Origin: a virus
Taxonomy: Duplodnaviria; Caudoviricetes
Virus record (IMG/VR): IMGVR_UViG_3300021514_000002
Coordinates: 128,001-192,000 of that record
Direction: 5' to 3' (one strand)
Length of the DNA: 64,000 bases
In this document: positions 1 to 64,000 of the stretch, piece by piece
How positions within the stretch are numbered: the first letter of the stretch is position 1
Layout: each line of letters opens with the position of its first letter
Made by a program: the position numbers and the translations under genes
Notes under the pieces: generated by a model
Seen by the model: only the letters and a program-made list of their open reading frames with translations
The model's database searches: none
Told to the model about the DNA's origin: nothing

Positions 1-162
1 CAACAAAGCCTGCAGATATCGGCGTTCTTAAAACCCGAGTCCAGTTCCCGTAAGTCTGGTTTTTCATACCTTCAAGAGATTCCGCCATAACATCATGATT
101 TACGGAATTTGGAAAGGTGAAAATCTCAAACTCATTGTCTTCGTTGATCATACATATATATT

Positions 163-2103
163 TCATTCATCCTCCCGGATTTTGTTTATCTTTAGTAACA
201 GTTTTCTTAAATGTTGTCGGTCGTCTTCTGTTATATAATCAGATACCCGCTTCATGCGAGCAGACTTAAATCCACACGATGGACAACATTCTTTAGTATC
301 CTTATCAGGTGGGTAATGTGTATCATACTCATGTGTACAATTATCACAAATCATCGTTGCAGGATACCCATAATTATAATTTGTAGCCATGGTTATGCTT
401 CCTCCGTCGCCTTATGCCAAAGTCTATTCCATAGATATTGATCATCCTTGCCTTCTTCGGTTATACATTTTCCATCTTTAACCATCGACACGAAAAGAAA
501 CTTCTCACCGTTAACGTGGTAATGATTCATCCCACATATTGCCCATTCATTTAATGGAGAGTTTTGCCATGGCATTACTTTATTCATTTCTATGTAAATT
601 ATCCATCAATTCTTTCTTTATAATATCCCGCCTATCTTGATTACATAATCTGTGGAATTTATCAAGGTCGTAACCGCTTAATATACCATCATCGTCGATT
701 AATTCTTTAAGTTTAGTTGCTTTGTTAGGACAAGATATGTTCAATAAGTCAGCAGCAAACTTGTATCCCGAGGCGTCTGTTTCACGCGCGTCAGGCGGGG
801 GCATTGTTATTGTGACAATGACCGATATTCCAACCATAATGAACAGTAATATTATTTTAGTTACAGTATTCATTTTTATGTCTTAACTTTTAATGTCAAT
901 TGTCTTTTTGGAATAGACATATAAGTAGGATTTTTATTAGTGCCAAAATTAACACGCACTAAACCAGCTTTAGTTATCTTTTGAACAACCCCAGTATGTG
1001 AAATATTGGTTAGTGGGGAATAGACAACTTCCCTGCCCTTTATAAACTCTTCGTCTAAGGCATTAATTGCCGTAAATAATTGGTTTCTGCCAACACGGGT
1101 ATAGCCGTTGGGCACACTCGGGTCTTCGTGCATATCCTTGAAATTCGCAGCTTTTTTAATCACAGCTGCCTGGTTTGCCATCGTATCAAGCAATTTGATT
1201 ATTCCCTGTTCAATACTATCAGCAGCAGGACATTTTATATTTTGTAAGCGCATTAGGGTTTTGAATTCAAACAGTAATGTCTGTGTTTTCTTGGTCATTT
1301 TTTTCTCCGTATATTTGTTGTCTGGTTAGTCGATTATTCTGACCATCTTTCGGCAAGTAAATCTGTACCAAATTTGGAAATTTTTTGCCTAATGTGATGA
1401 CCATTACCAAATATACGCTTCTCGCCATTTGGAGTCTTCGTATATTCGAGTTGTTCAATTAATCTGGAGGCTGCGTATAATGCGTTGCTTAATTCAACCT
1501 TTGCAGTTTCTAGATCCATTTGTTCAAGTTCTGCCCTTGTATAATTTACCATTACCATTCTCCATTAATCCACTTGCAGTTAATCGCCATCTATATGTCT
1601 GTCTCTTAACGCCTCAAAACATTTCTTTAGTATTCTATTTGTAACGGGCAGATATGCGTCGTTAGTTAAAACATCGCGTAATCCTTCTTTTGTATTTTTA
1701 GCGAAGATATAACCATCAGTGATAGCAACTAAAAACCATCTTTCATCGTTATCCTTGTCAGATCCTGCAATATATCCAATTTGAGCAACAGTCGTAGCAA
1801 TATAATCAATAGTATGGTGTGGTTTTTCATTATTAATGAAAGTCACATAACGACCAGCTTTCACATCACTCGTACCCCAAGTAATTTTCATTTCTCACTT
1901 CCTTTCTTATGTAATTTAATCCACATATCTTTAGGATGTAGCCTTTCCCAGACAGGCATTGGCAATCTATCACCCACCACCCTGCATAATAAGCTGTCTA
2001 ATTCCATATGACGATCCCCATCGTAGAATGGGGCAAATCTAATCAGATAAGCCCCATTGTCTTTAGGTAATCCAATATTTTCCACTGTTCTTTGCATAAT
2101 CAT
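163..2103 (-). other. Run of seven small co-directional hypothetical phage CDS (163-390, 393-587, 580-873, 876-1298, 1334-1558, 1580-1891, 1888-2103)
   Basis: Tightly packed or overlapping minus-strand ORFs; no recognisable family. Confidence 0.7.
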
Positions 2104-2172
2104 TAGGTTAACATATTATACACTCTTTGTCAATTATGATAAATAGAATCACTAGACAATTGGAATTTAATC

Positions 2173-2523
2173 ATGACGCAAAGATTTAAAGAATATCTTA
2201 TAGAAATACTAGACAAGGGCATCCATTTAGATGACGTTAAAGATGACGAAATTGATGATCTTGACCATAAGGCACCTAATCCACCTAAAGGTATTGAAGA
2301 TACAGCCGAACGTTTTATGCATCTACAGAACAAGGTGCTTGCCATGATTCCACAAGATGAGTTTCCTGAAAATAGCGAAGAAATGATGGCTCTTAACCGA
2401 TTAATATATGATAATATCTTAGAAATTCGCACAGATATTCCTAGAAATGTTATCACCCGTTGGAAACAAATGGCACCTACCCGCAAAGCGCGCGAATTAG
2501 AAAATCCTTACAATTATACTTAA
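2173..2523 (+). CDS. Hypothetical protein (116 aa)
   Basis: Only substantial plus-strand ORF in a minus-strand run; acidic helical composition. Confidence 0.6.
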   Translation: MTQRFKEYLIEILDKGIHLDDVKDDEIDDLDHKAPNPPKGIEDTAERFMHLQNKVLAMIPQDEFPENSEEMMALNRLIYDNILEIRTDIPRNVITRWKQMAPTRKARELENPYNYT

Positions 2524-2629
2524 AAGCCACCCATTTGTTGCTTCTTTGATTTAAAGAAACTAATACGTTTCTTTTTAATAGGGAAGCAACTCATGTCTTT
2601 CTTAATAGGTATTAGTTTCTTAATAAACA

Positions 2630-4875
2630 TTATATTGTTTGCGTATGCCCTTCTGAATATCCTGAATCGGGATGCTTTCCATCATACCATTCTGTGGTTC
2701 TACCATCCCGCTTATGTTCATATAATGAACATTTCTCACACTTATGTTCTAATGGGAGCATAAAGAAACTATGTGCGGTTATTTTCCATTTGTGCCAACC
2801 TAACTTACATAAAATATTCATTTTTTTATTTCTCTTTTTCTTGAGGCCGTAATGATAGTTGTTCCATTTCAGTTAAATCACCGTCACAATCTTCATTATT
2901 AAATTGTTCTTTTGCTTCCTTTTCAGCATCTTCTTTTTCCCATCCATTAACGATTAATTTCAAGGCAAAATCTTCTTCATTCATCATCCGTTACTTCCAT
3001 TTTCTTAATATACCATTCATGGTTCATTATCCTATCGTTAATTAATATGCCCGGTTGTAACCTAATTATATCAGGGTGTCAAGGTCTTAATATTAATCAA
3101 TACAGGGTTTAATCTTATAGTTATACGATGCCCTTTATCTGGACGCGTTCCATCCGAATTCATTTGACCTAATAACCACTCTTTTCCACAGTCTTTACAA
3201 ACTATGACATTGCATATTCGTTTATTACTGGGGATATGTTCACCTTCAATATATTCAGGATATTTTTTGGTCATACATCGTCCCCTTAAAACCTTCCATA
3301 TTTTTTAAATCTTTTATGTAGGTCATATTTTAATTTCATCAGGGCAAACTGAAGTCCTGCGTAAACAATTAATCCTGCTATACATAACCAATGAATCAAT
3401 GGTATAATTACTTCCATTATAATGCCTCATTTAAATTGACTTCTACGCCATCAATTAATTTCTTAATATCATCAACTTCTTCCTGTGTGAATGGTTTACA
3501 CACTTTAAGCAATTCATCAAAACTTAAATTAACAATTTTCTCAAATTCTTCAAGTTTATAAAAAAATTCAATGGTGTCATTTATTGCAGTTATCCTCTCA
3601 TCGTATTCGTCAACACACATTTGATGAAATTTAGCATCACCAATACGTGGGTTTTCATCCCTGTATTTTTGATGACAATCGCGCCACTGTACATGTGTTT
3701 CGCGCGAATATTCAAGATTAGGCAATAATGCTTTTAATTTCACAATAAAATATTTAGGTTCATTCATTATATCAGTTTTCCAAAAATTCAACATAAGGGG
3801 CGAAACTAGCAACGTAATTCCCTATAGGTTTATTCCCATCTTCGTTACATTCTTTACATACAGTCATAGAAACAGGTTGACCCATACAACCACATTCCCT
3901 GCCATCACAACACCCTTGTAATATGTAATGCTCATCATCACAATAACTACAGATTGGTTTATTCATCCTTATACATTAGTCTTTACCCTTTACTATGTCA
4001 CTAGATAAATCAGCTGCCCATCTTTCAATATCTTCGGGCGGCTTAACTTTGGCAACTTCCTTGGCTAACTCTATCATACTATCGGATAATGCAAAAGCGC
4101 CGCTGGCCTCATCTATCTCTTTTTTTGTAAAACCAAGCGGCTCAAGAACGTCATAAATTGTTGGTAATTGATCTGTGTCTTCATCATAAAAATCCTGTGT
4201 AACATTCTCCCAATAAGGGTCATCACGATCAGTCATTCTCATGATAAGCTTTAAAGATTGTTCTCTAGTAATATTAATTTTTTTCATATCTGCTTATTAT
4301 CCATCTAGTTTCCATTTTACAATTCCCTTCTGCACTAATTGACATATTAAATTTGAATTGTAGATTAGGGTCAATTCTTGCCCGTAAACATAATTCTTTT
4401 GCTTCTTCATTTATCACATGAACGATCATATCTTGTTCTGCTTCGGTCGGAATCCTATCATGTAACTTTAAAGATAATGATTCGTCCATAAAATTCGCAA
4501 TTTTTGTTTCTATTAATTGAAGTTCAACAATTGAAAACATAATCACACCACTTGCTCTCTTTTGGCTTCACTGGTCTGTAATTATTCACTGTCATCCCCA
4601 TTTTCTAATAAATGCTCAATGAGCTTGTCCTTGGCTTCTATTTCTTCCTGTAATTTTTTAATCTTGAAAGGTGCATTTGCTATAAATTCAGCAACGGCTT
4701 CCCTTTCATCTTCTGGAACATCATCATGAATAATGGCGATGTAATGGGCACCCCAATTACAGATACGTCCAACAGAGCATTCGTCAATACAATCGCCATC
4801 AGGATCTTTATAAGTACATGATGATTGCCAACCTGATAAAATATCATCAATTGAAATATGTATTAAATCACTCAT
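2630..4875 (-). other. Run of small hypothetical CDS (2630-2821, 3071-3274, 3417-3812, 3772-3966, 3976-4287, 4274-4546, 4582-4875)
   Basis: Co-directional ORFs, several with CxxC motifs. Confidence 0.65.
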
Positions 4876-5103
4876 AAACCACCTTTGTTATGTTCTATTA
4901 CTTATTAATTGTGACGCCATTTTTAATTGTTCTTGGCATTTACAACAAGATAAATAAGCATCACTGCGACATTCAACAACGCCTGCGCCGGTTATTCTAA
5001 TACCTTCTTTTTGAGGACATTTCTTTTTAGGATCTTTATCGCAATTCGTATTCATAATCGTTTCCTTATCTAAAACTACTCATCCTAATTTCCCCATTGT
5101 AAC

Positions 5104-5664
5104 CTAATTCTGTTTTGAATTATAATTAGGATCACGAATATTTCGTTTTAATGCTTCAGTAGCTTCTTCAGGCGTGTTGCCCTGACCATAAAATGATCTG
5201 TTGTCTGAAATCCGTTTTCCCCAACATCCCCAATAGTCCTCTTCCATGGCTTGACAACCTTCATCCCCTTGAACGTGATATGGTGTATCAAAAATATAGT
5301 CATCTAAATTTACAGGGTCATTCCTGTCATTATTAATATACGTTATGTTCTTATGAAGTTCTGTGGCAATTTTAATTTCATCTGCGACACCCGTCGATTC
5401 TTTCCATCCGTCAAGGCACAATACATAGACTTCCTTTGCACTAGCAATCATCGTTCTACAATGATTCCGCCAAAATGCATAATTCGTTGGTAAGGTATGG
5501 TTTTTAGTAAGATGATGCATAGCAACGATTGTTGAATATGCAATTTTTCCTTCTAATGTTAAATTAACAAGGAAGGTTTCTGCTTTTTCTACCCGTTCCT
5601 GTACAACAACAGGATTATCATGGGTATATGGACTTATTACAAATACATCATACATTGGAATCAA
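5104..5664 (-). CDS. DUF1937-like / nucleoside deoxyribosyltransferase-fold protein
   Basis: Motifs VISPYTH, YSTIVAMH, VYVLCLDGWKESTGVADEI. Confidence 0.65.
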   Translation of the reverse strand: MIPMYDVFVISPYTHDNPVVVQERVEKAETFLVNLTLEGKIAYSTIVAMHHLTKNHTLPTNYAFWRNHCRTMIASAKEVYVLCLDGWKESTGVADEIKIATELHKNITYINNDRNDPVNLDDYIFDTPYHVQGDEGCQAMEEDYWGCWGKRISDNRSFYGQGNTPEEATEALKRNIRDPNYNSKQN

Positions 5665-6453
5665 TCACCTCTTGGTATTGTTGCCACCAGTGCTTCTACC
5701 GCACTTACGATATCGTTTACTTCAAAATCACGTCTAGTATCACCTAAGATATATCTAATTCGGTGGATGGCTTCTTCCCATCTGTCTTTGCGAACAACCT
5801 CACCGTCGCCACGAAATTCATAATCCGCAGGGTCTTTGCCTTGAAACTCCCGTTTCCTAAAATCATTTTCTGTAACTTCACGTTTATCAGTTGATTTCAT
5901 TTAATTTTCCTATATTGCATCAATGTCAGTGATATCAGTTTTTTCACTGTCAAAGTTTTCACTAACATATTTTACATCCATAAATGAACACGGATACACA
6001 TGCATAGTAATAGTGTTATGTTTAGTTTCGCCATGCTTTTTAGCGTATTCAACCGCTTGCTTTAATTCTTTTAATGTTATATTAAATCTTTCTGGTTTAT
6101 TCATTTTAACTACCTTGCTTGTCTTCTAAAGCATATTCCATAGCATCTTCAAATGCACATCCCGAATCATTATATTTCAATATATAATCAATTCTATACT
6201 TGTCATAGGAAGTTATAAGGAATAGTTCACGGAGTTCTTCTTTTGTAACCTTATACAATAGACCATCCAGCACAAGGTATTCTTCACAGAATCCTTGTAA
6301 CAGCTTTTCTGTATAATCTCTGTATCCAGATAGCTTATGCCCTAACTTCGGTTTAATAGAAATCAAGACACTCTGACACAATTCTTCCAGCGTTTGACCA
6401 TTATGTTCAAAAGGAATAAGTTCTAAAGTTCCCCGTACAAAAGCAGTTGCCAT
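5661..6453 (-). other. Three small hypothetical CDS (5661-5900, 5910-6104, 6106-6453)
   Basis: Coupled co-directional ORFs. Confidence 0.65.
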
Positions 6454-6578
6454 CAGTTATCTCCAAATTTATTAATAATACAACAATTGTAACCTAATTC
6501 ACTATTATGTCTTTTACATGAGGAACATTCACCACAATGTCCTTTCTTACCAGATTCACGGTAATAAATTAGATTCAT
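6453..6578 (-). CDS. 41-aa mini-ORF duplicating the QueC-like C-terminal Cys cluster (not in ORF track)
   Basis: MNLIYYRESGKKGHCGECSSCKRHNSELG..; ATGA and TGATG overlaps with both neighbours; about 86% nt identity to 7271-7357. Confidence 0.55.
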   Translation of the reverse strand: MNLIYYRESGKKGHCGECSSCKRHNSELGYNCCIINKFGDN

Positions 6579-6775
6579 TGCGTCTTCCTTGTTTCGCGTC
6601 TTATGTTAATTTTCCATTCGTTAGAATTTAACTCTGTAACGCTAGGTCTATAATTATTACCTGTTTCATCAGCTATAGTATTATGCAATAAATGGATATA
6701 CTGGTGTGGTTTCCAATAAGATAGTGTAACTTCTTTTTTATCAAAAACTAGTGTTAACGCTTCATCAAATTTCAT
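6575..6775 (-). CDS. Hypothetical protein (66 aa)
   Basis: ORF in co-directional run. Confidence 0.6.
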   Translation of the reverse strand: MKFDEALTLVFDKKEVTLSYWKPHQYIHLLHNTIADETGNNYRPSVTELNSNEWKINIRRETRKTQ

Positions 6776-6935
6776 TATCGTTCTTCTTTGGTTTAGGGGT
6801 GTTATAATAAAGCTTCTTATTACAATGAATACAGTGTGTAAAATTTACAACACCAAAAAATTCAGAATCGTACTTCTTATCGCTTTCGTGCCAACCAATA
6901 AAACATAGTATTTTCGTAGGTAGTTTCATCTTAAT

Positions 6936-6964
6936 ATTATAACCTAATCCTAATAAGTTGTCAA
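6936..6964 (-). promoter_or_regulatory. Phage sigma70-type promoter, near-identical to the cas promoter
   Basis: TTGACA-17 bp-TATAAT; 32/33 nt identical to 17301-17333. Confidence 0.8.
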
Positions 6965-6979
6965 GTCTTGCCTAACTCA

Positions 6980-7264
6980 TCACGGTTCGTCCTTATTGAA
7001 ATATTCAAACGCAGCATTACATACAGCTTCGTTGATTGTTTCTTCTTCTTCATACATTATTTGCATTAAAGCACCCCAATCATCCCAAGTTAAACTTTCT
7101 TTCAGCTTCTCCATTATCTCAACCATTTGGTCGTTGTTTGTTAATGGGTAGTATCTGCTGCCACCAAACGTTGGCGAACCTAAATATAATATTCCGTCCG
7201 TAGTGATATAGTTAGGGAAAAGTTCCATCCCTTCTGCAATCACTTTTAACTGTTCTGGTTTCAT
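6980..7264 (-). CDS. Hypothetical protein (94 aa)
   Basis: Stop/start overlap with the queC-like gene. Confidence 0.6.
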   Translation of the reverse strand: MKPEQLKVIAEGMELFPNYITTDGILYLGSPTFGGSRYYPLTNNDQMVEIMEKLKESLTWDDWGALMQIMYEEEETINEAVCNAAFEYFNKDEP

Positions 7265-7857
7265 TCTATGCCTAACTCATTATCGTGCCTTTTGCACGAT
7301 GAACATTCACCACAGTTTCCTTTCTTACCAGATTCACAGTAATAAATTAGGTTCATTATTTGCTCATAGTATATAAAATCTTTCAAATCGTTAATTAAAT
7401 CTACCTTAGTTTTCCATTCGTATGGAAATACCAATGGCACAGTGTCACCATCACATACTAGATTATTCATCGCATCGTAAACAGCATGGATTTCGGTCTT
7501 GTAGTGCCATGCAGCATCGTATTTAATAAAGGCAATATTGACGCCACAATGAGTATTAATATTGGCGATATAAGCCACTGCAGTAATCCAAAGGGCAGGT
7601 TGAACATACATCGTTTTAGTTACCGAAATAGTATTGTATCCAAAACTATGTTCATTAACAATTTTCCCTTTAAGGTTAGCATCGTTAATAATACATCTTA
7701 ATTTTCTAATGGCGGTTTTTTCATGTCTTTGTTGATTTTCATTATTTTTCAAATCAACATACATAATGTCAATATCGCCTTGGGTTAACAATTCAATAAC
7801 CAGACAGGTACTATCCGTTCCACCTGACCATAATACTAATGGACGTTTATCACACAT
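7261..7857 (-). CDS. QueC-like (7-cyano-7-deazaguanine synthase-like) PP-loop ATPase
   Basis: PP-loop LWSGGTDST and C-terminal C-x7-CGECSSC Zn motif. Confidence 0.7.
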   Translation of the reverse strand: MCDKRPLVLWSGGTDSTCLVIELLTQGDIDIMYVDLKNNENQQRHEKTAIRKLRCIINDANLKGKIVNEHSFGYNTISVTKTMYVQPALWITAVAYIANINTHCGVNIAFIKYDAAWHYKTEIHAVYDAMNNLVCDGDTVPLVFPYEWKTKVDLINDLKDFIYYEQIMNLIYYCESGKKGNCGECSSCKRHDNELGIE

Positions 7858-7926
7858 TAATTACCTCCAATAGGTAATAATTACATCCCAAAATGTAGAA
7901 TAGTTCTTTTTGTTCCAATGGAATGT

Positions 7927-8214
7927 TCATACAATAGCCATCGCGTCATCAAAATTGTTTGAACCCATATTAACCATATCAAATTGTGCTGCAACAAATT
8001 CTATTGCAAATTTAGTGGCAAACGTACAATCATAACCCATTGGGTTATCATCAGGTTTAAGTGATATGACTTTTGATTCACCTATTGACCATATCCGAAC
8101 CCTATATTCTTTTCCTTTAGTAAATCGCCTATTACCAAATTGTTCATTAAAATGGTCATATTTTGCTATAAGAATATCACCCGTTTTAAGGTTTTCTACT
8201 TCTGCTCTTAACAT
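7927..8214 (-). CDS. Hypothetical SH3-like protein
   Basis: FTKGKEYRV motif and C-terminal FDDAMAIV; resembles 19455-19685. Confidence 0.55.
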   Translation of the reverse strand: MLRAEVENLKTGDILIAKYDHFNEQFGNRRFTKGKEYRVRIWSIGESKVISLKPDDNPMGYDCTFATKFAIEFVAAQFDMVNMGSNNFDDAMAIV

Positions 8215-8215
8215 A

Positions 8216-8608
8216 TTATCCTTTTACTTTTTGTACAAACATTTGCTTAACTTCAGTTAAGTGTTTAATCCAAACATCAACAGACTCTTCATTTAAAAAT
8301 GTGATATTCAACACCTCAATATTGGTTGGCATTTCACCGCCTTCGACGGGCAACCCAACTTCGCCCTTACCATTATTACCAACTGATAGACAGGGAACAT
8401 CGCCAAGCAATCCCGAGTGGACTGCAAATTTTCCTTCACCACATTCAATTCTTAAACTTTCCACGGTGTTTTCAGGCTTATAGCGTACGCTCATATATGA
8501 TAATTCTTCACATGCTTCTTCAACACTTTCGTACATATCCCAATCAAAGTCTTCCCATCCTGTAAATGTATAAACCTGTAATTCTTCACCATATCTTAAA
8601 CTTCTCAT
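8216..8608 (-). CDS. Hypothetical protein (130 aa)
   Basis: ORF downstream of a promoter-like sequence at about 8645-8672. Confidence 0.6.
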   Translation of the reverse strand: MRSLRYGEELQVYTFTGWEDFDWDMYESVEEACEELSYMSVRYKPENTVESLRIECGEGKFAVHSGLLGDVPCLSVGNNGKGEVGLPVEGGEMPTNIEVLNITFLNEESVDVWIKHLTEVKQMFVQKVKG

Positions 8609-8702
8609 TCCAATTTCCCATTGCGCTTGTTAATTAAATATTAATTGTAATCTAATTCTTTTAATGTGTCAAGGACTAAACATCGTAGACAATTACACGG
8701 CT

Positions 8703-10079
8703 TTATATTAATTTTACAATTTTTGATTCTATTTTTTCTACGCATTGTTTTAAAACATATTCAGGATCGCCTATATTATCCATTATAATAGCTTGTAATG
8801 TTGCAGGTGCCATATGTTTATTAAATTCTATAAACGATGGTATTACAAAATCAGGATAAAAATTATCAAAAAATCCCTTAAAACAATCATGTGTTAAATA
8901 TCCAATTTCAACACTTATATTGAACCTACCTCTGCGTGTCAGTGCAGAATCTAACTGGTTTATGTGATTTGTAGTCGCAATCAATATTCGACCATCAGAT
9001 GCCATTATACCATCTATTACATTTAATAATCCAGATAATGATAACATTGAAAATTCCTCGCTATTTTGTTCATCATTGCTATCTCTACTTTTAGTTACTG
9101 AATACGTATCAATATCTTCTATTAATAATAAAGAATTTCTAGGTAAAAGAGCGAGAGCTTCTTCTAATGTGTCATCCCTTATACCAGATAAACTTAAAAT
9201 GTACAGGGGTTTTTCAAATTTATCGCATAACGCTCTAACTAAAGACGTTTTCCCCGTACCAGGCATACCATATAAAATTACCCCTGTGCGGTAGGGAATC
9301 CCATGTTTCATATACCATTCCCGACTATTTAAAAACGTATCTATATGTTCGACTATTTCATTTTTCGTTTCTTTTGGTAAAATAACTGAACTGAATTTTC
9401 GTCGAGGTTGTCTAGCGTAAGATTTCCAATAACCATCTTTGTTGCCATTCCATTTGTATATTTGGGTCAAGTCCTTATCTACTTTTTTAGGGGTAATTTC
9501 AATAAGTAGTTGATGAAACTTTATTTGGGATCTTCCAAATGTAGTTAAATATATAGATTCTTTAACTTCTTTCGTATTATTGGCGTCTTTTAGTTCCCTG
9601 ACAAATCTAAATGGTTTCCCATCAAACATGAAATAATGAGTACCATATCCAGATGATATATCTAATCCACGGTCAGATGTATCACCATACCAAGAATAAA
9701 TTTGATTTTTTGCTACAAGAGTTCTGGATTTTGAACTTCGGCCAGTAGTATGGTACCAACGTAAAAAATTATCATAGACATCATCTACGTTGTTTAATGT
9801 CAATGTTACTGTCGTTTGTTTTACTACCATTTCCCAAATTGATTTTGGAATTCCCCGTGCAAAAAATGAAGCTGACCCTAATGCCCAAAGACTTATTGCG
9901 CCTGCGACCATAGGATTTTGTTTATTTAACCATACAAACAACGAACTTCCAATTAATTTAATATTGTCAAAACTCGTATAAGTGTAATATATTAATAAAC
10001 ATATCATACTTAATAACAATACAATGATTACGTTTATACGCGAAAATAACTTAATTTCATTTGTCTGCATTTTTAACAC
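8703..10079 (-). CDS. BCS1-like AAA+ ATPase with N-terminal membrane anchor
   Basis: Walker A GMPGTGKTS, Walker B LLIEDID, LSLSGLLNVIDG, ATTNH..LDSALTRRGRF; hydrophobic N-terminus. Confidence 0.85.
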   Translation of the reverse strand: MLKMQTNEIKLFSRINVIIVLLLSMICLLIYYTYTSFDNIKLIGSSLFVWLNKQNPMVAGAISLWALGSASFFARGIPKSIWEMVVKQTTVTLTLNNVDDVYDNFLRWYHTTGRSSKSRTLVAKNQIYSWYGDTSDRGLDISSGYGTHYFMFDGKPFRFVRELKDANNTKEVKESIYLTTFGRSQIKFHQLLIEITPKKVDKDLTQIYKWNGNKDGYWKSYARQPRRKFSSVILPKETKNEIVEHIDTFLNSREWYMKHGIPYRTGVILYGMPGTGKTSLVRALCDKFEKPLYILSLSGIRDDTLEEALALLPRNSLLLIEDIDTYSVTKSRDSNDEQNSEEFSMLSLSGLLNVIDGIMASDGRILIATTNHINQLDSALTRRGRFNISVEIGYLTHDCFKGFFDNFYPDFVIPSFIEFNKHMAPATLQAIIMDNIGDPEYVLKQCVEKIESKIVKLI

Positions 10080-10271
10080 TGTACTTTCCTAAAATCGTTT
10101 TCTGTAGCTGCGGTTATTAGTCATTTTAATGATTTGAATCCTATAAACCCGCCAAGGAGGAGACCAACAATAGCACCATAATTACCAAAAATGGAAACGA
10201 AAAGAATCCCACCACCCATGGCTGTTGCTATTGTTGTATTATGTGATAATTTTGCAAAGAATGACATGTTT

Positions 10272-10908
10272 TTAACACGCTTCGCCTGTCTTAGCAGTCC
10301 AACTCCGTGCCAATGTTTCCACCTCTACGTTTGGTGTAAATTTGCCCGTTTCTACAAAAATCCAAAAACCTGCGTATGGCTTCTGAACTTCTAGGCGGTT
10401 TGTCTTTTTCCACCATAACATCCCTGTTTCTACATCTACCAAAGCATGATAGATATAATTTAAATAAGAGTTGCCCGTTGTTTTCGTTAATTCAAAATTT
10501 GTAATTTTCATTGTATCCCCCTTTTATGCGTTAAGTGTAAGTTAATTCAGGGATAATGTCAAGACTTTAACCTAAAACCGCTTCAGGTTTCTAGACAATA
10601 CCACTGGCCTCGGCTTCAAGCAATACCAATATTCCCTTAGCCGTAATTGTAGGATGTGTCATGAATGCCTGTAGCCGTTCACTGCCTATATCAATCAGGT
10701 CGAGGCTGGCCAATGAAAAAAGCTCGTCAAAGCTACAATCTGCTTTTTTGCAAATGTCCGCACCTTCCATGTCAGGCGTATCCCGTATCACACGAAGGGC
10801 AATAAATTGTTCATATCCAAGATTCATTATAACCCCTTTAAATTTAGAATTTGTAAAACAGCGAATATAATAACCTAATTGATATAAGATGTCAAGGCAA
10901 AACTTCAT
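10272..10908 (-). other. Two hypothetical CDS (10272-10511, 10591-10908)
   Basis: Co-directional ORFs downstream of the HNH gene. Confidence 0.6.
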
Positions 10909-11395
10909 TTGACATTCCGCGAAAACGCTCTAATAAAAATAATAAAGAAGCCAACCCAAACAAAAAGTGCGCATGTCTTACTTTTGAATTCGCTTCTTTA
11001 ATTTCGCGTTCTTTGATACTACGTTGTTCTTTTAATTGTTTCCATTTTGCATAACGTTCTGGATTAGATGTTACCCACTTAAATTGATTATGTGATATTG
11101 TTGCGCGTTTACTATTGCAACCATTACATGCACAAGCTATATTAGACTTATGAAGCGTGCCACCTTGCGATCTCGGTAATAAGTGTTCTATGGTAGCAGT
11201 ACGGTGAAATACTTTATGAAATATTTTACGATCAGTCTCAAACCACAAATTCATTTCTCTTTCACACCAATAACATTTACCATCTTGTTTTTCGTATAGG
11301 TTTTTAAGTCGGCGCATATTACTCGACATCTTGAACGTTTTCTTACCAAGTTCAATCTGTAACATGAAATCACGTTGAAATGTAATACCACACAT
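10892..11395 (-). CDS. HNH endonuclease (McrA/HNH_5-like)
   Basis: CYWC...TIEHLLPRSQGG...NIACACNGCNSKR. Confidence 0.85.
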   Translation of the reverse strand: MCGITFQRDFMLQIELGKKTFKMSSNMRRLKNLYEKQDGKCYWCEREMNLWFETDRKIFHKVFHRTATIEHLLPRSQGGTLHKSNIACACNGCNSKRATISHNQFKWVTSNPERYAKWKQLKEQRSIKEREIKEANSKVRHAHFLFGLASLLFLLERFRGMSNEVLP

Positions 11396-11424
11396 AAACT
11401 GTACCCCTTTATTAACTTGAATAC

Positions 11425-11453
11425 ATTATACGTAATTGTAACCTAATTGTCAA
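11425..11453 (-). promoter_or_regulatory. Consensus sigma70 promoter for the HNH gene
   Basis: TTGACA-ATTAGGTTACAATTACG(17)-TATAAT. Confidence 0.8.
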
Positions 11454-11512
11454 ATAATATTTCACAGTAAGTGTCATAATAAATTCAAAATATAACCAAT
11501 ATTTTCTTTTTG

Positions 11513-12022
11513 TTTGCCTTCTGCCTATACGGCAGTGAACAACTTTGAAGCTATCAAGCTTTTAAGTATTAACTTCTAAGCTGCCTATACGGCAGTGAAC
11601 CTAATAATGTAGCAGTAATTGTTTTGTCGTTCCTTCTAAGCTGCCTATACGGCAGTGAACATGACACAACAGCGAATACACTCGTCTATGTTTCTTCTAA
11701 GCTGCCTATACGGCAGTGAACTGATAGCCGCATACCTAGTGGGTTTTTTGAAAGCTTCTAAGCTGCCTATACGGCAGTGAACATACCATTGGATAGTGGA
11801 ACGGAAAGAGGCACCTTCTAAGCTGCCTATACGGCAGTGAACCTTCCCATACTTCCAACACTTTTAGTTTCGCACTTCTAAGCTGCCTATACGGCAGTGA
11901 ACGATAGAACCTATTCCAGTTATTCCAGTTAATCCTTCTAAGCTGCCTATACGGCAGTGAACATTAGTTACCCATAGGTCTTCTGCACTTGACGCTTCTA
12001 AGCTGCCTATACGGCAGTGAAC
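11513..12022 (-). CRISPR. Type I-F CRISPR array: 9 repeats (last degenerate), 8 spacers of 32-33 nt
   Basis: 28-nt repeat GTTCACTGCCGTATAGGCAGCTTAGAAG at 11995, 11935, 11875, 11815, 11755, 11694, 11633, 11573 (left coordinates); degenerate trailer repeat 11513-11540. Confidence 0.99.
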
Positions 12023-12157
12023 AGGGTGAATTTTACTAAAAACTTAACCAAAACAAACGGTTATAGCGTTTTATACTATTTGACCAATAAAAATCATGTG
12101 ATTCATAACGTATTGATAATGTTAACATTTTATAAATAAAATATTTCATTGGTCAAA
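12023..12157 (-). promoter_or_regulatory. CRISPR leader with IHF sites and a 10-bp inverted repeat
   Basis: AT-rich; WATCAANNNNTTR match at 12106-12118 (minus), 1-mismatch site at 12051-12063 (plus); TTTGACCAAT/ATTGGTCAAA at 12079-12088 and 12148-12157. Confidence 0.75.
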
Positions 12158-12704
12158 ACCAAGGTATAGTGGCATTTTTACTTAAACCAAAGCAATCAAA
12201 TTGTCCGACAGTTTGAACTTTTGTTAATTCTCCAAAAGTCAAATATCTGCGATGTTTATGTTTATTAGAATTACTTACTAATTCCATATATGGTTCATCA
12301 AGCCCATGGTTAAACATTTTATTTTTATACAATTTTATATCAGCAGTGGATATTGAGTTTCTTTTAATTAACCGTCGTAATTTAGCTTCAGTCATATTAG
12401 ATTGCTTACGAGAAATTATTCTATAAAGGCCGTTATCTGGTACTTTACGTATAATACCAATTAAACAATATTGCGCCAAATTGCCCAACCATTTAGTATT
12501 TTGGAAGTTTGTTAGTTCGTTTTCATTACCATGAATTCTTAACGTTTTCCCAAGTACTATATTATAATCAGGGAAACTAACGCCAATATTAGATGATTTT
12601 AACGAAAACAATCTCCAATGAAATTTAGTATAAACTTCATTAAGTAATACATTTTGACGAAATTTCTTATTAGGTTGTATTAATATATCGATATAATGTT
12701 TCAT
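12153..12704 (-). CDS. cas6f: CRISPR endoribonuclease Cas6f (Csy4)
   Basis: 183 aa; IGVSFPDY...LRIHG, Arg-rich EAKLRRLIKR helix, C-terminal FDCFGLSKNATIPWF; abuts the I-F array. Confidence 0.95.
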   Translation of the reverse strand: MKHYIDILIQPNKKFRQNVLLNEVYTKFHWRLFSLKSSNIGVSFPDYNIVLGKTLRIHGNENELTNFQNTKWLGNLAQYCLIGIIRKVPDNGLYRIISRKQSNMTEAKLRRLIKRNSISTADIKLYKNKMFNHGLDEPYMELVSNSNKHKHRRYLTFGELTKVQTVGQFDCFGLSKNATIPWF

Positions 12705-13720
12705 TAGTTTCTCCTTGGACGAGTATCAATATTAGAGACATAAGCCAAGCCTTTTTTACCCAAAGGGAAACTTGACACGCCAGCATTTTCAATCATAGTT
12801 TTTATTTCTGTTGCGTCTTCACGATTAATATCTATATAAATTTCAAGTGTTCCACTGGCTTTGGTTAGCATTGAAACTACTTCACCTTCACCTTTTATTC
12901 TTTCTTTTCGGATATACGGATTACCATATATTTTCTTTTTTTCCCCCGTGGTAAAACGATCCATAAAATCTTTTTTTGTAAAAAGACGTTTAGATATACC
13001 AGATATAACGCCTGTTTTGGTAATAGCGGTAGATATATCAAATGATTCGGAAAGTCTATTTAATTGCAAATAAATGGCAGAACAATATACATTTTCAATA
13101 ACAATTTCGCCTTTATTATTAACATAATTAGTGTCATTAAATTGTGTATCTAAATATTGTATGACTTTTTTTGCCTTACCTTGAACTATAATAGATTTAA
13201 TCTTTCTTAATTCATCAAACTTTTCACAAATTACAATCGGATCAAGTTTAATTAATTTGTCTACTTTGGTATCATCTAAAATGAAAGAATATAATTCATC
13301 AGTATCTAATGCTAATACCCCCCATAATTCTTGTGAATAATCTGATTGAAAAATAACGTCATCGGTCTTAATCATCCCTGTAAAAGAATTTTGATCAGTA
13401 CTGCCTGAAATATTTCGAATATAAGTCATTTCATTAGTTAATTCTGGATTATCCATAAATGTAACTAACTTTTCAATGTCTCGGAAATAATAATCACTTG
13501 TGCTACGGGAATGGTATAACTTTCTTTGATCACCAATAAGACGATTAATTACCCCCATCACAGTATTCAGTGTGATTTCCCGACGAATAAAATTCTTCGA
13601 GGTCTTTAAATTGGTCATTGAAGCAATAAATTTACGCCCCTTTTTAGGTAATGCCACATTATTGTCGCCATCCAGAAACGAATTTCTCCACGATGAATCA
13701 TAATTAATTAATATTTTCAT
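12704..13720 (-). CDS. cas5fv: Type I-F2 (I-Fv) Cas5fv
   Basis: 338 aa; [43 protein letters not shown] resemble Shewanella putrefaciens Cas5fv as recalled; position between cas7 and cas6. Confidence 0.9.
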
Positions 13721-13729
13721 ATAAACACC

Positions 13730-14677
13730 CTATTTGGCGTAGAAATAAGATGCAAATTCAGATTCAGGCATCTCCGAGATTTCAGCTTCATTGCGCTTAA
13801 TACGCATCATTTTATTACTATCATTGTAATCAATTAAAATTTCATCAACATACATATATGATTTTGCTTGACGGATAGATAGTTCACTGATCATTTGTAA
13901 AGTGTATTCAATTAACGCTTTTATTGCATCATTATTTAATAAAATACCTACTTCACCCTCTTCAAATATTGTACCTTCACGCACATAGTTCTCATGAAAG
14001 ATAGCCATTGAATTTAATTCAGGATTAAGTGATTTAATATAATTTTGAATAGTTTTCGCAATTGTTTCACCTTCACCCTCTTTGATGGTCATGCTTGCCC
14101 TGCCAAATTTATTATCAAGTGAGATGAATTGTAATTGTTCGATACTAATGGAACCGTAAGAGAGATATTTAGTATCACCAAACGTAGTCTTTGAAAAGAA
14201 CGAAGAGCTATCACGCTCACCAGCTTGTGTCATTTGTTCAAAATTTCCATTGCCTAATTGGTCTACAAAATCTTCCATTAATAACGGGCTGGTTCGTTTA
14301 CGTTGACTAGAGGGTACAACGTAACCACGAATTAATCCTGTCATAGAGGCAAGTACTTCTAATAAGTTATTTTTCGCGGCGTAATGCAAGTCAAATGCTT
14401 GATCACGAAATAAATGATGTCTAACACAGTTTTGACTAATATATAAAGGATTTTCTTTGAAATCAATATCGGTAGCTTCCTTTTTATATTTGTAACCTGT
14501 TTCATCTTTGATCTTTCCTGTTAAATTAGAATAACCACGCAATTTTGGCATTGTATGATTGTTAAAGGTTTTCCCATCATTACCTGTTAAGGTTGTTGGT
14601 CCATTCCAATTAACAACACCGTGTCCTAACGCCGTAATCTTAAAATCAACACTTTTGATGCCTGTTACTTTTTTCAT
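13730..14677 (-). CDS. cas7fv: Type I-F2 (I-Fv) backbone Cas7fv
   Basis: 315 aa; [24 protein letters not shown]..., [20 protein letters not shown] closely resemble S. putrefaciens Cas7fv as recalled. Confidence 0.92.
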
Positions 14678-14681
14678 TTTT

Positions 14682-17267
14682 TCACCCTATTAATATATTT
14701 GAAATTGAACCAATCGGCTGCTTGTCACAAATTGCATAATAAATAGCTGATTGATGTGCTTTTTGTTCGCCACCAATGGCGTTCAAATCTTCTTTTGTGT
14801 AACTTAGATAAATTGGTGTATCTGGATTTCGTGCAGCATTTAATAATATATCTTCATTATACGTTTTTTTCGTTTTTTTGATATTATGATGTTTAGTTAA
14901 CATATATGATAACAGATTATTCTCAGCATTACCATACCCTTTTATTAACCCAACACTTGCTGTTAATCCTATTGTAGTTTGGGTATGATCAGTGTCTTCT
15001 GTATAAGCATACTCATTTGGAAATTCATATTTTTTCGAATTTACTACGCGGCAAATTGCCATTTGTACAAATCTGTTATCACCACGTAAAGAATTATTTT
15101 TAATTTTACTCGTCTGCTTGTTTAATGAAACTTTTTTATGAGGGTAAAATAATGGATCTATTATATTTTGGTTTATAAGTGTTGCACTGTCTTTTAACAT
15201 TAATAATAATTCTTCTTTAATTTCGTTTAAAGATATTTCGTCCTTATAGAATTTTTTATATAACGCATAAAGATAATTAATATCAACAACATTACTGTTA
15301 ACATTGGAACATAAAAAATTATACCATGCTTTAGTGCTTTTTAATAAATTCTGCGTTCTTAAAAACCAACCGGTTTGTCCATTATCTATATTTTCAGGTA
15401 CTACCGTAAGGTATTCATTGATTGTGTTATTTTTACCAAAACGATCTAAACGACCTAACCGCTGTAACCAATTCTCTGCGGTTGTTAATTCTGTTATCAT
15501 GTTATCGCAGCTAATGTTTAATGAGGATTGAATGATAGGTCCACTACGCATTATATCGAATTCACTATTACCACCTTCCTTGAAATTATCCATAATCGTA
15601 TTAAATAATGAAAGTTTATCAGCTTTTTTGAATTTAGAATGAAACAATATACCATTTTCTTGATGCATATTTTTAATAAAACCGAGTTGTGCAGTAATTG
15701 CGGTATTACTAATCACAAACGTATTCTTTTTGAATATTTTTTGTGTTAATAATGAATTATTCACATCATCAATTTTAAAATTTACACGATATTTAGATTT
15801 GTTAAAGCTTTTAATATCAAATATATCACTTGAATCAATTTTTAAGACTTTATTCACAAAATAGTAATTGGGTGTAGCAGATACCAATAATGTATTTGCC
15901 TTATCTCCTTGTAACTTTTTGTTTTCAATTAGTTCTGCAAACAACAAATTAAAGGCTGGCATTGTAATTAATTCATGATATTCATCGAAAATGACATGTG
16001 AATTCATTAAAGTTATTAATGCAGTTATATCAGAATGTGTGGTAATTGTGTTTATCGCGTGATCTATCGTAGTAATAACAATATCCCCTGTGAACATATT
16101 ATGTTCTGCGGTTTCCTGCTCAATGCCATTAGTTTTTGTATTTTTGTACTCACCTGTATAAATTTCTATTCGACTGTTTTTTAAATAATCCAATTGTGAC
16201 AGATCGTGATATAGTCCAAGACACACGTTTACCCGAGGAGCTATCCATATAATTTTCTTAACATTACTGTTGAATGCCCATTCTAGGGCAATTTTAGTTT
16301 TACCACAACCCGCTGGCCCTTCAAGAACTGCAATATCGTTAACATCTTGACATTGTTTTGCCACTACCGCTTGTGCTTTGTTTTGTTGACTATCTGGGTA
16401 TAATATAGTAAAGCCTTCAAGACATTGCGCTATTTCAGTTTGAAGCGTACTATTATTATCCAAATGTTTATTGGTTAAAAAGTTTAAACTTTTATCGTTT
16501 ATACGTGTTGTCAATTCACAAGCTGAAAGTGTTGACACAATTCTATCAGCAGTTATAATAGCAGCCCTGATGATATTTTTATCAGCGTTTTCTTTAATTT
16601 CCCTAGTATAATCATCAATAATATCATTGTTTTCCGAATATTCTTTATAAAGGAGATTTTGTTTTTTTAAAGCGTATACAGCATCCTCAGTTATATCCGT
16701 TACTCGTTTCGGTAATTTGATAACATTATTAGAATAAGTTAAGAGTGAAGAATTTACACTTTCCAATATTTGACTGGCTTCTTTTAGAAATAATTCCATA
16801 TTCATATCAGCATTAAAAGAATTATTGACTTTATTGTAAATTTCAGCTTGATTTTTGTAATTATTCTTTCTTATAGGTTTACTGTGATGCCAGTAAATAC
16901 CATGTGTCGCATAATCAAATTGTTTTGGATTTAATCTTTTATCATTTCGATCATTTAGTAAATTAAATAGAAATAGTGAAATTTCGTTGTGTCTTGGATG
17001 CTTTTCAAAAGAAAATTTGCCCCTGTTGATATGTACCCCATCATTAACATCCACTGCTTTTGAACGAGAGTTTAACCAGTTTTGAAATGCAGGATCTAAT
17101 TTACCGATGTCGTGGAAGCAACCCGCCACCAATGTAGCATATGCTAATTTACTATTATTAGTAAGTTTATTAACAATATCATATCCAATCCACCCAACAG
17201 CAAATAAATGATCGGCAAGTAAATGTTGTTTATCATTAGCATAATATGATATTAAATTATTGGTCAC
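14682..17267 (-). CDS. cas3: Cas3 HD nuclease-helicase, apparently without an N-terminal Cas2 domain
   Basis: HD motifs HLLADH, FHDIGK, WHH, TAD; SF2 motifs [23 protein letters not shown]; GTG start with the first HD-domain His about 15 aa in. Confidence 0.95.
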
Positions 17268-17303
17268 TATTCTGAGTATCCTACTTCTGTTTAAGTTGAC
17301 AAT

Positions 17304-17332
17304 ATTATAACCTAATTCTAATAAGTTGTCAA
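17304..17332 (-). promoter_or_regulatory. Phage-type sigma70 promoter of the cas operon
   Basis: TTGACA-ACTTATTAGAATTAGGT(17)-TATAAT, 36 nt upstream of the cas3 start. Confidence 0.85.
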
Positions 17333-17580
17333 GCCATGACTAATTCATTTTCAACTTGTTTTAATTTCTGATGATTATCAATGCGCATTAGGTTCTTTTC
17401 AGACTGTACATATACACCGCTTTCAGAATACCTTCCACCATACCTATACAATGTAAGTTGAAGAACATCTACCTCCCACAAATCAACAGCTATTAAATCG
17501 TCTAATCCACCTAAAAAATTACCCACTGTCACACACTTACCAATATTTTCAGGGCGTCCACTATTAATCACTAAGGCCAA
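17329..17580 (-). CDS. Hypothetical protein (83 aa; start may extend upstream)
   Basis: VINSGRPENIGKCVTV phage-type small protein; occupies the position where cas1 would be expected. Confidence 0.6.
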   Translation of the reverse strand: MALVINSGRPENIGKCVTVGNFLGGLDDLIAVDLWEVDVLQLTLYRYGGRYSESGVYVQSEKNLMRIDNHQKLKQVENELVMA

Positions 17581-17711
17581 TCAACCTTTTTCTATTTTCA
17601 TTTTAACTTCCTTTATAAACAATACACAATAATATCATATATTACCTATTAAGGTCAAGGATTAAAGAATAGCCATAGCATAGCCGTACCTGTCAATTCC
17701 CAACATTTCAC

Positions 17712-17740
17712 TTGACAATTAGGTTATAATGTTATATGAT
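17712..17740 (+). promoter_or_regulatory. sigma70-type promoter
   Basis: TTGACA-17-TATGAT containing the ATTAGGTTA motif. Confidence 0.7.
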
Positions 17741-17770
17741 TACTACATACCAACTTTTAAGGATTAAATA

Positions 17771-18190
17771 ATGCCAGCTTATAATATATCTAAAACGTTA
17801 GAACTTGTTGCTTATTATGACGCTGATTACGGTTCGCCCACTATTCGGGAATTGTTTACCGCAAGTTTGTGTTCAGGTATTAAACCTTTCATGTTAGATA
17901 AGAATACTCCTGCCTTTGATTATAATGAATTACTTGAAACTTTCTGGATTCATATGGTTTATCCAGTATCAGATTCATCATTACAAATTCATATTAGTTC
18001 TATACTGGACAGTCTGTTCTATGCCCATTATATTAGTGGGAGTCAAGATCAAGACGGTAATCTGGATATTGATAGTTGTGATCTTCTTGAAGTAGGTGAA
18101 GTAGTAGCAGAATTACTTATTGAATTTTGTGCATGTAATGAACCTTATGTAGTACAATCTACAGATCATCATCAGTGGTTCAACCATTAA
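17771..18190 (+). CDS. Hypothetical protein (139 aa)
   Basis: Follows promoter; AAGGA RBS. Confidence 0.7.
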   Translation: MPAYNISKTLELVAYYDADYGSPTIRELFTASLCSGIKPFMLDKNTPAFDYNELLETFWIHMVYPVSDSSLQIHISSILDSLFYAHYISGSQDQDGNLDIDSCDLLEVGEVVAELLIEFCACNEPYVVQSTDHHQWFNH

Positions 18191-18219
18191 CCACATGATG
18201 AATAAGGGTATTATATAAC

Positions 18220-18627
18220 ATGGTTAAACGTAACTCTGTATTTAATATAGAAGTACCACATTTAGCGATGCTTTTATTTGAATTGTATGAATATGATAAA
18301 GTTGATATTGATGCTTTTGCTAATGACGTAAAGAAACATATATTGCCAAAAAATGACAAGACTAACATTAATGATATTGTACATAGAATTAGAAATAAAT
18401 CACATGTAGATAAAATAGATTTACCAAAAGGATATTATGTAAGATCTGATGGACAATTAAATACTTTTTGGTTGGATAAATCATACACGTATATGCAATA
18501 CGAAACTAGTAGATGGGGGTATAGTTGGACGCGAAAACAAATACTACAAATAAACAATTTCGTTAAAAATAATGGATGGCAGATAATTACAGTCATACTC
18601 ATTATTATAGGTATTATTCGCAAATAA
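18220..18627 (+). CDS. Hypothetical protein with C-terminal TM helix
   Basis: Hydrophobic tail WQIITVILIIIGII. Confidence 0.65.
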   Translation: MVKRNSVFNIEVPHLAMLLFELYEYDKVDIDAFANDVKKHILPKNDKTNINDIVHRIRNKSHVDKIDLPKGYYVRSDGQLNTFWLDKSYTYMQYETSRWGYSWTRKQILQINNFVKNNGWQIITVILIIIGIIRK

Positions 18628-18666
18628 CCTAATTCTTATAAGATGTCAAGCCTTAAAGACTTCAAT

Positions 18667-19410
18667 TCAAATTTCGTAACTATCATATAGTTGGGTATGT
18701 AAATCCTCCAACATAGAAACCATACAATCTAATCGGATATCAGACTTTGATGTTTCACGCAAGGTCTTGACATCCAGTAGGATTTCAGCACTCAGCACCC
18801 GCTTGTTCTTTAATGTAGTCACTTTAAAGAATGTGCTAACCAAGCCACTATCCCTAACATATTCATTATGCTTCAAAAAATCAGCCGCTGATTTTTTGTC
18901 TGTAAAATTGACAATAAACCGCTTCCCGCTTCCCTCTACATAATTACAGACATCATCACACATAATTTCGTTTAAGTAATATAGGTTAGCATAGTTCTCA
19001 CGATGGATATCATTCAAGGCTTTTTCCACTGTAATATAGGGGGGTATGTTAATAGGAGTTCTTGTATTTTTAGCAACAACGTTCTTTGGTTTAAACTTAT
19101 ATAAGAAGGGGAAATGTCCTATGATTCCCAATAATTCCGTCTGGCGAATAATTAAGTCTTTGGCAACTTTGAATATGGCTATGTCAAACCATTCAGTATG
19201 GCCATCGCCTTTATATATCCTTGTATTGTATTCTTTGAAATGTAGATGGCAGAAGTTTTCTACAGCTGTCGCGTTTTCGCATTCAAACATATAGGTTTTA
19301 TCATAGTTAATTTCCCCAACTACGGTGACTAGTCTTGATCTAGGGTTATTAGAAAACCCAATCTTGAAAGCGGTTTTTTCAACATTAGGGGCAAAGTATA
19401 GGTATGACAT
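18667..19410 (-). CDS. GIY-YIG family (T5orf172-like) protein
   Basis: YLYF..KIGFSNNPRSRL...ENFCHLHF...GHTEWF. Confidence 0.75.
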   Translation of the reverse strand: MSYLYFAPNVEKTAFKIGFSNNPRSRLVTVVGEINYDKTYMFECENATAVENFCHLHFKEYNTRIYKGDGHTEWFDIAIFKVAKDLIIRQTELLGIIGHFPFLYKFKPKNVVAKNTRTPINIPPYITVEKALNDIHRENYANLYYLNEIMCDDVCNYVEGSGKRFIVNFTDKKSAADFLKHNEYVRDSGLVSTFFKVTTLKNKRVLSAEILLDVKTLRETSKSDIRLDCMVSMLEDLHTQLYDSYEI

Positions 19411-19454
19411 ATCCTTAGTATATCATGAAGCCTTAAAGACTTCAAGTTTGACAA

Positions 19455-19685
19455 TCACAATATTCCCATGGCATAGTCGTACCTGTCTTTCGTACTGTCA
19501 AAGACTTCCATCTCCAAGGCATGGGTCAATTCCCGACTACTCTTTCTGTCTGTCAATACATAGACCGTTCCATTTGTGCCCACCCGTACAGGATACGTCT
19601 GTCCCTTAGTAAACAATACTCTTCCACTTCCCAGACTGTAGTAGTCACATACAGCTTTTACCCTGTCACCTGTCTTGTATTTCAT
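19455..19685 (-). CDS. Hypothetical SH3-like protein
   Basis: YKTGDRVKAV..FTKGQTYPV; C-terminal YDYAMGIL. Confidence 0.55.
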   Translation of the reverse strand: MKYKTGDRVKAVCDYYSLGSGRVLFTKGQTYPVRVGTNGTVYVLTDRKSSRELTHALEMEVFDSTKDRYDYAMGIL

Positions 19686-20437
19686 ACAATAAACACCTCT
19701 AATACACTTCCCAGTTCAAACAGTATTTCATTAACATTAGGAAATAGCCATGTATTTTCCGCCTGTTTATTACCATAATGATTTAACATGTCAAATACAT
19801 GACCTGAGAAATCTGGATACCAATGGAAGATTTTAACAACATCTATCTGTTTATCCCTTAGTTCTTTCATAAGGGTACTAACACCTTGCTTGTGTATCAT
19901 TATGGAAAGAAGGTTAGGGGATTGTACGCTGGTCTTATACAGTATCAACAGTGGGTCAATATTACGATTGGCTTCAATACGATGTTTAATATCTTTGCCT
20001 AAGAAGTTCTTCCAGCCCCCATTGACATAGAAAGAAGGGTAACGTCGGGCAGGATTTTTAGGGATTCCTTTAGGGATTAGACCATCGTCAAAGGCTTCTT
20101 TATACTGATCAACGTTTTTAAATTGCATCGTTTGTATTAGATTTACCGCCTCCCAATATTTCATAAGATCTTTTTCACGTACAGCTTTAGGACTATCTGC
20201 ATCGTAAACATTGTCAGTTTCAAGGAATGTTTTCCAGTCTATCCATTCAGGATATACCCTTTCTGGTCGTGTGGGAATACCCCCAGGTTTATAGTCACGT
20301 ACCCATGCACGATACTGGCGAAAGGTTTTAATCCCTGCCATATTAGTTAAGTCTTTACACATATGATAAGGTATCCACCTCCAGTCCATGGGTTTACTCT
20401 TTAGGACTATCTTAGGGATGGTTGTTTTCTTACCCAT
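19682..20437 (-). CDS. Integrase-repeat-unit-like protein
   Basis: Two GIPxxPxxxY...WxxFL repeats. Confidence 0.55.
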   Translation of the reverse strand: MGKKTTIPKIVLKSKPMDWRWIPYHMCKDLTNMAGIKTFRQYRAWVRDYKPGGIPTRPERVYPEWIDWKTFLETDNVYDADSPKAVREKDLMKYWEAVNLIQTMQFKNVDQYKEAFDDGLIPKGIPKNPARRYPSFYVNGGWKNFLGKDIKHRIEANRNIDPLLILYKTSVQSPNLLSIMIHKQGVSTLMKELRDKQIDVVKIFHWYPDFSGHVFDMLNHYGNKQAENTWLFPNVNEILFELGSVLEVFIV

Positions 20438-21140
20438 TATCAGGATTCCATGTATTACCTTTTTGAAGGTTTTCAGAAGCGGTTATAATTTGTAGGTTAT
20501 ATTCAACATGAAGTCCACAGACATTCACACCTTGTAATGGAACAATATGGTCAACGTGAAATATTTCATTACCACCAGCGATTCTGGTACAAATATTTAA
20601 ATCTTGACAATCTTCATAAATGTCATGGATTATTTTTATATTTGACCATATTGGTCTGGCTTGTATTCTCCATGCTCTACGAGAAGCACAGTATGCATTA
20701 TTTTGTGCTTTATTATTTTGTCTATATAATCGTTGTTGTTTATTAAGATGGTTTTTGTTGTGTTTTTTGTATTTTCCACTACACAATTTTATCTTATCAC
20801 GATTACATATATTATATTCTTTATTGTATTCGGATATTTTTTCGTAATTCTGTTCAACATATTTTTTATGTTGTTTGTTCACTTCCTTCTTGTTATTCTG
20901 ATACCATTCTTTTTGTTGCATCATTAAATATTCTTTATTCTTATTTCTATATCCTTTATTGTATTGTGCTATTTTTTTCTTATTATTTGCCTTATATTGT
21001 TTATCATATGTTTTACTACATCCCGCACAACAACCATTAATCACTCTTCTTTCAGTAATATGTCCTTGGGGACATTCTTTTCCTGTAAAGTACCAAATTA
21101 AACCTGTTTCTTTTGCTTCTTTTCTTGTTATCACTTTCAT
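20430..21140 (-). CDS. HNH homing endonuclease
   Basis: N-terminal ITRKEA..GL..YFTGKEC; C-terminal HVDHIVPLQGVNVCGLHVEYNLQII..SEN. Confidence 0.85.
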   Translation of the reverse strand: MKVITRKEAKETGLIWYFTGKECPQGHITERRVINGCCAGCSKTYDKQYKANNKKKIAQYNKGYRNKNKEYLMMQQKEWYQNNKKEVNKQHKKYVEQNYEKISEYNKEYNICNRDKIKLCSGKYKKHNKNHLNKQQRLYRQNNKAQNNAYCASRRAWRIQARPIWSNIKIIHDIYEDCQDLNICTRIAGGNEIFHVDHIVPLQGVNVCGLHVEYNLQIITASENLQKGNTWNPDNG

Positions 21141-21655
21141 AACAATATTTATAGTAAAAACAACAACATGTACCTTTTGAAGTTCAAAAGTGTGTGCAAG
21201 AATTATTATTGTGGGAAATTATGGTAAACTATGGGACGATTGTGTGATGATAATGTGACGATGATGTGATGATTACTCTATTATCATAAGGTTTTACTTA
21301 TGACGATGATGTGATGATCGTGTGATGATTATGTGACGATTGTGTGATTTTGTGGATAAATTGTGGATAACTATTGTCCACTCTTAGACACTGTTTAATA
21401 ATAGTTGGGTATAGCTGCCCATGTAAGCGTCAAAGTCTTCATTTGACAGTTTTTCACAGTGGGAAACCATTTTCACCATTTTTAAAACTTCAATGATTTC
21501 AATAGGTTAACTAACTTTGTACCCGTTCGCGACTCACTTTTTAAAACTGTGGAAATCGTATAAAATCGTGTAACTATTGACAATGGTTAAAAATGGTGTT
21601 ACACTGTAAAGGACTGTGTCCGAAGGACGCAGGTGCGCTTCGCGTGACTGTCTCT
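21141..21655. repeat. Non-coding region with TGTGA-rich repeats, two DnaA boxes and an IHF-like site (origin-like)
   Basis: No ORF; TGTGGATAA at 21351-21359 and 21362-21370; TTTCAATAGGTTA at 21497-21509. Confidence 0.6.
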
Positions 21656-22673
21656 TTAAAAATATATTTTTGTATCTTTAGGTTTCTTCACTGCGATTGT
21701 ATTATCTAATACGCCATTGATATATGTCATCCCAGTCATTGTGGTTGATGTCGACATCAAAGCTTCGGTGCCTAAACGTTTATCCGTGAAATCTTTATTA
21801 ATAAAATCCTTTATCTTTTCATCAGGGGAATGGTGCCGTGTCGCCCTGACTAATTCTTTACCTAATGTTAAGGTACGTTTCAACAGATTGACATTGCTAC
21901 ATTCAGAATAGAACAATGCTTTGGATTCCTGAATATATTCAACGCATGTCATAACTTCTGCAGTTAAGGTTACCTGCTTCTCTGCCCATTCATCTGCTTT
22001 CCATTCATGGGCGTGTGACGTTTGTGTGATGACTAATAATACTATTACTATTACGAATAAACATTTCATGATTGTCTCCAATATTGTATGCATGATATTT
22101 AAATTATTTATTCACACGATATCGCTGTTAAGGCGAATCCTCCACGTGCCGCATACCCTAGATAACATTGGCTGTCAAAATCAAATTTGATATAAATGGG
22201 TTGGACGCCCCATCTAGTAAGTGTAGCCCGTGTTGAAATGATTTCCGTTATGTCGGCACCCTGTGGAACATTCCGTAATGCCTGTTTGTAATGTGGTGAT
22301 AGTAGGATTTCTGGTTTATCAGCTGCATGAGCCTGATTAATAACATTTGATGTTGCCATTAATATGGCTAACCATAAGGCGAAAAGTATTTTCATTAGGG
22401 ATTTCCTTTAGTTGGGCAGTTAATATTAGCGGATGTTCCTTGTTTATGAAAGCGGCTTTGAAGGAAACATTGTCCCCTGAATTTAAATATTATATAGGCT
22501 AAGCTGGGGTTTTTAGTTGGTACCCATTCAATGATTGTAGCACCCTGTGGCAATACTTGTTCGGTATATCTATCAACCACTTCTTTCTGACTTTTAGGCA
22601 TGTCACTTTGTGCCATTAGACTGACAAGTAAAATGCCGAAGAGTATTATTAAAACAATATGTAATAATTTCAT
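21656..22673 (-). other. Three small exported or membrane-anchored hypothetical CDS (21656-22093, 22108-22395, 22395-22673)
   Basis: Each has an N-terminal signal-peptide-like hydrophobic segment (e.g. MKILFALWLAILMA..AHA). Confidence 0.7.
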
Positions 22674-22681
22674 AAAATCTC

Positions 22682-23143
22682 CTATGAGTTAGTAAGCACT
22701 GGATGTTCACAGTTTTCAAGTGCCCAGTCTGTCCAATACTTTAACCACTGGATACGTGCCCAAGCGCCGCCTAGTTCTGTGTCAAAAATATCAGCATCTG
22801 GGTCCAGAGTTTTGGCTTGCATTTTTAAGCGATTGTAAGCAGTGTCAATGGCTTCCTTGAATTCCTTATTAATAGGGAACGCACCAGGATGCCCACCACG
22901 GATGTTACCAGAAGAGCCGTCCTCAACCATATAATACATTGCGTGCAAGATCTTAGCATACTTACAGAATTCGTACCAGCTGGTATATGATGGCCAACGT
23001 TCATTTGTATAGTCCGTAGGTTCCCCAAATGCGGGAGCATCGTCCATACGAACACCTGCTGCAGTAATGCGACAATATGCTTCTAAGCCGTCTTCTACAT
23101 ATGATTCAATATTAGCTTCGCCAATCGTTAATGTGTAACCCAT
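22682..23143 (-). CDS. Hypothetical protein (153 aa)
   Basis: GGAG RBS; follows promoter repeat 23156-23190. Confidence 0.7.
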   Translation of the reverse strand: MGYTLTIGEANIESYVEDGLEAYCRITAAGVRMDDAPAFGEPTDYTNERWPSYTSWYEFCKYAKILHAMYYMVEDGSSGNIRGGHPGAFPINKEFKEAIDTAYNRLKMQAKTLDPDADIFDTELGGAWARIQWLKYWTDWALENCEHPVLTNS

Positions 23144-23230
23144 TTAATTCTCCAGTGTTAATAAGCATTTATTATATAACAATAGGTTACGATTGTCAAT
23201 GGTGATTTACATTAGTAGAAGATTTTTCTA

Positions 23231-23737
23231 TTATAATTTACATGGAACACCATTACAAGTATCAACACCTTCCGCATCACATTGGACAAATTCACTCGTG
23301 TGGCCAGCGTTTGCATTATACATATACAAAAGATGATGCACGAATTCATGTCGTAGCGTTTCCCTGTCCGAATGACAATTGCGAGGGATAAGGTCAGTAT
23401 CAGTATTGATAAAGATTGTGTCAGGCTGCGTCGTGATGCCGCTGGCCATGAAAACTCCCCAGCCACCAAACTGGCCATTGTAGTCTTCCTTAAAACTAAT
23501 GTACTTAATTGTTGGACCAGTACCAGATAGGCTTAAACAAGATTCTACACTTTTGTAAACGCTTTCCATTTCACCAAATGTGATAAAAGCTTCGCTTGTT
23601 GGCGTTAGTGTCAACCCTGTACTACCAACCATGCCATTTGTATAATTGTGTTTGGTATCGCAACCAGGATATTCGGGTTCTTCACAGCCAATAAGTAACA
23701 TAATAGGTAATAATAACAATAGCGATAAATGCTTCAT
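23231..23737 (-). CDS. Lipoprotein with HEXXH zinc metallopeptidase motif
   Basis: Lipobox LLIGC; RHEFVHHLL. Confidence 0.65.
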   Translation of the reverse strand: MKHLSLLLLLPIMLLIGCEEPEYPGCDTKHNYTNGMVGSTGLTLTPTSEAFITFGEMESVYKSVESCLSLSGTGPTIKYISFKEDYNGQFGGWGVFMASGITTQPDTIFINTDTDLIPRNCHSDRETLRHEFVHHLLYMYNANAGHTSEFVQCDAEGVDTCNGVPCKL

Positions 23738-23838
23738 ACTTTACTCCCGTTGTAATATTTGGATTTAAAAATGTATGTTAATAAGCATTTATTATATAAC
23801 AATAGGTTACAAAAGTCAAGAATGTTATGGCAGACACA

Positions 23839-23866
23839 AAAAAGCCGCTTAAAGAAGCGGCTTTTT
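23839..23866. terminator. Intrinsic (bidirectional-type) terminator
   Basis: AAAAAGCCGCTT-AAAG-AAGCGGCTTTTT downstream of the OMP gene. Confidence 0.85.
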
Positions 23867-23887
23867 AATATTAAAATATTCTTTATA

Positions 23888-24391
23888 TTAGAAAGAGTAT
23901 TTTGCACCAAGGTTTACAGTGTCAAGATCGAAATCTGAAACACCAACAGTAACTTCGCGGCGTGTATATCCAACAGTAACATCAAGATTATCTGTAACAC
24001 CAAGAGCTAAACCTGCACCATATGCAAGACCAGTATCATATATTGCCCCGCCGCAACAAGCGAACTTATTGCGTGCATAACCAACACGGCCAGTTACTTT
24101 AAGAGGCATACTAGCAATAGTAGCAACGGTAGGATCAACTACAGCCCATACAGCAGCAGACTGTGCAGTAACACCGTCTTCTTTACCAATATAGTCATAA
24201 GTTACTTCTGCAGCAAGCCAAGAAGTGACATCATAACCAACACCAACACCACCACCGTTAACGCTACCGCTTTCGTTGTTGATATGGGTATTAGCAACAT
24301 TACCTGTTACATAAAAGTCAGACGCCGAAGCAGTACTAACCATACTAACCATTGCGATTACTGTTAAGACGATTCCAAAAATTTTCTTCAT
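23888..24391 (-). CDS. Outer-membrane beta-barrel protein (OmpA/Ail-like, 8-stranded)
   Basis: Signal peptide ..ASA, amphipathic strands GVGVGY, YGAGL, C-terminal LGAKYSF. Confidence 0.85.
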   Translation of the reverse strand: MKKIFGIVLTVIAMVSMVSTASASDFYVTGNVANTHINNESGSVNGGGVGVGYDVTSWLAAEVTYDYIGKEDGVTAQSAAVWAVVDPTVATIASMPLKVTGRVGYARNKFACCGGAIYDTGLAYGAGLALGVTDNLDVTVGYTRREVTVGVSDFDLDTVNLGAKYSF

Positions 24392-24683
24392 TTGTTATTC
24401 TCCATTGATTTAAAAGTTTTATTTATCACCACAATAACGTATATTGTAATGTGATTATGTATACTACACGAATAATCTTGGGTTGTCAAGGGGGATGTGA
24501 TAATAATGTGACGATTGTGTGATGATATAGGGGTGTGATGATTATGTGATCATTGTGTGATCATTGTGTGATTGGGATAACTGCATTATCGGACGATAAC
24601 GGGAGCATGTTATCATCCTGCAGGTTGCTGTTCTAATCATAGAACCCCTAGTAACTATGTTATTCAATAGGGACAGTGTTACA

Positions 24684-24737
24684 CAGTTGTCAACAGTTGT
24701 CAACAGTTGTCAACAGTTGTCAACAGTTGTCAACAGT
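24684..24737. repeat. Tandem 10-mer (CAGTTGTCAA) x5
   Basis: Five exact units plus partial; reverse complement TTGACAACTG. Confidence 0.95.
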
Positions 24738-25071
24738 GGAAGACAGTTTTTAATGGTGACCATTATAATGAGCATAACACCCCCTTGTGCCTATTATAAT
24801 AGTCATTATGGTCTACGTGTGAACCATAAGACATCCTTATGTACCGTGTGTAGACCATTTGAAACTGTGGAGAACTGTGGAGAACTGTCTTCCACTGTCT
24901 TCCACTGTTACCATAATAATGGTATATTAGTCAGTTATTGTATTAGAATACTATAATAATGGTATATTAGAATATTACCATATACTGATATATGCACCCA
25001 GGGTTGACGTGCCCCCATTATAGTATAACACATATAGAAAGCTTGTCAAGTCTTTTTTTCATCTTTTTGCC

Positions 25072-25151
25072 TGTGGATAACCTGTGGATAACTTATCGAC
25101 CGCCCAGGGTGGGCGTACTATTATTATAACAAATTAGGTTACAAAAGTCAA
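25072..25151 (-). promoter_or_regulatory. Promoter plus conserved element with two DnaA boxes (copy 1)
   Basis: TTGACT-17-TATAAT then CCCTGGGCGGTCGATAAG-TTATCCACA-GG-TTATCCACA. Confidence 0.75.
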
Positions 25152-25327
25152 GCTTTATTTCATTTATTTCTAAAGTATTCTGAAATGTTTTGGGGGAGTT
25201 TATTTAATAGGTATGTAAGCGATACGATCATGAACAATGCATATGTAGTCCCAGACAGTATTGCCCAGCCTATGCTATCTGGTAATAGGTGGATTAATAC
25301 TTCTACTACAACGAAGTACACATGGCA

Positions 25328-25558
25328 TCAGGTATCTGCCCAATGTATCTGTATTGAATTACTTTGACCAAAGCCTTCGTAGCCGTCTTCTATACACGCT
25401 TGGATATCAGCGGGGGTATAGTCTTCAAAGTTAGATAGTCGGTCTGACATCGCATCTATGAAAGCCCGTTCAGCAAGTACTACGTCATCGCGTGTAAACC
25501 TTTGAAGGCTTTCAACCATCTCACCTATAATTACTATTACGTATACATAATTACTCAT
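25328..25558 (-). CDS. Hypothetical protein (76 aa)
   Basis: GGAG RBS; early-region ORF. Confidence 0.6.
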   Translation of the reverse strand: MSNYVYVIVIIGEMVESLQRFTRDDVVLAERAFIDAMSDRLSNFEDYTPADIQACIEDGYEGFGQSNSIQIHWADT

Positions 25559-25592
25559 AATTCTACTCCCATACCTCGAAGGCGATCTTTAG

Positions 25593-26078
25593 TTAAATAT
25601 GTTTCCAATTATTCCTATTAACGACCATTTTAATAGCACTTCTACTAACACTATATTCTGTCCCTAGTTCTTCTTGTGTATAATTTCCAGTTGAATATTT
25701 TTCACGTATTTCAAGTACTTCGTATTCATTTAATATTCTTTGTGGGTTTATTTCCCCTTTGTTACTTCCACCCATTGCACGACCTTTGTTTACTTTGTCA
25801 TTGACATTGTCAGCATGGGTGCCAAGCCATAAATGCTCTGGATTAATACAACATGGATTATCGCAAGAGTGGCATACAATTAACCCATTAGGTATTTTAG
25901 ATTCATTATAAAGTTCATAAGCAATCCGATGTACTCGTGTTGTCTTATTATTTAAACTCATGATCGCGTAACCAGCCTCGTTTTTATAGGCTTGCCATTC
26001 CCAACACCCAGTATCTTGAACTGTAATAATATTTTTTTCAAGTCTTTCTTGTAATGACCATTCTCTGTTATATACCAA
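25593..26078 (-). CDS. HNH homing endonuclease (HNH_3-like)
   Basis: CWEW..GY..VHRIAY..VCHSCDNPCCINPEHLWLGTHADN. Confidence 0.9.
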   Translation of the reverse strand: MVYNREWSLQERLEKNIITVQDTGCWEWQAYKNEAGYAIMSLNNKTTRVHRIAYELYNESKIPNGLIVCHSCDNPCCINPEHLWLGTHADNVNDKVNKGRAMGGSNKGEINPQRILNEYEVLEIREKYSTGNYTQEELGTEYSVSRSAIKMVVNRNNWKHI

Positions 26079-26150
26079 TGTTGTTTCCTTATAAAAGTGG
26101 GGACATTATTACATGCCCCCAGTATCATGTCAAGAACTTTTGTAACCTAA

Positions 26151-26888
26151 TTATTCAGTGAAGTCTACCATTTCATAAGTTTCAATAAACTCATTGATGT
26201 TTGCTTCCATGTAGTTACAGATGCGATCTGTTATTAATTCATCACCGTGACTACTTTTACGAATTTCATCAATGACAGCAACAATAGCATCGTGGGACAT
26301 TGTTTCATCTTCGTCACTGGGTTCTAGATCTGCAAGAAAGCAGTCATAGCTTGGCAAGCCATCCAATGAATAAGTTGTTACCAGACCAACAGCTGAATAA
26401 CCATTGTCACCAATGTCATTGCCGAAGCGTGAGCCTTCTGGTAGCTTTCTTTGTCCGAATCCACTGTATACTTCGAGGGTGTTTTTATCAAGGTCTACAA
26501 CGTACGCCCATTCGCAGAATAGTCCATCTGTCGCAAATTCAATTTGATCGGCAAGTTGAACAGGTTCAGTAGCGTCTTGAATAAATTCCAAAATAGCACC
26601 ACCCATATCACGAGAAAGTTGCGGATGTACTTTATTGAATTTTTTAGAAACCTCCATGGTTACCATGTCACTATCGTCAGCACCAAACTCTTTCCATAAT
26701 GCCTTCTGTTCCTCGGTTGTAATGAAGAATGATTGTTTCAAGTTTTCAATAAACTTTTCTTTGTCCATTCTTTTCAAGAATTCTAAAATGATTTTGCCTT
26801 GACCAGACGGATAGCCGTCCCATTGGCCGTACTGTGCTACACGGTATTCGCCATTCAGCATGACGCATGTTAAATTACGTGTCCCCAT
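26151..26888 (-). CDS. Conserved phage hypothetical protein
   Basis: MGTRNLT..YGQWDGYP motif, CEWAYVVDLD. Confidence 0.75.
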   Translation of the reverse strand: MGTRNLTCVMLNGEYRVAQYGQWDGYPSGQGKIILEFLKRMDKEKFIENLKQSFFITTEEQKALWKEFGADDSDMVTMEVSKKFNKVHPQLSRDMGGAILEFIQDATEPVQLADQIEFATDGLFCEWAYVVDLDKNTLEVYSGFGQRKLPEGSRFGNDIGDNGYSAVGLVTTYSLDGLPSYDCFLADLEPSDEDETMSHDAIVAVIDEIRKSSHGDELITDRICNYMEANINEFIETYEMVDFTE

Positions 26889-26959
26889 AATTCTTACCTT
26901 TAAGTTTGTTTAAGTATAAAGAATTGTACCCCAATTAAGGGGTACAGTCAAGCAATAGA

Positions 26960-27559
26960 TTAACGAAGCCAGTATTCAACGCCATCAAAATCAACGCTGG
27001 TATAATCCATTTGGATGTCACTTGCAACGCCTTCCCAATCGATATTGTTTTCAATATAACTGGGAATGTCTTGTGGTAAGTCGCCTATGTCTTGAATTAA
27101 ATCTTTGGCGTATTCTTCAAAGTAGGAATCACGGATCAATGCCGTACCATATTCCCAATCAGGGGCATAACCTTCAGCATCTTCTGCTAATGATTTAATA
27201 GGTTCCAGTTCTTCATTGGCTTCTGCAATGTCGTTTTCAATCGTAGTGATATTATCTTCAAGTTCTTGAATTTCAGAACGAAGTGAATCAACCGCGTTTT
27301 CAATTTCAGCAATTTCATCAGCGTCGTCTTCATCGTCAAGTTCCTGCGACTTATCTTCGAGCTCATCAATCTCAGCTTCTTTGTCTTCAATTTCAATACG
27401 ATGGTCGTTGGTGTCTTCTTCCCAACCACTAATATCTGATTCAAGTTCATCAATACGTGCAATGACATCGCGCGAATCAATGATGTCTTCTGAATTGTCT
27501 ACTTCGTTTGCCATGATATTATTTCCTATATTTGTTAACGATAAGTAATTATAACCCAT
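26960..27559 (-). CDS. Highly acidic coiled-coil protein with ArdA-like C-terminus (possible anti-restriction DNA mimic)
   Basis: Very Asp/Glu-rich; LPQDIPSYIENNIDWEGVASD resembles the ArdA YIDYEAYxRD tail. Confidence 0.45.
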   Translation of the reverse strand: MGYNYLSLTNIGNNIMANEVDNSEDIIDSRDVIARIDELESDISGWEEDTNDHRIEIEDKEAEIDELEDKSQELDDEDDADEIAEIENAVDSLRSEIQELEDNITTIENDIAEANEELEPIKSLAEDAEGYAPDWEYGTALIRDSYFEEYAKDLIQDIGDLPQDIPSYIENNIDWEGVASDIQMDYTSVDFDGVEYWLR

Positions 27560-27579
27560 CCTTGGGTAACTGTCAAATA

Positions 27580-28296
27580 TTAATTCTTAGAAAACTTAAT
27601 AAATTCATCAATATTTTCTTTAGCAAAGAGTATGATTTCGTTAATAATAGTGTCGGGGGTATCTAACTTATCCTTAGCGCAATCAATCATATCAATAACA
27701 TCTTGACGTTCTTCGTCTTCATCTTCGTCAAAGTTATAGCCCATTATATCTTCGGCGAATCGTTTCCATTGTTCATCATCGTTGCTTAACATGTTTTCAA
27801 CTTCACCATTTGCAATGATGATGTTACCAGAGAAGTAACCACCTTCTTCAACTACGTCAATTTCAAATTCCAAAGTTGGATATAGTTCTGCCAACTTTTC
27901 AAAAATTGGATCGGGTGTTGACCATGCAGTTTGGAAAGCAAAACAATTTTCACAATGATCAGCAGGGCTATAATCATAAGCACCCCACTTAGTACCTTGA
28001 TTAGTAACTTTCCAATCATACCAGTTATCGTGACCATAGGATTCGATCAAGCGTTTAGACTTCTTTTCCCATGCTTTATATTCTACACTGTCAGGTGAAG
28101 CTTCTTTACCATCTACCCGTGGTGGGCTGTTGGGCGCGCGCGTGCCAGCCAGCTCTGCAGGGAATGGAATAATTGTATCGAATTCAAAACAGTCCTTACC
28201 ATTTTCGCCTTTGGCGGTAACGTGATTATCGAAAAACTTTTTAACTTCTGCATCTGTGCCATTGACAGACATAATATGGTAGACATGATTTGGCAT
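27580..28296 (-). CDS. DUF1281/YubB ferredoxin-like domain protein
   Basis: MPNH.., WYDW....GTKW, FQTAWSTP..IFEKLAELYPTLEF. Confidence 0.7.
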   Translation of the reverse strand: MPNHVYHIMSVNGTDAEVKKFFDNHVTAKGENGKDCFEFDTIIPFPAELAGTRAPNSPPRVDGKEASPDSVEYKAWEKKSKRLIESYGHDNWYDWKVTNQGTKWGAYDYSPADHCENCFAFQTAWSTPDPIFEKLAELYPTLEFEIDVVEEGGYFSGNIIIANGEVENMLSNDDEQWKRFAEDIMGYNFDEDEDEERQDVIDMIDCAKDKLDTPDTIINEIILFAKENIDEFIKFSKN

Positions 28297-29496
28297 AATT
28301 TTTACCTTTAAATTTGGTTGTGATGATTATGTGATTGTAACCTAATTGTGATAGGTTGTCAATAACTAATATTCAGCAGGTGTTACGTCCATTGGACGAT
28401 CAGTCAATTTACGAGCCTTACTATAAATGTCACGGATAGATACACTCTCGCGCTCGCCCTTACTGTTAATAGCTTCGGCAAAACCAATAATGTAACGCAA
28501 TTTTTCTGCCCCTGATTCCATAAAGATCGCAACCTCGCCATCTATTAAATGTTCAGATACTATTAACGGTAAATCTATTTCAGTTTCATTGTCATCTTCT
28601 TCATCATATGAATATGTAGGCCATCCAGCACCATCAGCATCATTGCCGAGAATAACAAAACCATCATCGTTATTTTGTTCAACCTCAATGCCGGGAATTT
28701 CTAACATTGCCGCTAAAAATGCTTCATCGTCTTTTACTTTGAAATAATTTGTTCTGCAATTTGCATGATAATTTGCCATGATATTTTCCTTGTGATGGTT
28801 ATGTGATTAGATAGATTCTACCATATCATTAATGATAGTATCAATTTGTTCAGTTGTCAAACCTTTAACAGGTACGCATCGTTCGTAAGATACTTCTAAG
28901 CCCTTGTCGCGACCATATTCAAAGTCAAGGTTAGTACCAGCAAGGAATAAGATTTCGTCTCCACCTGATTCGTTACGGCCATTATCAGCAGAATAATACA
29001 TTGCCCGTAACTGATAAAAGAACGTACCGCCTTCGGTTAAATAATCGCTTTCTGTTTCACTTAACTCTTCGGCTAACTCACCCAGATCCATATCATATAA
29101 TGAATGATAATTAATGACATTAGGATTTGGATTCTTAATTTGTTCAATCAAGTAATAAAAACCAAGGCTTTCTGAATTTTTCTCACAAAAAGCTTCGAGG
29201 GCATCTTGTAAAGACTGTTCAATTACTTTATCGAGTTGGTTAGATACTTTTTCATTAGCTGACATATTACCAGAGCTAAATCCAGTATGTAAGTCTGTAG
29301 GTACGGTTAGATCAAAGCCACCGTTTGTAAATGGAATAAACCCATCATATCCTTTATGGTTAATGGGTTGTACTTGTGTATCAATACAACCACCATAATT
29401 TTCTGGTAGGTCATCCATCGCATCTTGAAACTTTGTTTCAATGTGTGATGATAATGTGACGGGTACATTCATGAGTTGCATATCTAATTACCTTTA

Positions 29497-29548
29497 TTTG
29501 TTGACGTTAGAGCTATTATTACATAACCCTATATCTTTGTCAATAACT
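29497..29548 (-). repeat. 52-bp promoter cassette repeated exactly at 32665-32716
   Basis: TTTGTTGACGTTAGAGCTATTATTACATAACCCTATATCTTTGTCAATAACT identical in both; variants near 30244 and 38715. Confidence 0.9.
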
Positions 29549-30684
29549 TAATTAAACATTTCAATTTGTTGTGGTGATTCTGTGATGTCATACTTTATAG
29601 CGGACTTAATTTCACTAATCATATGATCAGCATTGTATCCAAAATAGCCCCAGCAAGAATCGATGTCTTTTTCTTCACCAGCATCATCTTTAACGATACT
29701 AAAACCGTAAACTTCGCCAGTAAGATACTGGTCATATGTTTCAACTTCACCAGTAAGATGCGTTGCAACCTTTTTGCGCCATTTTAAAGAAACACGCTGA
29801 AGGCTATATTCTTTACGAATATCTTCATGAGATATATAGATATACCCTACGCGGCCAGAATCCCAGCCACATGAAAACCCGCCTGTGTTCATTGTGATAC
29901 CTGAATGATCATATAGGTACAATGGCAATACTACATATTTCTTATGTACAATTTCCCAACATTTATCGATTTGTTTATCGGTTAAATATTCATAACATTC
30001 TTCATCATACAATCCAGACAATTCATGTACCATTGCAATTGGGGTTTCAAAATCATGTTTGTCGCCAAGATTATAACGGTTATGAAAACAGACCATAGTG
30101 CCAAGGTTATCCCACTCACGCGGGCTTTCTGACATATCATCATGTTCGATCTTGATAGTATAATCCCCGAATTCAGTAGTTTCCATATAAGGAATGTGTA
30201 ATGCTTCGAGATTTAATGTATCGTGGTTCATGGTAATTACCTTTTGTTTGTTGACGTTAGGGCTATTATTACATAGCCCTGTTTGTTTGTCAATAACTAA
30301 TCGTGTTGTTTATCAATTTCATTTTGTAATTGATTAAGTAAACCAATTGTAGTAACTAAGCGATCAATAGCATCACTTGTATCTTTGCGACGTGCATGTA
30401 ACATAGTTTGTATTTCAATATCATCCTTTTCTGATAACATACGCACTTCATCGGCAGTAGTAACAACATCCTCTAATACTGTATCGTCTTGAAAATCGCA
30501 CTGCATTTCTAATGCGCGCATTAATGAGTTCACTTGTGATTGTGTGGTAAGAGCGAGCGTAATAGTTTTCATAGTCTTTACCTTTTGTTTATTGACAGTG
30601 GGCACATTATTACATAGCGGCATATCCTTGTCAACAATTAATTTGTATATTAGTATATCTGAATATTCTAATATACCTGCCCAT

Positions 30685-30768
30685 ATTTGCCAGTTCTATG
30701 TAGACTTTTCGCCTTCGGCTTTCCTTAGCTTCTGTAAACATTATAGCCCATCCTTGGGCTACTGTCAA
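30685..30768 (-). ncRNA. Candidate small RNA with own promoter (copy B; paralog at 42000-42110)
   Basis: Hairpin promoter followed by GTTTACAGAAGCTAAGGAAAGCCGAAGGCGAAAAGTCTACATAG; no ORF. Confidence 0.45.
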
Positions 30769-31480
30769 CAACTATTTCGTATAAGTTTCCATAATTATTT
30801 CAATACATTCTTTCTGCATACGTGGTGTTAATACATATTCCAATATCATAGCACTATCGATGATAGCGTCATACAGCGCACCTTCTGTTCGTGTTGGATC
30901 ATAGTCCCCAGCGTCAGCCATTTTCATTATATGTTCTGCCACTTCGTCTACAACACCTTCTGCACCAACTACATAACCATCGACACTGTTTATTTCCACA
31001 AATTGACATTTATCAATATGCCAACCATCAAGGTTATACATGATATGGTTTATCAGTTCATCATCCCGAAGAACGGTAGTACTTACATCCCATGCAGGAT
31101 AGTTCATAGGGGTATGTGCAATTTGTAGATACTTTCCGTTCTGTCCAATTTCTGCAAACAATACTACGCTTCCTTCTTCACTACTAAAGGCATTGTTGCC
31201 ACGTTCTGTAATATCTAAGTTCATAATGTTTCTCCAATATTATTGTAAGTATTTCTTTGCGTGATATGTTGCCATGCGTGCCTTGTTACGTACTGCACGC
31301 TCTTGTTCTCGTACACTTTCAGAAGAAGGTGCGTAAGTTAATTTGAATACCCATCGCGGGGATAAGAAAGCAATCCACGCGTTAAGTAAATGTAATGGTA
31401 AGTAATAGAATATTTTAATCATAAGTAATTGTAACCCAATGTGTTAGGGTTGTCAACAATTAATATGGATAAATATTATT

Positions 31481-31987
31481 ATGGATATTATAACAAGAAA
31501 AGAAGCGAAGAAATTAGGATTAAAATACTATTTCACTGGAAAACCATGTAAGTATGGACATATTGCTATTAGGCTGACCACTAACTGGGATTGTTTGGAA
31601 TGTAATAAAAAATATAAAAAGAATTATTACTATAAAAATAAAGAAAGTATTATTTCTTATAATATTGCATATAATAAGAAATTGTGGGAGGAATGCCCAC
31701 AAATAAAAAGAAGTTATGATAAAAAATACCGCGAACAGAATCCAGAAAAGCGTATAAAGTATTTACGTAAGCAGAAGAGTGCAATACCCCAATGGCACGA
31801 AACTGATCTTGTAAAACAATTATATCTTAAACGTGACCAATTATCTAAACTGTGGAATATTTCTTTACATGTAGATCACGTAGTACCACTACAAGGCAAG
31901 AATGTTTGTGGTCTTCATTGTTGGGATAACCTACAGTTATTAGAAGCAAGCCTCAATATATCTAAACATAATAAATTTAAAGAATAA
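31481..31987 (+). CDS. HNH homing endonuclease, inserted antisense to its neighbours
   Basis: IITRKEAKKLGLKYYFTGKPC; HVDHVVPLQGKNVCGLHCWDNLQLL; paralog of 20430-21140. Confidence 0.85.
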   Translation: MDIITRKEAKKLGLKYYFTGKPCKYGHIAIRLTTNWDCLECNKKYKKNYYYKNKESIISYNIAYNKKLWEECPQIKRSYDKKYREQNPEKRIKYLRKQKSAIPQWHETDLVKQLYLKRDQLSKLWNISLHVDHVVPLQGKNVCGLHCWDNLQLLEASLNISKHNKFKE

Positions 31988-32016
31988 AAAACACCAGCCG
32001 AAAGAGGTGGCTGGTG
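31987..32016 (-). terminator. Intrinsic terminator
   Basis: CACCAGCC-loop-GGCTGGTG followed by TTTTT on the minus strand. Confidence 0.75.
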
Positions 32017-32160
32017 CTATGTGTGCCAATAATAGCACTAAAATTGTTCTGTTTGACAAAGCAGCCCCCAGCCAATACGCTCTTTGTCCGAAGAACCTTT
32101 ATAGTCCCCCTTAGCCACCTACAACCACATTCTACGTAACGTGGTCAAGCGTTCGGGCTT

Positions 32161-33634
32161 TTATCCCCAAAAACCGTCTTCCATTGGTTCCATGTTTTCA
32201 AAGCAACCATCCTGTGCGAAGTCCATTAACTCTTGCTGTTCTAGCAAGTGGTTATTATCTTCGTCAAAATCGTACTGTAAATCAAAATCTTCTGCGTAGT
32301 CGTCTTCCATTGTATTGTGCCTTTTAAGTCCGTTGACAGTGGAATAATTATACATGTTATTTAGGTTATGTCAAGAATTATTTTTAATAAACCTTAGTTG
32401 CAATTACCTTATCTGTGCCAGTATTAACAACAGACACAACTTTTTTAATCATGTCCTTGACATTATCAAAATCCAACATTAACTCAGGTAATGGTTCACG
32501 AACCTGCATATTTGTTAAACAATGTGCAATGCGCGTTATAGCTCCAGTCAATGAATAACTAATCATTTGATCATCGTTCGCTTTAACCATTAATGTAAAC
32601 AAGTTACCAAACGGATCTTTTAATGAAAGTTTTGCAAGTACAGTTGCCATAATGTGTTACCTTGTTTGTTGACGTTAGAGCTATTATTACATAACCCTAT
32701 ATCTTTGTCAATAACTATTTCAGGATTCTTTTCAGCCCTTCAACCACCAGCTGATATTGTTTAGCTAATGTCATGTCAAACAGTCGATCAACTGTTATAA
32801 AATAATCCGCATAATATCCAACTTCTGTTACGCCTAATGGTGCTAGTTCTTTTAAGATACATTCAATATCTTCATCGTTTTGCTCGCTTGTGCGATTTAT
32901 CACACAACCATCAGGCGTAGATATTACGAAACTTCTTATTTCATAACCATCGACTTCGTTCATAACTTTGTTACTGCTACAATTTTAGCATTCTGCGCGC
33001 GTAAATATTTCGCCTTTGCAAGTGCTGGGGTTTTACTTGCTCCATCTGGTATGGTGAAAGTATTTTCAACTTTTAAATATGGCGCGGTTGGTTTACCATC
33101 ACGAATGTCTCGCACAGTATACGCTTTTACCATTACACCATTTTCTTTATTGATTGTTCGATGAGCGGCATACAATGTAGCGGCATATGAATCACCAATA
33201 TTAAAAGTATCTTTTAAAATACTAATTGCATTCTCACGCTTGGTTGCTGTTTGACTATCAAGCACAGTGAATGCGCGTTGCCGTACCGAATTTGGATCTT
33301 TTTTACGTGCCATTTAAATTTCCTCTTGTTCGTCGTCTGCTTTACCATTGATAGTACAAGGACGAAACTTATACAATGGACAATTCTTTGAAGTACAATC
33401 TTCAACTTGTTTACGCCAACTACCACACCCCAATGCTTCGGGGTCATAGATACATTCACAACACATCGCATTGATGGCTGCAGCGCGCCCCTTTTTACTA
33501 CGGAGTTTATTCATTACTTTTTCTTTCTGATCTGTTTTCATATTTGTTACCTGATCTGTTTTAAGAAACTTATGTAAGACCAGTGACACGACATGAATAC
33601 CTAGTCGACTCCAGCTATGCTGGCTTGGTTTCAT
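32161..33634 (-). other. Small early hypothetical CDS (32161-32355 very acidic, 32384-32650, 32715-32963, 32960-33313, 33314-33634)
   Basis: Co-directional ORFs with promoters and RBS. Confidence 0.7.
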
Positions 33635-33720
33635 CCCGTAGCAAGGGCATTCCTAGTTACACTTGCCGCCTGTTTCCAGACTGTTGTTTTTCAACAACTA
33701 CCACTTAATCTTACATAAGC
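33568..33720 (-). ncRNA. Candidate structured RNA (multibranch, about 150 nt)
   Basis: ~18-bp closing stem (33568-33585/33702-33720), two GAAA-capped hairpins, promoter at 33737-33765. Confidence 0.5.
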
Positions 33721-33895
33721 TCCCTACGTTGAGAACATTATTACACAACCGTAGTTCTTTGTCAATAACTTTAAGCCCTTATAAGTGCTCTTATAGTTTA
33801 TTACCCTGCGCGTCAGGTCGCGTCTATAAGATCGGCGTGGCAATTTGACGCCGATGTTTTACTTTTAACATACATTGTATGTTCTTCTTATAAGC

Positions 33896-34069
33896 AGCCC
33901 CTAACAGGATTCGAACCTGTGAGAAGATAATACAATAACGATGTTTTGGGGACATCAAGACAATTACCCAAAATCCTTGTCTACACACTACACTTAGCGC
34001 AATTGTATGCAATGTATTATCTAAGTCGCTTCTTCAAGTGACTCCCTAAGCCGACAGGGGGCTAGGGGC
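33896..34069 (-). ncRNA. tRNA-like RNA with ~98-nt insertion at the variable arm
   Basis: Acceptor GCCCCTA/TAGGGGC, T-arm ACAGG-TTCGAAT-CCTGT, D-loop with GG, imperfect anticodon arm; no encoded CCA. Confidence 0.55.
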
Positions 34070-34199
34070 ATAGATTTATTCTGCCCACCTCACGACACTG
34101 GGTGGCGATGCCGTAACATTCCTACATGATTGCGTTCCTCTTTGTTTGTTGACAGTGGGGATATTATTACATACCCCTAGTTATTTGTCAATAACTATT

Positions 34200-34796
34200 T
34201 TAATACATTGTCCTGAAACACCACATAGTTATCCATGCCAACGCACCCGATAATAATATAATGTCGCGTGGTAGACGCAGGTTAATCTTTTCGGTAACAT
34301 GCACTGGATTAAGGAGTAACATAAAAACATATATCGCCATACTTAATACCCACCACCCAAAACATACGAATGTCATTACTTTTGGATCTAATAAAAAATC
34401 AAACATGTTATTCTCCAGTTAAGAACCCATAACGAATTTATATATTTTTACACCCCGTGGGGTCTTAGTCTTACGTGGTGCTACTGCTTCCAAGAAGATA
34501 TGATGATAATCACCGGTGACCTGAATCATTTCGTTAGCGACTACAGCAAGGTCTAACCAAGTAGGATTTTCTAATACTTTACTTTGGTATGTTTTACCTT
34601 CGCCCCAAAATTCATCGTGTTCTTGTATGACCATAACCTTACCACTAACTGCAACCTGTTTAAGATTGTTTAGTGGGTTGTCAGTTGTCTTAGAAGTTTT
34701 GTACGCTGAATAAGACACGTACATCTTCTCGCCTTCTGGTAAAGCCGCATGAATAGCATCACTCATTTCATCTAGTTTTTGACCATATTCTGACAT
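34200..34796 (-). other. Two hypothetical CDS (34200-34406 membrane protein; 34419-34796)
   Basis: Downstream of a promoter at about 34830-34858. Confidence 0.7.
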
Positions 34797-34861
34797 AACT
34801 TAATTCCTTTGTTTGTTGACTGTGGGGACATTGTTACATGCCCCCGTTTGTTTGTCAATAA

Positions 34862-35458
34862 TTATTTTGAACATATCCAAACAGGTGCTGACTTAGTACC
34901 ACCTAGAACTTGAACAGTGTTAAACTGTTCTAATAGTAATTGCACCATTTCAGAAACTGTGATATCAGCCTTGCGTGGCGACTGTGGAAAATTCGCGTAG
35001 AACCTACCATCGTCTTTTACTACTTCCGCAACCTGTTTAATAGTTTCACGCGCCATGTCGAACCCTGATTGAACATTCAACACGTTTGACGCATATACAA
35101 TATCGTATTTCTGCATCAATGCTAATTCGTTGTGAACCCGTGGATCAATGTTGTCACCGAATTCGTATGCTGTTACCATCCAACCATCAGCCAACATTGC
35201 CTGTGCATGTGCTGCAGATTTACCTGCGCCAAAATCCAACACTGTTGCGTCTTCTTTATCGTAAAACAATTCTAAATATTCACGTACAAAGCGTGGCGTA
35301 ATAGCGTTCTTGCCTACTGCACCACTATTACGTGATGTCTTGTTTGCTACTTCAATATCTGTTTGTTTGAACATACTAAATTGCCTTTGCTTGTTGACAG
35401 TGAAGCTATTATGGCACAAGGCATTGCCCTTGTCAACAAATGTTTTAATCTGCTTCAC
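34862..35458 (-). CDS. Class I SAM-dependent methyltransferase
   Basis: VLDFGAGK motif I; YDIVYASNVLNV; true start probably MFKQ. Confidence 0.75.
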   Translation of the reverse strand: MKQIKTFVDKGNALCHNSFTVNKQRQFSMFKQTDIEVANKTSRNSGAVGKNAITPRFVREYLELFYDKEDATVLDFGAGKSAAHAQAMLADGWMVTAYEFGDNIDPRVHNELALMQKYDIVYASNVLNVQSGFDMARETIKQVAEVVKDDGRFYANFPQSPRKADITVSEMVQLLLEQFNTVQVLGGTKSAPVWICSK

Positions 35459-37439
35459 TTGACTATGTAATAATGTCTTGTTATAATCTTTATAACGTCA
35501 ACAAACAGGAAGAACATTATGAAAAAAGTCAAATCAACATCAGAGATTATGCGCGCTATCTGGAAAAAACGTATGGAAGGTGGTGAAGATATATTGCGCA
35601 TCGAGATAGGTCGTTACAAGCAACACCCTCAAACCGTAATGAAGTTTATTCGTGACAACGACCTTACTGTAATTAAAAATGATGGTATTTGGGTGGTATC
35701 TAAAAAGTAATTATTGACAGTTGCGTAGGGATGCGCTATAATTCTTTCAACGTCAACAAACAGGAAGAACAATATGCGTAAGACGATTAATATAAAATGG
35801 TTAATCGAACATGTCAACAACTTTAATGCTACCAGTGCTGATCAATATAAGACAGAGCGCGAAGGCAAGAACATGATGCTTGAAATGATCTTACATGAAG
35901 CGGGGGCATATAGTGGGTTTGGTTATTTAGAAGCCCGTGACCTTCGCAAAGATGCCATGTCGGTTGGGGTACGTGAACAAAAGGACGATGGTTCATGGAA
36001 TTTTGATGATACAGATCATACACGCGTTTATTATTACATTAACAGGAGACTATACTAATGGCAGACTTAGCCTTTAAAGAAAAGATTACCAAACGAAAAT
36101 TTGATGCAAAGATGGTTGAAGATTTTGGTTACGATAATATCTATTCATCACCCTATTCTGAAAATGGTGCAGATGGAGATGGATACCACATCGTTAAGAA
36201 AATGACATTGTACTATACTAATGAACATACACATATCGGCACATGGATGAAAGGTGAAGGCTGGATATTTGAAAAAGCATACCAAAAATAGTTATTGACA
36301 ATAGTGCAGGGATGCACTATAATGGTTTCAACGTCAACAAACACAGGCAATAAAAATGTACACCTTTGAAACACATAATACTGACGAAAATATTGATCCG
36401 ACTAATACTTATCTATGTGGGAACTTAGATTGTCCACGCCATGTATTGGTAGAATTATTTGGTGAACCATTTGGCCCAAGTGATAAGGTTATCAATGAAT
36501 GGGACTTAGAAGTTACTGATGAAGTTGGTAAAACTGTTATCATTACCATATATGATTGGAAAAATTATCATCTAACATCTTTGCCCGACGATTACTATAA
36601 TTGGAATATTGGTGGCAAAGGGTATGATGCTGTTACCTTTATTCATGAATTAATTGCGCAACTGAGGACAAAATAACATGGGATATACCACTGACTTCGA
36701 GGGTGTTATTAATATTGATCCACCCTTAAACGAAAAAGAAATTAAATACATTAACAAGTTTAGTGACACGCGGCGCATGAATCGTCGTAACGGTCCATAT
36801 TATGTGGGTGGTACTGGCATTGCTGGACAAGGAGATGATGCAGATATTATCAACTCTAATAGCCCAGACCCAAGCCAACCGGGACTTTGGTGCCAATGGA
36901 TGGTTAATGAAGAAGGTACTGAAATTGAATGGGACGGTGGTGAAAAGTTTTACTATGCTGGTGAGTGGATGAAATATATCATCGATCACTTCATTGGTAA
37001 AGACCCTATTGCCAAACGCAACAACGAACACTTTGATTTTCTTGAAGGTCACAATACCAATGGTGAAATCTATGCTAATGGTGAAGAGTCTGGCGACAAC
37101 TGGAAGATTGAAGTAAAAGATGGTGTTGTAGTTATTAAAGAAGGTACTATCTCTTACGATTGATGTGATGATCATGTGATGCTTGACAACGGAACATATG
37201 ATATGATACTATTAACATTAACAGAAGGGGATGGTATAACAACCCATTTATCTATAGGGGTAGATCCTATAGCAGTGAAGATGGGTGACTTCTTTGAAAA
37301 TGTAATTGGTTTAGAAGTTGAATATGATAAAATTGATAGTGTATATCTACCCACTGTACGCAATCAAGAAGAATCACAACGCGCCGAGTATCTTATAAGA
37401 GAGTGGCGCAAATACGACAGCCACTTGATGGTTGTTAAA

Positions 37440-37600
37440 TAGAATTCTTGCTGTTGTTTGTTGACGCTGCTCTAGCAAGAGCTGGTTGTTAGTATTGAGT
37501 TGTCACACATGGGCAACTATGCCAACGTAATAAGCCCGTATTCCTACATTTGGCATACGGGCTTTCCTATGGCCCATAGAAAATTCACGATACGAACCCC
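37440..37600 (-). ncRNA. Candidate structured RNA with possible pseudoknot
   Basis: 10-bp stem AAGCCCGTAT/ATACGGGCTT, loop GCCAA complementary to downstream TTGGC; promoter 37602-37630; no credible ORF. Confidence 0.4.
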
Positions 37601-37642
37601 CACAATAACAAAGATAATTTTTAAAGTCAATAACTATTTGCC

Positions 37643-37722
37643 TGTGGATAACCTGTGGATAACTTATCGACCACCCAGGGGTGGCGTGGTATTATTATAG
37701 CATACCGCTGACCAATAGTCAA
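37643..37722 (-). promoter_or_regulatory. Promoter plus conserved element with two DnaA boxes (copy 2)
   Basis: TTGACT-17-TATAAT; TTATCCACA at 37654-37662 and 37643-37651. Confidence 0.75.
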
Positions 37723-38077
37723 GAACTTTTTAACATTATTTTTAATTGTTTTTATTGACAAGCGCATAGGCTTATGTAATAATTACCATAGTCAACTAAC
37801 AACAGGTAAGTAACATGATACATAAAAACATTCTATCTATGACCTTAAACGAGCTTAGGAATCTACACCATAATATAAGCAATACACCAAGCGCACATGG
37901 GCATGAATTATCAAAGAAACCGTTCATTGAATGGTTAGATATTGTCATGAATTGGAAAGGTAAAACTATACTTTTCGATACTACCCTTATTGATTTAACT
38001 GGCCTTAAATAATTCTTGACATTAGCCCAGTGATAGGCTAATATTACTACAATCAATTAACAACAGGAAAACATATT

Positions 38078-38716
38078 ATGTGGAAGTATATAAAAGAAAT
38101 CAACTGGGCGGTGCTTAGTAAAACCAATCGTGGTTATAAAGCTGGTAAAAAGTATATGTTGGAAAACTTTACAGCTAAACGTGGCAACGAAATCAATGAA
38201 TTTGTAAGTGAACGCTTTAGTGAACTATACAAACGTATTAATGAATACGAACGTGCCAACGATACGCATTGTGGTGCTTACGGCGGCGATGATTCATTTG
38301 GTGATATGATACACCATGTTATCGGATTAGGTGAAGACAAGTTCAATGAAATCATGGAAGATCCAAGCAAATTAAACGGCATGGAATTTGTAGAATCATT
38401 TAGCTATTGTATGCCGTATGAAGAAGACTACAAAATGCTTAAAGAAGATTATCACGTTGACCGTGCCAAAACAGCCGTGGTTGACTTAGCGCGCATTGTA
38501 ACAGAAAACGCGCCAAGCGGTCAAGACGTAATGGTCATTAAAGAACTAATGAATCGTTTCTTATTAATGATAGCTGGTGATATACATAGCGCACTGGAAG
38601 ATTATAATTATGACAATGATTATAGTCGCCATTATCAATTTGAAGCTAATGATTGCCATGCGTCCTTTGCTAACTATATAAATGATTGTTACGAATATAA
38701 AGATATTCTTTCTTGA
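38078..38716 (+). CDS. DUF4240-like protein
   Basis: MWKYI..INW, GGDDSFGDMIHHVIGLGEDKF..IMEDP. Confidence 0.55.
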   Translation: MWKYIKEINWAVLSKTNRGYKAGKKYMLENFTAKRGNEINEFVSERFSELYKRINEYERANDTHCGAYGGDDSFGDMIHHVIGLGEDKFNEIMEDPSKLNGMEFVESFSYCMPYEEDYKMLKEDYHVDRAKTAVVDLARIVTENAPSGQDVMVIKELMNRFLLMIAGDIHSALEDYNYDNDYSRHYQFEANDCHASFANYINDCYEYKDILS

Positions 38717-39168
38717 CAAACAATTGGGGCTATGTAATAATAGCCCTAACGTCAACAAACAACAGGTAAAATATTATGTCATACGATCAAGATCCAAAAT
38801 ACGCACAAAAACCATGGACGATGTTTATAATGGATGGTTACGGTACTGATTTTATAGTCGCTAATCCATTACATGTGCCACGCAAAGGCGAAGCAATTAT
38901 GGACTTTAACTATAATCCCGCGCCGTTAGTTCAGACTGTGGTGTATGATTACAAAGGCAAACAAATCTTTGTAAAGTGTGAATAAGAGTAATACGTTGTT
39001 GACTACGGCACATGGACGTGCTACTATTAATTACAGTCAACGAATAACAGGTAAAATATTATGACAAGAACAGCGATATTAATAATGGAAGTTGAAATGC
39101 GAATTGAGCAGGCAACACGGCGCAATGTACCCGAAGGGGAATTACAGGAATTGCGGCGCGAACTGTAT

Positions 39169-39381
39169 TCACTTGAAGAACAACTTGAAGATGAACAAGA
39201 TGAAAACTCCTAAACCAACTATATGGGGTATATTATAATTCTTACTTTTTTCAGCAACACATTTAGTACAATCCCTAGAACTAACATATCTATCATCCAC
39301 ATGACCATATTTACACGGGTTTCCAGTGTAGTATTTTTTTAGTCCCTTTACAAGTGCTTCTTTTCTTGATATAATATTCAT
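39169..39381 (-). pseudogene. Truncated HNH endonuclease remnant (N-terminal domain only)
   Basis: IISRKEALVKGLKKYYTGNPCKYGH..DCTKC matches paralogs, then no HNH domain. Confidence 0.6.
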
Positions 39382-39395
39382 TGTAGTATTTATCC

Positions 39396-39440
39396 GATGT
39401 GATGATCATGTGACGATGTGATGATCATGTGACGATGTGA
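39396..39440 (+). repeat. 19-nt tandem repeat GATGTGATGATCATGTGAC x2 plus partial
   Basis: Exact duplication. Confidence 0.9.
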
Positions 39441-39778
39441 AATCAGGAATAAACATGATAGATAATTTAATAATTGGTGAACCTATTGAAGGATTAACAT
39501 TACATGACTTGGGAATAGGGACAGAGGAAACAACATTAACCATAGGGGTGAATGAAGCCATTGAAATGGAATTATTTCTACCACGAATCCTTGTACATGT
39601 TGGTATATTTAATACTACCTCTGAAATCAAGCGCATTAACAAAGACAGACAAAACAGTACGAAGATTAAAGACGAAAATTCACGTAATTTGTGGCGCAAA
39701 CTCAACAAGCCAGAATTCACTTATATAAAATGCGGCAAAAAAACATTCTGGTTATTAGTCGGCGATATAACACAATAA
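39437..39778 (+). CDS. Hypothetical protein
   Basis: AGGA RBS before MIDNL. Confidence 0.65.
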   Translation: MKSGINMIDNLIIGEPIEGLTLHDLGIGTEETTLTIGVNEAIEMELFLPRILVHVGIFNTTSEIKRINKDRQNSTKIKDENSRNLWRKLNKPEFTYIKCGKKTFWLLVGDITQ

Positions 39779-39849
39779 GCGAATATTAGTACATCCTAAT
39801 AAGCGAATATTCAAACGTACTAATACGCTCCCACTTTTTACAGGCAAGA

Positions 39850-39879
39850 GAAAAGCCCTGAATTATATCAGGGCTTTTC
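39850..39879. terminator. Bidirectional terminator between convergent genes
   Basis: GAAAAGCCCTGA-ATTATA-TCAGGGCTTTTC. Confidence 0.85.
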
Positions 39880-39881
39880 GT

Positions 39882-40142
39882 TTAATTCAAGTCAGCTAAT
39901 ACGTACTCGCCAGCTTGGATCTTTTTGCGGGTTATCGCGATGCCTTCACCTAAGAACTTGTTACGATACTTTCCTGTAGTTACTGAATAATCCCACTTAT
40001 TCTCGTCGAGGGTGATTTTGCCGCCTTCGTTAATAGCGATAATAGACTGATAGCTCTGGAATGTTTCTTTATTCCCATCAGTAATAATAAACTGATTAGC
40101 AATATCATTGCCTTGCGCGCTTTGCATGTTTTGTACTTTCAT
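39882..40142 (-). CDS. Conserved phage hypothetical protein (86 aa)
   Basis: NQFII..FQSYQSIIA..WDYSVTTGKYRNKFL. Confidence 0.75.
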   Translation of the reverse strand: MKVQNMQSAQGNDIANQFIITDGNKETFQSYQSIIAINEGGKITLDENKWDYSVTTGKYRNKFLGEGIAITRKKIQAGEYVLADLN

Positions 40143-40213
40143 AATATTTCCTTTCGTTTGTTGACTGGGGATATAGTACCAACATGGCGTGCAGTTGTCA
40201 ACAATTATTTGCC

Positions 40214-40282
40214 TGTGGATAACTTATCGACCGCCCAGGGGTGGCGTGGTATAATTATAGCACATGGTCAAGCCCTTGTCAA
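40214..40282 (-). promoter_or_regulatory. Promoter plus conserved element with one DnaA box (copy 3)
   Basis: TTGACA-17-TATAAT; TTATCCACA at 40214-40222. Confidence 0.75.
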
Positions 40283-40361
40283 GAACTTTTTAACACATTT
40301 AATTGTTGACAACCGTTGACCATTGCCCTATAATTACCACAGTCAACGAATAGGTGCAATC

Positions 40362-41996
40362 ATGGCAAACCGTAAATTATATAAATTAGAGCTGTCTGGC
40401 GATGCTATAATCGTGTACAGGACTGATAATAACTATGGACGGCAAGGGGTTATATTTAAGGATGGTACTATTCGTAAAGAATACACACCATACGCCCTAC
40501 CTCAATACATTCAAAGGGAAGCATTTAATATTCTGAACGCTGACAGTTTCGAATTGAGGCGCGGGTACACATACGGCGGGTATCGTTGCAGATTGATACT
40601 TAATCATATCATGTTAGTTCTTGACAATTTGATCTAAGTAGGCTATTATTACCCCAGTCAACAAACAAAGGCACGACCATGAAACGCTTTGAAAAGATTA
40701 AAAAGTCAAGATACCGCAAAAAGTTAAACGAGTCTAATGACTGTGTGGTCATTGCTATCGCTATCGCTGCGCGCATGACATACGAAAAGGCACATGGTAT
40801 ATGTGAATTCCAAGGCCGCAAAAAAGGCAAAGGCATACACACTGAGCACGTCTTAAAGCATCTTAAAGTTATTGGTTTTAAAATTGAAAAGGTTAAAAAC
40901 CTTCGTCAAAAAAATGGATCACGTTATACACCTAAAACGATAGGCGATAGATTAAAACGTGGATATTATATAATACGCAAAAACCGTCATGCTATTGCGG
41001 TAGTCAATGGCGTAGTCGAAGACTGGACGAGTGGCAGACAACACCACATTAAAGACGCCTTTAAAATAACACGTATTAGATCTTGACAATCGCGCAGGCT
41101 TGCGCTACTATTAACATAGTCAATAAACAAAAGGAATAATAATTATGCTTTATATTCAACGTAAAGATAATAACACTCTTGAAACAGTGGACGAATTTGA
41201 AACCCGTAAAGAAGCGCGAGAAATGCTAACCGAATATCAAATGTCTGATGCAACTGCCTCTTTTTACATGTCGACACGTGCCTGTAAAGGTTGGAAATAA
41301 ACTAGTTAAGTTATTGACAAGGGCAACGGATTGCCCTATAATTACCACAGTCAACAAACAAAAGGAATAACCATCATGTCTAATTCTAATAACATGCAAC
41401 CGTTTAACTTTAATAAACAACAATCTTGGAACGTCCTTATCGGTGACAACGTAATCGACACCGTTTTCTATGATAAAAATCTCGATGCTGATTATGTACG
41501 AGATGGCCTTGTGAACCATGACGGATACCCCGCAGAGATTGAAGTATTAAAAGGGTAAAATAATAATTGACAATAGCGCAGGGATGCGCTATTATTACCA
41601 CAGTCAACGAACAAAAGGAATACAGCTTATGAATATTTCACAATACGACGATTCAGAATTATCTAATATGGTCGATAACGATGAATACTTATACAATATT
41701 GCACTGTTTGCAGATGATTTTGAAGAACTAAAAACTGCAGTAATTGAATGCTTTGTTTTTAACGCCGATCAAATGGCAGAACTTGAACGTGATTTCAATG
41801 AAGGCCGGTGGTCTTAATACTTGACAAGGGCGCAAGGATGCGCTACTATTACCACAGTCAACGAACAAAAGGAATAAACACCATGCACTTATTTCATTCC
41901 ACTAAAACCGATACCGTTTTTAACTTTTTGTTTTTAATTACCGCTATCGTGATCCCTGTATTCATCTTCATTGGTTCAAACATTCCCGCTATTTAA
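40362..41996 (+). other. Single-gene promoter cassettes (40362-40637, 40679-41086, 41145-41300, 41376-41558, 41629-41817, 41883-41996)
   Basis: Starts corrected to RBS-linked ATGs; 40679-41086 has NDC..HA motifs (possible Cys-His peptidase-like fold). Confidence 0.65.
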
Positions 41997-41999
41997 TAC

Positions 42000-42110
42000 T
42001 TGACACTAGCCCAGCAATGGGCTATAATGTTTACAGAGGCTAAGGAAAGCCGAAGGCCAAAAGGTCTACATAAGACTGGCCAACCTGCCTACCTATATCG
42101 GTATATCCTA
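42000..42110 (+). ncRNA. Candidate small RNA with own promoter (copy A)
   Basis: TTGACA-17-TATAAT then GTTTACAGAGGCTAAGGAAAGCCGAAGGCCAAAAGGTCTACATAAGACTGGCC; no ORF. Confidence 0.45.
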
Positions 42111-42218
42111 ATAAACTAATGTACTAACTATTTTAACCTAATTGCTTGACTTTTAATTTAAAAGATGTATAATTGCTTTAAATCAACAACTTAACACAAA
42201 ACAAAAGAGGCACAAATC

Positions 42219-43067
42219 ATGTTTAGAGAAATGACACATACGGGCACTATCGCGTTATTAAATGAACAGATGATCCAGAACGCGCCAAGTATTTTCGCAA
42301 CCGAGCCGCATTCAGAAGTATCTGATCGCTATGGTTTTGTTTCCACTATTAATGTCATCGACGCTTTACGCAAAGAAGGCTGGATGCCTGTTGACGTATC
42401 GCAAAAGAATGTACGCGATAAATCAAAACGTGAACTAACAAAACACTTGATCCGTTTTCGCCGTTTAGCTGACGATATACAGATCGGTGATTCTTTTGTA
42501 GAGTTAATCCTTACTAACAGCCATGACCGTTCGAGCGCGTTTGTTTTACATGCTGGCCTTTTCCGTATGGCGTGTGCTAATGGTATCGTGATCGCAGATT
42601 CTACATTCAATAAGTTATCTGTACGCCACGGCAAAAACGTAGTATCTGATATCATCGACGGCGCATACGATGTCATCGACGATGTTCCAATGATTGCAAA
42701 CGAAGTTGAAACAATGCAAAATGTTGAGCTTTCAGGTGCAGAGCGTGCATTGTTTGCTAAGACTGCATACAACTATATCAACGGCGATCAAGGTGAAAAC
42801 CTGCTAACGTCTGAGGGTAATATTGTTAATCAAATGTTACGCCCTAAACGCCACGCGGATCAAGGTCACGACCTTTGGACTACTTTCAATGTAGTGCAAG
42901 AGAATGTTATCCGAGGCGGGATTCGTACCACTAAGCGCAATGATAAAGGACGCTTACGCCGTAGTACATCACGCGCAGTCAAGGCCATTGATAAGAATAT
43001 TAAACTTAATAAGGCATTATGGGAGATGGCTGAACAATTCAAGCAATTGAAAACACAAGCCCATTAA
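42219..43067 (+). CDS. DUF932/DUF945 phage-plasmid protein
   Basis: APSIFA..HSEVSDRYGFVST, KHLIRFR, NSHDRSSAF.L.AGLFRMACANG, DLWTTFNVVQEN. Confidence 0.85.
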   Translation: MFREMTHTGTIALLNEQMIQNAPSIFATEPHSEVSDRYGFVSTINVIDALRKEGWMPVDVSQKNVRDKSKRELTKHLIRFRRLADDIQIGDSFVELILTNSHDRSSAFVLHAGLFRMACANGIVIADSTFNKLSVRHGKNVVSDIIDGAYDVIDDVPMIANEVETMQNVELSGAERALFAKTAYNYINGDQGENLLTSEGNIVNQMLRPKRHADQGHDLWTTFNVVQENVIRGGIRTTKRNDKGRLRRSTSRAVKAIDKNIKLNKALWEMAEQFKQLKTQAH

Positions 43068-43088
43068 AAAGGTTTAAATAGTTCTTTA

Positions 43089-43112
43089 CATAGCCCACTT
43101 TCGTGGGCTATG
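43089..43112 (+). terminator. Terminator-like hairpin
   Basis: CATAGCCCAC-TTTC-GTGGGCTATG after the DUF932 gene. Confidence 0.6.
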
Positions 43113-43374
43113 CTCTTTACATTGTCAACCAATAAAGGATCGCATAATGTATTGGATTATTAAGATGTACAAGGATCATGATAGTTACTTAGATCCTATT
43201 GTTATTAATAATAGGAATCCACCGTTTTACACTGTGCAGGGGCATAAGAAGAAAGGCGGCCATTATTCTAATAGACGTGGATAATATCTAATTCTTTTAA
43301 CCTAATTGCTTGACATTATCTCCCACTGTGGTATTATAGTTTCACTGTCAACAACATCACAAAGGCTTATCATT

Positions 43375-43893
43375 ATGACTAGCAAATTAGAAACAATCCT
43401 TTCCACTGTAAACGGTGCAACCTTCATTAGTATGGACACTTGTACCACACCTATCTTAACAGGTGGCAAAAAGAACCCTATGCAAGGCCGCATACGCAAG
43501 CATAATACTGGTGCTAATATCATGGTATTCCAGAATAAGAATAGTAATGGTTATTCTAACATGGTTAAGCGCCGCCTTGAGAAAGAAGGTAAAGATCCTG
43601 TATCGTTCAACCTATCGCCGCGCAAATGGGGTACGCGTATCCCTAACCTGCCTATCGTTGAGCATAAGGGCGCACAATATCTCGAGGTTATCTACCTTAA
43701 ATCAGGCCGTACAGCGTACACGTTAGACGGTCAACCAATAGACAAGGATAGTATCGAAGGCTTAAAGGATAAGCCTAAGCCTTTGCAAGGTGGCCTCACT
43801 GACAGCGTTACCGTTCGTACGTTCAAGGTCGGCAGTATCACACGCTTGAAGGTAGGCGGCAAGGAATACAACACCGTTGACCTGATCGACTAG
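43375..43893 (+). CDS. Conserved phage hypothetical protein
   Basis: Start reassigned to MTSKLE downstream of a promoter; GGKKNP and YLEVIYL motifs. Confidence 0.7.
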   Translation: MTSKLETILSTVNGATFISMDTCTTPILTGGKKNPMQGRIRKHNTGANIMVFQNKNSNGYSNMVKRRLEKEGKDPVSFNLSPRKWGTRIPNLPIVEHKGAQYLEVIYLKSGRTAYTLDGQPIDKDSIEGLKDKPKPLQGGLTDSVTVRTFKVGSITRLKVGGKEYNTVDLID

Positions 43894-44139
43894 CACACTA
43901 GCCCAGCCCTGTCAAGGGGCTGGGCATTGACTGCCCACTGTTGACACGACCACCCAGCTATGCTATACTGGTATGGGTAAAGCCTGTCAGTTTGAACTAA
44001 CCCCCTTAAGCAAAGAGAAAAATGTATTAGGTACCCCCCGCTAAGAAATGTTTTTAGGAAAAAATAATTTTTTTGAAAACTTAAAATATTTTAATATACA
44101 CGTCAATATTCCAAAATTATTTTTTCAGGAGAAAAATAA

Positions 44140-44751
44140 ATGCCAGAACGTTTATGTAGGAATTGTGGTGAAACAAATCAACAAAATTTCTACAAACACC
44201 AAAAAACTTCATGTAAAAAATGTAGTAACGAAAAATCTAAAATTAGATACCATAATGGTAAAAAATCACCGAAAGTTAAAAAAACTATTCTTGAAAAATT
44301 TAATGAAAAATATGATATAGATAGTACTGGTTGTTGGATATGGAATGGTTCTAAAAATACAGATGGTTATGGACAAATAGGATTCAATTATAAACAATAT
44401 TTAGCACATCGTTTAGCATATGAACTATTTAAAGACATAATTCCAGAAAGGTTATTCGTATGTCATGAATGTGACAATCCTTCTTGTGTTAATCCTGAAC
44501 ATTTATTTTTAGGCACTCATCAAGATAATATGGATGACATGGTGGCAAAGGGTAGATCACCTAAACAACGTGGCGAGGCAGGCTCTACGCATGTTCTTAC
44601 AGAAGAACAAGCCCAATACATTTTAGATTTTAAACACTATCACGGTTCACTTACGATGCTGGCCAAAGAATTTACTGTAGATGTATCTACCATATTCTAT
44701 GTAAAGAGTGGTAAATCGTGGTCACATCTTAAAAGGAACAAAATAACATGA
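44140..44751 (+). CDS. HNH homing endonuclease (HNH_3-like) with Zn-finger N-terminus
   Basis: CRNC..CKKC; CWIW..GYG..AHRLAY..VCHECDNPSCVNPEHLFLGTHQDN. Confidence 0.9.
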   Translation: MPERLCRNCGETNQQNFYKHQKTSCKKCSNEKSKIRYHNGKKSPKVKKTILEKFNEKYDIDSTGCWIWNGSKNTDGYGQIGFNYKQYLAHRLAYELFKDIIPERLFVCHECDNPSCVNPEHLFLGTHQDNMDDMVAKGRSPKQRGEAGSTHVLTEEQAQYILDFKHYHGSLTMLAKEFTVDVSTIFYVKSGKSWSHLKRNKIT

Positions 44752-45422
44752 GAATAATTATACCTACAGATACACAAACCACATATACGCCTACACCAAT
44801 ATACATGAGGTCAATACTTCCGATAGAAGTTTGTCCACATTGTATGATTAAACGTCCATTACTTGAACGTGTACATAGAATAAAAACCAGTGACCATTAT
44901 GAAAATAACTATTATATATGGAGTTGGTATAGATGTTCCAGTTGTGGATGTCTTACAACAGCGCGTTCTGAACGTCTCATCTCTAATGATCCTGATGATA
45001 TTGATGATATTGAAAAACAACATCTTAAAGTTGATAAAATCTATCCGTCTATTGTAGAAATTTCAAACGATATTCCAGATCCTGCTCGGCAATATTTACA
45101 AGAGGCAAAAAATGCAATCAACGATTCTCCAAGTGGTTCTATTGTAATAAGCGCAAGTGCGGTAGATGCCATGTTAAAAATAAACGGATTCGTCGATGGT
45201 AATTTATATCAACGAATCCATTCAGCAGGCGATGCTCATTTATTGACTCAAACAATGGTTGATTGGGCGCATGAAGTGCGAATGGACGCCAATGGACAAC
45301 GCCATGCGGACGAAGGCGTAGGATTGCCAAGCAATGAAGATGCAGAAAAAACTTTTAATTTTGCATTAATGTTTGCAGAATACTTATTTGTAATGGATGC
45401 ACGCATACGCCGTGAAAGATAA
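44748..45422 (+). CDS. DUF4145 (HEPN-like) domain protein with Zn ribbon
   Basis: CPHC..CSSC; YLQEA..SPSGSIVISASAVDAML..LYQRI..HEVRMDANGQRH. Confidence 0.75.
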   Translation: MRIIIPTDTQTTYTPTPIYMRSILPIEVCPHCMIKRPLLERVHRIKTSDHYENNYYIWSWYRCSSCGCLTTARSERLISNDPDDIDDIEKQHLKVDKIYPSIVEISNDIPDPARQYLQEAKNAINDSPSGSIVISASAVDAMLKINGFVDGNLYQRIHSAGDAHLLTQTMVDWAHEVRMDANGQRHADEGVGLPSNEDAEKTFNFALMFAEYLFVMDARIRRER

Positions 45423-45960
45423 CAACCGGCAAATATTTATTTAGTTGGTTTAAATAACCTTTTCTCACTTTTTTAATTTTTTCTAATAATTTTTTCATCC
45501 ATAAATACTTTTTTCATAAAGGATGATAATTAAATGGTTTCCAAAGTTAAACCCCCTGAAGTCGCCGAAGGTCAACATACCGAAGGTTGGGGTCATTGTG
45601 TTAAGTGTAACGACTGGTCATATTTCTTAAATCGTAATAAAAAGTGTGCTACTTGTGCAAAATCTAAGAAAAAATAAAATGGCCGGTTACTTTAACGCAT
45701 AACTTATTGATTTTTAAACAGTTTTTCAACATTTCCCACTGTTATTGGCCAGTTCTTTGGCCGGTTGGAGCACGATACTCCACTGTTTTCCACTATTCAT
45801 ACCCAAATTGTGAACCATCGTTCATAAAATGTGAACCTTTTAATTCTTGACAACTGTCGCGTGCACCAGTTGAACTTGACAACTGTTTTGCCACTGTGTT
45901 ATAGTGGTAGCTTATGGAAACTGAAAGAATTAAATTAAATTCCAAATTTAGAACAGACAC
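45423..45960. other. Largely non-coding repeat region with an IHF site
   Basis: TAACTTATTGATT (IHF consensus, minus) 45700-45712; CTTGACAACTGT at 45846 and 45875; several CCACTGT; one 47-aa Cys-rich ORF at 45534-45677. Confidence 0.5.
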
Positions 45961-46077
45961 TCCCGTCATGCCTGATGTTAAGCTTATTGAAACATGGGCT
46001 TATTACGATGGTCCACTGTTTGGTATATGCACGAAATATAAGAGGCGAACGATTTGACACATTGGTAGACGGATTAA

Positions 46078-48762
46078 TTGAAAATGAAAATTAAAATTTC
46101 CACTGTTATTAAACTGTTACTGACAGATCTTGATCGTCTTGACCCTATTACGGTCATTGCAGAAAATTTCGAACCTGGACAGGGTAAAATCACAATAGAA
46201 TGTTATGGCCGACCATGGACTGCCTATTGGGGTAGTATGGGCAATCAAACTATTCATGAATTCTTTTGTACGTCTGATAACGATTACCTTATTGGTAAAT
46301 TAGCCCCTGACATTAATAGTTCAATTTATGATGAAGGTCAGGCATTGATTGATGTTGCGTTATCTCGTGTTCAGACATTGCGAGGCTATGGTAACTGGGA
46401 TGAGGCACGTTTTGCTGAAATGAACCAACGGGTTATTAATGAATTGGCTAGTGGCATAGAAGGGAATGAAGAATTATTATATCATGTATTCGGAAGTGAA
46501 TGGTGGCACTGGATGCCAGAAAAGACAAATCCTGATTATGACTACCTATGGCGCATTATAGATGTTGTCAAGGTGGGACTGACCGAATGCAATAAGATTA
46601 AAAAAGAAAACCCCAAGAACAATGATAGTATTATTCATTGTCCCGATTGTGGGCAGGACACTGATCAGGATAGTAATAGTTACTGGTGTGATGGCTGTCA
46701 AAAACTGTGGGAAAAGGAAGGATAAAGAAAATGAATGTATTTGAAGAATTAGAAAATATTTTTGAAGAACAAGGTGTTGTTCAAATTTCAGGCGGAGTAT
46801 TAAAAGATCATACTGGTAAAAGATTAATTCCGAATGATGACCCTGATGCTAAACCTGAATATCGCACTTTTCCAATAAAGGCGAATACCACAGTAGAACA
46901 GTATTGTAATCGCTTGGGCGAAATGCATAATGTTTCAGGCAAAGATTATGCCCTTGAATTATTAGCCATCGAAAAAGCTATTGCTTCAGGTAAAGCGACG
47001 GAAGTAGTAGGTGAATGTCGTCGCTGCTGGACGTTTATGTACAAAAATGAAGAGCACGTTTGCGATGAAACTCGGGTTAAAGAACAACAAGAAAATCAAA
47101 AATTGTGGGCAAGCCTACAGAAAAACCATGAACAGGAAATAAAATGACAGACATAACATGCGATGACTTCAATAAGAGATTCATTGTAGGACAACCCGTA
47201 TTTCTGGAATTGGACGATGGTAGTCTGATGGAAACCTATCTACGTTCACCTGCATGGGTTATTGGTGGTGGGGATATTATTGCCAAGGTAAAAGGTAAAA
47301 CAGGGGGCTGGCTTATTGAACGCATTCATCCGCGCACGGAAGATAACCCAACGTCAAACAATATAGACATTACAATCAACATAGCAGATGAAGATAAAGA
47401 AGCAACAATAAAACATTATATTCGCTCTACCATGAGCAGTGCGTCCTATGAAGTCTTTGAACGGGAATATGTGCCGGGTAGTTTATATGACGCCGCAGGC
47501 AAGGCATTGCTTAATGAGATCTTGGTTGAACTTATTATTAAGGGTATGTTAATGGACAAAAATGAATTATTTTTGAAGATAGAAGCCGAGAGAAAAACTG
47601 AGCTTAATAACGATGAATTATTTAATCAAAGAAGGTCGTGAAAAACTGAAAGGTGTGAGCGATGCGCCATGGACTATTGGTGATACAACTACATCAGAAG
47701 ATAAAGGATATGAAAAAGATTTTCCAACTTATTCTTTGGATTTGCCCATAGACGATGCTATACATAAAACACATTACTCATGTATAGAGCTTTATTCGTG
47801 CGAAGAAGATAGAGACTTTATCGAGTGGTCGCGCGATAACCTAGAAGCAATACTAAAGGGTTGGCAAGAAGATAAAGATAAATTGGAAGAGTTAAAGAGA
47901 AGAGAGGATTTAACTAGAACCAAATGGAAAGAACTTTATATCGTAAGTATTGAAAATGCGGAAGAAGTAATCGAACAACAAAAACAAATTGTTAAGTTGC
48001 AGAAGGTTATTGAGGTTGCAAAAGCTTCACACTTTAACGCAATATTAAACAAAGACGGCAACTACGTAGTAGCGGGAAAAGACATTTATTTTTTAGGTAT
48101 AGCCTTAATAGAACTGGAGATTAATAATGGACGATGAAAGAGAAATGACACTTAAAGAATGGGTTAATAGATTACCTGAGTTTCATTTAGTTAATAAAGA
48201 ATATAAGGATTTACAGGAAAGATTAGACAAAGCAATTGCTATGCAACAACCTGTTGAAATGATGAATGCTTTTGGTATCTGGGTAGTGGGACATGATGCC
48301 TATCCTGTGGCAATCTTCCGATATGAGGAAGGAGCTGTAGAATGGGCTCGCGAAAATTTCTTTGGTGCATGGCTAATGAAGCAGGTACAGATGCCTGCCA
48401 TGCCCTTTTGTACCGAAGAAGAATTAGCCGAAGCTAAAATAAAAGCTGAAAAAATGGCTGTTCTCTTTAAACAATCATCAGAAATGGATTAATATAAAGA
48501 CATGCCAGAAATTTATGAACATCAGATACCGCATCGCAGAATGCTTAATTTTGCATACGGACGAATATGTGAAATTGATGAACAGGTAAAACAATTACAA
48601 CTGGAAAAAGAATTAATGCAAACAATTCTTGAAAAATTTGAACCATTAGTTTGCCCGGATTGTATGGGCGATGGTCATATTATGAAACCAATTAAAGGTT
48701 GTGAGCTTGATGGTCCAAGATTGCATCATTGTGAAACCTGTGATGGTAAAGGTGTAGTATAA
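46078..48762 (+). other. Operon of hypothetical CDS (46078-46725, 46707-47147, 47144-47641, 47613-48137, 48127-48492, 48502-48762)
   Basis: Overlapping start/stop coupling. Confidence 0.75.
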
Positions 48763-49490
48763 TGTTAAAGCCTAATTTCCATATTGTTATTCCTGCCCGA
48801 TACGGCTCTAGTCGTTTCCCAGGCAAACCCCTGGCCAATATTTGTGGCAAGCCTATGATACAACATGTTCATGAAATAGCCTGTCGTACAAAAGCCAAGT
48901 CTGTGACTATTGCAACTGACAATGTTCAAATATTGGACTTTTGTAAAACTATTAAGGCACAATGTATATTGACAGACACTACTTGCGAATCAGGCACAGA
49001 CAGACTGGCAGAGGTCAGTCGAATACATGGTTGGTGCTCTGATGATATCGTGGTTAATCTACAAGGCGACGAGCCCTTGATGCCTCCAAGCTTAGTAAAT
49101 CAAGTTGCGAGTTTATTAGAATATTTCACAGGCAGTGATTGTAATATAGCCACATTGTATACCCCCATAGAAAACGGTAATAACCCTAATGATGTTAAGG
49201 TTATTACTGACGAATATGGTTATGCAATGTATTTCAGCCGCTGCGCTATCCCACATGGAGCCACTATATTTAAACGCCATATAGGACTGTATGCCTATCG
49301 GGTTGGGTTCTTACAAAATTTTGAATACATGCCCAACTGTGGATTGGAACGTGTCGAACATTTAGAACAATTACGTGCCATGTATCATGGTGCCAAGATA
49401 AGGGTTGAAGAAGCCGTAGAGATTCCTGGACCGGATGTTAATTGTCCAGAAGACTTAGAACACGTAATAAAGGCAATGAAGAATGAATAA
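48762..49490 (+). CDS. kdsB: 3-deoxy-manno-octulosonate cytidylyltransferase (CMP-Kdo synthetase)
   Basis: VIPARYGSSRFPGKPL, SGTDRLAEV, VVNLQGDEP, HIGLYAYR, LEQLRAM. Confidence 0.92.
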   Translation: MLKPNFHIVIPARYGSSRFPGKPLANICGKPMIQHVHEIACRTKAKSVTIATDNVQILDFCKTIKAQCILTDTTCESGTDRLAEVSRIHGWCSDDIVVNLQGDEPLMPPSLVNQVASLLEYFTGSDCNIATLYTPIENGNNPNDVKVITDEYGYAMYFSRCAIPHGATIFKRHIGLYAYRVGFLQNFEYMPNCGLERVEHLEQLRAMYHGAKIRVEEAVEIPGPDVNCPEDLEHVIKAMKNE

Positions 49491-52400
49491 TTTTGAAAAA
49501 TTGAACGAAATATTAATAGCATATACACCAATACCTACACCAGGACCACTATTTTTTAATGGTATACCAGATAATGCAATAATTCCTATTATTATAATAC
49601 TAGGTGTTATAATAGTATTTTGTATTGGATTAGTAATTTGGCAAGTAATAACGGTAATGAAAAATGAAAAATGAAAAATGAAGAAGAAATCATGGAAGCA
49701 TTTAAAGAAGAATTCAGTCCTGAATATTTAGGATTTATGGATCTTAAAAGTACGCCCGATAATAATATAGTGGAATTGTTGTGGATGGCATTTGCGCGCG
49801 GGTATACTTGTAAAGACAAAGAAGCCGTAAATAGATCCAAAACAGAAGGTTTGGATTGACCCTGTAGTTTGTAAGGATTCTGTGCAATTATCTCTTGACT
49901 ATTACAAGAGTTTAAGGTTATAATTAATACTTGAAATATTAGGAATGTTTGAATGGTAAATTGGAGAAATAACAATGCATAGTTCTAGATATGAGTTTGA
50001 CGATGGTATCAAGTATGTTGTTCATCATGACGGTGACTGCACGGGCGAAGCCATTTTTATTATCGTTGAAAACAATGAGCGTGTTATAGAAGAGCATCAG
50101 GACATTATCACTGTTCAGAACACAATACAAATGGCGAAAGTAATAGGTTCTGACAAAATTAAGATTAATGATTCTACTTTTATGGTTGAAGGTATTGAAT
50201 ATATTTTACAAGGATTAATAATCCAACGCATTAATCACTTAATTGAAAATGAATCCCATTCACCCTATTCATTTGACACGCTTGTCGAATTGGAAGAATA
50301 TCTTAAGGCTTTGGATTACTAATGAAACGCTATGAACCAGAAGAAATAACAGACGAAGATGGCACCTATGATCCTGATATGGTAGAATGTAGTGATGGTG
50401 CATATGTATTATATGAAGATGTGCTATCTGTCTTACGCAAAATTGCACAGGATGGTAGTCTTGATAAAGAAGCAATGAATATTATTCTTGATGTTTTGGC
50501 GAGTGATTGAATGAACTTGGAATCGTAATGGCAAAAGTGGAAAGAAAATTTGAAGGGTGGTCGGCTCTATGTCCTCATTGTTTTGTTCGTATGGGATATT
50601 ATAGATTACGGAAACATCGTCCAACCTGCCACATGATTTCAGATAAGGAAACAAAAGATGGAAAATGATTTAATTTATTTTGTAGAAGTTTGTGACTATG
50701 AAGCCTGTTGGTATGTCAGCATTTGGGACAATGAAGAAGACGCTCGTGATCATTATAATGATTATAAATTAGATGATGGTAATTTTGAACAGGTAGTACG
50801 ATTAGGTAAACGTAAGATAAACACGCGCAAGTTTAATGGTGAGTTTTTAGATACGGAAGATTAATATGCAAGAATTAGAGAAAAATTAACATGAAGAGAT
50901 TACATCCATTTGTAGGCGTTGGGATTGGGATTATTGTAATGGTATTATTGCTTACTTTGCTTGTTACACTTATTGGTCATCAAATTGACCAAGCAGGTGG
51001 TACCAAACAAATCTTAATTGATGTTGGTAAAGATGCTAAAGATATTATTAATGAAATTCAAAAACATGAAGATGAAAAGCAATGAGTAACATCATTAAAG
51101 AAATCAATGTAGCATATTATGAAGCATTAGATGGTCGCATGGCTGCATCACGTAATAACGATACGGAACAGGCAGCAAAGTTTGAAAGTCTTCGGGTCCA
51201 AATTGGAAACATATTAGTCATGGTGGAAAGAATGGAGAATGAGCGTGGTAGATGAATTAGAAAGTGGTAAATGTTCATGTTGTGGAAACGTAGCCATTGT
51301 GAATCGCAAGTATTATCACTATGATGTAAACTGTGATTGTTGTAATGGTGATGAACATTTTGAAATAGTGTATTATTGTGAAGATTGTAAACCAAGACCG
51401 CCGAGTCTTATACGAATTGTATTAGAAATGCAACCAAGAGATTAAAAAATGAAAAATCCCGATAACGCAATAGAATCAAGTAGAATCAACCGCAACACGA
51501 TTGAAAATAATACCCAATGTGGTTGTTATTTTTGTACGACTGTATTTAAAGGTAGTGAAATAACTGAATGGGTAGATGATGGTCAAACAGCATTATGTCC
51601 GCATTGCGATATAGATGCGGTTATTCCTAATGAAACAGACGTTGATTATTTAAAAGCTTCCTTTGAACGATGGTTTACGGGAATTGGAACTATAGACGAA
51701 TAAGTGAGAAACGAAGACTAACGGAGAATCAAAATGGGTATACCGATTAACAATGTTCCACTTATTCCTATTCCCGAAGGTGCAACGGAAGAAGAACGGT
51801 TAGAATTGTTTGAAGAATGGAAGCGTCAATTTGCACAGGCAAATCCTGGACATTTTAATTCTGACGGAAGCAGAATAACTATATGGCAACAAATTAAAAA
51901 TTTATGGAAATAAAAAAGAAGTGATGCAAGCGATATTTAATATAGACAATAATCAAATCAATGTTGAATTTGATCCTACAAAATTACCAACGAAAGTTGA
52001 ATATGTTTTGGTTGGGGGTGAATCAGATGAAGATTTCCATAGTCGACGAAATACATTTGTTCGATGGTTAGTGGGTTTGCCCAAGAAGCGTAACGAATCT
52101 ATTGGACGATTCCCTGTACCTCCTAAATATATTGACGTATCATTAAAAGTTAAAACAGAAGACTTGGAAATATTTCGGGAATGGATACATCGTGATTTTG
52201 GTAATCTTAAGTCAGAGTGTATAATCCATGCAGACGATAAAACCTATACTTTTTTAGGGGCATTTCCCTCAGAATTGATAGATGATGGTAATGTCAAATT
52301 ATCGTATGATTGTTATAGAAGAGAAGATCGTCAACCACAAACTATCGGTGAATAAAATGACTAATTGGAAAAAATGGAAGAAGAAAATCATTGAGTGGAT

Positions 52401-52557
52401 TATCTATGCACATTATGGGCAGAAGCATCCATTTTGCAAACATCCAAAAGTTGACATTAAAACAGTGTATCCTGTTACCTTACAATCTAAGACAGGTGTA
52501 TGTAAGATATGTAAAAAAGAAGTTATTGCCAGAACGGTTTGGGAAGTAAAGCAATGA
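49483..52557 (+). other. Small hypothetical CDS (49483-49674, 49671-49859, 49975-50322, 50322-50510, 50658-50864, 50891-51085, 51239-51445, 51449-51703, 51921-52355, 52282-52557)
   Basis: Co-directional ORFs, several Cys-rich or membrane-anchored. Confidence 0.65.
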
Positions 52558-52597
52558 TTACAACTATTTTCTTGTCTAAGCGTAATAGAGGATTAAT

Positions 52598-52888
52598 ATG
52601 ATTAAAATACTTAAAAGAATTGTAGAAAAATATATAAAGTTTAAGCCTTGTCGTTGTCCATTCATAAATGCCGATGATCAACTATCGGGTAAACTATTTA
52701 AACATTATAAGAATGAAAAATTGTATCGGTATATGTTCCCAGCAGCTCCCGAGGCAGAACGTACTAAATTAGTCGTTGTCTATCAGGACATTGAATCGGA
52801 ACAGTATTATACTCGTCCATGGAATGATTTCTTTTCTTCGGTTAAACAAAATGGACAAAGCGTTCCACGATTCGAGGCACAAGAATAA
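52598..52888 (+). CDS. DUF1653-like protein
   Basis: FKHYKN..Y...VVVYQ....YTRPWNDFFS. Confidence 0.7.
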   Translation: MIKILKRIVEKYIKFKPCRCPFINADDQLSGKLFKHYKNEKLYRYMFPAAPEAERTKLVVVYQDIESEQYYTRPWNDFFSSVKQNGQSVPRFEAQE

Positions 52889-53701
52889 TGACATCTTTAG
52901 AAGAAATTAAAAAAGAATATGAACCATTTATCGGAACAGTCGTTTTAGATTGTTGTTTGAAACCAGTTTTATTGCATGGTATTGTAGAAGATGAACGTGA
53001 TGTGTATTATGATTATGAAACAATAGACAACACTCGGGTTCTTTATACGTGCGTCGGTTGGTGTATAGGTTTAAAAGGTTTAATTTCAGACAAGGCATAT
53101 AAGTATGTTGAATATCAATATAATGTTAGTAAAGAACGCCACGAGTTAAAAAAGGAACAAGAATGAAAGTACGTATTATAGATGATGTGTTACAAGTAAT
53201 ACCAGAGACAGACGACGAAGTGAAAGAATTGAAATTCTGGAAAATGTGTAATACCCGCGTTATTGGTAAGGCTAATGCTTATTGTGCTAAAGCCATTAAT
53301 ATTATTGAGGAAGTACAACAATGAACGAACTTCATAATAATGGAAAACAATCTGAAAGTATGGCTAGTATGGAAATAAGTCCTATAAACGATGATAAATT
53401 CTTTGCTCGTTTAGTTGCGGCTGAGGTTGCGGCGAATTTACAAATTAATTTTGGCGACAGAGATATTGTTGTTAAATTATTAACATCCGCATTAGAAAAA
53501 CAGTTATGTCAACATGGCGGACTGTTAGAACAGTATTTACATACCCAATTAGATATTCTTGTGAAAACGATTAAATTTAAATTTGATATTGCAGATGATG
53601 TAGGTGTTAACTATGGGTATGCCACACATGCTAAATTTAATGACATATTGGATATCATTAAAGAAAAATATGATCCTGAACAAGAATTTGGCACGATTTA
53701 A
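52888..53701 (+). other. Hypothetical CDS (52888-53166, 53321-53701)
   Basis: Co-directional ORFs. Confidence 0.6.
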
Positions 53702-53727
53702 AACTGTAAAAACTGTAGGATAGTAAA

Positions 53728-54060
53728 ATGAAAACAAAAGAAACGATAGCACCCTTTACAACTGACGGATGTTCTGGTGGAATGTCATGGTTGTATAATA
53801 ATCTTTTTCATAAAGAATTACCATGGCGTGATGTTTGTGTAAAACATGACAAAGCGTATTGGCAAGGTGGAACTAAAAAAGAACGACGAGATGCAGATAT
53901 TAAATTACTGTGTGGTGTTGCGAAATCAGGATATCCTATTATTGGATCACTAATGTATGTAGCAGTTCGTTTTGGTGGACATTGGATATTCCCTACGCCA
54001 TATAGATGGGGTTATGGTTGGAAGTATCCAAAAATGTATACAAACAATTTAAAACTGTAA
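53728..54060 (+). CDS. Prokaryotic phospholipase A2-like protein
   Basis: TDGCSGG..CVKHDKAYWQGG..R..AD..L..V..MY.AVR.GG. Confidence 0.55.
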   Translation: MKTKETIAPFTTDGCSGGMSWLYNNLFHKELPWRDVCVKHDKAYWQGGTKKERRDADIKLLCGVAKSGYPIIGSLMYVAVRFGGHWIFPTPYRWGYGWKYPKMYTNNLKL

Positions 54061-54164
54061 AAACTGTAATGGTCACCTTTTGAATAATTAGGTTACAAAA
54101 TTAAAAACGCAAACCGAACCTCCTGAAGTGTGAAAAAGGGTTCTTAAATGATGAGGAAAGTAAG

Positions 54165-55959
54165 ATGAGTAATAAAGACGATTTTGGAATGTCACCAGCG
54201 GCGCTTGCTGCTTTGTTAACTGGCGATTATAAAAATGCAATGGTAGCGACAATTCCGGGTGGTATTGAAGCACAAGAGGCACAAGGTCAGAAAGACTTTG
54301 TTGCTTCCGAAACATTGCCTATTAATTGTCCACGCGAACGACTAGAAAGCCTTGGATTTGTTTTTGGCGAAGCCGTTGATGAGCTCTTTAACGATGTACA
54401 ATTTCCAGAAGGTTGGACGAAAACGCCGACTGAACATTCCATGTGGTCTGACTTGTTAGACGAACAAGGTCGCAAACGCGGCAGTATTTTCTACAAGGCG
54501 GCGTTTTATGATCGTAGTGCACATATGAGCCTTAATCATAAAATGTCATACAGTCCAGTATATGAACACCACGATGGTTATGTAGAAAATGGCATACAGT
54601 ATTTCGTATCAGACGGCAAAGATATTTTATATGAAACAGAACTTGTAATGGTGGAAAAGAAATACGAAGGCGATTACTGGAAGCTGGACGATGCAGCATC
54701 AGCTAATGTCGTACAATGGCTTGAAGACAACTACCCCGATTATAAAAATCCTTTAGCATACTGGGATTAAAATATGAGATGGAATGTATTTTATGGTATA
54801 GCAGGGATGTATATTTTTATTAGCGCTCTGGAAAATTTAATATTGCAATTCGCGGATGGTATACTTGGGCGGGAACAAACGCTAGATATTTTAAATACAC
54901 ATTTAAATGAAATGTCCCAACAGGTATGGATCTTACCATGGGCATTGTTTTTCATTAGTCTTGGTATAATAATATGGGCATTGTTTTTTAGTAATAAAGA
55001 AAATGAATAATGCAACCGACATTATAAAGGATTGGAATCGTGAACATTCTGGAAGAGATAGTTCTGTATTTGTTGATAGGTTAGTTATTGGCGGTTTGAC
55101 TAATGACCAAATCGTAACAGTTCTTCAGGTTCTTGAAAGCGTATGCCATGAATGTTGGGACGATGATCTTGATTGTCACTGTTGGAATGACGAATGAAAG
55201 AAATAACAGCATATAAATGTGAATATTGTAATATGGTCAGTATGTATAAAGGCCATACCAAACGACATGAACGCGATCATTGTAGGAAAAGTCCTGAGCG
55301 CAGATGTTGTGGTCTATGTGTATATCTTGATAATGATCAGCAAACCATTTACAATCCGATTCATGGTGGAAACCCAGGTTCAACAGACTATGAAATAGAT
55401 AGTTGGTGGTGTAAAGAGTTAGATATGGATCTTAATGATCGTGAACTGAATGCGAATAATGAATGCGAATGTTTCATTTCCAAAATAGTAGTAAATACAA
55501 ATAAAACATAATTTGTAGGAGAAGTATCATGTTAGAGCAAGCTAAATTTTTTATTGAAAAAGTAAATGAAGAAAATAGAAAATGTTGGGGATTTGCGAAA
55601 TATTGTACAAATGTATTAACGTTTCCCATTGTTTTAACAGGTACTCTGCTTGTAATAATAAGTACAGGATTTAAACATGTTGAAGATAGTATTGACATAT
55701 TAATAAGATTTATATTTAGATAACCAGATAGGAATAAAATAAAATGGTGTATGAAACAGACGAATACAGTAACTTACAAAAAGTTGAAGAAAAAGTTAGT
55801 TGTGCTGCACCTGCTACAGTAAGCATCAATCTCGACGATGTTAAACGCATGGCTGGTTTTATAAATGATGCACTACAACCCAAAGTTACATATACAGAAG
55901 ATATGAGCGGGATGCGGGAAGCGGGAAGAAGCAGAACGTGTTTCAAGGCAAAGTATTAA
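54165..55959 (+). other. Hypothetical CDS (54165-54770, 54774-55010, 55003-55197, 55194-55511, 55529-55723, 55744-55959)
   Basis: Coupled co-directional ORFs. Confidence 0.65.
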
Positions 55960-56005
55960 AATGGTACGCGATATTTTAGCGCGATATGTATCACCAAAGT
56001 ATTAA

Positions 56006-56725
56006 TTACCAGATAATGGTTGATGTTGTTCCCGCCGCTAATCGTTCCACTGCTACATTATAATATTCATCATCTTTTTCAATACAAATATATTGGCGAT
56101 TGAGGTCACGAGCTGCTGCTGCGGTTGTTCCTGAACCACCAAAACCATCAAATACTACGTCGCCTTGTTTAGAATGTTTTTCAATACATTGTTTAATTAA
56201 GTCAAGTGGTTTTTGGTTCTGGTGTAATTGGCTTGCGCCAACAACCTTATCAAATTCCCAAACGTCCTGTATGCGCTTGCCTTGTATCGGTGCATTGCCT
56301 TTATTAACTAATATGATAAATTCATGTTTTTTACCAAACGCGTGCACAAGGTCACCCGCAGTATGATTATTCTTAATCCAAACAATAATGTTGCGAACTG
56401 TAAATAAATTTTCCAATTCATTTATAAAGAATGCTACTTTGTTGGAATTACAAAACATATACATTGCAGTATCTGGTTTCATGATACGATAACATTCTTC
56501 AATATATTTAGATATTAGATCAGGATCATCATCACCATCTATTGTTGTGGAAAATTTATGTTTTACATCTTCCCTGTTAACGCTATATTTGTCAGCCTTA
56601 TTATTTCTACGGCCTGTTTTGTAATCCATGAGATATGGGGGGTCGGTTACAACAAGATCAATAGATTCGTCTTCCATCGTTGCCATGTGTTCAAGACAAT
56701 CCGCGTGTATTAATTCTTCTGTCAT
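56006..56725 (-). CDS. Amino (N6-A/N4-C) DNA methyltransferase, beta class
   Basis: VVTDPPY; HQNQKPLDLI; VFDGFGGSGTT. Confidence 0.9.
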   Translation of the reverse strand: MTEELIHADCLEHMATMEDESIDLVVTDPPYLMDYKTGRRNNKADKYSVNREDVKHKFSTTIDGDDDPDLISKYIEECYRIMKPDTAMYMFCNSNKVAFFINELENLFTVRNIIVWIKNNHTAGDLVHAFGKKHEFIILVNKGNAPIQGKRIQDVWEFDKVVGASQLHQNQKPLDLIKQCIEKHSKQGDVVFDGFGGSGTTAAAARDLNRQYICIEKDDEYYNVAVERLAAGTTSTIIW

Positions 56726-56822
56726 TCTTTTTCCAATATTCTTTTTGTTATATGTGCATTATATATGATTTCTTACGAGTCGTCAAGTTGACTTTGTGGT
56801 AATGCCGTGTTAAGATTAACAC

Positions 56823-57467
56823 ATGGATACTACTAACAATTATGAAGTTCAAAGAAAATGGTCAGATAATCTAATACCACAAGTTGCTCCGTTGATTCTT
56901 AGTGCATTAAATTGCGATCCTGTAATTTGGCGAATAGAAATCACCACCCCCGAAGTAGATATGAAAGAGGCAGCCGATTTAATATTAACCAATGGAAATG
57001 AATCTTTTTATATTGCACTAAGATTGCGCAATGAGCATTACATGATTAATTTTCCATTCGATTTTACAATTCGACGGGAATATACGCAAGGCTACAAAAC
57101 TGAATATGAAAAAGTTTTAGTTGATGGCTTCGCCGATTTAATGTTTTATGGATTTAGAGTTAATAACATTGTGGTGCGTTGGGTGTTATTGCATATGGAT
57201 AGTTACCGTGATGAACACTTCTTTGATAAAGAAACACAAACATGGTTACCAAAGAACTATATTAATCACGAAATTCGTGAAAACCACGATGGTAGAAATA
57301 ATTTTATAGGTTACGATATTTGTTCTTTCAGAAAACCAAGTCTTATAATAAGCCATAGCCCTGGTTATTATGATGATGTGATAACAAAATGGCTTCCAAA
57401 ATCTAATGGTACTAAAATACCAATGTATACTTTAAAACCTAAAGAGGAAAGAAAAGATGGGAATTGA
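56823..57467 (+). CDS. Hypothetical protein, possible nuclease-fold partner of the MTase
   Basis: DM..AADL..IALRLR..DFTIRR..KTEYEK..G..D.MFYG; divergent from the MTase. Confidence 0.4.
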   Translation: MDTTNNYEVQRKWSDNLIPQVAPLILSALNCDPVIWRIEITTPEVDMKEAADLILTNGNESFYIALRLRNEHYMINFPFDFTIRREYTQGYKTEYEKVLVDGFADLMFYGFRVNNIVVRWVLLHMDSYRDEHFFDKETQTWLPKNYINHEIRENHDGRNNFIGYDICSFRKPSLIISHSPGYYDDVITKWLPKSNGTKIPMYTLKPKEERKDGN

Positions 57468-57992
57468 TTTTTCACACGGGGATGCACACTGGTCGTATAG
57501 TGGATTCAATAACTTTAGAAATAGTTTGGTTAAGACATTAGGTTATACAACATCCTTACACATTATGTACGAAGATGGTACATATGTACGAATGCAAAAA
57601 GAACCAATATATCCATTGATTAACCATTCGGATTGCGATGGTGTATTAACAGTTAAAGAAATGCAACAAGTTCTTCCACAATTAAAAGATATTGTTAATT
57701 GTTGGCCTGAAGGCGACTACGATAAAGTACGGGGGTTGAGTTTCATAGACGGCATAGAAGAAGCTATCAATGAAAATGAATCTCTGGAGTTTATATAATG
57801 AGTCTAGAATCTAATAGATTAGATTTTGAAAAGGTTTTGAAAGATGCAAAAGAAACAATTGAAGAGGTATGGCAATTAGAAAACTCAATAGATATTCTAA
57901 TCAGTCGCGTTGAAACATTGGAAAATAAAAATATCGCATTAGAAGAAAAAAATACATTTTGGGAAGAAACAGCGACAACATATGAAGATTGA
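57457..57992 (+). other. Two hypothetical CDS (57457-57798, 57798-57992)
   Basis: Overlapping ORFs. Confidence 0.65.
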
Positions 57993-58518
57993 ACGCATTT
58001 GGGCAATGCCCAACAAAAATACTTTTGTGATTCCGCCCATTAATTCATTAATTCGCCGACACGTCCATGGAAAGTCAATCGATCCGTTTGCAAATGTCAA
58101 TAAACTGGCAATGATTACAAACGATATTGACCCAATATACCCAACCGATTACCATTTAGATGCTTTAGACTTTTTAAAGACATTTGATGATGAAAATGTT
58201 GACTGTGTTTTATATGATCCACCATATTCGCCTCGTCAAGTCAGTGAAGTTTACACAAAATTGGGTATGACAGTCAATATGGAGACAACACAGGCTTCTT
58301 TTTGGTCAAAACTGAAGAAAGAGATCAGCAGACTCACTAAAATGGATGGTATTGTTGTGGGTTGCGGCTGGAACAGTGGTGGAATAGGCAAAAAATACGG
58401 TTTTGAACTACTAGAAGTACTTTTAGTGCCTCACGGCGGTCATCATAACGATACTATCATTACCGTTGAAAAAAAGGTACAAAAATTGTATAAAAGTGAC
58501 GATACTTTAATAGAATAA
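57982..58518 (+). CDS. Small adenine-specific DNA methyltransferase-like protein
   Basis: SIDPFAN; DALDFL; VLYDPPYSPRQ. Confidence 0.75.
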   Translation: MKIERIWAMPNKNTFVIPPINSLIRRHVHGKSIDPFANVNKLAMITNDIDPIYPTDYHLDALDFLKTFDDENVDCVLYDPPYSPRQVSEVYTKLGMTVNMETTQASFWSKLKKEISRLTKMDGIVVGCGWNSGGIGKKYGFELLEVLLVPHGGHHNDTIITVEKKVQKLYKSDDTLIE

Positions 58519-58817
58519 GGGTGTCTATCCACTAATATCACCCATAATAACCTACTTTCTGTTAAATTGTTGTAAGAATACCCATTTCTTGGCAATTTTG
58601 TATGAATCTTGCTTGTATGTCCGCATTTGGTACTATTTTTTCTACTATTTTAGTTTGAACTTCGCCATCCGATGTAATAATATCATTAAATGTGAGATCG
58701 AAGTCATTAATTAGTTTATATTGCGTTCCCATTACGTTACCTTTTGTATTTTAGATAAGATGAATATATTGTAACCTAATATGAACGCAGAGTCAAGGTT
58801 TAAGGTTACAAAAAATA

Positions 58818-60185
58818 TTAACCGACAGTTTTGCGCTCAATTGCCAATTTTTTATTCATAATAGGTTCAATTTTTGATTGTAGTTGTTTAGTAAACGCTT
58901 CAATTGTACGTACATCTTCTACGGCTTTTAAAGCATTAGTGACAAATGTTCTTACGGATGGATCATTGCCAACCATTAAAAGACGTTGAAGTCCTGCATT
59001 GCTTTTAATATTGTCCTGATCGCCTGCATTGAAAAGAATAGTACCAAGGTCACCCTTTTCATCAAGCGCATCAGCTAAATCAGGATTAGAAATTGCTGAC
59101 AATGCACCGAGTATTTTAACAACAGAGTCTTTTTTGGCAGGGTCTAGTTTTCCAGACGTAATCGTATTCCTAACTTTAACAAGCCATGTAGTAATAGCCT
59201 CGTTAAGTTGTTCTGTTGACATTGACAAATATTCCGTCAAACGGCCAATGTTACCATTAATAATTTCATTTTCTGTTAAAACAGTTTTAGTCTGTTCATT
59301 GATTTGGCATAATAAAGAATCCATTAAAATCTCCTAAGTATGGAGTATTTATACGTTTGTTATTGAACTTGCCACAATTCCCGCAGACAGGTTGCCATCA
59401 ATCCATGCGTAGTAGAGACTGTTTTCTGTATCAAAAGTATGTGGGTTCGTTTTATCTTTATCAAAATACGCGCGCCAGCCTGCATTATACGCAATTTCTT
59501 CTGGCGTTGGCATTGTTGGGGGCAATTCTTGAATATCGTCCATTGTTAATCTCCACGTGAATATGTCCTAAATTATATATTAATTAGGTTACATTGTCAA
59601 GGGTTAATCGTTTATGGAAGATCCTTCTTTCGTCCATGGGCATTAATCTCAGCAGTACGATGACTTATAAAATTATGAAACTCCATGTCTGCCTCTTCCT
59701 TTTTAGAAGAATATTTCCAGTGCGATAAGTTGGGATTTTTCGCCGTAAAGTAAATCCAAATATTTTTAACATTGCGCCTAACATCCTTTGAAAATACACG
59801 AATGATTAATTGCATGATTATTGCCCCAAAAAAAGAAGAAAACATCCATCCGCGAACTGTGAAAAAATAATGGCCACCATAATTGCAATCAGTAAACTTA
59901 TAATTATTTTTGCAAGTAAATCTGAAATAGCAACTACTACTTGAACTGGCAACATGTTAATGTTCATTTTTCTATCCTATTAAAATATTTAGTTTCTTGG
60001 GGATCATCCATCCAATAATCTTGCACTATAGGATAAGATTTAATCGTGTTATATTTCTGCTGAATACGCATTGCATGTTTTCGCAATTTTCGTAATCGCA
60101 AGACATTAAGAATATGTAGAATAGTAAATAGGGTTAATACTAACCCTAGAAAAATTACTGCAATTATTAATATTGTAATATTCAT
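58818..60185 (-). other. Hypothetical CDS (58818-59324, 59349-59543, 59612-59845, 59964-60185)
   Basis: Co-directional ORFs with RBS. Confidence 0.6.
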
Positions 60186-60193
60186 AATATTAC

Positions 60194-61186
60194 CTACATA
60201 TAAATTTCGCTAACGGACTGTCCGTTATTGATCCTTCTAATTGTTTCTGCTAATAATGAGGCGATTGATATAACACGTATCTTACTAGATTTTAATTCTG
60301 TTGATAACGGAATGGTGTCCGTTACGACAACTTCATCTAATACAGAGTTTTCAATATTATCATATGCAGTGCCTGAGAAGACCGCATGTGTTGCATATGC
60401 GGTCACAGATAAAGCTCCACGTTCTTTTAAGGCCGTTGCTGCTTTCGCCAACGTTCCTGCGGTGTCAATCATATCATCAACAACAATACATGCTTTACCT
60501 GATACATCACCAATAACATTCATAACTTCCGATACGTTTGCTTTAGGTCTACGTTTATCGATAATAGCAAGGTCTGCATCGTTTATTTGTTTTGCGATAC
60601 TGCGCGCACGGGCAACGCCACCAGTATCGGGCGAGACAATAACAATGTCGTTAATGTTCTTATGATAATTTCTCCAAATATCACCAATGATTATTGGCGC
60701 TGCAGAAATATTTGTAACTGGAATTGTGAAAAATCCTTGTTGTTGTTCGGAATGTAAATCGACAACAATAAGTTGTGCAACCCCTGCGACTTGTATCATG
60801 TCCGCAACCAAACGTGAGGTTATTGGTGTTCTTGTATAAGAAGGTCGCCTATCCTGTCGCGCATAACCATAATATGGAATAACACCGATGACTTTTTGCG
60901 GCGCAGAACGTCTTACAGCATCCGCCATAATAAGAAATTCCATAAGATTATCATTAACAGGAGCGCATGTTGGTTGAACGATAAAAACATTTTGCATTCT
61001 CACCGTTTCATCCAATTCAATGCGAATTTCGTTATCGCTAAATTTATCGACTTCCACTCTTCCAAGTGGAATACGTAACGATTTAGCAATAGCCTTCGCC
61101 AATGCTGGATTAGCATTACCTGCAAATACTTTAGAATTTCCCAACGCTGTCATTATTATCTTCCTCGTATTCTTCAATATGTTCAT
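60194..61186 (-). CDS. prs: Ribose-phosphate pyrophosphokinase (PRPP synthetase); start probably near 61153
   Basis: VFAGNANP.LA, FSDNE, YYGYARQDRR, DLH, VSPD.GG..RA, IIDKRRP, DDMIDTAGTL. Confidence 0.95.
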   Translation of the reverse strand: MNILKNTRKIIMTALGNSKVFAGNANPALAKAIAKSLRIPLGRVEVDKFSDNEIRIELDETVRMQNVFIVQPTCAPVNDNLMEFLIMADAVRRSAPQKVIGVIPYYGYARQDRRPSYTRTPITSRLVADMIQVAGVAQLIVVDLHSEQQQGFFTIPVTNISAAPIIIGDIWRNYHKNINDIVIVSPDTGGVARARSIAKQINDADLAIIDKRRPKANVSEVMNVIGDVSGKACIVVDDMIDTAGTLAKAATALKERGALSVTAYATHAVFSGTAYDNIENSVLDEVVVTDTIPLSTELKSSKIRVISIASLLAETIRRINNGQSVSEIYM

Positions 61187-61607
61187 ATGCTTGTATTAGC
61201 ATATTGTATGATTCACATGTGACATTAGTTTCTAATTTAATCTTCGTAAATGAAGGGAATATAATTATAATAAATGAATTAGTCAATGTCGCCAACCACG
61301 ATATAAATAACCATGCAGGTGTTGCTTGTAATTCTGGAACTATTGCAAATAATAATATAGTAAGATCAACTAATAAAGTTAGCGTACTAAAATAGAACAT
61401 TCCCTTAGATGCTTGAAAAGATTCTTGTAGTATCGGTATATCTTTTGTTGTCAATATCTCCGATTCTTCTGTATCATCATTTTCCAATAAAACATCATTT
61501 GCGTATGTTAAAAAACGTAAACCCTTTGCATTGTATAACATAATACTAATCATGTACGCGATTGTCATAATATTTGCTAACAATAATATTACTATAAATG
61601 TTATCAA
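61131..61607 (-). CDS. Hypothetical membrane protein
   Basis: Three hydrophobic segments. Confidence 0.65.
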   Translation of the reverse strand: MITFIVILLLANIMTIAYMISIMLYNAKGLRFLTYANDVLLENDDTEESEILTTKDIPILQESFQASKGMFYFSTLTLLVDLTILLFAIVPELQATPAWLFISWLATLTNSFIIIIFPSFTKIKLETNVTCESYNMLIQAYEHIEEYEEDNNDSVGKF

Positions 61608-61777
61608 TTAATAATCCTTTAAATATTAGTATGTAATTCATTATTATATACGATACGTATAAAATGTCAAGAACTTTTAACCTTTGGTGTAATTTCAAAC
61701 TTTTCAGTTGAAGACTTAGTAAACTCCCCAATTCCAAATACGATGATTACAAACACCGTTGGTATTAACATCATCCG

Positions 61778-62206
61778 CTAATATATTTTGTTGGGTTTTA
61801 CCTTTCTGTTTTCATCCCCATGAATCGGGCAATCAGAATTCATTACACTTTCTTCACTACCAATACGATCAGCGTTGTCGAGTTTAGGACATTTACATTT
61901 TGGTACATCAAACCATTGATGCCAATTGCTATCTTTTTTAAATCCCCACAGCTCTTGTTGAAGGAATTCAAGTCTTTCAAACATCTTGGCAAAGTTTTTT
62001 AATGTGGTAATATTATCTGTGCGTTCCATCGCCGCAAAGATTAATGCACGCAATATATGCGTCTCTTTCAACATTTCAATGTTTTCTGATGATACATTTT
62101 GATCACGAGCCATATTACTATTTAAAGTGGTAACATAGTCGCCATTACTAAAGCGAACTTCCATATTTTTTGCGTTGTAAATGTCGTCAGACATAAGATA
62201 CTCCAA
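61778..62206 (-). CDS. Hypothetical protein with Cys/His motif
   Basis: LQ.LWGF..D..WH.WF.VP.C.CPK.DN..CPIH. Confidence 0.65.
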   Translation of the reverse strand: MEYLMSDDIYNAKNMEVRFSNGDYVTTLNSNMARDQNVSSENIEMLKETHILRALIFAAMERTDNITTLKNFAKMFERLEFLQQELWGFKKDSNWHQWFDVPKCKCPKLDNADRIGSEESVMNSDCPIHGDENRKVKPNKIY

Positions 62207-62295
62207 AGTTGTTTATTCAGTAGGAGTAGTTTATATTAAAATAAGTTATAAGTCAAGACTTTTTAACCTAAATAATATATTAGCATATTCTAATA

Positions 62296-63177
62296 TTAGA
62301 AATCTATTAACCCATTGGATTGGTAGCCTTCTAGCCGCTTCTCTATTATATTAATATATGCTTTTTCGCGTTCAATCAAAATAGCGTTTCTTCCTAACGA
62401 TAATGCGGCTTCGCCTGTTGTTCCTGTTCCCCCAAAACAATCCAATACAGTATCGTCTTGATTTGTAGTAAGTGTAACCAACCATTTCATTAACGCCAAG
62501 GGCTTCTGTGTCTGGTGCTCTTTAATTGATTCTTTTCCGCGCGGCTTTTTTACATCAATCACGTTCGATGGATGTGTCAATTCCACAATTGATTCAGTAA
62601 TTACATTATAAGGATGCCTGCCATTTTCATTCATTGTATATGGTTTATCGTCTAAAGCCTTACCATATATCTTCGCATCAGTATCACCACTATATCCAGG
62701 CCTTCCCGGATGTTTGCCAGTTGGTAAACCGGGTAATAACAATTCATCATGGAGAGTTTTAAATTCTTCTTTATATGTAATGCGACATTCTTCTATGTTA
62801 AGCGGCACTGTTTTATGTTTAACGCCAAAGTAAATTGGTTCATGACACGATTTTAAATTTTGTGCTTTGGGCATAGTACTCCAATATACCCATTCAATCA
62901 TATCTCTAGTTTTAAACCCTGCTGTTTCTAATCCACAAGCCATCCAATGGTACGTTTTGGTACATCCAAATGATAATAAGTTTCCAGACGGTTTTAAAAT
63001 ACGGTACGCTTCTTTGCCCCATTCATTACACCAATCACTGAATTCTTTATTGGAAGGCCAAGTATCCCACTTGTCCATTCCCAAGTTATATGGTGGATCG
63101 ACAATTATGGCATCGACGCTATTGTCTTCAAGTGTTTTTAATTGTTCAATCACATCACCATGAAGAAGCGTTAACAT
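62296..63177 (-). CDS. Amino (N4-C/N6-A) DNA methyltransferase, beta class
   Basis: IIVDPPYN; HQTQKPLALM; VLDCFGGTGTT. Confidence 0.9.
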   Translation of the reverse strand: MLTLLHGDVIEQLKTLEDNSVDAIIVDPPYNLGMDKWDTWPSNKEFSDWCNEWGKEAYRILKPSGNLLSFGCTKTYHWMACGLETAGFKTRDMIEWVYWSTMPKAQNLKSCHEPIYFGVKHKTVPLNIEECRITYKEEFKTLHDELLLPGLPTGKHPGRPGYSGDTDAKIYGKALDDKPYTMNENGRHPYNVITESIVELTHPSNVIDVKKPRGKESIKEHQTQKPLALMKWLVTLTTNQDDTVLDCFGGTGTTGEAALSLGRNAILIEREKAYINIIEKRLEGYQSNGLIDF

Positions 63178-63923
63178 TTTGTGTTACCTATTGGTTTATT
63201 ATAAAATGGTATTCCAGTATCATAGGCATCATATAATTGTTCAACTGTTATTATTAATTTGCTAAAAGGTTCGCCCTTAATAATTCCTACAATTGGCAAC
63301 TCGAGGGGGGTGACGTATCCTTCCGTTTTTTGATCTGCTTGTTGTTCACGTAATTGAATTTTGGAGGGATTATATTTCGCTGGGCTTGTTGAGGGGTTTA
63401 TTTTATTACTTTCTATCATATGAAATACCACAGCATCCATGTATATTAATGCACCTATCATATAATCAAATTTGGCAGGTTTTACGTGTTGATACATTGT
63501 AGAACCTTTACATGGATTAGTAGGGTCAAAGCGCAATGCACGCTTTGCAAAGGTTGAAAGGGGCATTTTGTGTTTCGGTTGCATTATACGTGATACTTTT
63601 ATTTCAATTTTATTATTATTGATAAAGTCGTATCCATCGTAATGCGTATCGAGTGGTTTAGATAATCCTAACGTTGCAACAAGGGACTTCTCAGCATGGT
63701 CACCAAATGCTTTAGAATTTTCTTCTAAAAATTCACTAACGTTTGCATACCTTGTTAAGTCATCTACGAGGGTAGCAACTTTACGTGCAATGATATGATC
63801 TATATGGATTAATTCATTTACTGTTTTGTTGTCATTTGTCGTTGTTATGTCTAATAGGATCAATAGTAGCTTTTCATCGATACACAATTCTTCAGCCAAG
63901 CAAGCAAGACTTGTCATCTTCAT
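63171..63923 (-). CDS. Putative PD-(D/E)xK restriction endonuclease
   Basis: FGDHAE..YDGYD..KIEIKVSR..QHVKP..FDY; overlaps the MTase start. Confidence 0.5.
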   Translation of the reverse strand: MKMTSLACLAEELCIDEKLLLILLDITTTNDNKTVNELIHIDHIIARKVATLVDDLTRYANVSEFLEENSKAFGDHAEKSLVATLGLSKPLDTHYDGYDFINNNKIEIKVSRIMQPKHKMPLSTFAKRALRFDPTNPCKGSTMYQHVKPAKFDYMIGALIYMDAVVFHMIESNKINPSTSPAKYNPSKIQLREQQADQKTEGYVTPLELPIVGIIKGEPFSKLIITVEQLYDAYDTGIPFYNKPIGNTKC

Positions 63924-64000
63924 ATGTGTTCCTTTTTTGTGCGTTAATCACACTTATAATTATTATATAAGCAATATATCATAAACACATAAAAAAGTCA

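Follow-up and report, generated by a model that had tools for sequence, protein, structure and literature searches.

A probable interference-only type I-F2 (I-Fv) CRISPR-Cas system in the genome of a jumbo phage from a hydrothermal vent

Introduction

A 64,000-nt stretch of viral DNA, referred to here as the window (positions 128,001 to 192,000 of IMG/VR record IMGVR_UViG_3300021514_000002), contains four cas genes, a leader and a CRISPR array embedded among phage genes. The locus raises the question whether a large phage carries a type I-F2 CRISPR-Cas system equipped for interference and devoid of adaptation genes and, if so, where the trimmed module came from and against what it is directed. 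A first-pass annotation, made from the sequence of the window alone, had read it as a compact effector with intact interference genes, captured by a large phage and trimmed to a four-gene weapon. The analysis reported here indicates that the locus is most probably a phage-borne, interference-only type I-F2 (I-Fv) system, and revises the views on its trimming, targets and novelty.

Results

The parent record, which originates from a hydrothermal vent metagenome, is 363,531 bp long and represents a complete T4-like jumbo myovirus with genome ends identical over 131 bp and a CheckV completeness of 100%. Phage genes are present across the genome (portal, sheath, baseplate, RIIA, DNA polymerase and ribonucleotide reductase), and the nearest isolates are the jumbo myoviruses XacN1 and Xoo-sp13. 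The placement of the locus in a large phage, as given in the first-pass annotation, was confirmed by these features, the virion genes expected in the rest of the genome being found. The junctions of the array and cas genes with the phage DNA on either side are spanned by Logan contigs (17.4 and 11.3 kb), the product of an independent assembler, and in a second, independent vent study cas3, cas5fv and flanking pieces of the phage were recovered with zero differences. The locus therefore lies within a bona fide phage genome, and neither misassembly nor a bacterial chromosome is supported; around the cas genes no housekeeping genes of bacteria were seen. IMG/VR labels the record linear. The genes flanking the cas locus include HNH, T5orf172 and endonuclease VII-like genes.

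All elements lie on the minus strand and run from window position 17332 down to 11513 in the order promoter, cas3, cas7fv, cas5fv, cas6f, leader and array (Table 1), the four genes being open and coupled as first described. The TGA of cas3 is separated by 4 nt from the ATG of cas7fv, the TAG of cas7fv by 9 nt from the ATG of cas5fv, and cas5fv and cas6f overlap in the sequence TAATG; the interval between promoter and leader is occupied by the four ORFs only, together about 5.2 kb. The promoter is identical at 28 of 29 positions to a phage promoter at window position 6964. Perfect sigma-70 promoters number 27 in the phage genome, against 0.8 expected, and the majority of them sit in a single 74-kb stretch which contains the cas locus and is presumably an early-gene region. 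Upstream, at the site expected for cas1, an 83-aa ORF (17329-17580) is found next to the promoter, as had been noted; it shows a weak match to a PHROG family of unknown function and nothing else. No RNA sequencing runs carrying the cas locus were found.

Table 1. Position of the elements of the phage type I-F2 locus within the window.
Feature	Position	Strand	Description and evidence
cas operon promoter	17304..17332	-	TTGACAACTTATTAGAATTAGGTTATAAT; consensus sigma-70 type, TTGACA-17-TATAAT, 12/12 match
cas3	14682..17267	-	Cas3fv, 861 aa; HD nuclease and SF2 helicase without N-terminal Cas2 domain; PADLOC Cas3fv 1056 bits
cas7fv	13730..14677	-	315 aa; Cascade backbone subunit; NCBIfam NF040577, 475 bits
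cas5fv	12704..13720	-	338 aa; Pfam Cas5fv_helical (PF20158) 208 bits; PADLOC Cas5fv 494 bits
cas6f/csy4	12153..12704	-	183 aa; pre-crRNA endoribonuclease; Pfam Cas_Csy4 169 bits; TIGR02563 145 bits
CRISPR leader	12023..12152	-	130 nt, AT-rich; same length as bacterial I-F2 leaders and conserved blocks in common with them
CRISPR array	11513..12022	-	Nine 28-nt type I-F repeats GTTCACTGCCGTATAGGCAGCTTAGAAG (distal one degenerate), eight spacers of 32-33 nt

The assignment to subtype I-F2, also made in the first pass, is upheld by NF040577, PADLOC and Pfam matches and by end-to-end alignments to the subunits of PDB 5O6U. Cas7fv, the backbone protein, scores far above the 200-bit cut-off of the NF040577 equivalog model and aligns over residues 1-315 to residues 1-315 of chain C (564 bits); homologues in marine gammaproteobacteria share 80-82% identity with it. 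Cas5fv (chain F, 415 bits) has the helical domain which replaces Cas8f, no Cas8f/Csy1 gene being present, and conserves a glutamine equivalent to the PAM-reading Q113 (PMC6546366); by analogy it would bind the 5' handle of the crRNA and read the PAM through the helical domain. Cas6f (chain B, 165 bits) conserves His29 and is accompanied by a repeat which forms a hairpin of the Cas6f type, with a 5-bp stem, a 5-nt loop and a predicted energy of -8.6 kcal/mol. Cas3 matches the Pfam families Cas3_HD, DEAD and Cas3-like_C_2, belongs to the Cas3fv clade by its position in the tree among I-F2 Cas2/3 proteins, and retains its nuclease and helicase motifs (HD at 52, GCGKT at 320, DEYH at 428, SAT at 463 and QRLGR at 602), so that at the level of sequence the interference genes are intact, as first proposed. 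The feature of I-F2 which is absent is the fusion of Cas2 to Cas3 together with an adjacent cas1. Phage Cas3 covers positions 106-941 of the 951 positions of the PADLOC Cas3fv profile, leaving 1-105 unmatched, and against a bacterial Cas2/3 of 977 aa its alignment starts at residue 111. Judged on these comparisons the effector module is a member of I-F2, and the complete system is non-canonical. The intactness of all four ORFs, despite the divergence of Cas3 (59% identity to its nearest relative, on a long branch), argues for selection on the cas genes.

Absence of the adaptation genes, reported upstream of cas3 in the first pass, extends to the entire, complete genome: six-frame searches of the 363,531 bp gave no match to Cas1, Cas2 or the I-F Cas2 domain, and none to PF21384, PF09827 or PF01867. 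Remnants of cas1 or Cas2 were not detected near cas3, the best tblastn matches (E 0.03-0.35) falling at sites elsewhere in the genome. Lacking Cas1 as well as the Cas2 domain, the phage alone cannot add spacers, and the eight guides would form a fixed set unless a type I-F integrase of the host acts on the conserved leader in trans. The phage may itself have done the trimming, as had been proposed. Four-gene I-F2 modules without Cas1 and Cas2 recur in bacterial and metagenomic loci, with at least 17 length changes placed on the Cas3 tree. Cas2-less Cas3fv proteins without cas1 are found there repeatedly, and the module could therefore have lost these parts before the phage acquired it. A contrary sign is that the nearest relative of phage Cas3 is a full-length Cas2/3 which adjoins cas1.

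The leader contains an IHF-consensus-like TATCAATACGTTA and a weaker promoter-like site, TTGACC-18-TAAAAT, lies at 12156-12127. No second array of the same type exists elsewhere in the genome. The phage repeat is identical at 28 of 28 positions to I-F2 arrays of Oxalobacter formigenes and to a Klebsiella array. The repeat match was considered as evidence for the host and rejected, Cas7fv of Oxalobacter being just 67% identical to that of the phage as against 82% for marine relatives; spacers of the Oxalobacter and Klebsiella arrays showed no targeting of the phage, with a T-rich 23/32 match as the best. Arrays with repeats identical at 27 of 28 positions and with different spacers were present in both vent metagenomes which hold the phage. 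These contigs were rejected as phage variants and assigned to arrays of other organisms by their one-base repeat mismatch and low depth, and among the vent metagenome contigs compared no variation was seen within the phage's own array. A sequence joint from 11513 to 17145 hints at a possible deletion variant.

Competing phages, satellites, plasmids and host genes had all been suggested as targets in the first-pass annotation, a suggestion for which the databases searched returned no protospacer of any spacer. The eight spacers match the phage's own genome over at most 14 nt. The whole array gave no protospacer among GenBank phages, the single 25-nt match (spacer 2, E = 0.5) lying in a low-complexity part and being attributed to chance, and against the plasmids of PLSDB its matches were all driven by the repeat and lay in other I-F arrays. 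Searches carried out with N at every sixth position yielded zero protospacers in IMG/VR (spacers 1, 2, 3, 5, 6 and 7) and zero in JGI metagenome contigs (spacers 1 and 4). Rival mobile elements or the DNA of the host are the probable targets.

Discussion

Expression, cleavage activity, PAM and biological targets of the phage system are matters that we infer, and the mechanism outlined here is modelled throughout on the characterised Shewanella system. Host RNA polymerase would transcribe the operon from the phage-type consensus sigma-70 promoter, and Cas6f would cleave the transcribed array at the base of every repeat hairpin, giving crRNAs of about 60 nt in which the spacer stands between an 8-nt CUUAGAAG handle and a 20-nt hairpin. 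With each crRNA Cas5fv, about six Cas7fv and Cas6f would form a Cas8-less minimal Cascade. Cas5fv would then read a GG PAM, and the resulting R-loop would bring in the stand-alone Cas3fv, which would nick and degrade the target DNA. According to one report, Cas1 of the ICP1 type I-F system contributes to interference (bioRxiv 10.1101/2024.03.09.584257); a Cas3 that has neither a Cas2 domain nor a Cas1 partner might be less active.

Three other readings of the locus have to be weighed. That the locus is chimeric through misassembly, or belongs to a bacterium or prophage and was miscalled as viral, would fit the linear class of the record and the high identity of Cas7fv to bacterial proteins, and is nevertheless extremely improbable given the identical genome ends and CheckV completeness, the virion and replication genes all along the genome, the spanning of both junctions by contigs of an independent assembler, a cas promoter of the phage's own type and a neighborhood in which bacterial housekeeping genes were not seen. 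The locus could instead be a neutral passenger, a recently captured bacterial fragment which keeps the spacers of its donor and does nothing for the phage; the plastic region rich in homing endonucleases, with its HNH, T5orf172 and endonuclease VII-like genes, the spacers without a match in anything searched and the existence of adaptation-less I-F2 fragments in bacteria are all compatible with this. We consider it unlikely, as the capture was not a recent one (59% identity for Cas3 and about 60% for Cas5fv to their best relatives, GC3 20-26%), every ORF and catalytic motif is still intact, the sequence is identical in the second vent study, and a consensus promoter of phage type stands exactly at the place of the missing cas1 and Cas2 domain.

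The interference-only reading thus being preferred, the alternative to a frozen array is that spacers are gained in trans through a Cas1-Cas2/3 integrase supplied by a host with a type I-F system. This is possible, though we favor it less than a fixed set of guides. Despite the divergence of the cas genes, the leader keeps the bacterial I-F2 length, the IHF-like site and three further shared blocks, an observation for which promoter function is an equally good explanation. The repeat is a standard I-F repeat, as shown by the Oxalobacter and Klebsiella arrays, and near-identical repeats with other spacers accompany the phage in both vent metagenomes; these variant contigs, however, belong to other organisms, and no variation of the phage's own array was seen in the contigs compared. 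A Cas2-less I-F2 module (locus L022) is nested in an I-F1 locus which supplies cas1 and cas2/3, and acquisition in trans has been documented for type IV-A3 (bioRxiv 10.1101/2023.06.23.546257). Extending this scenario, we would put forward as a speculation that four-gene modules with stand-alone Cas3fv are recurrent mobile effector-only forms of I-F2 which depend on resident type I-F adaptation, perhaps also on resident arrays, and that the phage copy is driven by an early promoter and reloaded in trans by host Cas1-Cas2/3 during infection. If reloading in trans were true, the phage would own a weapon for which the immune system of its host writes the memory.

With this locus the range of CRISPR-Cas systems carried by phages comes to include the minimal Cas8-less I-F2. 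Cas2 and cas1 have been lost repeatedly in the I-F2 family, which suggests that evolution regularly arrives at effector-only modules. The phage protein is a natural Cas3fv working, if it works, without the Cas2 domain and Cas1, and so bears on the control of the Cas2/3 nuclease by Cas1 and Cas2 in type I-F. Few type I effectors are more compact than this four-gene module, and the related Shewanella system is in use for large genomic deletions (PMC12714560). For hydrothermal-vent communities the locus is a pointer to CRISPR-mediated conflict between mobile elements.

The closest characterised system is that of Shewanella putrefaciens CN-32 (PDB 5O6U, 5O7H, 9G44; PMC4937334, PMC12714560), with which the phage shares the Cas8-less three-protein Cascade, the order cas3-cas7fv-cas5fv-cas6f-array, the 28-nt I-F repeat class, 32-nt spacers and the PAM-distorting glutamine. 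In contrast to CN-32, the phage has neither cas1 nor a CasDinG gene, its Cas3 is 861 aa rather than about 970-980 aa long through the lack of the Cas2 domain of about 105 residues, and the system resides on a jumbo phage under a phage consensus promoter. Three bacterial or metagenomic loci (L022, L023 and L024) are likewise made up of these four genes; their Cas3, 867-887 aa long, has no PF21384, and a cas1 of their own is not adjacent. They lie in bacterial or undetermined contexts and on other branches of the Cas3 tree than the phage copy, and the array of L023 has nine repeats as in the phage but is placed upstream and in the opposite orientation. No match to the phage locus by DNA or protein was found among GenBank phages, and no other carrier of Cas7fv in 50,697 GenBank phages or in 2.9 million IMG/VR contigs, the latter by a pattern search which divergent Cas7fv-like proteins would escape; nor did the literature searched describe subtype I-F2 in a phage. 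Vibrio phage ICP1, which uses its CRISPR-Cas against a host-borne anti-phage element (PMC10161043, PMC9040626), likewise encodes a type I-F system with Cas6f and I-F repeats, but one of subtype I-F1 with Cas8f, Cas5f, Cas7f, cas1, a Cas2/3 fusion and its own spacer acquisition, whereas the vent phage has I-F2 and no adaptation module. The novelty implied in the first pass was overstated, since adaptation-less phage systems and phage I-F have already been surveyed: I-F ranks with the most frequent subtypes found in phages, and in one survey 83.6% of phage CRISPR-Cas systems were without Cas1, Cas2 and Cas4 (PMC7162821, PMC12676247). Systems of huge and metagenomic phages consist, like that of the vent phage, of effector and array without these three proteins (PMC7162821, PMC12676247). 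Phage CRISPR-Cas without adaptation genes is thus well documented, and the vent phage represents a rare subtype within this known pattern.

Effector Type and Layout of the Locus

The four proteins encoded on the minus strand match type I-F2 (I-Fv) families and, in the case of the three Cascade subunits, the chains of the solved type I-Fv Cascade of Shewanella putrefaciens CN-32 (5O6U; see table). Alignment to chain F shows that Cas5fv has conserved the glutamine equivalent to Q113, whose role is to distort the base pair at the first PAM position (PMC6546366). The repeat, GTTCACTGCCGTATAGGCAGCTTAGAAG, folds as RNA into the expected 5-bp stem with a 5-nt loop and an 8-nt 3' tail, and the locus has neither room nor an ORF for a Cas8f. 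On the strength of the family and structure matches, the repeat hairpin and the missing Cas8f the effector was typed as I-F2 (I-Fv); judged by its sequence it is a bona fide Cascade with its Cas3, so that profile typing and the 5O6U alignments confirm the assignment made in the first-pass annotation.

The layout described in that annotation proved right in every element, as ORFs, leader, array and promoter were all found again. The four ORFs are tightly coupled and followed by the array (window 11513-17332); the gene junctions read TGA-4 nt-ATG, TAG-9 nt-ATG and an overlapping TAATG, each with a purine-rich ribosome-binding site ahead of the start, and cas3 begins 36 nt downstream of its promoter. 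The eight spacers measure 32 or 33 nt each, the leader-distal repeat copy is degenerate beyond position 20, and no second array with this repeat was found across the genome. A 51-nt direct repeat spans the promoter region, its two copies being 78% identical, so that the promoter cassette is present a second time 1.3 kb upstream.

Features of the locus and its surroundings, with family and structure matches of the Cas proteins
Feature	Window position	Strand	Description	Family match	5O6U match or motifs
cas promoter	17332-17304	minus	TTGACA-17-TATAAT, 12/12 match
cas3	14682-17267	minus	861-aa ORF	PADLOC Cas3fv, 1056 bits	HD at 52, GCGKT at 320, DEYH at 428, SAT at 463, QRLGR at 602
cas7fv	13730-14677	minus	315-aa ORF	NCBIfam equivalog NF040577, 475 bits (cut-off 200)	chain C, residues 1-315 to 1-315, 564 bits
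cas5fv	12704-13720	minus	338-aa ORF	Pfam Cas5fv_helical, 208 bits; PADLOC Cas5fv, 494 bits	chain F, 415 bits
cas6f	12153-12704	minus	183-aa ORF	Csy4 models, 145-169 bits	chain B, 165 bits; catalytic His29 conserved
Leader	between cas6f and array	minus	130 nt, AT-rich
CRISPR array	ends 11513	minus	nine 28-nt repeats, 60-61 nt spacing
Direct repeat	17307-17357; 18624-18674		51 nt
Homing-type endonucleases	10892-11395; 18667-19410; 20430-21140		three genes flanking the locus
BCS1-like AAA ATPase	8703-10079		458 aa; BCS1_N and AAA domains
QueC-like gene	7261-7857		PHROG 1550, Pfam QueC

The Phage Replicon

CheckV rates the IMG/VR record as 100% complete, and the first 131 nt recur identically at its end (genome 1-131 = 363401-363531), which indicates a circularly closed assembly of this record classed as linear. 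PHROG matches of the large ORFs include baseplate wedge, head-tail adaptor, tail fibres, tail sheath and portal, together with DNA polymerase, ribonucleotide reductase, RIIA and an SbcC-like nuclease. With the Xanthomonas jumbo myoviruses XacN1 and Xoo-sp13 the portal shares 52-53% identity, and other T4-like jumbo phages are more remote. Two Logan contigs of the source run, a hydrothermal vent metagenome, span both junctions (17.4 and 11.3 kb): the array is tied to downstream phage genes, and the array and cas genes to upstream phage genes. A second vent study (2018) yielded pieces of cas3, of cas5fv and of the phage genes beside them, all with zero differences. Given the closed genome, the virion genes, the junction-spanning contigs and this second study, the locus is very unlikely to stem from a chimeric assembly or a bacterium, and the large-phage carrier previously proposed is borne out.

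One contig of the second study (run X2) joins window 11513 to 17145 inside cas3; 25 unmatched letters separate the two parts, and the shorter one measures only 20 nt. This joint could reflect a deletion variant or be artefactual. The endonucleases flanking the locus are of HNH, T5orf172/GIY-YIG-like and endonuclease VII/HNH-like kinds, which suggests a recombination-prone region. The BCS1-like ATPase lies two genes downstream of the array, and the QueC-like gene may point to 7-deazaguanine DNA modification by the phage.

Loss of the Adaptation Module

That the system has no adaptation module, as the first reading had it, held throughout the genome: six-frame searches of all 363,531 bp found no Cas1 (PF01867), Cas2 (PF09827), I-F Cas2 domain or I-F2 Cas1 homologue, and relaxed tblastn for cas1 or Cas2 remnants returned noise only, none of it near cas3. 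The Cas3fv profile (PADLOC) is matched over positions 106-941 of 951 only, the alignment to the 977-aa Thalassotalea Cas2/3 starts at its residue 111, and PF21384 (Cas3_I-F_Cas2), present in all full-length relatives, has no match in the phage Cas3. As a whole the phage system thus falls outside type I-F2 as judged by Cas1 and Cas2/3, while its effector is a member.

Of the 120 best Cas3 homologues, 23 have lengths of only 848-927 aa, and PF21384 is absent from all of these short forms except P0147 (927 aa). Gene calling may have shortened some of the database entries artificially; an example is P0217, identical to the full-length P0218. Three short-Cas3 loci from bacterial or metagenomic sequences were inspected. 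In L023 the order is cas3 (867 aa)-cas7fv-cas5fv-cas6f, with an array of nine repeats on the upstream side; L024 carries this gene set behind ordinary bacterial genes, and neither locus has cas1. In the bacterial locus L022 (5235-19455) the Cas2-less module of four genes, its cas7fv divided into two parts, interrupts a complete type I-F1 system, with cas2/3 on one side and csy1 on the other. Short forms are scattered on the maximum-likelihood Cas3 tree, where the well-supported branches require 17 changes or more, and the phage Cas3 is sister (SH-aLRT 98) to P0121, a full-length Cas2/3 adjoining cas1 in a bacterial chromosomal context. On this evidence, loss of Cas2 and cas1 is recurrent in the family and occurred separately on the lineage to the phage copy, where it may have taken place either in the phage itself or in an unsampled donor.

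Age, Promoters, and Possible Acquisition in Trans

Perfect TTGACA-N16-18-TATAAT sites number 27 in the genome against 0.8 expected, most of them within 134-208 kb, the region holding the locus (window 6964, 11453, 17332, 23199, and 27576 among them). The cas3 promoter is identical at 28 of 29 positions to that at window 6964 and carries the phage-enriched word AATTAGGTTA (23 copies against 2.6 expected), which often lies within perfect promoters. The cas genes are AT-richer than the phage average (GC 28-33% and GC3 20-26%, against 36% GC for the genome). Cas7fv is 80-82% identical to homologues of marine gammaproteobacteria (Thalassotalea, Colwellia, Vibrio, Pseudoalteromonas). Cas3 reaches 59% identity with its best relative and 45-50% with others, and its branch is long and its composition deviant; the low identity and long branch indicate that the capture was not recent. 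That all ORFs and motifs are nevertheless intact is the main argument for function; the interference module is real and probably works.

The leader matches bacterial I-F2 leaders in length (130 against 130-131 nt) and shares with them an ATCAA block, TATCAATACGTTA, as well as GGT-AAA and TTGTT blocks, all three at conserved distances from the first repeat. The ATCAA block fits the IHF consensus, WATCAANNNNTTR. The conserved leader and the arrangement in L022 would allow acquisition in trans, for which type IV-A3 plasmid systems offer a documented parallel (bioRxiv 10.1101/2023.06.23.546257); by this analogy it is conceivable, if rather doubtful, that the array gains spacers through a host I-F integrase.

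Spacer Targets and Host

None of the spacers matches the phage genome, which excludes self-targeting. Protospacers were found neither in GenBank phages nor in PLSDB plasmids, nor in IMG/VR (spacers 1, 2, 3, 5, 6, and 7) or JGI metagenome contigs (spacers 1 and 4). A role in conflict with the host, plasmids, satellites or rival phages is thus a putative one, put forward by analogy with ICP1 and huge phages.

A repeat identical at 28/28 positions recurs in the I-F2 arrays of Oxalobacter formigenes (39 and 20 copies) and in a short Klebsiella array (L025-L027), although the Cas proteins there are far more divergent. This match was discounted as a pointer to the host, since the Oxalobacter Cas7fv is only 67% identical to that of the phage and none of the Oxalobacter array spacers targets the phage; the shared repeat reflects repeat conservation. 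Both vent metagenomes (X1 and X2) contain low-depth array contigs, matching the window 11695-11903 region, with a repeat identical at 27/28 positions and unrelated 32-nt spacers, which indicates that type I-F-bearing organisms coexist with the phage.

Comparison with Known Systems

No Cas7fv was found in 50,697 GenBank phages, nor in IMG/VR by protein or by the family's invariant motifs, and no paper in the literature searched links I-F2 to jumbo phages. The phenomenon of phage CRISPR-Cas is already known; what is new is the I-F2 subtype on a phage and a stand-alone Cas3fv. The effector belongs to the same type as that of Shewanella CN-32 (PMC4937334, PMC12714560), and the locus would resemble other phage-borne systems without adaptation genes in how it works. 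In published surveys, Cas1, Cas2 and Cas4 are missing from 83.6% of CRISPR-Cas systems on phages, the commonest subtypes being I-C, I-F and II-C (PMC12676247; also PMC7162821). It differs from ICP1, which is of type I-F1 with cas1 and Cas2/3 (PMC10161043). As Cas1 of ICP1 has been reported to take part in interference (bioRxiv 10.1101/2024.03.09.584257), a Cas3 free of both Cas1 and Cas2 is mechanistically interesting.

Follow-up and report, generated by a model that had tools for sequence, protein, structure and literature searches.

Type I-F2 (I-Fv) CRISPR loci are exemplified in bacteria by that of Shewanella putrefaciens CN-32, and among phages the Vibrio phage ICP1 encodes its own cas1 and cas2-3. 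Leaders of type I-F systems have a pair of IHF sites and a pair of 10-bp inverted repeats, the latter flanking the distal IHF site, and in the complex from Pseudomonas aeruginosa ~150 bp of DNA are folded by IHF, with the inverted repeats held by the Cas2 dimer of Cas1-Cas2/3 (10.1101/2023.05.26.542337). Integration in these systems needs a repeat that begins with 5'-GT, and the leader motifs target diverse GT-starting repeats (10.1101/2023.05.26.542337). The idea that an array lacking adaptation genes can be extended in trans has already been published for plasmid type IV-A3 systems and for the mini-arrays of archaeal viruses. Plasmid type IV-A3 arrays were shown experimentally to gain spacers in trans via the Cas1/2e of a host I-E system, and the authors of that work speculate that the same kind of adaptation operates on phage loci (10.1101/2023.06.23.546257). 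The archaeal viruses SPV1 and SPV2 carry mini-arrays of 1-2 spacers, with host-like leaders and no cas genes, for which spacer turnover between sibling viruses has been observed and the adaptation machinery of the host has been proposed as the writer (PMC6858448). Almost all of the CRISPR loci of huge phages are without Cas1, Cas2 and Cas4; the survey that reported them, which cites the type I-F system of Vibrio phage ICP1 (its ref. 26), did not analyse leaders, the word 'leader' occurring 0 times in it (PMC7162821). Leader motifs with a known structural role in type I-F systems give a handle on how the arrays of huge phages are written. Here we describe a locus which, as judged from its sequence, is a phage-borne CRISPR system devoid of adaptation genes and equipped with a leader predicted to be competent for adaptation.

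The stretch of DNA that was analysed (the window; 64,000 nucleotides) comprises bases 128001-192000 of a virus record of 363,531 bp, which CheckV rates as 100% complete and which has a G+C content of 36% (30% in the region of the locus). The locus is surrounded by phage genes, and the phage is a lytic-type jumbo phage. An operon on the minus strand encodes cas3, cas7fv, cas5fv and cas6f, followed by a leader and a CRISPR array. Leader positions are numbered such that position -n is window coordinate 12022+n, and WATCAANNNNTTR denotes the IHF consensus.

14682..17267, minus strand: cas3 (HD nuclease and helicase, 861 aa)
13730..14677, minus strand: cas7fv, 315 aa (NF040577, 475 bits; cut-off 200)
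12704..13720, minus strand: cas5fv, 338 aa (PF20158, the Cas5fv helical domain, 1.1e-61)
12153..12704, minus strand: cas6f (Csy4), 183 aa (PF09618, 1.7e-49; TIGR02563, 2.8e-42)
12148..12157 (-135..-126), no strand assigned: IR-distal, the distal inverted-repeat arm ATTGGTCAAA
12023..12152, minus strand: leader, 130 nt, from the cas6f stop codon to repeat 1
12127..12141 (-119..-105), minus strand: A/T-rich box 5' of IHF-distal, a partial match to the bacterial GCTCTTTAAC/AAAT box
12106..12118 (-96..-84), minus strand: IHF-distal site TATCAATACGTTA, exact consensus
12079..12088 (-66..-57), no strand assigned: IR-proximal, the proximal inverted-repeat arm TTTGACCAAT
12051..12063 (-41..-29), plus strand: IHF-proximal site AAACAAACGGTTA, one mismatch to WATCAANNNNTTR
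12025..12046 (-24..-3), minus strand: leader block not conserved in the phage, occupied in bacteria by a T-tract and a -10-like TATACT box
11513..12022, minus strand: CRISPR array of nine type I-F repeats (28 nt) and eight unique spacers (32-33 nt)
11995..12022, minus strand: repeat 1, the integration site, with a 5'-GT start

Cas8f is absent, the effectors are Cas7fv, Cas5fv and Cas6f, and the interval between cas3 and cas7fv holds no other ORF; the locus is a DNA-cutting type I-F2 (I-Fv) interference module. A perfect promoter, TTGACA-17-TATAAT, is found upstream of cas3. The phage Cas3 corresponds to the bacterial I-F2 Cas2/3 minus the N-terminal Cas2 domain of about 110 residues, and begins at the HD domain. 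Full I-F2 systems possess an adaptation module composed of Cas1f and a Cas2-Cas3 fusion, which the phage locus does not have. Neither Cas1 (PF01867) nor Cas2 (PF09827) was detected in the whole 363,531-bp record, TIGR02562, representing the Cas2-bearing N-terminus of I-F Cas2/3, had no match in the phage genome, tblastn searches of that genome, in which Cas1f and the Cas2/3 Cas2 domain from bacteria served as queries, returned only noise (E of at least 0.4), and pseudogene remnants of cas1 or cas2 were not present. The absence of cas1, asserted in a preliminary description of this DNA, is thus upheld by profile searches and tblastn over the entire record, and extends to Cas2. A phage-encoded IHF or HU was rejected as a candidate, PF00216 being without a match in the genome. 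The absence of Cas1 and Cas2, together with a Cas3 that starts at the HD domain, implies that the locus is an interference-only derivative and an incomplete member of type I-F2. It has no adaptation genes of its own, yet its leader and repeat are compatible with a Cas1-bearing system.

Eight of the nine repeats are identical, and in the leader-distal one (11513-11540) the last 8 nt are degenerate; as the degenerate repeat lies at the end farthest from cas6f, the leader is fixed on the cas6f side. The phage repeat GTTCACTGCCGTATAGGCAGCTTAGAAG shows 1-2 mismatches to bacterial I-F2 repeats, and the spacer length of 32-33 nt fits the product of an I-F integrase. A second array, sought across the phage genome, was not found. 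The spacers had no match in the phage genome outside the array or in the 160 fetched loci described below, no protospacers were recovered from a phage database, spacers 1 and 2 retrieved nothing from IMG/VR, and the matches of the array in a plasmid database were repeat-to-repeat only, with other I-F arrays. The PAM is unreadable because protospacers were not found. The array is short, with 8 spacers, an observation that in itself speaks against spacer gain in trans.

The range of 12023-12157 that the preliminary description gave for the leader does contain the motifs, but the intergenic leader proper is confined to 12023-12152 (130 nt). On the plus strand positions 12106-12118 read TAACGTATTGATA, whose reverse complement TATCAATACGTTA fully fits WATCAANNNNTTR, so that the exact IHF consensus claimed for the minus strand stood up to re-reading and recomputation. 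The perfect 10-bp inverted repeat said to surround this site is equally real, the segments 12079-12088 and 12148-12157 being exact reverse complements, as is the one-mismatch IHF site claimed near the first repeat (AAACAAACGGTTA, 12051-12063, 29-41 nt from repeat 1). The mismatch of the latter is an A for T, common to the bacterial I-F2 consensus cAACAAnnAnTTAg. The IR-distal arm overlaps the stop codon of cas6f (12153-12155) and includes a -35-like TTGACC on the minus strand, while the A/T-rich box (12127-12141) holds the -10-like hexamers TATAAA/TAAAAT. With regard to this arm, its overlap with the end of cas6f and with a -35-like hexamer means that other causes could partly explain its conservation, a point against the trans reading. 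A T4-late-promoter-like word, TATAAATA (plus strand, 12131-12138), was rejected as a chance occurrence, there being 56 copies in the genome and about 80 expected by our own estimate from base composition.

The exact IHF consensus has 66 copies in 727 kb (both strands), 2.2% of 135-nt segments contain one, and the 4 copies found in the window (9.7 expected) represent no enrichment. Of 2000 shuffles, 2 produced a 10/10 inverted repeat within the position ranges of the phage arms. Sites with one mismatch to the IHF consensus are frequent (expectation 0.35 in 135 nt); the IHF-proximal site is insignificant alone, and gains significance because of its conserved position (profile p=1.8e-4, see below).

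For comparison we used 160 loci (L009-L168) encoding relatives of the phage Cas6f, 80 of them from species-representative genomes and 80 from metagenomes. Nearly all of these loci are I-F2, and 67 of the 73 having at least 7 kb of upstream sequence encode Cas1f together with a Cas2/3 that retains the Cas2 domain (first ~100 residues). A total of 107 distinct bacterial or metagenomic I-F2 leaders were right-anchored on the first repeat and aligned without gaps. Their consensus displays (T)(G/A)ACCAA, i.e. ACC(A)A, near -130, followed by the GCTCTTTAAC/AAAT box; then AAATCAAnnaGTTAC, with an IHF consensus beginning at -96 or -95; (C)ATTGGT near -65; and cTAAnTnTTGTTGTAAC at -42..-26 (cTAAnTnTTGTTG at -42..-29). 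The -42..-26 element is an IHF site on the opposite strand with the same A-for-T change as the phage site. Directly before the repeat the bacterial leaders contain a T-tract and TATACT. The phage leader matches this consensus at about -130, at -96/-95, at about -65 and at -42..-29, and in a first listing about 25 of about 60 bacterial leaders had the exact IHF consensus at the same position as the phage.

A profile was built from 100 of these leaders, after removal of those at least 85% alike, and scored against the base composition of the phage, with p values derived from windows of the phage's own genome. The IR-distal arm of the phage obtained 9.0 bits (bacterial median 6.6; p=2e-4), the IHF-distal site 5.0 bits (median 9.0; p=4e-3), the IR-proximal arm 10.5 bits (median 9.4; p=1.2e-4) and the IHF-proximal site 9.4 bits (median 13.6; p=1.8e-4). 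The whole stretch from -135 to -27 reached 45 bits, a score unreached by any other of the 726,846 windows of the phage genome, and in a leave-one-out ranking the phage leader takes the 37th percentile among the bacterial leaders as a whole and the 41st among the cas1-linked ones. Displacing a comparable leader by a single nucleotide in either direction makes its score collapse, and the register is hence exact. Furthermore, a 10/10 inverted repeat as in the phage is present in only 4 of the 107 bacterial leaders. The phage leader is no more than 54% identical to any leader sampled (mean 43%), about the level of random bacterial pairs (46%). In the block -24..-3 the phage scores -4.4 bits versus a bacterial median of 14.5, such that the docking motifs were kept while this block was lost, a differential change within the phage leader. 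The 22 repeat-proximal nucleotides that differ from the bacterial consensus might impair integration, which is a consideration against acquisition in trans. All four I-F docking motifs thus appear in exact register, beyond mere IHF-like words, in what is by sequence a genuine and complete type I-F leader, and the premise of the preliminary description that I-F leaders use IHF sites and inverted repeats for Cas1-Cas2/3 agrees with published work (10.1101/2023.05.26.542337).

The best protein identities to the sampled loci are 82-86% for Cas7fv, 68-73% for Cas5fv, 63-64% for Cas6f and 58% for Cas3. The best metagenomic matches of Cas6f (P0002 and P0005, on contigs of ~50 kb) are 64% identical, and a scan of 80 metagenomic loci recovered none closer than ~63%. 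For identical residues with fourfold-degenerate third positions, the third base agrees at a frequency of 0.23-0.45 (most values 0.31-0.42), where random agreement at this A/T-rich composition would be ~0.33 by our own estimate. The fourfold sites of the cas genes are saturated relative to every sampled relative, and a close donor is absent from the sample. Since the neutral sites are randomised and the motifs are nevertheless intact, the retention of the latter looks like constraint and not like a fresh copy. Base composition was tried as a clock and rejected as non-discriminating, the GC3 of the cas genes (0.20-0.26) lying in the phage range (0.21-0.33) and the bacterial I-F2 mean being ~0.30. 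Searches for related phages, among records that may leave out those nearest to this genome, were empty in each case, namely megablast of the locus against INPHARED, and the comparison with IMG/VR of Cas6f (one protein sequence, and a profile of 30 sequences), of the exact 28-nt repeat and of the neighbouring AAA ATPase; the metagenome scan likewise brought up no related phage or array. As to the host, the bacterial spacers of the fetched loci (3,530 in number) matched the phage genome exactly over no more than 18-19 nt, as expected by chance.

We propose, as the best reading and with a probability of roughly one half, that the array may borrow the Cas1-Cas2/3 and IHF of the host to gain new spacers. 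The leader would have arrived in the phage along with the I-F2 interference module from a proteobacterial source. As the phage has no Cas1, Cas2 domain or IHF/HU, the motifs presumably cannot serve an integrase made by the phage, and they would have been retained since the array is still fit for docking. Given a host that possesses an adaptation module of type I-F (F1 or F2), the leader would be bent by host IHF at both IHF sites and gripped at both arms of the inverted repeat by the Cas2 dimer of host Cas1-Cas2/3, whereupon new 32-nt spacers would go in at repeat 1 of replicating phage genomes, for subsequent use by the phage Cas6f, Cas7fv and Cas5fv with Cas3. Transcription of the array is probably independent of the lost bacterial repeat-proximal promoter, and would more likely result from read-through of the cas operon and/or from the distal promoter-like site TTGACC-N16/18-TATAAA/TAAAAT. 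Somewhat more tentatively, we suggest that selection might preserve the leader as a landing pad for host Cas1-Cas2/3-IHF, with the host machinery loading spacers into phage genomes during infection. If so, the phage would gain a weapon against competitors or host elements, and the adaptation of the host might be drawn away from its own arrays; if not, the locus would be a stripped I-F2 module of the ordinary kind, and its leader a leftover.

The chief competitor to acquisition in trans, which we nonetheless consider rather unlikely, is that the leader is a recent vestige, captured with the cas3-to-array segment or left behind by deletion of cas1 and the Cas2 domain, and functionless but undecayed. 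The phage is indeed without its own Cas1, Cas2 and IHF, and the donor may be unsampled, so that saturation relative to sampled relatives does not date the loss. Stripping also recurs, in that bacterial I-F2 loci lacking Cas1 and Cas2 and possessing a good leader exist: for example, a Methylococcaceae MAG (L085) has a Cas1/Cas2-less I-F2 operon with a 67-repeat array and a 40.9-bit leader, in which the IHF site is at -96. No Cas1 was found elsewhere in the genomes of this and of another stripped I-F2 locus (L080), both of which are incomplete MAGs. However, under a neutral model with about 29 specified positions (the two 10-bp arms and 9 IHF positions), P(all intact)=exp(-29d), and for all of them to be intact d can be no larger than about 0.1 substitutions per site after the end of constraint (5% level, own calculation), whereas the branch to the sampled relatives is saturated. 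A vestige also sits poorly with an inverted repeat better than that of 96% of the cas1-linked leaders, with a change in the usually conserved neighbouring block -24..-3, with the lack of cas1 or cas2 pseudogene remnants and with the perfect TTGACA-17-TATAAT promoter of cas3, which suggests a settled locus. Continued constraint on the motifs is accordingly favoured, if unproven, and may have operated in an unsampled donor with cas1 up to a time just before capture. The preliminary description had left acquisition in trans and a recent vestige side by side; the saturated sites, the perfect inverted repeat and a score within the cas1-linked range tilt this choice towards constraint.

An improbable alternative is that the motifs were kept for transcription or regulation, IR-distal being the -35 element of a crRNA promoter and bending by IHF modulating expression of the array or of cas6f. 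The bacterial block -24..-3, with TTGTAA 16 nt upstream, looks like a crRNA promoter, and this TTGTAA-16-TATACT falls to 7/12 matches in the phage, which on its minus strand has TTGACC (12156-12151)-18-TAAAAT and TTGACC-16-TATAAA, each with 10/12, a value attained at that place in just 1 of the 107 bacterial leaders. These promoter-like matches are nevertheless at the chance level for such an A/T-rich stretch (3 versus 1.5±1.1 in shuffles), and a promoter would leave unexplained the IR-proximal arm, the perfect complementarity of the arms and the two IHF sites in integrase-linked register. Moreover, the junction of cas6f and the array is without a terminator, making read-through from the cas3 promoter possible in any case. 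Still less credible, indeed very improbable, is the use of the leader by an unrecognised phage integrase or analogue of Cas1/Cas2 encoded elsewhere in the 363 kb: most small phage ORFs are without family assignment, which leaves room for such an enzyme, but matches to Cas1, Cas2 or the N-terminus of Cas2/3 occur nowhere in the genome, and nothing in the phage is comparable to Cas2, which in the solved I-F complex reads the inverted repeats. Finally, a chance collection of IHF-like words and a short palindrome in A/T-rich intergenic DNA, as might be suspected from the 36% G+C of the genome (30% locally), the commonness of one-mismatch IHF sites and the unenriched exact consensus in the window, is effectively refuted by an exact IHF site at the same -96 as in bacteria, the top rank of the phage leader among 727,000 windows on a profile of 100 bacterial leaders and the fact that just 2 of the 2000 shuffles gave a 10/10 inverted repeat.

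Among known systems the about 160 bacterial I-F2 loci share with the phage the order cas7fv-cas5fv-cas6f-leader-array and the leader motifs in the same register, and many of them also share its spacing of 130 nt between cas6f and repeat 1. They differ in encoding cas1f and a Cas2 domain (67 of 73 loci) and in the repeat-proximal T-tract and TATACT, all of which the phage is without, whereas the phage I-F2 locus, unlike the bacterial ones, is situated among phage genes and behind a consensus promoter. The I-F leader of P. aeruginosa, like that of the phage, presents IR-distal, IHF-distal, IR-proximal, IHF-proximal and a GT repeat over ~135-150 bp; this likeness rests on the order of the elements, as the phage positions were compared with I-F2 leaders and not with the PA14 leader. 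In P. aeruginosa Cas1 and Cas2/3 adjoin the array, while in the phage both are absent genome-wide and Cas3 is without the reader of the inverted repeats, its Cas2 domain. The phage has lost the very domain that reads two of its four retained motifs, whereby trans adaptation becomes directly testable in a phage-borne type I system.

The CRISPR loci of huge phages (PMC7162821) resemble the present one in belonging to jumbo phages, in combining a compact array with an interference module and in missing the adaptation genes. SPV1 and SPV2 too have a virus-borne array behind a host-like leader but, unlike the phage, are devoid of cas genes. Like the phage locus, that of type IV-A3 is carried by a mobile element without an adaptation module, and its leader and repeats resemble those of an adaptation-bearing system; there, however, the pairing is of type IV-A3 with I-E on a plasmid and here it is of I-F2 on a lytic-type jumbo phage, for which we infer acquisition in trans. 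If the proposal holds, adaptation in trans would extend from the plasmid type IV-A3/I-E pair to phage-borne type I systems.

The repeat-proximal part of the phage leader differs from that of its bacterial relatives. Bacterial gamma-type I-F2 leaders share the block TTGTAA-16-TATACT, which ends 4 nt before the first repeat, probably represents the crRNA promoter and overlaps the proximal IHF site with its -35 element; compared with these leaders, the block has been lost in the phage (window 12025-12046). A perfect promoter sequence is found at the other end of the locus, preceded by an 83-aa ORF and lying directly upstream of the Cas2-less cas3 gene, which has a GTG start codon. This and three features of the array and leader are:

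17285-17330, minus strand: perfect TTGACA-17-TATAAT promoter sequence, directly upstream of the cas3 GTG start
11552-11564, plus strand: second exact IHF consensus, TATCAAGCTTTTA, inside spacer 8
11903-11934: spacer 2, with an internal direct duplication, CTGGAATAA then CTGGAATAG
12131-12138, plus strand: TATAAATA, within the leader and antisense to cas6f

Only 4 exact IHF consensus sites occur across the 64-kb window; the one in spacer 8 is probably incidental. The sequence TATAAATA, the T4 late-promoter word, occurs in 56 copies in the phage genome without enrichment, and its presence in the leader is therefore probably due to chance. The duplication in spacer 2 would be consistent with a target that is itself repetitive; searches of the phage genome outside the array, the 160 fetched loci, phage and plasmid databases and IMG/VR recovered no target.

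We also compared the 150 nt upstream of the first repeat in eight Campylobacterota I-F2 loci (L041, L045, L050, L053, L055, L061, L071 and L078). None of these segments contains the IHF and inverted-repeat motifs, even though the loci encode cas1-cas2/3; they instead share the word AAAAAATAA(A/T)GGTATAAT at about -70 to -55, and their repeats start with GTAAAC or GTGAAC. Judged by sequence, these look like a second, IHF-independent type of I-F2 leader, possibly linked to the absence, to our knowledge, of IHF from this phylum.

Adaptation genes are also missing from two bacterial I-F2 loci. The operon in a Janthinobacterium MAG (L080:1-11415) encodes neither cas1 nor a Cas2 domain, and no CRISPR array was detected in the 866 nt 3' of cas6f. 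The flanking sequence is rich in G+C, which suggests that the operon was inserted into foreign surroundings. In a Methylococcaceae MAG (L085:1-20381; JBAQSX010000148.1) the Cas3 protein lacks the Cas2 domain, and cas1 was found neither within 20 kb nor elsewhere in this incomplete MAG. Its array of 67 repeats is convergent to cas6f, and its leader, which scores 40.9 bits against the profile of bacterial I-F2 leaders, retains an IHF site at -96 that matches the consensus exactly. This locus parallels, in a bacterium, the configuration of the phage locus, namely no cas1 found, a Cas2-less Cas3 and an IHF-bearing leader.

What the first reader, a model, noticed from the sequence alone, without database searches (positions are those of the whole stretch)
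17200..17333. Cas3 appears stripped of its Cas2 domain and joined directly to a phage promoter
Seen: the first HD-domain His is ~15 aa after a GTG start, and 36 nt upstream is a perfect TTGACA-17-TATAAT promoter that is 32/33 identical to a phage promoter at 6933-6965 and carries the phage-wide AATTAGGTTA motif. Known: type I-F Cas3 is normally a Cas2/3 fusion whose nuclease is restrained by Cas1. Inference: loss of cas1 and the Cas2 domain plus a strong early promoter gives a domesticated, immediately expressed nuclease.
Basis: partly seen in the sequence, partly recalled or inferred. Interest (0 to 1): 0.7.

Follow-up and report, generated by a model that had tools for sequence, protein, structure and literature searches.

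The report
Phage Cas3 lacking Cas2, own promoter

Summary
Observation confirmed. On the minus strand, TTGACA (17332-17327), a 17-nt spacer and TATAAT (17309-17304) lie 36 nt before GTG 17267. That GTG starts an 861-aa HD-helicase Cas3, followed by cas7fv, cas5fv, cas6f and a 9-repeat array. The 363.5-kb phage genome has no cas1 and no Cas2 domain.

Interpretation partly supported.
- The closest homologue with a known setting (59% identity, bacterial chromosome, with cas1) has the Cas2 domain, so Cas2 was lost secondarily.
- Cas3 starts where Cas2-bearing relatives end their Cas2 part. It aligns from the N-terminal residues of the laboratory Cas2-truncated Shewanella Cas3 in PDB 9G44.
- Its nearest relative of all (52%) is also Cas2-less, also directly behind a sigma-70-type promoter, and lies on a contig that looks like a related phage.
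- However, Cas2-less Cas3 is not phage-specific. In the I-F2 clade 39 of 55 representative rows (mostly one per 50%-identity cluster) lack Cas2. The loci I inspected are mostly bacterial-looking: either cas1-less or next to an I-F1 cas1-cas2/3.

"Unrestrained, immediately expressed nuclease" is untested. No RNA data exist, and the GTG start with an 11-nt Shine-Dalgarno gap argues against high translation.

Earlier scan notes described adaptation-less I-F2 (chlamydia-like genome) and unfused-Cas3 modules (huge phages) on other DNA.

Verdict: new variant of a known kind, moderate interest.

The parts
17327..17332 (-). -35 hexamer TTGACA of the cas3 promoter; its TGA (17331-17329) is also the stop codon of the upstream 83-aa ORF
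17304..17309 (-). -10 hexamer TATAAT, 17 nt after the -35
17308..17317 (-). AATTAGGTTA promoter-spacer motif abutting and overlapping the -10; candidate operator shared by a class of the phage's promoters
17268..17297 (-). Predicted 30-nt 5' UTR. The TSS is inferred at A17297, 7 nt after the -10. AGGA lies at 17282-17279, 11 nt before the GTG. No significant RNA structure.
   Evidence: inference; no TSS data
14682..17267 (-). cas3, 861 aa, GTG start: HD nuclease + SF2 helicase + C-terminal domain, no Cas2 domain; HD and DExH residues intact
13730..14677 (-). cas7fv (315 aa)
   Evidence: NF040577, 475 bits, cut-off 200
12704..13720 (-). cas5fv (338 aa)
   Evidence: PF20158, E 1e-61
12153..12704 (-). 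cas6f/csy4 (183 aa), start overlaps the cas5fv stop
12023..12152 (-). CRISPR leader; a 10/12 promoter-like site lies at 12156-12127
11513..12022 (-). CRISPR array: 8 identical 28-nt I-F-type repeats plus one degenerate terminal repeat, 8 spacers of 32-33 nt; the 7 spacers between identical repeats have no match elsewhere in the phage genome
17329..17580 (-). Upstream 83-aa ORF (weak match to phrog_2529, unknown function); not a Cas2 remnant; has its own weaker promoter-like site at 17658-17629
6936..6964 (-). Twin promoter (32/33 identical over 6933-6965), 6 nt before ATG 6929 of a 54-aa ORF
10892..11395 (-). HNH homing-endonuclease-like gene just after the array, behind its own perfect promoter (11453-11425)
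18667..19410 (-). T5orf172/GIY-YIG-like homing endonuclease gene upstream of the cassette

Best explanation
This is an interference-only type I-F2 CRISPR-Cas cassette (cas3, cas7fv, cas5fv, cas6f, array) in the early/hyperplastic region of a 363.5-kb T4-like phage.

Its Cas3 is a natural stand-alone form. It begins within a residue or two of the Cas2/HD domain boundary of its Cas2-bearing relatives. The Cas2 domain was lost together with cas1, which is the only way an I-F system can shed its adaptation module.

Shown: the anatomy, the absence of Cas1 and Cas2, intact catalytic motifs, and nesting within Cas2-bearing relatives.

Inferred:
- Host sigma-70 RNA polymerase transcribes the operon from the consensus promoter at 17332-17304, as one member of the phage's set of consensus promoters. 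It shares their AATTAGGTTA spacer motif, a probable operator.
- Cas6f processes the array transcript and Cas5fv/Cas7fv/Cas6f assemble a Cas8-less Cascade.
- Monomeric Cas3 is recruited to the R-loop, as in PDB 9G44, and shreds DNA matching the eight spacers. The targets are unknown; a competing element or host DNA is plausible.

The Cas2-less design is not a phage innovation. It recurs in many lineages of I-F2, mostly bacterial, and this phage lineage inherited or re-created it.
For: Module identity:
- Cas7fv, Cas5fv and Cas6f all match their family models.
- The genes are tightly coupled with 0-9 nt gaps.
- Eight of nine 28-nt repeats are identical.

Cas3 integrity:
- 59% identity to P0002 over residues 10-856 without gaps of note.
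- Invariant H20, H52/D53, H93, H127/H128, GxGKT 320-324 and D428/E429/H431 are all present.
- The AF2 model matches 9g44_A best, with TMq 0.74.

N-terminus:
- Residues 8-856 align to 15-870 of 9g44_A. That chain is an engineered Cas2-truncated Shewanella Cas2-3f2 that binds the Cascade R-loop (PMC12956352).

Absence of the adaptation module:
- No Cas1 or Cas2 in a genome CheckV rates 100% complete.

Secondary loss:
- (P0001, P0122) is sister to Cas2+ P0002, then Cas2+ P0004, with support 100/98 and 95/96.
- P0002 sits in a bacterial cas1-cas2/3 operon.

Recurrence of the Cas2-less form:
- It is scattered over the trees, needing at least 17 changes among 121 rows and at least 10-12 among 127.
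- Forcing four neighbouring Cas2-less rows into one clade is rejected, p-AU 0.0003.
- Contexts were inspected.

Promoter:
- 13 perfect sites against 0.08 expected, clustered in this region.

Residence in phages:
- cas genes have GC 28-34% and GC3 20-26%, at or below the phage mean of 36%.
- P0122 (52% identity) lies on contig L045, next to a homologue (42.5% over 247 aa) of window ORF 19682-20437. It sits behind four DnaA boxes and a TTGCAA-17-TATAAT site 5 nt before its ATG.
- That ORF family occurs only in contigs resembling T4-like early regions.
- The phage, including a cas3 piece, recurs without differences in a second vent metagenome from another study.
Against: - No transcript, TSS or protein data exist, so promoter use and timing are inference.
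- A second promoter-like site at 17658-17629 could also feed the operon, and no terminator lies between it and cas3.
- Translation signals are weak: a GTG start with AGGA 11 nt upstream, against AAGGAG for cas6f.
- A perfect antisense TTGACA-16-TATAAT lies inside cas3 at 16532-16559.
- No spacer target was found, so activity is unproven.
- P0001 and P0122 are both AT-rich with long branches, so their pairing could be partly compositional.
- The phage assignment of L045 rests on a 4.8-kb contig.
- Whether Cas2 was lost before or after capture by a phage cannot be told.
Confidence: 0.7

Rival explanations
1. One reading: the phage itself removed cas1 and the Cas2 domain and fused cas3 to a strong early promoter. 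The purpose would be a Cas1-unrestrained nuclease that fires immediately on infection (adaptive domestication).
For: - The sister Cas2+ form is bacterial.
- Both members of the small phage-associated pair (P0001, P0122) are Cas2-less and sit directly behind sigma-70-type promoters.
- The promoter is a perfect consensus.
- Cas1 represses Cas2/3 in I-F1, according to Rollins 2017 as cited in PMC12956352.
Against: - The Cas2-less form is common in bacterial-looking loci with no phage context, so no phage-specific selection is needed.
- Repression by Cas1 has not been shown for I-F2.
- In phage ICP1, Cas1 helps interference instead of restraining it (bioRxiv 10.1101/2024.03.09.584257, abstract).
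- A weak RBS, a GTG start and an internal antisense promoter do not fit maximal expression.
- No RNA data exist.
Confidence: 0.25
2. The phage, or an ancestral mobile element, captured a four-gene module that was already Cas2-less and cas1-less. The promoter similarity reflects promoter-cassette recombination in a hyperplastic region (PeSL-like shuffling or homing-endonuclease-assisted exchange), not regulatory tuning of cas3.
For: - Identical four-gene architecture occurs in bacterial-looking contigs (L004, L006, L007/8, L009, L046/47).
- The cassette is flanked by HNH, T5orf172 and EndoVII-like genes.
- The 33-nt twin promoter, with partial identity further upstream, suggests duplication.
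- Near-perfect sigma-70 promoter cassettes mediate gene shuffling in T4-like phages (PMC4122927).
- Relatives carrying the ORF-251 family have no cas genes nearby.
Against: - The nearest homologue with a known setting still has Cas2 and cas1.
- No stem-loop of the PeSL type lies upstream of the promoter.
- No donor was found.
Confidence: 0.35
3. The locus is a decaying or silent remnant: a 5'-truncated cas3 left over from a deletion, no longer used.
For: - No adaptation genes.
- No spacer target found.
- The terminal repeat is degenerate.
- GTG start.
Against: - All four ORFs are intact with every invariant catalytic residue.
- Eight repeats are identical.
- Composition is fully adapted to the phage.
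- Cas2-less architecture is kept across 52% divergence.
- An identical cas3 piece occurs in a second study's metagenome, and contigs show alternative spacers in the array.
Confidence: 0.07

Closest known systems
Type I-F2 (I-Fv) CRISPR-Cas of Shewanella putrefaciens CN-32, including the engineered Cas2-truncated Cas3 in PDB 9G44 (PMC12956352)
   Same: - Same Cas8-less Cascade set (Cas7fv, Cas5fv, Cas6f) and I-F-type 28-nt repeats.
- The Cas3 core matches over its full length at 719 bits; Foldseek gives TMq 0.74 and 41% identity.
- The phage protein aligns from the N-terminal residues of the laboratory truncation (residue 8 to residue 15 of the chain).
   Different: The natural Shewanella gene is a Cas2-Cas3 fusion preceded by cas1. 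Here Cas2 and cas1 are absent from the whole genome, the carrier is a lytic-type T4-like phage, and cas3 has its own consensus promoter.
Vibrio phage ICP1 type I-F CRISPR-Cas (PMC10161043; bioRxiv 10.1101/2024.03.09.584257)
   Same: A phage-borne type I-F-family system used offensively by a phage.
   Different: ICP1 keeps cas1 and a Cas2/3 fusion, has a reduced Cas8f, and is reported to need Cas1 to bridge Cas2/3 to its Cascade. The present system has neither Cas1, Cas2 nor Cas8.
Adaptation-less CRISPR-Cas systems of huge phages (Al-Shayeb et al. 2020, PMC7162821)
   Same: A large phage with an interference module and array but no Cas1/Cas2/Cas4. That paper states this is the rule for phage CRISPR systems.
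   Different: My term search of that paper found no 'type I-F' and no removal of a fused Cas2 domain. Its quoted type I example is a I-C variant in which a helicase replaces Cas3.
PeSL promoter-terminator cassettes of T4-like phages (PMC2839356, PMC4122927)
   Same: Near-perfect TTGACA-N17-TATAAT promoters, repeated in hyperplastic regions next to variable accessory genes.
   Different: No associated stem-loop was found at the cas3 promoter. The shared element here is a spacer motif (AATTAGGTTA), not a hairpin.
Stand-alone Cas3 of type I-E/I-C (e.g. T. fusca Cas3, PDB 4QQW)
   Same: HD + helicase + CTD protein with no Cas2 domain; by general knowledge it is recruited by Cascade alone. These are the next-best structural matches after 9G44.
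   Different: Only 13-16% sequence identity; different Cascade partners.

Membership tests
Type I-F2 (I-Fv) CRISPR-Cas | Cas7fv backbone subunit | tested here: met
   NF040577 cas_Cas7fv scores 475 bits against a cut-off of 200
Type I-F2 (I-Fv) CRISPR-Cas | Cas5fv with helical domain, replacing Cas8 | tested here: met
   PF20158, E 1.1e-61; no other gene lies between cas3 and cas6f
Type I-F2 (I-Fv) CRISPR-Cas | Cas6f endoribonuclease and 28-nt I-F-type repeats | tested here: met
   PF09618 and TIGR02563 match; 9 repeats at 60-61 nt period
Type I-F2 (I-Fv) CRISPR-Cas | Cas2-Cas3 fusion protein (the signature of all type I-F according to PMC9428484 and PMC12956352) | tested here: not met
   No PF21384 in P0001. 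The protein starts at the position of residue ~101 of Cas2+ P0002. A Cas2 profile finds nothing in six frames of the genome.
Type I-F2 (I-Fv) CRISPR-Cas | cas1 adjacent to cas2/3 | tested here: not met
   PF01867 over the whole genome gives only a 14.7-bit hit with two stop codons
I-F2-type Cas3 core (HD + SF2 helicase + CTD) | Full-length homology and intact HD and DExH motifs | tested here: met
   TIGR01587 and TIGR01596 score above their cut-offs
PeSL cassette of T4-like phages | Near-consensus sigma-70 early promoter | tested here: met
   12/12 hexamer match with a 17-nt spacer
PeSL cassette of T4-like phages | Conserved stem-loop/terminator paired with the promoter | tested here: not met
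   No terminator-like hairpin on the minus strand anywhere in 10500-19500
T4-type early promoter (host sigma-70, expressed at once after infection) | Early timing of transcription | not testable with these tools
   No RNA run was listed. AsiA and MotA were not detectable by Pfam. The phage is T4-like by Gp23, E 8e-97.

The most novel reading that the evidence does not exclude
A lineage of T4-like phages (this phage plus the source of contig L045) has kept a promoter-fused, Cas2-less I-F2 Cas3 through roughly 50% sequence divergence, as a Cas1-independent offensive nuclease. Meanwhile its array is still renewed, either by borrowing a host I-F Cas1-Cas2/3 in trans or by array recombination. Low-depth contigs in two vent metagenomes show alternative spacers. 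A related possibility: the conserved Met-Asp at the Cas2/HD boundary of fused Cas2/3f2 proteins (74 and 84 of 89) marks an internal start that also yields free Cas3 in bacteria.
Probability: 0.25. Interest if true: 0.6.

Novelty: new variant of a known kind. Interest (0 to 1): 0.4.

Why it matters
The papers I read define type I-F systems, I-F2 included, by the Cas2-Cas3 fusion (PMC9428484, PMC12956352). Here nature repeatedly makes the same Cas2-less Cas3 that structural biologists had to engineer. It does so in a T4-like jumbo phage and in many bacterial-looking loci.

That gives three things:
- a ready set of natural, compact, adaptation-free I-F2 effectors, four genes in about 5.1 kb;
- a natural test of what the Cas2 domain and Cas1 contribute to Cas3 control;
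- an example of how a phage wires a captured defence module into its own promoter regulon.

It does not overturn current understanding. Phage CRISPR systems without adaptation genes are already the known rule.

Tried and rejected
- RNA evidence: no RNA holder was listed for 11400-18700, so TSS and expression could not be examined.
- Close relatives: megablast of the locus against INPHARED phages found nothing. Single-protein scans of IMG/VR with Cas3, the AAA ATPase, ORF 20430-21140 and the ORF-251 alignment gave no close relative. The profile scan gave one 44% hit (L010, with cas1 and Cas2) and 24-29% huge-phage Cas3s.
- Spacer targets:
  - no phage match;
  - the plasmid matches are repeat-to-repeat only;
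  - the 7 spacers between identical repeats have no match elsewhere in the genome at up to 6 mismatches;
  - the first 24 nt of spacer 1 are absent from the viral, metagenome and genome collections.
- Host clue from the repeat: exact copies occur only in Oxalobacter and Klebsiella, which is uninformative.
- Cas2 remnant upstream: the 83-aa ORF and all six frames are negative.
- The Cas1 'hit' at genome 106734-106826 was rejected (14.7 bits, two stops).
- The X2 joint 11513->17145 (20-nt side, 25 foreign letters) was treated as a chimeric or unrelated contig, not as a cas deletion.
- The 5' UTR fold is no better than shuffles (z -0.19).
- AsiA and MotA were not found.
- The in-frame stop is at 17342-17340.
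Full report
**What is there**

The window is bases 128001-192000 of a 363,531-bp virus record that CheckV rates complete. The phage is T4-like by its Gp23-family capsid gene, E 8e-97. The minus strand reads as follows.
- TTGACA at 17332-17327, a 17-nt spacer, then TATAAT at 17309-17304.
- 36 nt further on, GTG at 17267.
- GTG 17267 opens an 861-codon frame ending at 14682.
- Then come a 315-aa Cas7fv (NF040577, 475 bits), a 338-aa Cas5fv (PF20158), a 183-aa Cas6f, a 130-nt leader and nine 28-nt I-F-type repeats.

GTG 17267 is the first canonical start after the in-frame stop at 17342-17340. The next canonical start would remove the invariant His20.

**More than chance**

- Perfect TTGACA-N17-TATAAT occurs 13 times in the window against 0.08 expected. 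With 16-18 nt spacers it occurs 27 times in the genome, 16 of them in this 64-kb stretch.
- AATTAGGTTA occurs 15 times against 0.36 expected. Of 23 copies in the genome, 16 lie inside a promoter-like context, against 3% of random positions.
- The motif appears in either orientation, either just after the -35 or abutting the -10. That looks like a protein-binding site shared by one class of the phage's promoters, not a sigma contact. This is inference.
- The cas3 promoter and its twin share more than the motif and hexamers require. This suggests duplication or a longer common operator.

**Cas3 really lacks Cas2, and the genome lacks Cas1**

- Pfam finds the HD, DEAD/ResIII and Cas3 C-terminal domains but not PF21384.
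- The best homologue, P0002 (59% identity), aligns from its residue 111 to residue 10 of the phage protein and carries PF21384 at residues 1-79.
- A profile I built from 89 Cas2-plus-linker segments of I-F2 proteins finds nothing in six frames of the phage genome. It readily finds the Cas2 domains of control loci.
- PF21384 and PF01867 searches of the genome are negative.
- The upstream 83-aa ORF matches a phage family of unknown function, phrog_2529 (E 1.6e-4), not Cas2.

**The N-terminus coincides with a domain boundary**

- The only close PDB relative is 9g44_A (719 bits, residues 8-856 to 15-870). PMC12956352 states that this chain is a deliberately Cas2-truncated Shewanella Cas2-3f2, which still docks on the I-F2 Cascade R-loop.
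- The AF2 model of the phage protein (pLDDT 71) matches 9g44_A best, at TMq 0.74.
- In fused relatives the boundary carries a conserved Met-Asp (74 and 84 of 89). Several natural Cas2-less proteins begin exactly at it, and the phage GTG lies one or two residues later.
- All invariant HD and DExH residues are present.

**Evolution: a secondary loss, but a common one**

- Among the 120 best hits, 98 carry Cas2 and about 22 do not. The Cas2-less ones are scattered over the tree.
- The exhaustive search of 50%-identity cluster representatives changed my first impression. In the inner I-F2 clade, 39 of 55 rows (mostly one per cluster) lack Cas2. All more distant clades also lack it.
- Nearly all of these begin with Met a few residues before the ANT..Q.L..HxFAVG motif.
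- The Cas2 domain and linker are homologous wherever present. One old fusion with many losses is therefore more likely than many gains. This is inference.

The loci I inspected:
- L002/L003: a Cas2-less I-F2 Cas3 sits downstream of an I-F1 cas1-cas2/3, with csy1-4 further on.
- L005: a Cas2-less I-F2 Cas3 between cas1 and an I-F1 cas2/3.
- L004, L006, L007/8 (Thiomargarita MAG), L009 and L046/47: four-gene modules with no cas1 in the sequence held.
- No Cas2 remnant lies upstream in L004 and L006-L009, the loci scanned with the Cas2 profile.

**Where the phage copy sits**

- In a careful tree (LG+C20 PMSF), P0001 pairs with P0122 (827 aa, Cas2-less; support 100/98). This pair is sister to Cas2+ P0002 (100/98) and then Cas2+ P0004 (95/96).
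- Holding four neighbouring Cas2-less rows together is rejected, p-AU 0.0003. I chose that group after seeing earlier trees.
- P0002 lies in a bacterial chromosome, beside RNase PH and HemN, in a canonical cas1-cas2/3-cas7fv-cas5fv-cas6f operon with the same subunit lengths.
- P0122 has no closer relative than these. It lies on a 4.8-kb contig, L045.
- On L045 a divergent gene is 42.5% identical over 247 aa to window ORF 19682-20437. The 43 residues that follow cas3 are 75% identical to the phage Cas7fv.
- The intergenic region of L045 holds four TTATCCACA boxes. TTGCAA-17-TATAAT ends 5 nt before the cas3 ATG.
- The ORF-251 family has only a dozen members. Those I inspected lie in contigs packed with 70-100-aa genes, one of which matches a T4 family (PF26092), and without cas genes.
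- I read this as a small phage-associated Cas3 lineage that has been Cas2-less and promoter-proximal for a long time, with the cassette an accessory of the hyperplastic region.
- Caveat: both proteins are AT-rich with long branches, and L045 is short.

**Signs of residence and use**

- cas genes have GC 28-34% and GC3 20-26%, at or below the phage average of 36%.
- Contigs from a second vent metagenome, from another study, reproduce pieces of the region without differences. These include part of cas3 and the twin promoter.
- Low-depth contigs in both samples replace spacers with other 32-nt sequences.
- HNH, T5orf172 and EndoVII-like genes flank the cassette.

**How it most likely works**

Inferred: host sigma-70 polymerase starts near A17297 and transcribes the four genes, perhaps with the array. 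A 10/12 site at the leader may add array transcripts. Cas6f, Cas5fv and Cas7fv build the Cas8-less Cascade. Monomeric Cas3 is recruited to R-loops as in 9G44.

What I cannot support is 'unrestrained and immediately abundant'.
- Repression by Cas1 is known for I-F1 only.
- In phage ICP1, Cas1 is reported to assist interference.
- The start is GTG with AGGA 11 nt upstream, while cas6f has AAGGAG.
- A perfect antisense promoter lies inside cas3.
- A second promoter-like site at 17658-17629 could read through, with no terminator in between.

**Comparison with what is known**

- Phage CRISPR systems without Cas1/Cas2/Cas4 are the rule in huge phages (PMC7162821).
- ICP1 is the counter-example that keeps Cas1 and Cas2/3.
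- The papers I read describe I-F2 as having a Cas2-Cas3 fusion. The 2025 classification passages I read list no Cas2-less I-F2 variant. I found no paper describing one, but my searches were limited.
- Near-perfect sigma-70 promoter cassettes that shuffle accessory genes are known in T4-like phages (PeSLs). The hairpin part is absent here.
- Earlier notes of this scan described an adaptation-less I-F2 in a chlamydia-like genome and unfused-Cas3, Cas8-less modules in huge phages on other DNA.

**Verdict**

It is a natural Cas2-less variant of I-F2, carried by a T4-like jumbo phage and wired to a phage consensus promoter. The variant itself is widespread and mostly bacterial. Interest is moderate.

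Noticed in passing
window 16532-16559 (+): A perfect TTGACA-16-TATAAT promoter lies antisense inside cas3, opposite the codons for the conserved [10 protein letters not shown] segment. It would send RNA polymerase towards the cas3 start and promoter. It could be a by-product of AT-rich codons or an antisense control element.
   Followed up: partly
window 11722-11876 and 11816-11903: Low-depth contigs of two vent metagenomes (X2 and X1) carry other 32-nt spacers in place of the assembled ones. The array seems to vary between populations although the phage has no Cas1 or Cas2.
   Followed up: partly
proteins P0002, P0004, P0050, P0109 and 85 others, residues ~97-100: Fused I-F2 Cas2/3 proteins keep a Met-Asp at the Cas2/HD boundary (Met in 74 and Asp in 84 of 89). 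Several natural Cas2-less Cas3 proteins start exactly at it. An internal translation start giving free Cas3 is conceivable.
   Followed up: partly
window 6927-6964 (-); L045 2219-2255 (+): The twin promoter ends 6 nt before the ATG of a 54-aa ORF. The L045 promoter-like site ends 5 nt before the cas3 ATG. Both would give leaderless or nearly leaderless mRNAs.
   Followed up: no
window 27548-42028, several sites: A second class of perfect promoters has a palindromic spacer (such as CCCAAGGATGGG). Many promoters of both classes are followed by GTCAAC a few bases after the -10. The cas3 promoter also has GTCAAC, at 17300-17295.
   Followed up: no
window 10892-11395, 18667-19410, 20430-21140 (all -): Three homing-endonuclease-type genes (HNH, T5orf172/GIY-YIG-like, EndoVII/HNH-like) bracket the CRISPR-Cas cassette.
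   Followed up: partly
L045 1965-2025: Four TTATCCACA DnaA boxes lie in the 372-nt intergenic region upstream of the related Cas2-less cas3. They resemble the DnaA-box cassettes that another note reports for this phage.
   Followed up: no
window 6453-6578 (-) versus 7261-7857 (-): A 41-aa ORF repeats the C-terminal ~30 residues (a Cys-rich segment) of the QueC-like 198-aa protein encoded 700 nt upstream. It looks like a duplicated gene end.
   Followed up: no
L002 3235-17455; L005 920-7827: Composite bacterial loci. L002 has I-F1 cas1-cas2/3, then a Cas2-less I-F2 cas3 with a split cas7fv, cas5fv and cas6f, then csy1-4. L005 has cas1, a Cas2-less I-F2 cas3 and an I-F1 cas2/3 in a row, with no Cascade genes nearby.
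   Followed up: no
L010 3767-9402: A 51-kb IMG/VR contig with a capsid-like gene and a LAGLIDADG gene carries cas1 plus a Cas2-bearing I-F2-type cas3 (44% identity). That cas3 is split into two frames at about 7820.
   Followed up: partly

Follow-up and report, generated by a model that had tools for sequence, protein, structure and literature searches.

Why should a virulent deep-sea T4-like jumbo phage carry perfect predicted binding sites for the bacterial replication initiator DnaA just behind strong promoters? In textbooks, it is the T4-type phages that exemplify replication and early transcription independent of the host initiator, and the major capsid protein of this phage is of the Gp23 type. 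The DNA analyzed here, referred to as the window, spans 64,000 nt (positions 128,001 to 192,000 of IMG/VR record IMGVR_UViG_3300021514_000002, Caudoviricetes). By exact matching it contains seven copies of the DnaA box TTATCCACA, all on the minus strand and all intergenic (7/7), against an expectation of 0.97; none of 100 shuffles reached seven, which bears out the original prediction of about one such box by chance. The whole genome (363,531 bp) holds 13 boxes, and only the 7 in the window are tandem, or non-coding with promoter context. The remaining six are isolated boxes, five of which fall within open reading frames (ORFs) of 109 to 513 amino acids (aa). The phage genome was found to encode no DnaA AAA+ domain and no DnaA DNA-binding domain, and the boxes would therefore be bound by the initiator of the host. 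We read this arrangement as one in which a few early outputs of the phage, one of them origin-like, are probably gated by host DnaA.

Three of the box sites are minus-strand copies of a single unit (Table 1), as had been noted, and no plausible ORF lies inside the unit. Each copy opens with a near-consensus sigma-70 promoter, P1 (TTGACW, 17 nt, TATAAT, with TG ahead of the −10), followed by ACGCC(C)ACCCCTGGGYGGTCGATAAG and then by TTATCCACAGG, which copies 1 and 2 carry twice and copy 3 a single time. The block CCCTGGGYGGTCGATAAG is found genome-wide only at these three positions. Downstream of every unit we observe a second sigma-70 promoter, P2, which was absent from the earlier description and gives the cassette the order P1, 25-nt block, one or two boxes at 11-bp phase, P2. 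A DnaA box is thereby placed between two tandem sigma-70 promoters, these being identified by consensus only. At a fourth site, a box pair is found next to a long array of the hexamer RTCACA, and the gene beside it encodes an HNH/endonuclease VII-like protein.

Table 1. Features of the three cassettes, their outputs, and the fourth box site (window coordinates)
Feature	Position	Strand	Remarks
Long RTCACA array, 11-bp period	21243..21348	-	Adjoins fourth box pair; 515-bp non-coding region
Fourth site, two perfect predicted DnaA boxes	21351..21370	-	TTATCCACA-AT-TTATCCACA; without P1, without block
RTCACA hexamer array, strict 11-bp period	24496..24572	-	Upstream of outer-membrane-protein gene promoter
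Two weak box-like sites, TTCTCCACA x2	24866..24884	-	Same position in relative L237: TTATCCACA plus TTATTCACA
AT-rich stretch just downstream of copy 1 P2	24910..24990		18-20% GC; repeated TAATAT-type motifs; candidate unwinding element
Copy 1 P2	25022..25049	-	TTGACA, 16 nt, TATACT, TG before −10
Copy 1 two perfect predicted DnaA boxes	25072..25091	-	TTATCCACA-GG-TTATCCACA, 11-bp period
Copy 1 leader block, 25 nt	25092..25116	-	ACGCCCACCCTGGGCGGTCGATAAG; inferred P1 start to first box
Copy 1 P1	25123..25151	-	TTGACT, 17 nt, TATAAT, TG before −10
Copy 2 hairpin	37534..37562	-	GCCCGTA...TACGGGC, then TTATT; kept in relatives
Copy 2 P2	37602..37630	-	TTGACT, 17 nt, TATTGT; −35 begins 10 nt past last box-plus-GG unit
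Copy 2 two perfect predicted DnaA boxes	37643..37662	-	
Copy 2 leader block, 25 nt	37663..37687	-	
Copy 2 P1	37694..37722	-	Back to back with plus-strand early promoter 37755-37783
86-aa gene behind copy 3	39882..40142	-	DUF8033 / PF26096
Copy 3 P2	40173..40201	-	TTGACA, 17 nt, TACTAT; then usual GTCAACAAAC leader and ribosome-binding site
Copy 3 single perfect predicted DnaA box	40214..40222	-	Two boxes in orthologous cassettes of relatives
Copy 3 leader block, 25 nt	40223..40247	-	
Copy 3 P1	40254..40282	-	12/12 consensus; back to back with plus-strand promoter 40306-40334

The approximately 20 kb around the units form a T4-type early region rich in near-consensus promoter cassettes, and across a 20-kb stretch 29 promoter-like sites agree with the consensus at 11 or 12 of its 12 positions. 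The strong promoter claimed for each copy is thus present, without being special to the unit. To judge by sequence, the region resembles the promoter-early stem-loop (PeSL) cassettes of T4-type hyperplastic regions (PMC2839356): strong sigma-70 early promoters with stem-loops are repeated around small variable genes, and the cargo differs among relatives. In a diverged strain, a gene-sized replacement begins at the P1 edge. PeSLs as described lack DnaA boxes (0 mentions in the 2014 paper), whereas here a DnaA-box leader takes the place of the usual GTCAACAAAC leader and the stem-loop lies within the promoter spacer.

In related phages we recovered 14 further cassette copies from 12 loci, making 17 distinct cassettes including those of the window. 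In all 17, the P1 spacer is 17 nt, the distance from the −10 to ACG is 6 nt, the block is 25 nt, and the first box begins exactly 25 nt after the putative P1 start. In the cassettes of the copy 2 and copy 3 types, the last box-plus-GG unit is separated from the P2 −35 by exactly 10 nt (11/11). Within the block, CCTGG and GATAAG are invariant across the 17 cassettes. Box number changes in 11-bp steps (1, 2, 3, or 2+2), and in this close clade cargo and promoter spacers vary while the boxes stay invariant; the same cassette, for instance, is followed by DUF8033 in the window and in one relative (L231) and by a different gene in another (L238). Eight of the related cassettes were retrieved with a pattern containing the first box, so that its conservation in those eight follows from how they were selected. 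A second sample was unbiased in this respect, its loci being fetched via the downstream protein and not via a DNA motif: the cassette is present in 4/4 loci at 77 to 83% protein identity for which upstream sequence was included, and in 0/3 at 69 to 74% identity.

Orthologues of all three cassette types are present in phage contigs of one metagenome-assembled genome (MAG), and in a gammaproteobacterial MAG holding related-phage contigs the dnaA gene is itself surrounded by perfect TTATCCACA boxes, the link between phage and host being one of binning only. Loss of the boxes in relatives had been named as grounds for rejecting the original idea, and within the close clade this check comes out in its favour. 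Conservation of the boxes in the close clade does not extend to relatives whose capsid protein is 65 to 79% identical, which lack the cassette, among them a 292-kb record rated 90% complete. These carry scattered single boxes only, and the nine boxes inspected, from the four closest of these relatives, apparently lie mostly within ORFs. This marks the cassette as an addition peculiar to the clade, outside the T4-like core. The sequences are best explained by a single conserved regulatory cassette, present here in three copies, that belongs to a small clade of T4-like jumbo phages of vent and marine origin.

What leaves the cassette appears to differ from copy to copy. Copy 1 heads a conserved non-coding module in which an AT-rich stretch is combined with weak boxes and an array of 11-bp repeats, and the order of the module is kept in five relatives. 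The GC content of the AT-rich stretch (24910-24990) falls within the lowest 2.8% of 50-bp windows, and its conserved motif TATATCAGTATATGGTAATATTCTAATA is also found in relatives. The hairpin behind copy 2 likely marks the end of a P2 transcript of ~65 nt, and behind copy 3 lies the DUF8033 gene. We propose, with a probability of roughly 0.47, gating of these tandem early promoters by host DnaA, with origin-priming transcription as one of the three outputs. On the boxes, DnaA would lie between about +26 and +45 of P1, a position from which it could block promoter escape or elongation. Relative to P2 it would lie between about −48 and −67, immediately upstream of the −35, where P2 would not be occluded. 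Box-bound DnaA could also shield P2 from P1 read-through, or help P2. The level of free host DnaA would then set the amount of transcription leaving the cassette, and the free pool would shrink as phage genomes accumulate, every one of them bringing seven strong boxes. The predicted outputs would be a conserved non-coding module resembling a T4-type transcription-primed origin (copy 1), a terminated RNA of ~65 nt (copy 2), and an 86-aa DUF8033 protein (copy 3). One point against gating is that a very strong P1 may dislodge a bound protein; the strength of a roadblock depends on the firing rate of the promoter (PMC4132739).

A similar layout exists in Escherichia coli, where the two dnaA promoters p1 and p2 lie ~80 bp apart; the putative P1-to-P2 start distances here are close to this, at 81 bp in copy 3 and 92 bp in copy 2. 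In the dnaA region a TTATCCACA box lies between p1 and p2, and transcription is repressed by DnaA (PMC8203912), so that both systems place a perfect box between two tandem sigma-70 promoters. The phage differs in that its boxes are doubled at 11-bp phase and in its setting, a virulent T4-like jumbo phage; the cargo (non-coding module, short RNA, DUF8033) is not dnaA, and autoregulation is therefore not at issue. Of the three functions originally suggested, a DnaA-gated roadblock on early transcription fits this anatomy best, given the invariant 25 nt to the first box (17/17) and 10 nt to the P2 −35 (11/11).

The same spacing weighs on a second suggestion, that the boxes draw off host DnaA as a sink, either datA-like or by plain titration, which would halt initiation of the host chromosome as phage DNA multiplies. 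Seven perfect predicted high-affinity boxes per genome would indeed multiply along with the phage, and like those of E. coli datA they would be non-origin boxes lowering the pool of active initiator. A sink needs no fixed distance to a promoter, however, and titration leaves unexplained a spacing to two promoters that is invariant in 17 cassettes. In addition, datA forms a single cluster that includes an IHF site and is free of any promoter-spacing constraint, while here no dense promoter-independent cluster is found: the boxes are dispersed in groups of one or two and locked to two promoters. Many T4-like phages also shut down the host by other means. We regard a sink as very improbable.

The repeat might instead not be a DnaA site at all, with a phage protein binding the block and the 11-nt repeats, or with the repeats acting in the RNA leader of P1. 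The conserved unit exceeds the box, its block containing the invariant CCTGG and GATAAG; GATAAGTTATC is a palindrome, and every box is in the transcribed-strand sense of P1. A second set of 11-bp direct repeats, RTCACA, is unexplained and must have a binder of its own. This reading has to contend with the exact universal DnaA consensus 9-mer in 35/35 tandem boxes of the 17 cassettes, as in 7/7 window sites, and with identical flanks (AG before, GG after) in more than 100 unrelated viral stretches. Box copy number shifts in helical-turn steps, as expected of a DNA site. RNA structure is unsupported, with z-scores of −1.2 to +0.4 and no covariation, and an Rfam search gave no match above threshold. 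We consider it unlikely that the repeat serves something other than DnaA.

The RTCACA arrays are themselves a feature of the region: 17 of the 18 genome pairs at 11-bp period fall in this 18-kb stretch, and the arrays next to the cassettes are kept in relatives as well. Two further observations speak against gating. In the 25-nt block, the invariance of CCTGG and GATAAG is not accounted for by DnaA, and what really matters in the region could be the co-located RTCACA arrays, which have no known binder.

Tandem DnaA boxes are a hallmark of DnaA-dependent origins, and all four box sites could conceivably be origins, at which host DnaA opens the DNA or aids helicase loading while the promoters activate or prime in a lambda- or T4-like manner. 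In copy 1 the AT-rich stretch follows the boxes on their downstream side, which matches the orientation of R1 and the unwinding element (DUE) in E. coli oriC. Copies 2 and 3 have no such stretch: downstream of their boxes the minimum 50-bp GC is at least 0.24, and the single 0.20 window of copy 2 lies upstream of P1. The iteron plasmid origins P1 oriR and F oriS carry tandem DnaA boxes beside an array of direct repeats with a unit of 17 to 22 bp, and the two adjacent boxes beside the array at 21243-21370 are similar. The repeat unit here is 11 bp, however, and no Rep-type gene adjoins the arrays; neither near the repeats nor elsewhere in the genome was a Rep-like or DnaA-like initiator gene found.

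Origins of the T4 type offer a match for part of the locus. In T4, oriF and oriG consist of a promoter and an AT-rich DUE, and oriE of an early promoter with evenly spaced direct repeats and small early genes (PMC3016281). Within the same broad phage type, copy 1 and the 21.3-kb site contain matching elements, evenly spaced direct repeats being provided by RTCACA at a strict 11-bp period (12 nt in oriE), and the copy 1 module looks like both oriE and oriF/G. The unwinding element of oriF/G is absent from copies 2 and 3. T4 has several origins per genome, near sites of transcriptional divergence (PMC3016281); with at least five in T4, multiplicity would be normal, and copies 2 and 3 likewise lie at divergent promoter pairs where GC skew changes sign. 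T4 origins, on the other hand, have no DnaA boxes and no need for the host initiator, and DnaA is mentioned 0 times in the T4 review (PMC3016281). The phage supplies its own DnaB-family helicase and family-B polymerase, so there is no obvious need for DnaA in its replication. Cumulative GC skew tracks gene direction and has its genome-wide minimum at 290 kb, away from these sites.

That each site has merely one or two boxes also argues against four origins, and the fixed 10-nt gap to the P2 −35 indicates a promoter function. We consider this reading doubtful as a whole, although it is less improbable than either of the two preceding ones. Transcription-activated origins, the remaining original suggestion, are plausible at copy 1 and the 21.3-kb site, the only sites where an AT-rich stretch, a long 11-bp array or both occur, and not at copies 2 and 3, whose predicted outputs are a short terminated RNA and expression of the 86-aa gene.

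DnaA-gated promoters and origin activity could meet at copy 1. In lambda, DnaA stimulates origin-activating transcription from a phage promoter, along with early gene expression (PMC8203912), and the gating proposed here would similarly have host DnaA near a phage promoter modulate such transcription. Lambda differs in being temperate, in having its own initiator O with iterons and another box layout, and in having no thrice-repeated tandem-promoter cassette. An extension of the gating model that we consider improbable would make the host initiator a timer: DnaA would restrain origin-priming transcription and two small early products until titrated by the multiplying phage genomes, acting as a copy-number sensor by which the phage controls its own T4-type origin. 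If gating holds, some T4-type phages would read the replication state of the host or their own copy number, and one T4-type phage origin may be under host-initiator control. The cassette is a short clonable element (~120 bp) with clear predictions.

The arrangement had been thought undescribed in phages. Our literature search turned up no paper that deals with DnaA boxes in phages of the jumbo or T4-like kind, whereas tandem boxes as such are widespread: perfect boxes at 11-bp spacing occur in tandem in at least 119 IMG/VR stretches. With tandem boxes in more than 100 other viral contigs, their function here may therefore bear on a wider, little-studied phage habit. The extended site (A)AG-TTATCCACA-GG is likewise found in tandem in at least 119 unrelated viral stretches, GG being the commonest spacer (81/147).

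All three minus-strand copies of the promoter-to-DnaA-box unit (copies 1, 2, and 3) read as described in the original prediction, and the window contains the perfect DnaA box TTATCCACA seven times, without exception on the minus strand. The estimate of about one box by chance also holds, as shuffled sequence gives a mean of 0.97 and no shuffle reached seven. Of the 13 boxes found genome-wide, only the window's seven are tandem and lie in promoter-bearing noncoding DNA, and five of the six others sit within ORFs of 109 to 513 aa; the box excess therefore comes wholly from the window's four sites, i.e., the three copies and a box pair at 21.3 kb. A second good promoter (P2), missed by the original prediction, comes after each of the three units. 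The resulting cassette runs from the sigma-70 promoter P1, with its start at the A of ACG, through a 25-nt block and one or two boxes, each with a trailing GG, to P2, both start sites being inferred from promoter consensus. This places the boxes at about +26 to +45 relative to the P1 start; relative to P2, they fall at about −48 to −67 in copies 2 and 3. The block, CCCTGGGYGGTCGATAAG, is found nowhere else in the genome, and the 21.3-kb site lacks both block and P1.

Features of the early region (window coordinates)
Feature	Position	Strand	Remark
HNH/endonuclease VII-like gene	20430-21140	-	
RTCACA array	21243-21348	-	abuts fourth DnaA-box pair (21243-21370 together)
DnaA-box pair, 21.3-kb site	21351-21370	-	
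RTCACA array	22014-22030	-	
Outer-membrane beta-barrel gene	23888-24391	-	
RTCACA array	24496-24572	-	
Tandem TTGACAACTG copies	24674-24723	-	
P2 of copy 1	25049-25022	-	consensus match
Copy 1	25072-25151	-	
HNH/endonuclease VII-like gene	25593-26078	-	
RTCACA array	28319-28335	-	
RTCACA array	28791-28807	-	
RTCACA array	29444-29460	-	
HNH/endonuclease VII-like gene	31481-31987	+	
RTCACA array	37164-37180	-	
Predicted copy-2 P2 RNA with terminal hairpin	37530-37600	-	
P2 of copy 2	37630-37602	-	consensus match
Copy 2	37643-37722	-	
RTCACA array	39398-39433	-	
DUF8033 gene	39882-40142	-	
P2 of copy 3	40201-40173	-	consensus match
Copy 3	40214-40282	-	

The window (GC, ~35%) spans positions 128,001 to 192,000 of a 363,531-bp virus record, rated complete, whose genes include those for a major capsid protein of the T4 type (Pfam Gp23, E = 8e-97), a family-B DNA polymerase, and a DnaB-family helicase. 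The runs containing the phage sequence are hydrothermal-vent metagenomes, and no RNA run is listed among them; comparison with four runs, all consisting of contigs, showed an identical strain in a second, independent vent study and, in a marine run, a diverged strain that is mostly <95% identical. The cassettes lie in an early-gene region (21 to 41 kb) in which each small gene has its own near-consensus sigma-70 promoter, and where 29 promoter-like sites match 11 or 12 of the 12 consensus positions. Since such promoters abound there, the strength of P1 is ordinary for the region. The early promoters form repeat families (TTGACA and TATAAT flanking a spacer whose hairpin varies, then a GTCAACAAAC leader with ribosome-binding site) and are cassettes of the PeSL kind, as described in hyperplastic regions of T4-type phages (PMC2839356). 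What is special about the DnaA-box cassette is its leader, which stands in place of the usual GTCAACAAAC leader. In the related locus L238 (3900-4120), a small gene unrelated to the one at 39882-40142 of the window sits in the same setting, between the P1-box-P2 cassette and the shared downstream terminator and converging gene; in a diverged strain from run X4, 344 bp are replaced from 9 bp upstream of the −35 of copy-3 P1. Both changes look like PeSL-type cargo shuffling.

Conservation in relatives, which the original prediction proposed as a check, holds with exact spacing within a close clade and ends before the relatives identified by capsid protein (65 to 79% identity, contigs up to 350 kb). 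These lack the cassette and carry only scattered single boxes; the nine boxes viewed in context in the four closest of them appear mostly inside open reading frames. A search pattern made of the block end plus the first box recovered true homologues in metagenome contigs and in two contigs of a gammaproteobacterial MAG (G016), and a MAG contig holds a further cassette, its block ending in CTGATAAG instead of TCGATAAG. Because this pattern fixes the first box by selection, samples independent of it were added. Among loci fetched via the 86-aa protein encoded downstream of copy 3, the cassette is present in four of four at 77 to 83% protein identity and in zero of three at 69 to 74%. One of these loci, L301, has a block ending in ACGATAAG, which the DNA pattern could not match, and carries a second cassette, of the copy-2 type. 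Megablast of 5 kb against public phage records returned no close relatives, and a search for loci via two neighboring early proteins found none. An IMG/VR scan for the block gave 0 matches; the 40 matches of a second scan were rejected, all being unrelated high-GC coding DNA, as were loci reached via a DUF932 neighbor, which belong to other phage kinds without the cassette.

The window and 12 related loci together provide 17 distinct cassettes. In all 17, the P1 spacer is 17 nt long, 6 nt separate the −10 from ACG, and the block measures 25 nt and contains CCTGG and GATAAG without variation; the tandem boxes are perfect in 35 of 35 instances, eight of the related cassettes having been ascertained by the pattern that includes one box. 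A Dam (GATC) site in the block was dismissed as a defining feature: it occurs in most relatives yet is absent from the window and L301. In the 11 cassettes of copy-2 and copy-3 type, exactly 10 nt separate the last box-plus-GG unit from the P2 −35. Box count shifts in 11-bp steps, with one box in the window's copy 3 versus two in its orthologues, and two versus three in the near-identical loci L250 and L251. Because promoter spacers differ strongly between the same loci, it is meaningful that the boxes do not vary. Separate orthologues exist for each of the three paralogous cassette types, and all three types are present on related phage contigs of G016; the triplication thus predates the clade and was kept.

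The nine box bases equal the universal high-affinity DnaA consensus. At least 119 unrelated IMG/VR stretches carry the extended tandem form (AG before, GG after, 11 bp), and GG is the commonest box spacer among the matches listed. No DnaA AAA+ domain or DnaA DNA-binding domain (domain IV) is encoded in the phage genome. We infer, with a probability of roughly four in five, that host DnaA binds the cassette boxes. An RNA element at the P1 leaders was considered and rejected, since the leaders fold no better than shuffles (z = −1.2, −0.3, and +0.4) and an alignment fold of nine leaders contains no compensatory pair; Rfam gave no match near any gathering score. The phage carries a gene for a 167-aa outer-membrane beta-barrel protein (Pfam OMP_b-brl, E = 3e-16), which points to a Gram-negative host; the product has a signal-peptide-like start, and the gene is the first past the noncoding module headed by copy 1. 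The MAG G016 (2.3 Mb, 36% GC; contigs C200, C11, and C8, with loci L297, L231, and L298) includes, besides contigs of the related phage, one in which perfect TTATCCACA boxes flank dnaA. The two are joined by binning, which gives either a possible host link for that relative or a binning artifact.

The cassette has the same p1-box-p2 layout as the Escherichia coli dnaA control region, where DnaA represses transcription by way of a TTATCCACA box located between p1 and p2, and plasmid-borne extra boxes relieve this repression by titration (PMC8203912). Because spacing is strict on both sides of the boxes while their number changes, the boxes appear to act with both promoters. A protein at +26 to +45 of P1 would be placed to halt polymerase soon after escape; Schaefer and Messer reportedly described an orientation-dependent transcription block by DnaA in 1989. 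Ending 12 bp upstream of the P2 −35, such a protein would leave P2 uncovered, and could shield it from read-through or assist it. Free host DnaA would then set the output of three small early units, and its level should drop as phage genomes build up, each bringing seven strong boxes. Judged from sequence, this is the favored reading of the cassette. The datA-like titration of the original prediction, taken alone, would leave the spacing of boxes to promoters unexplained.

Copy 1 stands at the head of 630 bp that contain no credible ORF and whose components keep the same order in five relatives. First comes a conserved P2 leader (CAACCCTGG ... TATATCAGTATATGGTAATATTCTAATA), then an 80-bp stretch at 18 to 20% GC (among the lowest 2.8% of the window), box-like sites (TTCTCCACA twice in the window, TTATCCACA and TTATTCACA in the related locus L237), ACTGT/TTGACAACTG repeats, and finally an array of RTCACA hexamers. 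The window has five exact tandem copies of TTGACAACTG, amounting to five −35 hexamers in a row, while relatives have one copy and then ACTGT-type repeats. The P2 leader of the module (25000-25015) and the P2/Px leaders in loci L226, L237, and L246 contain CAACCCTGGGTG, which nearly repeats the CACCCTGGGTG core of the P1 block, so that a CCTGG-centered near-palindrome recurs closely behind two different promoter starts. Pairs of the form RTCACA-N5-RTCACA number 18 in the 363-kb genome, all with a spacing of exactly 11 bp; none is spaced by 10 or 12 bp. Of the 18 pairs, 17 fall within 21243-39433, each on the minus strand irrespective of which way the local genes point, and some repeats overlap the −10/+1 region or leader of early promoters. 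Of the related loci that extend far enough, nearly all have an array ~0.5 to 0.85 kb downstream of a cassette. The form of the arrays recalls both OmpR/PhoB-type direct-repeat sites and the iterons of T4 oriE.

The main rival explanation is that all box sites are origins, as in the multiple transcription-activated origins proposed originally. T4 oriF and oriG consist of a promoter and an AT-rich downstream unwinding element where the transcript forms an R-loop, active T4 origins are placed where transcription diverges and base skew turns, and DnaA has no part in any T4 origin (PMC3016281). Copy 1 and the 21.3-kb site show T4-origin features, and for these two the proposal is plausible; copies 2 and 3 have divergent promoter pairs and a local turn of the skew nearby but lack the unwinding element. 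GC skew was discarded as an origin marker because it follows gene direction, with its global minimum at 290 kb and only a local turn at ~165 kb. Our analysis suggests that origin priming is a likely output of copy 1 rather than the function of the cassette itself.

Copy 3 is predicted to drive an 86-aa DUF8033 protein (PF26096). At E < 1e-5, the protein has over 2,300 homologues, and marine metagenomes supply many of them. A very confident AlphaFold model (pLDDT, 94.5) combines a five-stranded sheet with two helices and a final strand; no PDB entry matches it at E ≤ 0.001. Copy 2 faces a converging operon, and the only predicted output of its P2 is an RNA of ~65 nt ending at a hairpin, which is kept with altered stem sequence in the related loci L244, L297, and L301. 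Either this product is a candidate small RNA, or the hairpin is no more than a terminator shared by both directions.

Taken singly, DnaA-regulated promoters, PeSL cassettes, and origins of the T4 type are not new, and viral contigs often carry tandem DnaA boxes. We found no literature joining "DnaA boxes" with "jumbo phage," and nothing more broadly on DnaA boxes in virulent or T4-like phages. The view that the arrangement is undescribed in phages therefore survives for published accounts of jumbo and T4-like phages, but not for tandem boxes as such, given their frequency in IMG/VR. What is new, as read from the DNA, is the combination: a dnaA-like p1-box-p2 cassette, triplicated and exactly spaced in a virulent-type, T4-like jumbo clade, and heading an origin-like module.

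Finally, three HNH/endonuclease VII-like genes adjoin box-bearing noncoding regions. Two of them are paralogous at their 5′ ends (inverted repeat 21054-21152/31469-31567), and all three are possibly homing endonucleases.

Follow-up and report, generated by a model that had tools for sequence, protein, structure and literature searches.

The window analyzed here, a stretch of 64,000 nt, comprises bases 128,001–192,000 of a 363.5-kb IMG/VR virus record that is complete by CheckV; the GC content is 36%. This giant phage genome also encodes a type I-F-like CRISPR array, a GroEL gene, and a gene for a PrkA/YeaG-like kinase. The RNA locus described below, all of whose features lie on the minus strand, sits within a series of small genes of early type, each with its own promoter, and its gene neighbors are small and variable. 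In the direction of transcription, a promoter at 34191–34163 serves a tRNA-like RNA, recognizable by its T-loop (GGTTCGAATCC; 33917–33907); a second promoter (33765–33737) precedes a structured RNA of about 165 nt (33726–33562), which is followed by an open reading frame for a Cys-rich protein of 75 aa (MCCECIYDP...; 33314–33541). The ribosome-binding sequence of this reading frame, AGGU at 33552–33549, is located 7 nt ahead of the ATG and outside both the closing helix and the fold of the RNA, and the protein has a weak match to zf-C4pol that falls below the cut-off. No real tRNA or tmRNA was detected in the window by ARAGORN.

The promoter of the structured RNA is of the σ70 type (33737–33765; TTGACA-17-AATAAT with a TG extension) and has 11 of 12 matches to the consensus, with the −35 element TTGACA at 33765–33760 and the extended −10 element, TGTAATAAT, ending at 33737. 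The same promoter type is repeated across the early region of the genome. The predicted start site lies 2–4 nt ahead of the first pair of the closing helix, and the RNA fold begins about 10 nt past the promoter. In six of the eight distinct loci that carry the RNA (see below), a promoter is located 46–54 nt ahead of a conserved UUAUG core. A consensus scan of the window detected no terminator-like site after the RNA.

The predicted minimum free energy (MFE) of the RNA (33562–33726) is −67.9 kcal/mol, compared with −42.9 ± 4.1 kcal/mol in 200 dinucleotide shuffles, none of which folded as well (z = −6.08); the opposite (plus) strand folds less stably (−41 kcal/mol; z = −2.0), an asymmetry that arises because many of the pairs in the closing helix are G-U. 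The fold consists of a long closing helix (P1), a five-way junction, and four branches (P2–P5). P1 is formed by a 5′ strand at 33700–33726 (21 nt, a bulged A at 33705, and the 5 nt of P1b) and a 3′ strand at 33562–33587, giving 26 bp in all (21 bp, the bulged A, and 5 bp), among them the segment CUUAUGUAAGA/UCUUACAUAAG. P2 (33683–33698) is the hairpin GUUGUU-GAAA-AACAAC, whose cap in homologs is GAAA, GAAG, or UUCG; P3 (33668–33681) is the hairpin GUCUG-GAAA-CAGGC, which varies among homologs in length and loop; and P4 (33640–33667) is a hairpin with a GGCAAG/CUUGCU stem. The P5 domain (33588–33639; 52 nt), delimited from independent MFE folds of nine sequences, is built in the order of an outer CGG/UCG stem, a small internal loop, a second stem, the hairpin CCAGC-AUA-GCUGG, and a loop on the 3′ side that contains an 8-nt perfect palindrome, AGUCGACU (33603–33610), the proposed site of homodimer pairing. 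The original prediction, made from the letters of the window, had placed the promoter at 33737–33765 and had described both GAAA hairpins and the CCAGC/GCUGG and GGCAAG/CUUGCU stems, all of which are present here; its closing helix of about 18 bp, including a perfect CUUAUGUAAGA/UCUUACAUAAG, is likewise present but longer.

Relatives of the RNA were reached through its neighboring genes. Close homologs of the 75-aa Cys-rich protein led to contigs L091–L103, in which the L091 copy of the RNA is 94% identical to that of the window and the L098 copy is far more diverged, sharing the plan of the fold but with a different closing-helix sequence. L100 carries a 3′ fragment of the RNA ahead of a different gene, of 167 aa, and homologs of this gene led in turn to L104 and L105. 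Scanning JGI metagenomes with a degenerate P1 motif yielded L110/L111, L112, and L113 as well, and L092/L093 were found with a covariance model built from five sequences of one subtype only (type 2; see below). Altogether there are nine distinct sequences, eight of them from environmental phage contigs (L091, L092, L098, L104, L105, L110, L112, and L113) and the ninth that of the window; L093, L109, and L111, as further copies of L092, L105, and L110, and the fragment in L100 were not counted as distinct. The type-2-only model, from which the window sequence had been left out, has a single match in the 363-kb genome, namely the window RNA (45.5 bits; E = 4e-10), and scores of the family model depend strongly on strand (e.g., 177 bits forward vs. 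27 bits reverse, and 59.6 vs. 28.2).

Beyond these contigs the RNA was not encountered. A BLAST search of the region against 50,697 phage GenBank records gave no match, exact and degenerate motif scans of IMG/VR gave none beyond the window's own record, and a scan of one genome each from 185,579 prokaryote species did not find the RNA. Related phages reached by way of the PrkA/YeaG-like kinase gene were equally unproductive, with no match to the family model in 50 records and only chance-level scraps in a DNA search of 20; the 117-aa downstream protein, used as a query, led to no related loci. Since the family is absent from the other phage records and collections scanned, it is a narrow accessory element of a clade of environmental giant phages. 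The original prediction could not assign the RNA to a known family and proposed a search of Rfam, which bears out that statement: Rfam 15 (4227 models) gave no match in the window at the gathering level except to CRISPR repeats, none overlapping the window RNA even at E values up to 10, and none overlapping the RNA in five homologous loci at E values up to 1. A full-text search of the literature returned no description of such a family; the RNA belongs to a small, uncatalogued one. The search for homologs and covariation that had been suggested alongside produced the eight further distinct sequences and, as described next, abundant compensatory changes.

Each of the nine sequences, folded alone, adopts one plan: P1, a four- or five-way junction, and a P5 domain of about 50 nt. 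Type 1 members (window, L091, L092, and L112) have P1 and four branches, the extra one being P4; type 2 members (L098, L104, L105, L110, and L113) have P1 and three branches. The loop of P4 is conserved (UGUAACURGGANUGC) and its stem covaries, reading GGCAAG/CUUGCU, AUAGA/UUUAU, or AAGGUGU/ACACCUU. The length of P5 is nearly constant: six members share a domain of exactly 50 nt, the window and L091 have one of 52 nt, and that of L105 measures 47 nt. Because MAFFT could not structurally align the middle of the two subtypes, covariation was assessed in separate alignments: a model-based alignment for P1, the type 2 sequences for the inner helices, and 14 columns centered on the palindrome for the P5 loop. 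In P1 (n = 9), 97.9% of cells are paired and 13 of the 26 pairs have changed on both sides, compared with 40–47% of cells paired in slid controls; over the whole fold in type 2 (n = 5), the corresponding values are 96.1% of cells, 15 doubly changed pairs, and 38–48% in slid controls. For both counts the covariation score was matched by none of 500 shuffles. The double changes in type 2 are located in P1, P2, and both stems of P5, and P3 is invariant in that set; the central segment of P1, UUAUGGAA/UUCCAUAA, is invariant among homologs. We are highly confident that the fold and the family are real.

The most distinctive feature of the family, and one that is new here, is the palindrome in P5. 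Every one of the nine sequences has a perfect 8-nt palindrome at an equivalent point of the structure, on the 3′ side of the P5 internal loop, 0–2 nt after the inner hairpin and 1–2 nt before the returning strand, and seven different sequences occupy this place: AGUCGACU in the window (33610–33603) and L091, AUCGCGAU in L112, AUGGCCAU in L092, GUGCGCAC in L098 and L104, GCUGCAGC in L113, CUGAUCAG in L105, and GUGUACAC in L110. Some 8-nt palindrome occurs in about half of shuffled sequences of this length (~170 nt), so that its presence alone is not unusual; the P5 loop is the only site that is palindromic in all members. When the four symmetric pairs are tabulated over the seven palindromes, all 28 cells are Watson-Crick, with no G-U; all four pairs have changed on both sides, and nine pair types occur in addition to the most frequent ones. 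The resulting covariation score, 1.36, was reached in 0 of 500 shuffles (0.28 ± 0.13), and slid registers are 14–46% paired; these values come from only seven distinct sequences of related phages, in a 14-column alignment centered on the palindromes by hand. The predicted self-duplexes have energies of −10 to −14.5 kcal/mol, and each variant matches itself at 8 of 8 positions and the others at 0–6 of 8. L091 and L092, which carry unlike palindromes, are from the same metagenome sample. Because the central two bases of the palindrome are adjacent, the 8-mer cannot fold on itself, and pairing between its halves must join two molecules. On the pattern of these substitutions, the palindromic P5 loop probably serves as a symmetric contact between two copies of the RNA.

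The surroundings of the RNA differ from one phage to the next. In the window and L091 the order is promoter, tRNA-like RNA, promoter, RNA, and Cys-rich gene, whereas in L098 it is promoter, RNA, tRNA-like RNA, and Cys-rich gene; in L104, L105, and L113 the promoter, RNA, and tRNA-like RNA are followed by a new promoter and the 167-aa gene, and in L112 the order is promoter, RNA, and tRNA-like RNA. L110/L111 have a promoter, the tRNA-like RNA, the RNA without a promoter of its own, and, immediately after it, the next promoter, and L092 has a promoter, the RNA, and a gene for 67 aa. The commonest downstream partner of the RNA is therefore the tRNA-like RNA, followed by a new promoter. A T-loop adjoins the RNA, on either side, in seven of the eight distinct loci; in the remaining one, L092, there is no tRNA-like RNA within 900 nt. 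In L098, L105, and L113 the acceptor stem of the tRNA-like RNA starts 2–5 nt past P1, so that RNase P would make the 3′ end of the structured RNA. An inspection by eye, which was not systematic, revealed no convincing base-pairing between the two RNAs. The heptamer GUAACUG is common to both. One further contig, P0032, starts inside a tRNA-like RNA.

The original prediction had offered two readings, a novel riboswitch-like leader or a novel non-coding RNA, of which the second has stood, given the lack of an Rfam match and a covarying family of nine sequences, and the first has not, given the variety of partners. Control of the Cys-rich gene by a riboswitch or other cis-regulatory leader draws on the arrangement in the window and L091, where 20 nt, with no promoter among them, separate the end of the RNA from the start codon; elsewhere the downstream partner differs by homolog, most often being a further non-coding RNA with a new promoter behind it, and across the loci of the homologs the RNA keeps to no single downstream gene or class of genes. 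The Cys-rich gene, for its part, is a neighbor of the RNA and not a constant partner: its homologs, at 49–97% identity, often have no RNA upstream, and the distant homologs in L005 and L006 are preceded by coding sequence. The fold does not include the Shine-Dalgarno sequence, the locus has no detectable expression platform (neither a terminator nor sequestration of the start site), and no riboswitch family matches. This reading is already largely refuted by context and we consider it very improbable; the RNA is a non-coding RNA gene, not a riboswitch. In the window, L091, and L092 the RNA is part of the 5′ untranslated region of an mRNA, with no terminator between, and may have a local role there. 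Still more remote is the notion that the locus is an element of the DNA and not an RNA, whether an origin, an inverted repeat bound by protein, or a miniature inverted-repeat mobile element. In favor of this are its long terminal inverted repeats and its position relative to the tRNA-like gene, which differs among genomes; however, the G-U pairs make the pairing strand-specific (−67.9 vs. −41 kcal/mol; model scores of 177 vs. 27 bits), the RNA is always co-oriented with transcription and mostly just behind a promoter, and it is present in a single copy in the 363-kb genome.

Three readings remain in which the RNA itself is the active or processed species. It could be a cis-acting module for processing or stabilization, with P1 as an RNase III site or as 5′ protection and the excised RNA devoid of function, in keeping with the 26-bp duplex at the predicted 5′ end, which is long enough for RNase III, and with the position of the RNA in polycistronic early units without a terminator of its own. 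A stem alone, however, needs neither a P5 domain of constant length near 50 nt nor covarying inner helices nor a covarying palindrome, and we regard this as quite unlikely. Somewhat less unlikely, and still doubtful in our judgment, is a trans-acting monomer in which the palindrome is the site of a co-evolving symmetric protein dimer of phage or host, or has some other role. Palindromes are classic sites of dimeric proteins, and the invariant center of P1 (UUAUGGAA/UUCCAUAA) hints at protein recognition somewhere on the RNA; a protein dimer that co-evolves with the loop could bind it as RNA or as DNA. Protein sites nevertheless tend to keep their sequence, whereas here all four symmetric positions switch among A-U, U-A, G-C, and C-G, and 28 cells without a mismatch or a G-U pair are the signature of nucleic-acid pairing; moreover, palindrome switching of this kind in OLE and GOLLD matches RNA–RNA contacts seen by cryo-EM (PMC12286853). 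The reading that we prefer, and hold to be reasonably probable, is an independent, promoter-driven non-coding RNA gene of about 165 nt whose product forms dimers and acts in trans.

In the mechanism that we propose for this dimer-forming RNA, transcription would begin at the early σ70-type promoter, a few bases ahead of P1, and the RNA would usually be carried on one transcript with the tRNA-like RNA. Cleavage by RNase P where the tRNA-like RNA begins, 2–5 nt past P1, would then release the structured RNA, and RNase III might also cut the long P1 helix. Two copies would join by an 8-bp symmetric helix between their P5 palindromic loops, as suggested by the covariation, and each phage lineage would have its own palindrome, incompatible with those of the others. 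Early in infection the dimer would act in trans, probably alongside the tRNA-like RNA and most likely as a structural or decoy RNA particle, and the neighboring gene would not be under its control. In its fullest form, the proposal is that of a compact, ~165-nt obligate homodimer with a lineage-specific, orthogonal “dimerization code,” which forms a particle with the co-transcribed tRNA-like RNA and takes part in host takeover; for this form as a whole we consider the case evenly balanced.

Phages encode a number of stable structured RNAs beside tRNA genes, including the species 1 and 2 RNAs of T4, the RNAs of T5, GOLLD, and ROOL, whose jobs are unexplained and of which the largest were only recently shown to self-assemble. 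The arrangement in T4 resembles the one described here, in that the tRNA-like species 1 RNA (rnaC, 139 nt), which has a GGGUUCGAAUCCC T-arm, adjoins the species 2 RNA (rnaD, 119 nt), so that a tRNA-shaped and a non-tRNA stable RNA belong to one transcription and processing unit, as we propose for the present pair. To our knowledge, the function of both T4 RNAs is still unknown. In contrast to the RNA of the window, rnaD lacks both a long closing helix and a palindrome domain and does not fold significantly (z = −0.8), and kinship with the T4 pair was rejected: with filters off, the family model scored at most 9.7 bits in the T4 tRNA region, with 2.9 bits in rnaC and no match on rnaD.

Other RNAs share single features with the family. 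The pRNA of phi29-type phages is of similar size (120–170 nt), its 5′ and 3′ ends pair in a long helix beneath a junction, and it multimerizes by Watson-Crick pairs between loops that covary between related phages. It has two different complementary loops and forms a ring on the portal of small phages, whereas the RNA described here has a single palindromic internal loop and is encoded by a 363-kb phage; on these grounds, and given the lack of an Rfam match, of a link to packaging genes, and the early small genes around the locus, membership in that class was rejected. The dimerization initiation site (DIS) of HIV-1 is a short self-complementary loop that varies among subtypes, remains palindromic, and mediates RNA homodimerization; its palindrome has 6 nt and lies in the hairpin loop of a genomic RNA, as opposed to one of 8 nt on the 3′ side of an internal loop in a small non-coding RNA. 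Two further candidates were discarded on the content of the genome: a Y RNA, as a partner of Ro60, since neither TROVE nor RtcB was matched in the 363 kb by searches that detected their positive controls, and a retron msr-msd, since there is no RVT_1 match anywhere in the genome.

The closest parallels to the proposed dimer are the large “ornate” RNAs GOLLD, ROOL, and OLE, which assemble into homo-oligomers made of RNA only (Kretsch et al., Nature 2025, PMC12286853). In OLE and GOLLD, symmetric kissing loops were seen by cryo-EM, with palindrome cores that switch from GGCC to GAUC or AGCU (Kretsch et al., Nature 2025, PMC12286853), and the argument from palindrome-to-palindrome switching to a symmetric contact was thereby confirmed (PMC12286853). 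The P5 palindrome displays the same palindrome-to-palindrome covariation that marks a symmetric loop–loop contact in that work: where the kissing-loop palindromes of OLE and GOLLD switch, an 8-nt loop palindrome here switches among seven sequences, and the contact is deduced from the covariation. GOLLD and ROOL are also alike in being phage- or prophage-encoded, often beside tRNA genes (here a tRNA-like RNA), with no assigned function. The RNA of the window is not a member of either family, having no Rfam match even at E values up to 10, so far as the models cover these RNAs, and about 165 nt where more than 500 nt are required; it is 3–5 times smaller than GOLLD, ROOL, and OLE (~500–800+ nt), and with one self-complementary site the simplest prediction is a dimer and not a cage. 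The family is thus a very small, well-delimited case with an unusually clear evolutionary signal for RNA–RNA self-association, and an RNA of 165 nt lends itself readily to transcription, mutagenesis, and structure determination. If the dimer is borne out, it would be a miniature, tractable counterpart of the GOLLD and ROOL assemblies and might shed light on the stable RNAs that occur in pairs in T4-like phages, and its naturally orthogonal palindromes could become parts for RNA nanotechnology.

In seven of eight distinct loci, the structured RNA is adjoined, on one side or the other, by a tRNA-like RNA whose T-loop is canonical (GGTTCGAATCC or GGTTTGAATCC). The tRNA-like RNA lies on the minus strand of the window at 33896–34069, and in homologous loci of environmental phage contigs at L098:~545–705, L104:~640–790 and L105:~1135–1315. 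Where it is located directly 3′ of the structured RNA, its acceptor stem begins 2–5 nt past P1, the closing helix of that RNA. The T-loop region reached only 15.3 bits with the Rfam tRNA model, and ARAGORN called no tRNA.

The tRNA-like RNA is separated from the next promoter by a conserved spacer (window 33800–33890, minus strand), which is also found at L105:~1320–1420 and upstream of the structured RNA in L110. A GC-rich hairpin of 8 bp (AUCGGCGU...ACGCCGAU) lies within the spacer, together with the motif GACCUGACGCRCAGGGUAAU. The spacer might act as a terminator or as a processing signal, or it might be a further small RNA. Alone among the homologs, L113 (minus strand) has its promoter 128 nt before the conserved UUAUG core, compared with the usual distance of about 50 nt. 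About 80 nt separate this promoter from P1, so the RNA of L113 is predicted to have an additional 5′ leader of that length.

The two RNAs also have a heptamer in common: GUAACUG is present in the loop of P4 (GUAACUGGGA; window 33655–33649), the extra hairpin of type-1 members, among which this loop is conserved, and in the tRNA-like RNA, within its pseudoknot region (UUUUGGGUAACUGUCC), for example in L105, L113, and L115. The heptamer could be a protein site common to both RNAs, or else its recurrence could be due to chance.

A mechanical ORF list places a 106-aa frame on the minus strand (window 33314–33634), with its ATG at 33634, inside the structured RNA, and it reads on into the Cys-rich gene without a change of frame. 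For that gene, the start at 33541 (75 aa) has the ribosome-binding site and is the start called in relatives; thus, the upstream extension to 106 aa is most likely spurious. Farther downstream, a few genes past the Cys-rich gene, relatives retain a second gene-free gap of 490–710 nt (L091:3659–4368; L094:3420–3913; L095:3320–3865; L099:1986–2478; L104:3089–3581). In L091, L104, and L100, this gap contains a further T-loop-like motif (GGTTCAAATCC or GGTTCGAGTCC), so the phages that bear it may encode a second tRNA-like RNA.

Elsewhere in the window, a CRISPR array of eight repeats (11573–12022, minus strand; Rfam CRISPR-DR4, 45.6 bits per repeat) is adjoined by large ORFs of 338, 315, and 861 aa (12704–17267), which could be cas genes; if they are, the phage encodes a CRISPR system. 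Outside the window, the 363-kb phage genome also encodes a GroEL-type chaperonin (G000:C1:121097–122722) and a homolog of the PrkA/YeaG-like serine kinases (246789–248744), which is 54–61% identical to genes of several 340–640-kb phages and 66% identical to a gene of Enterobacter phage LAU1 annotated as YeaG.
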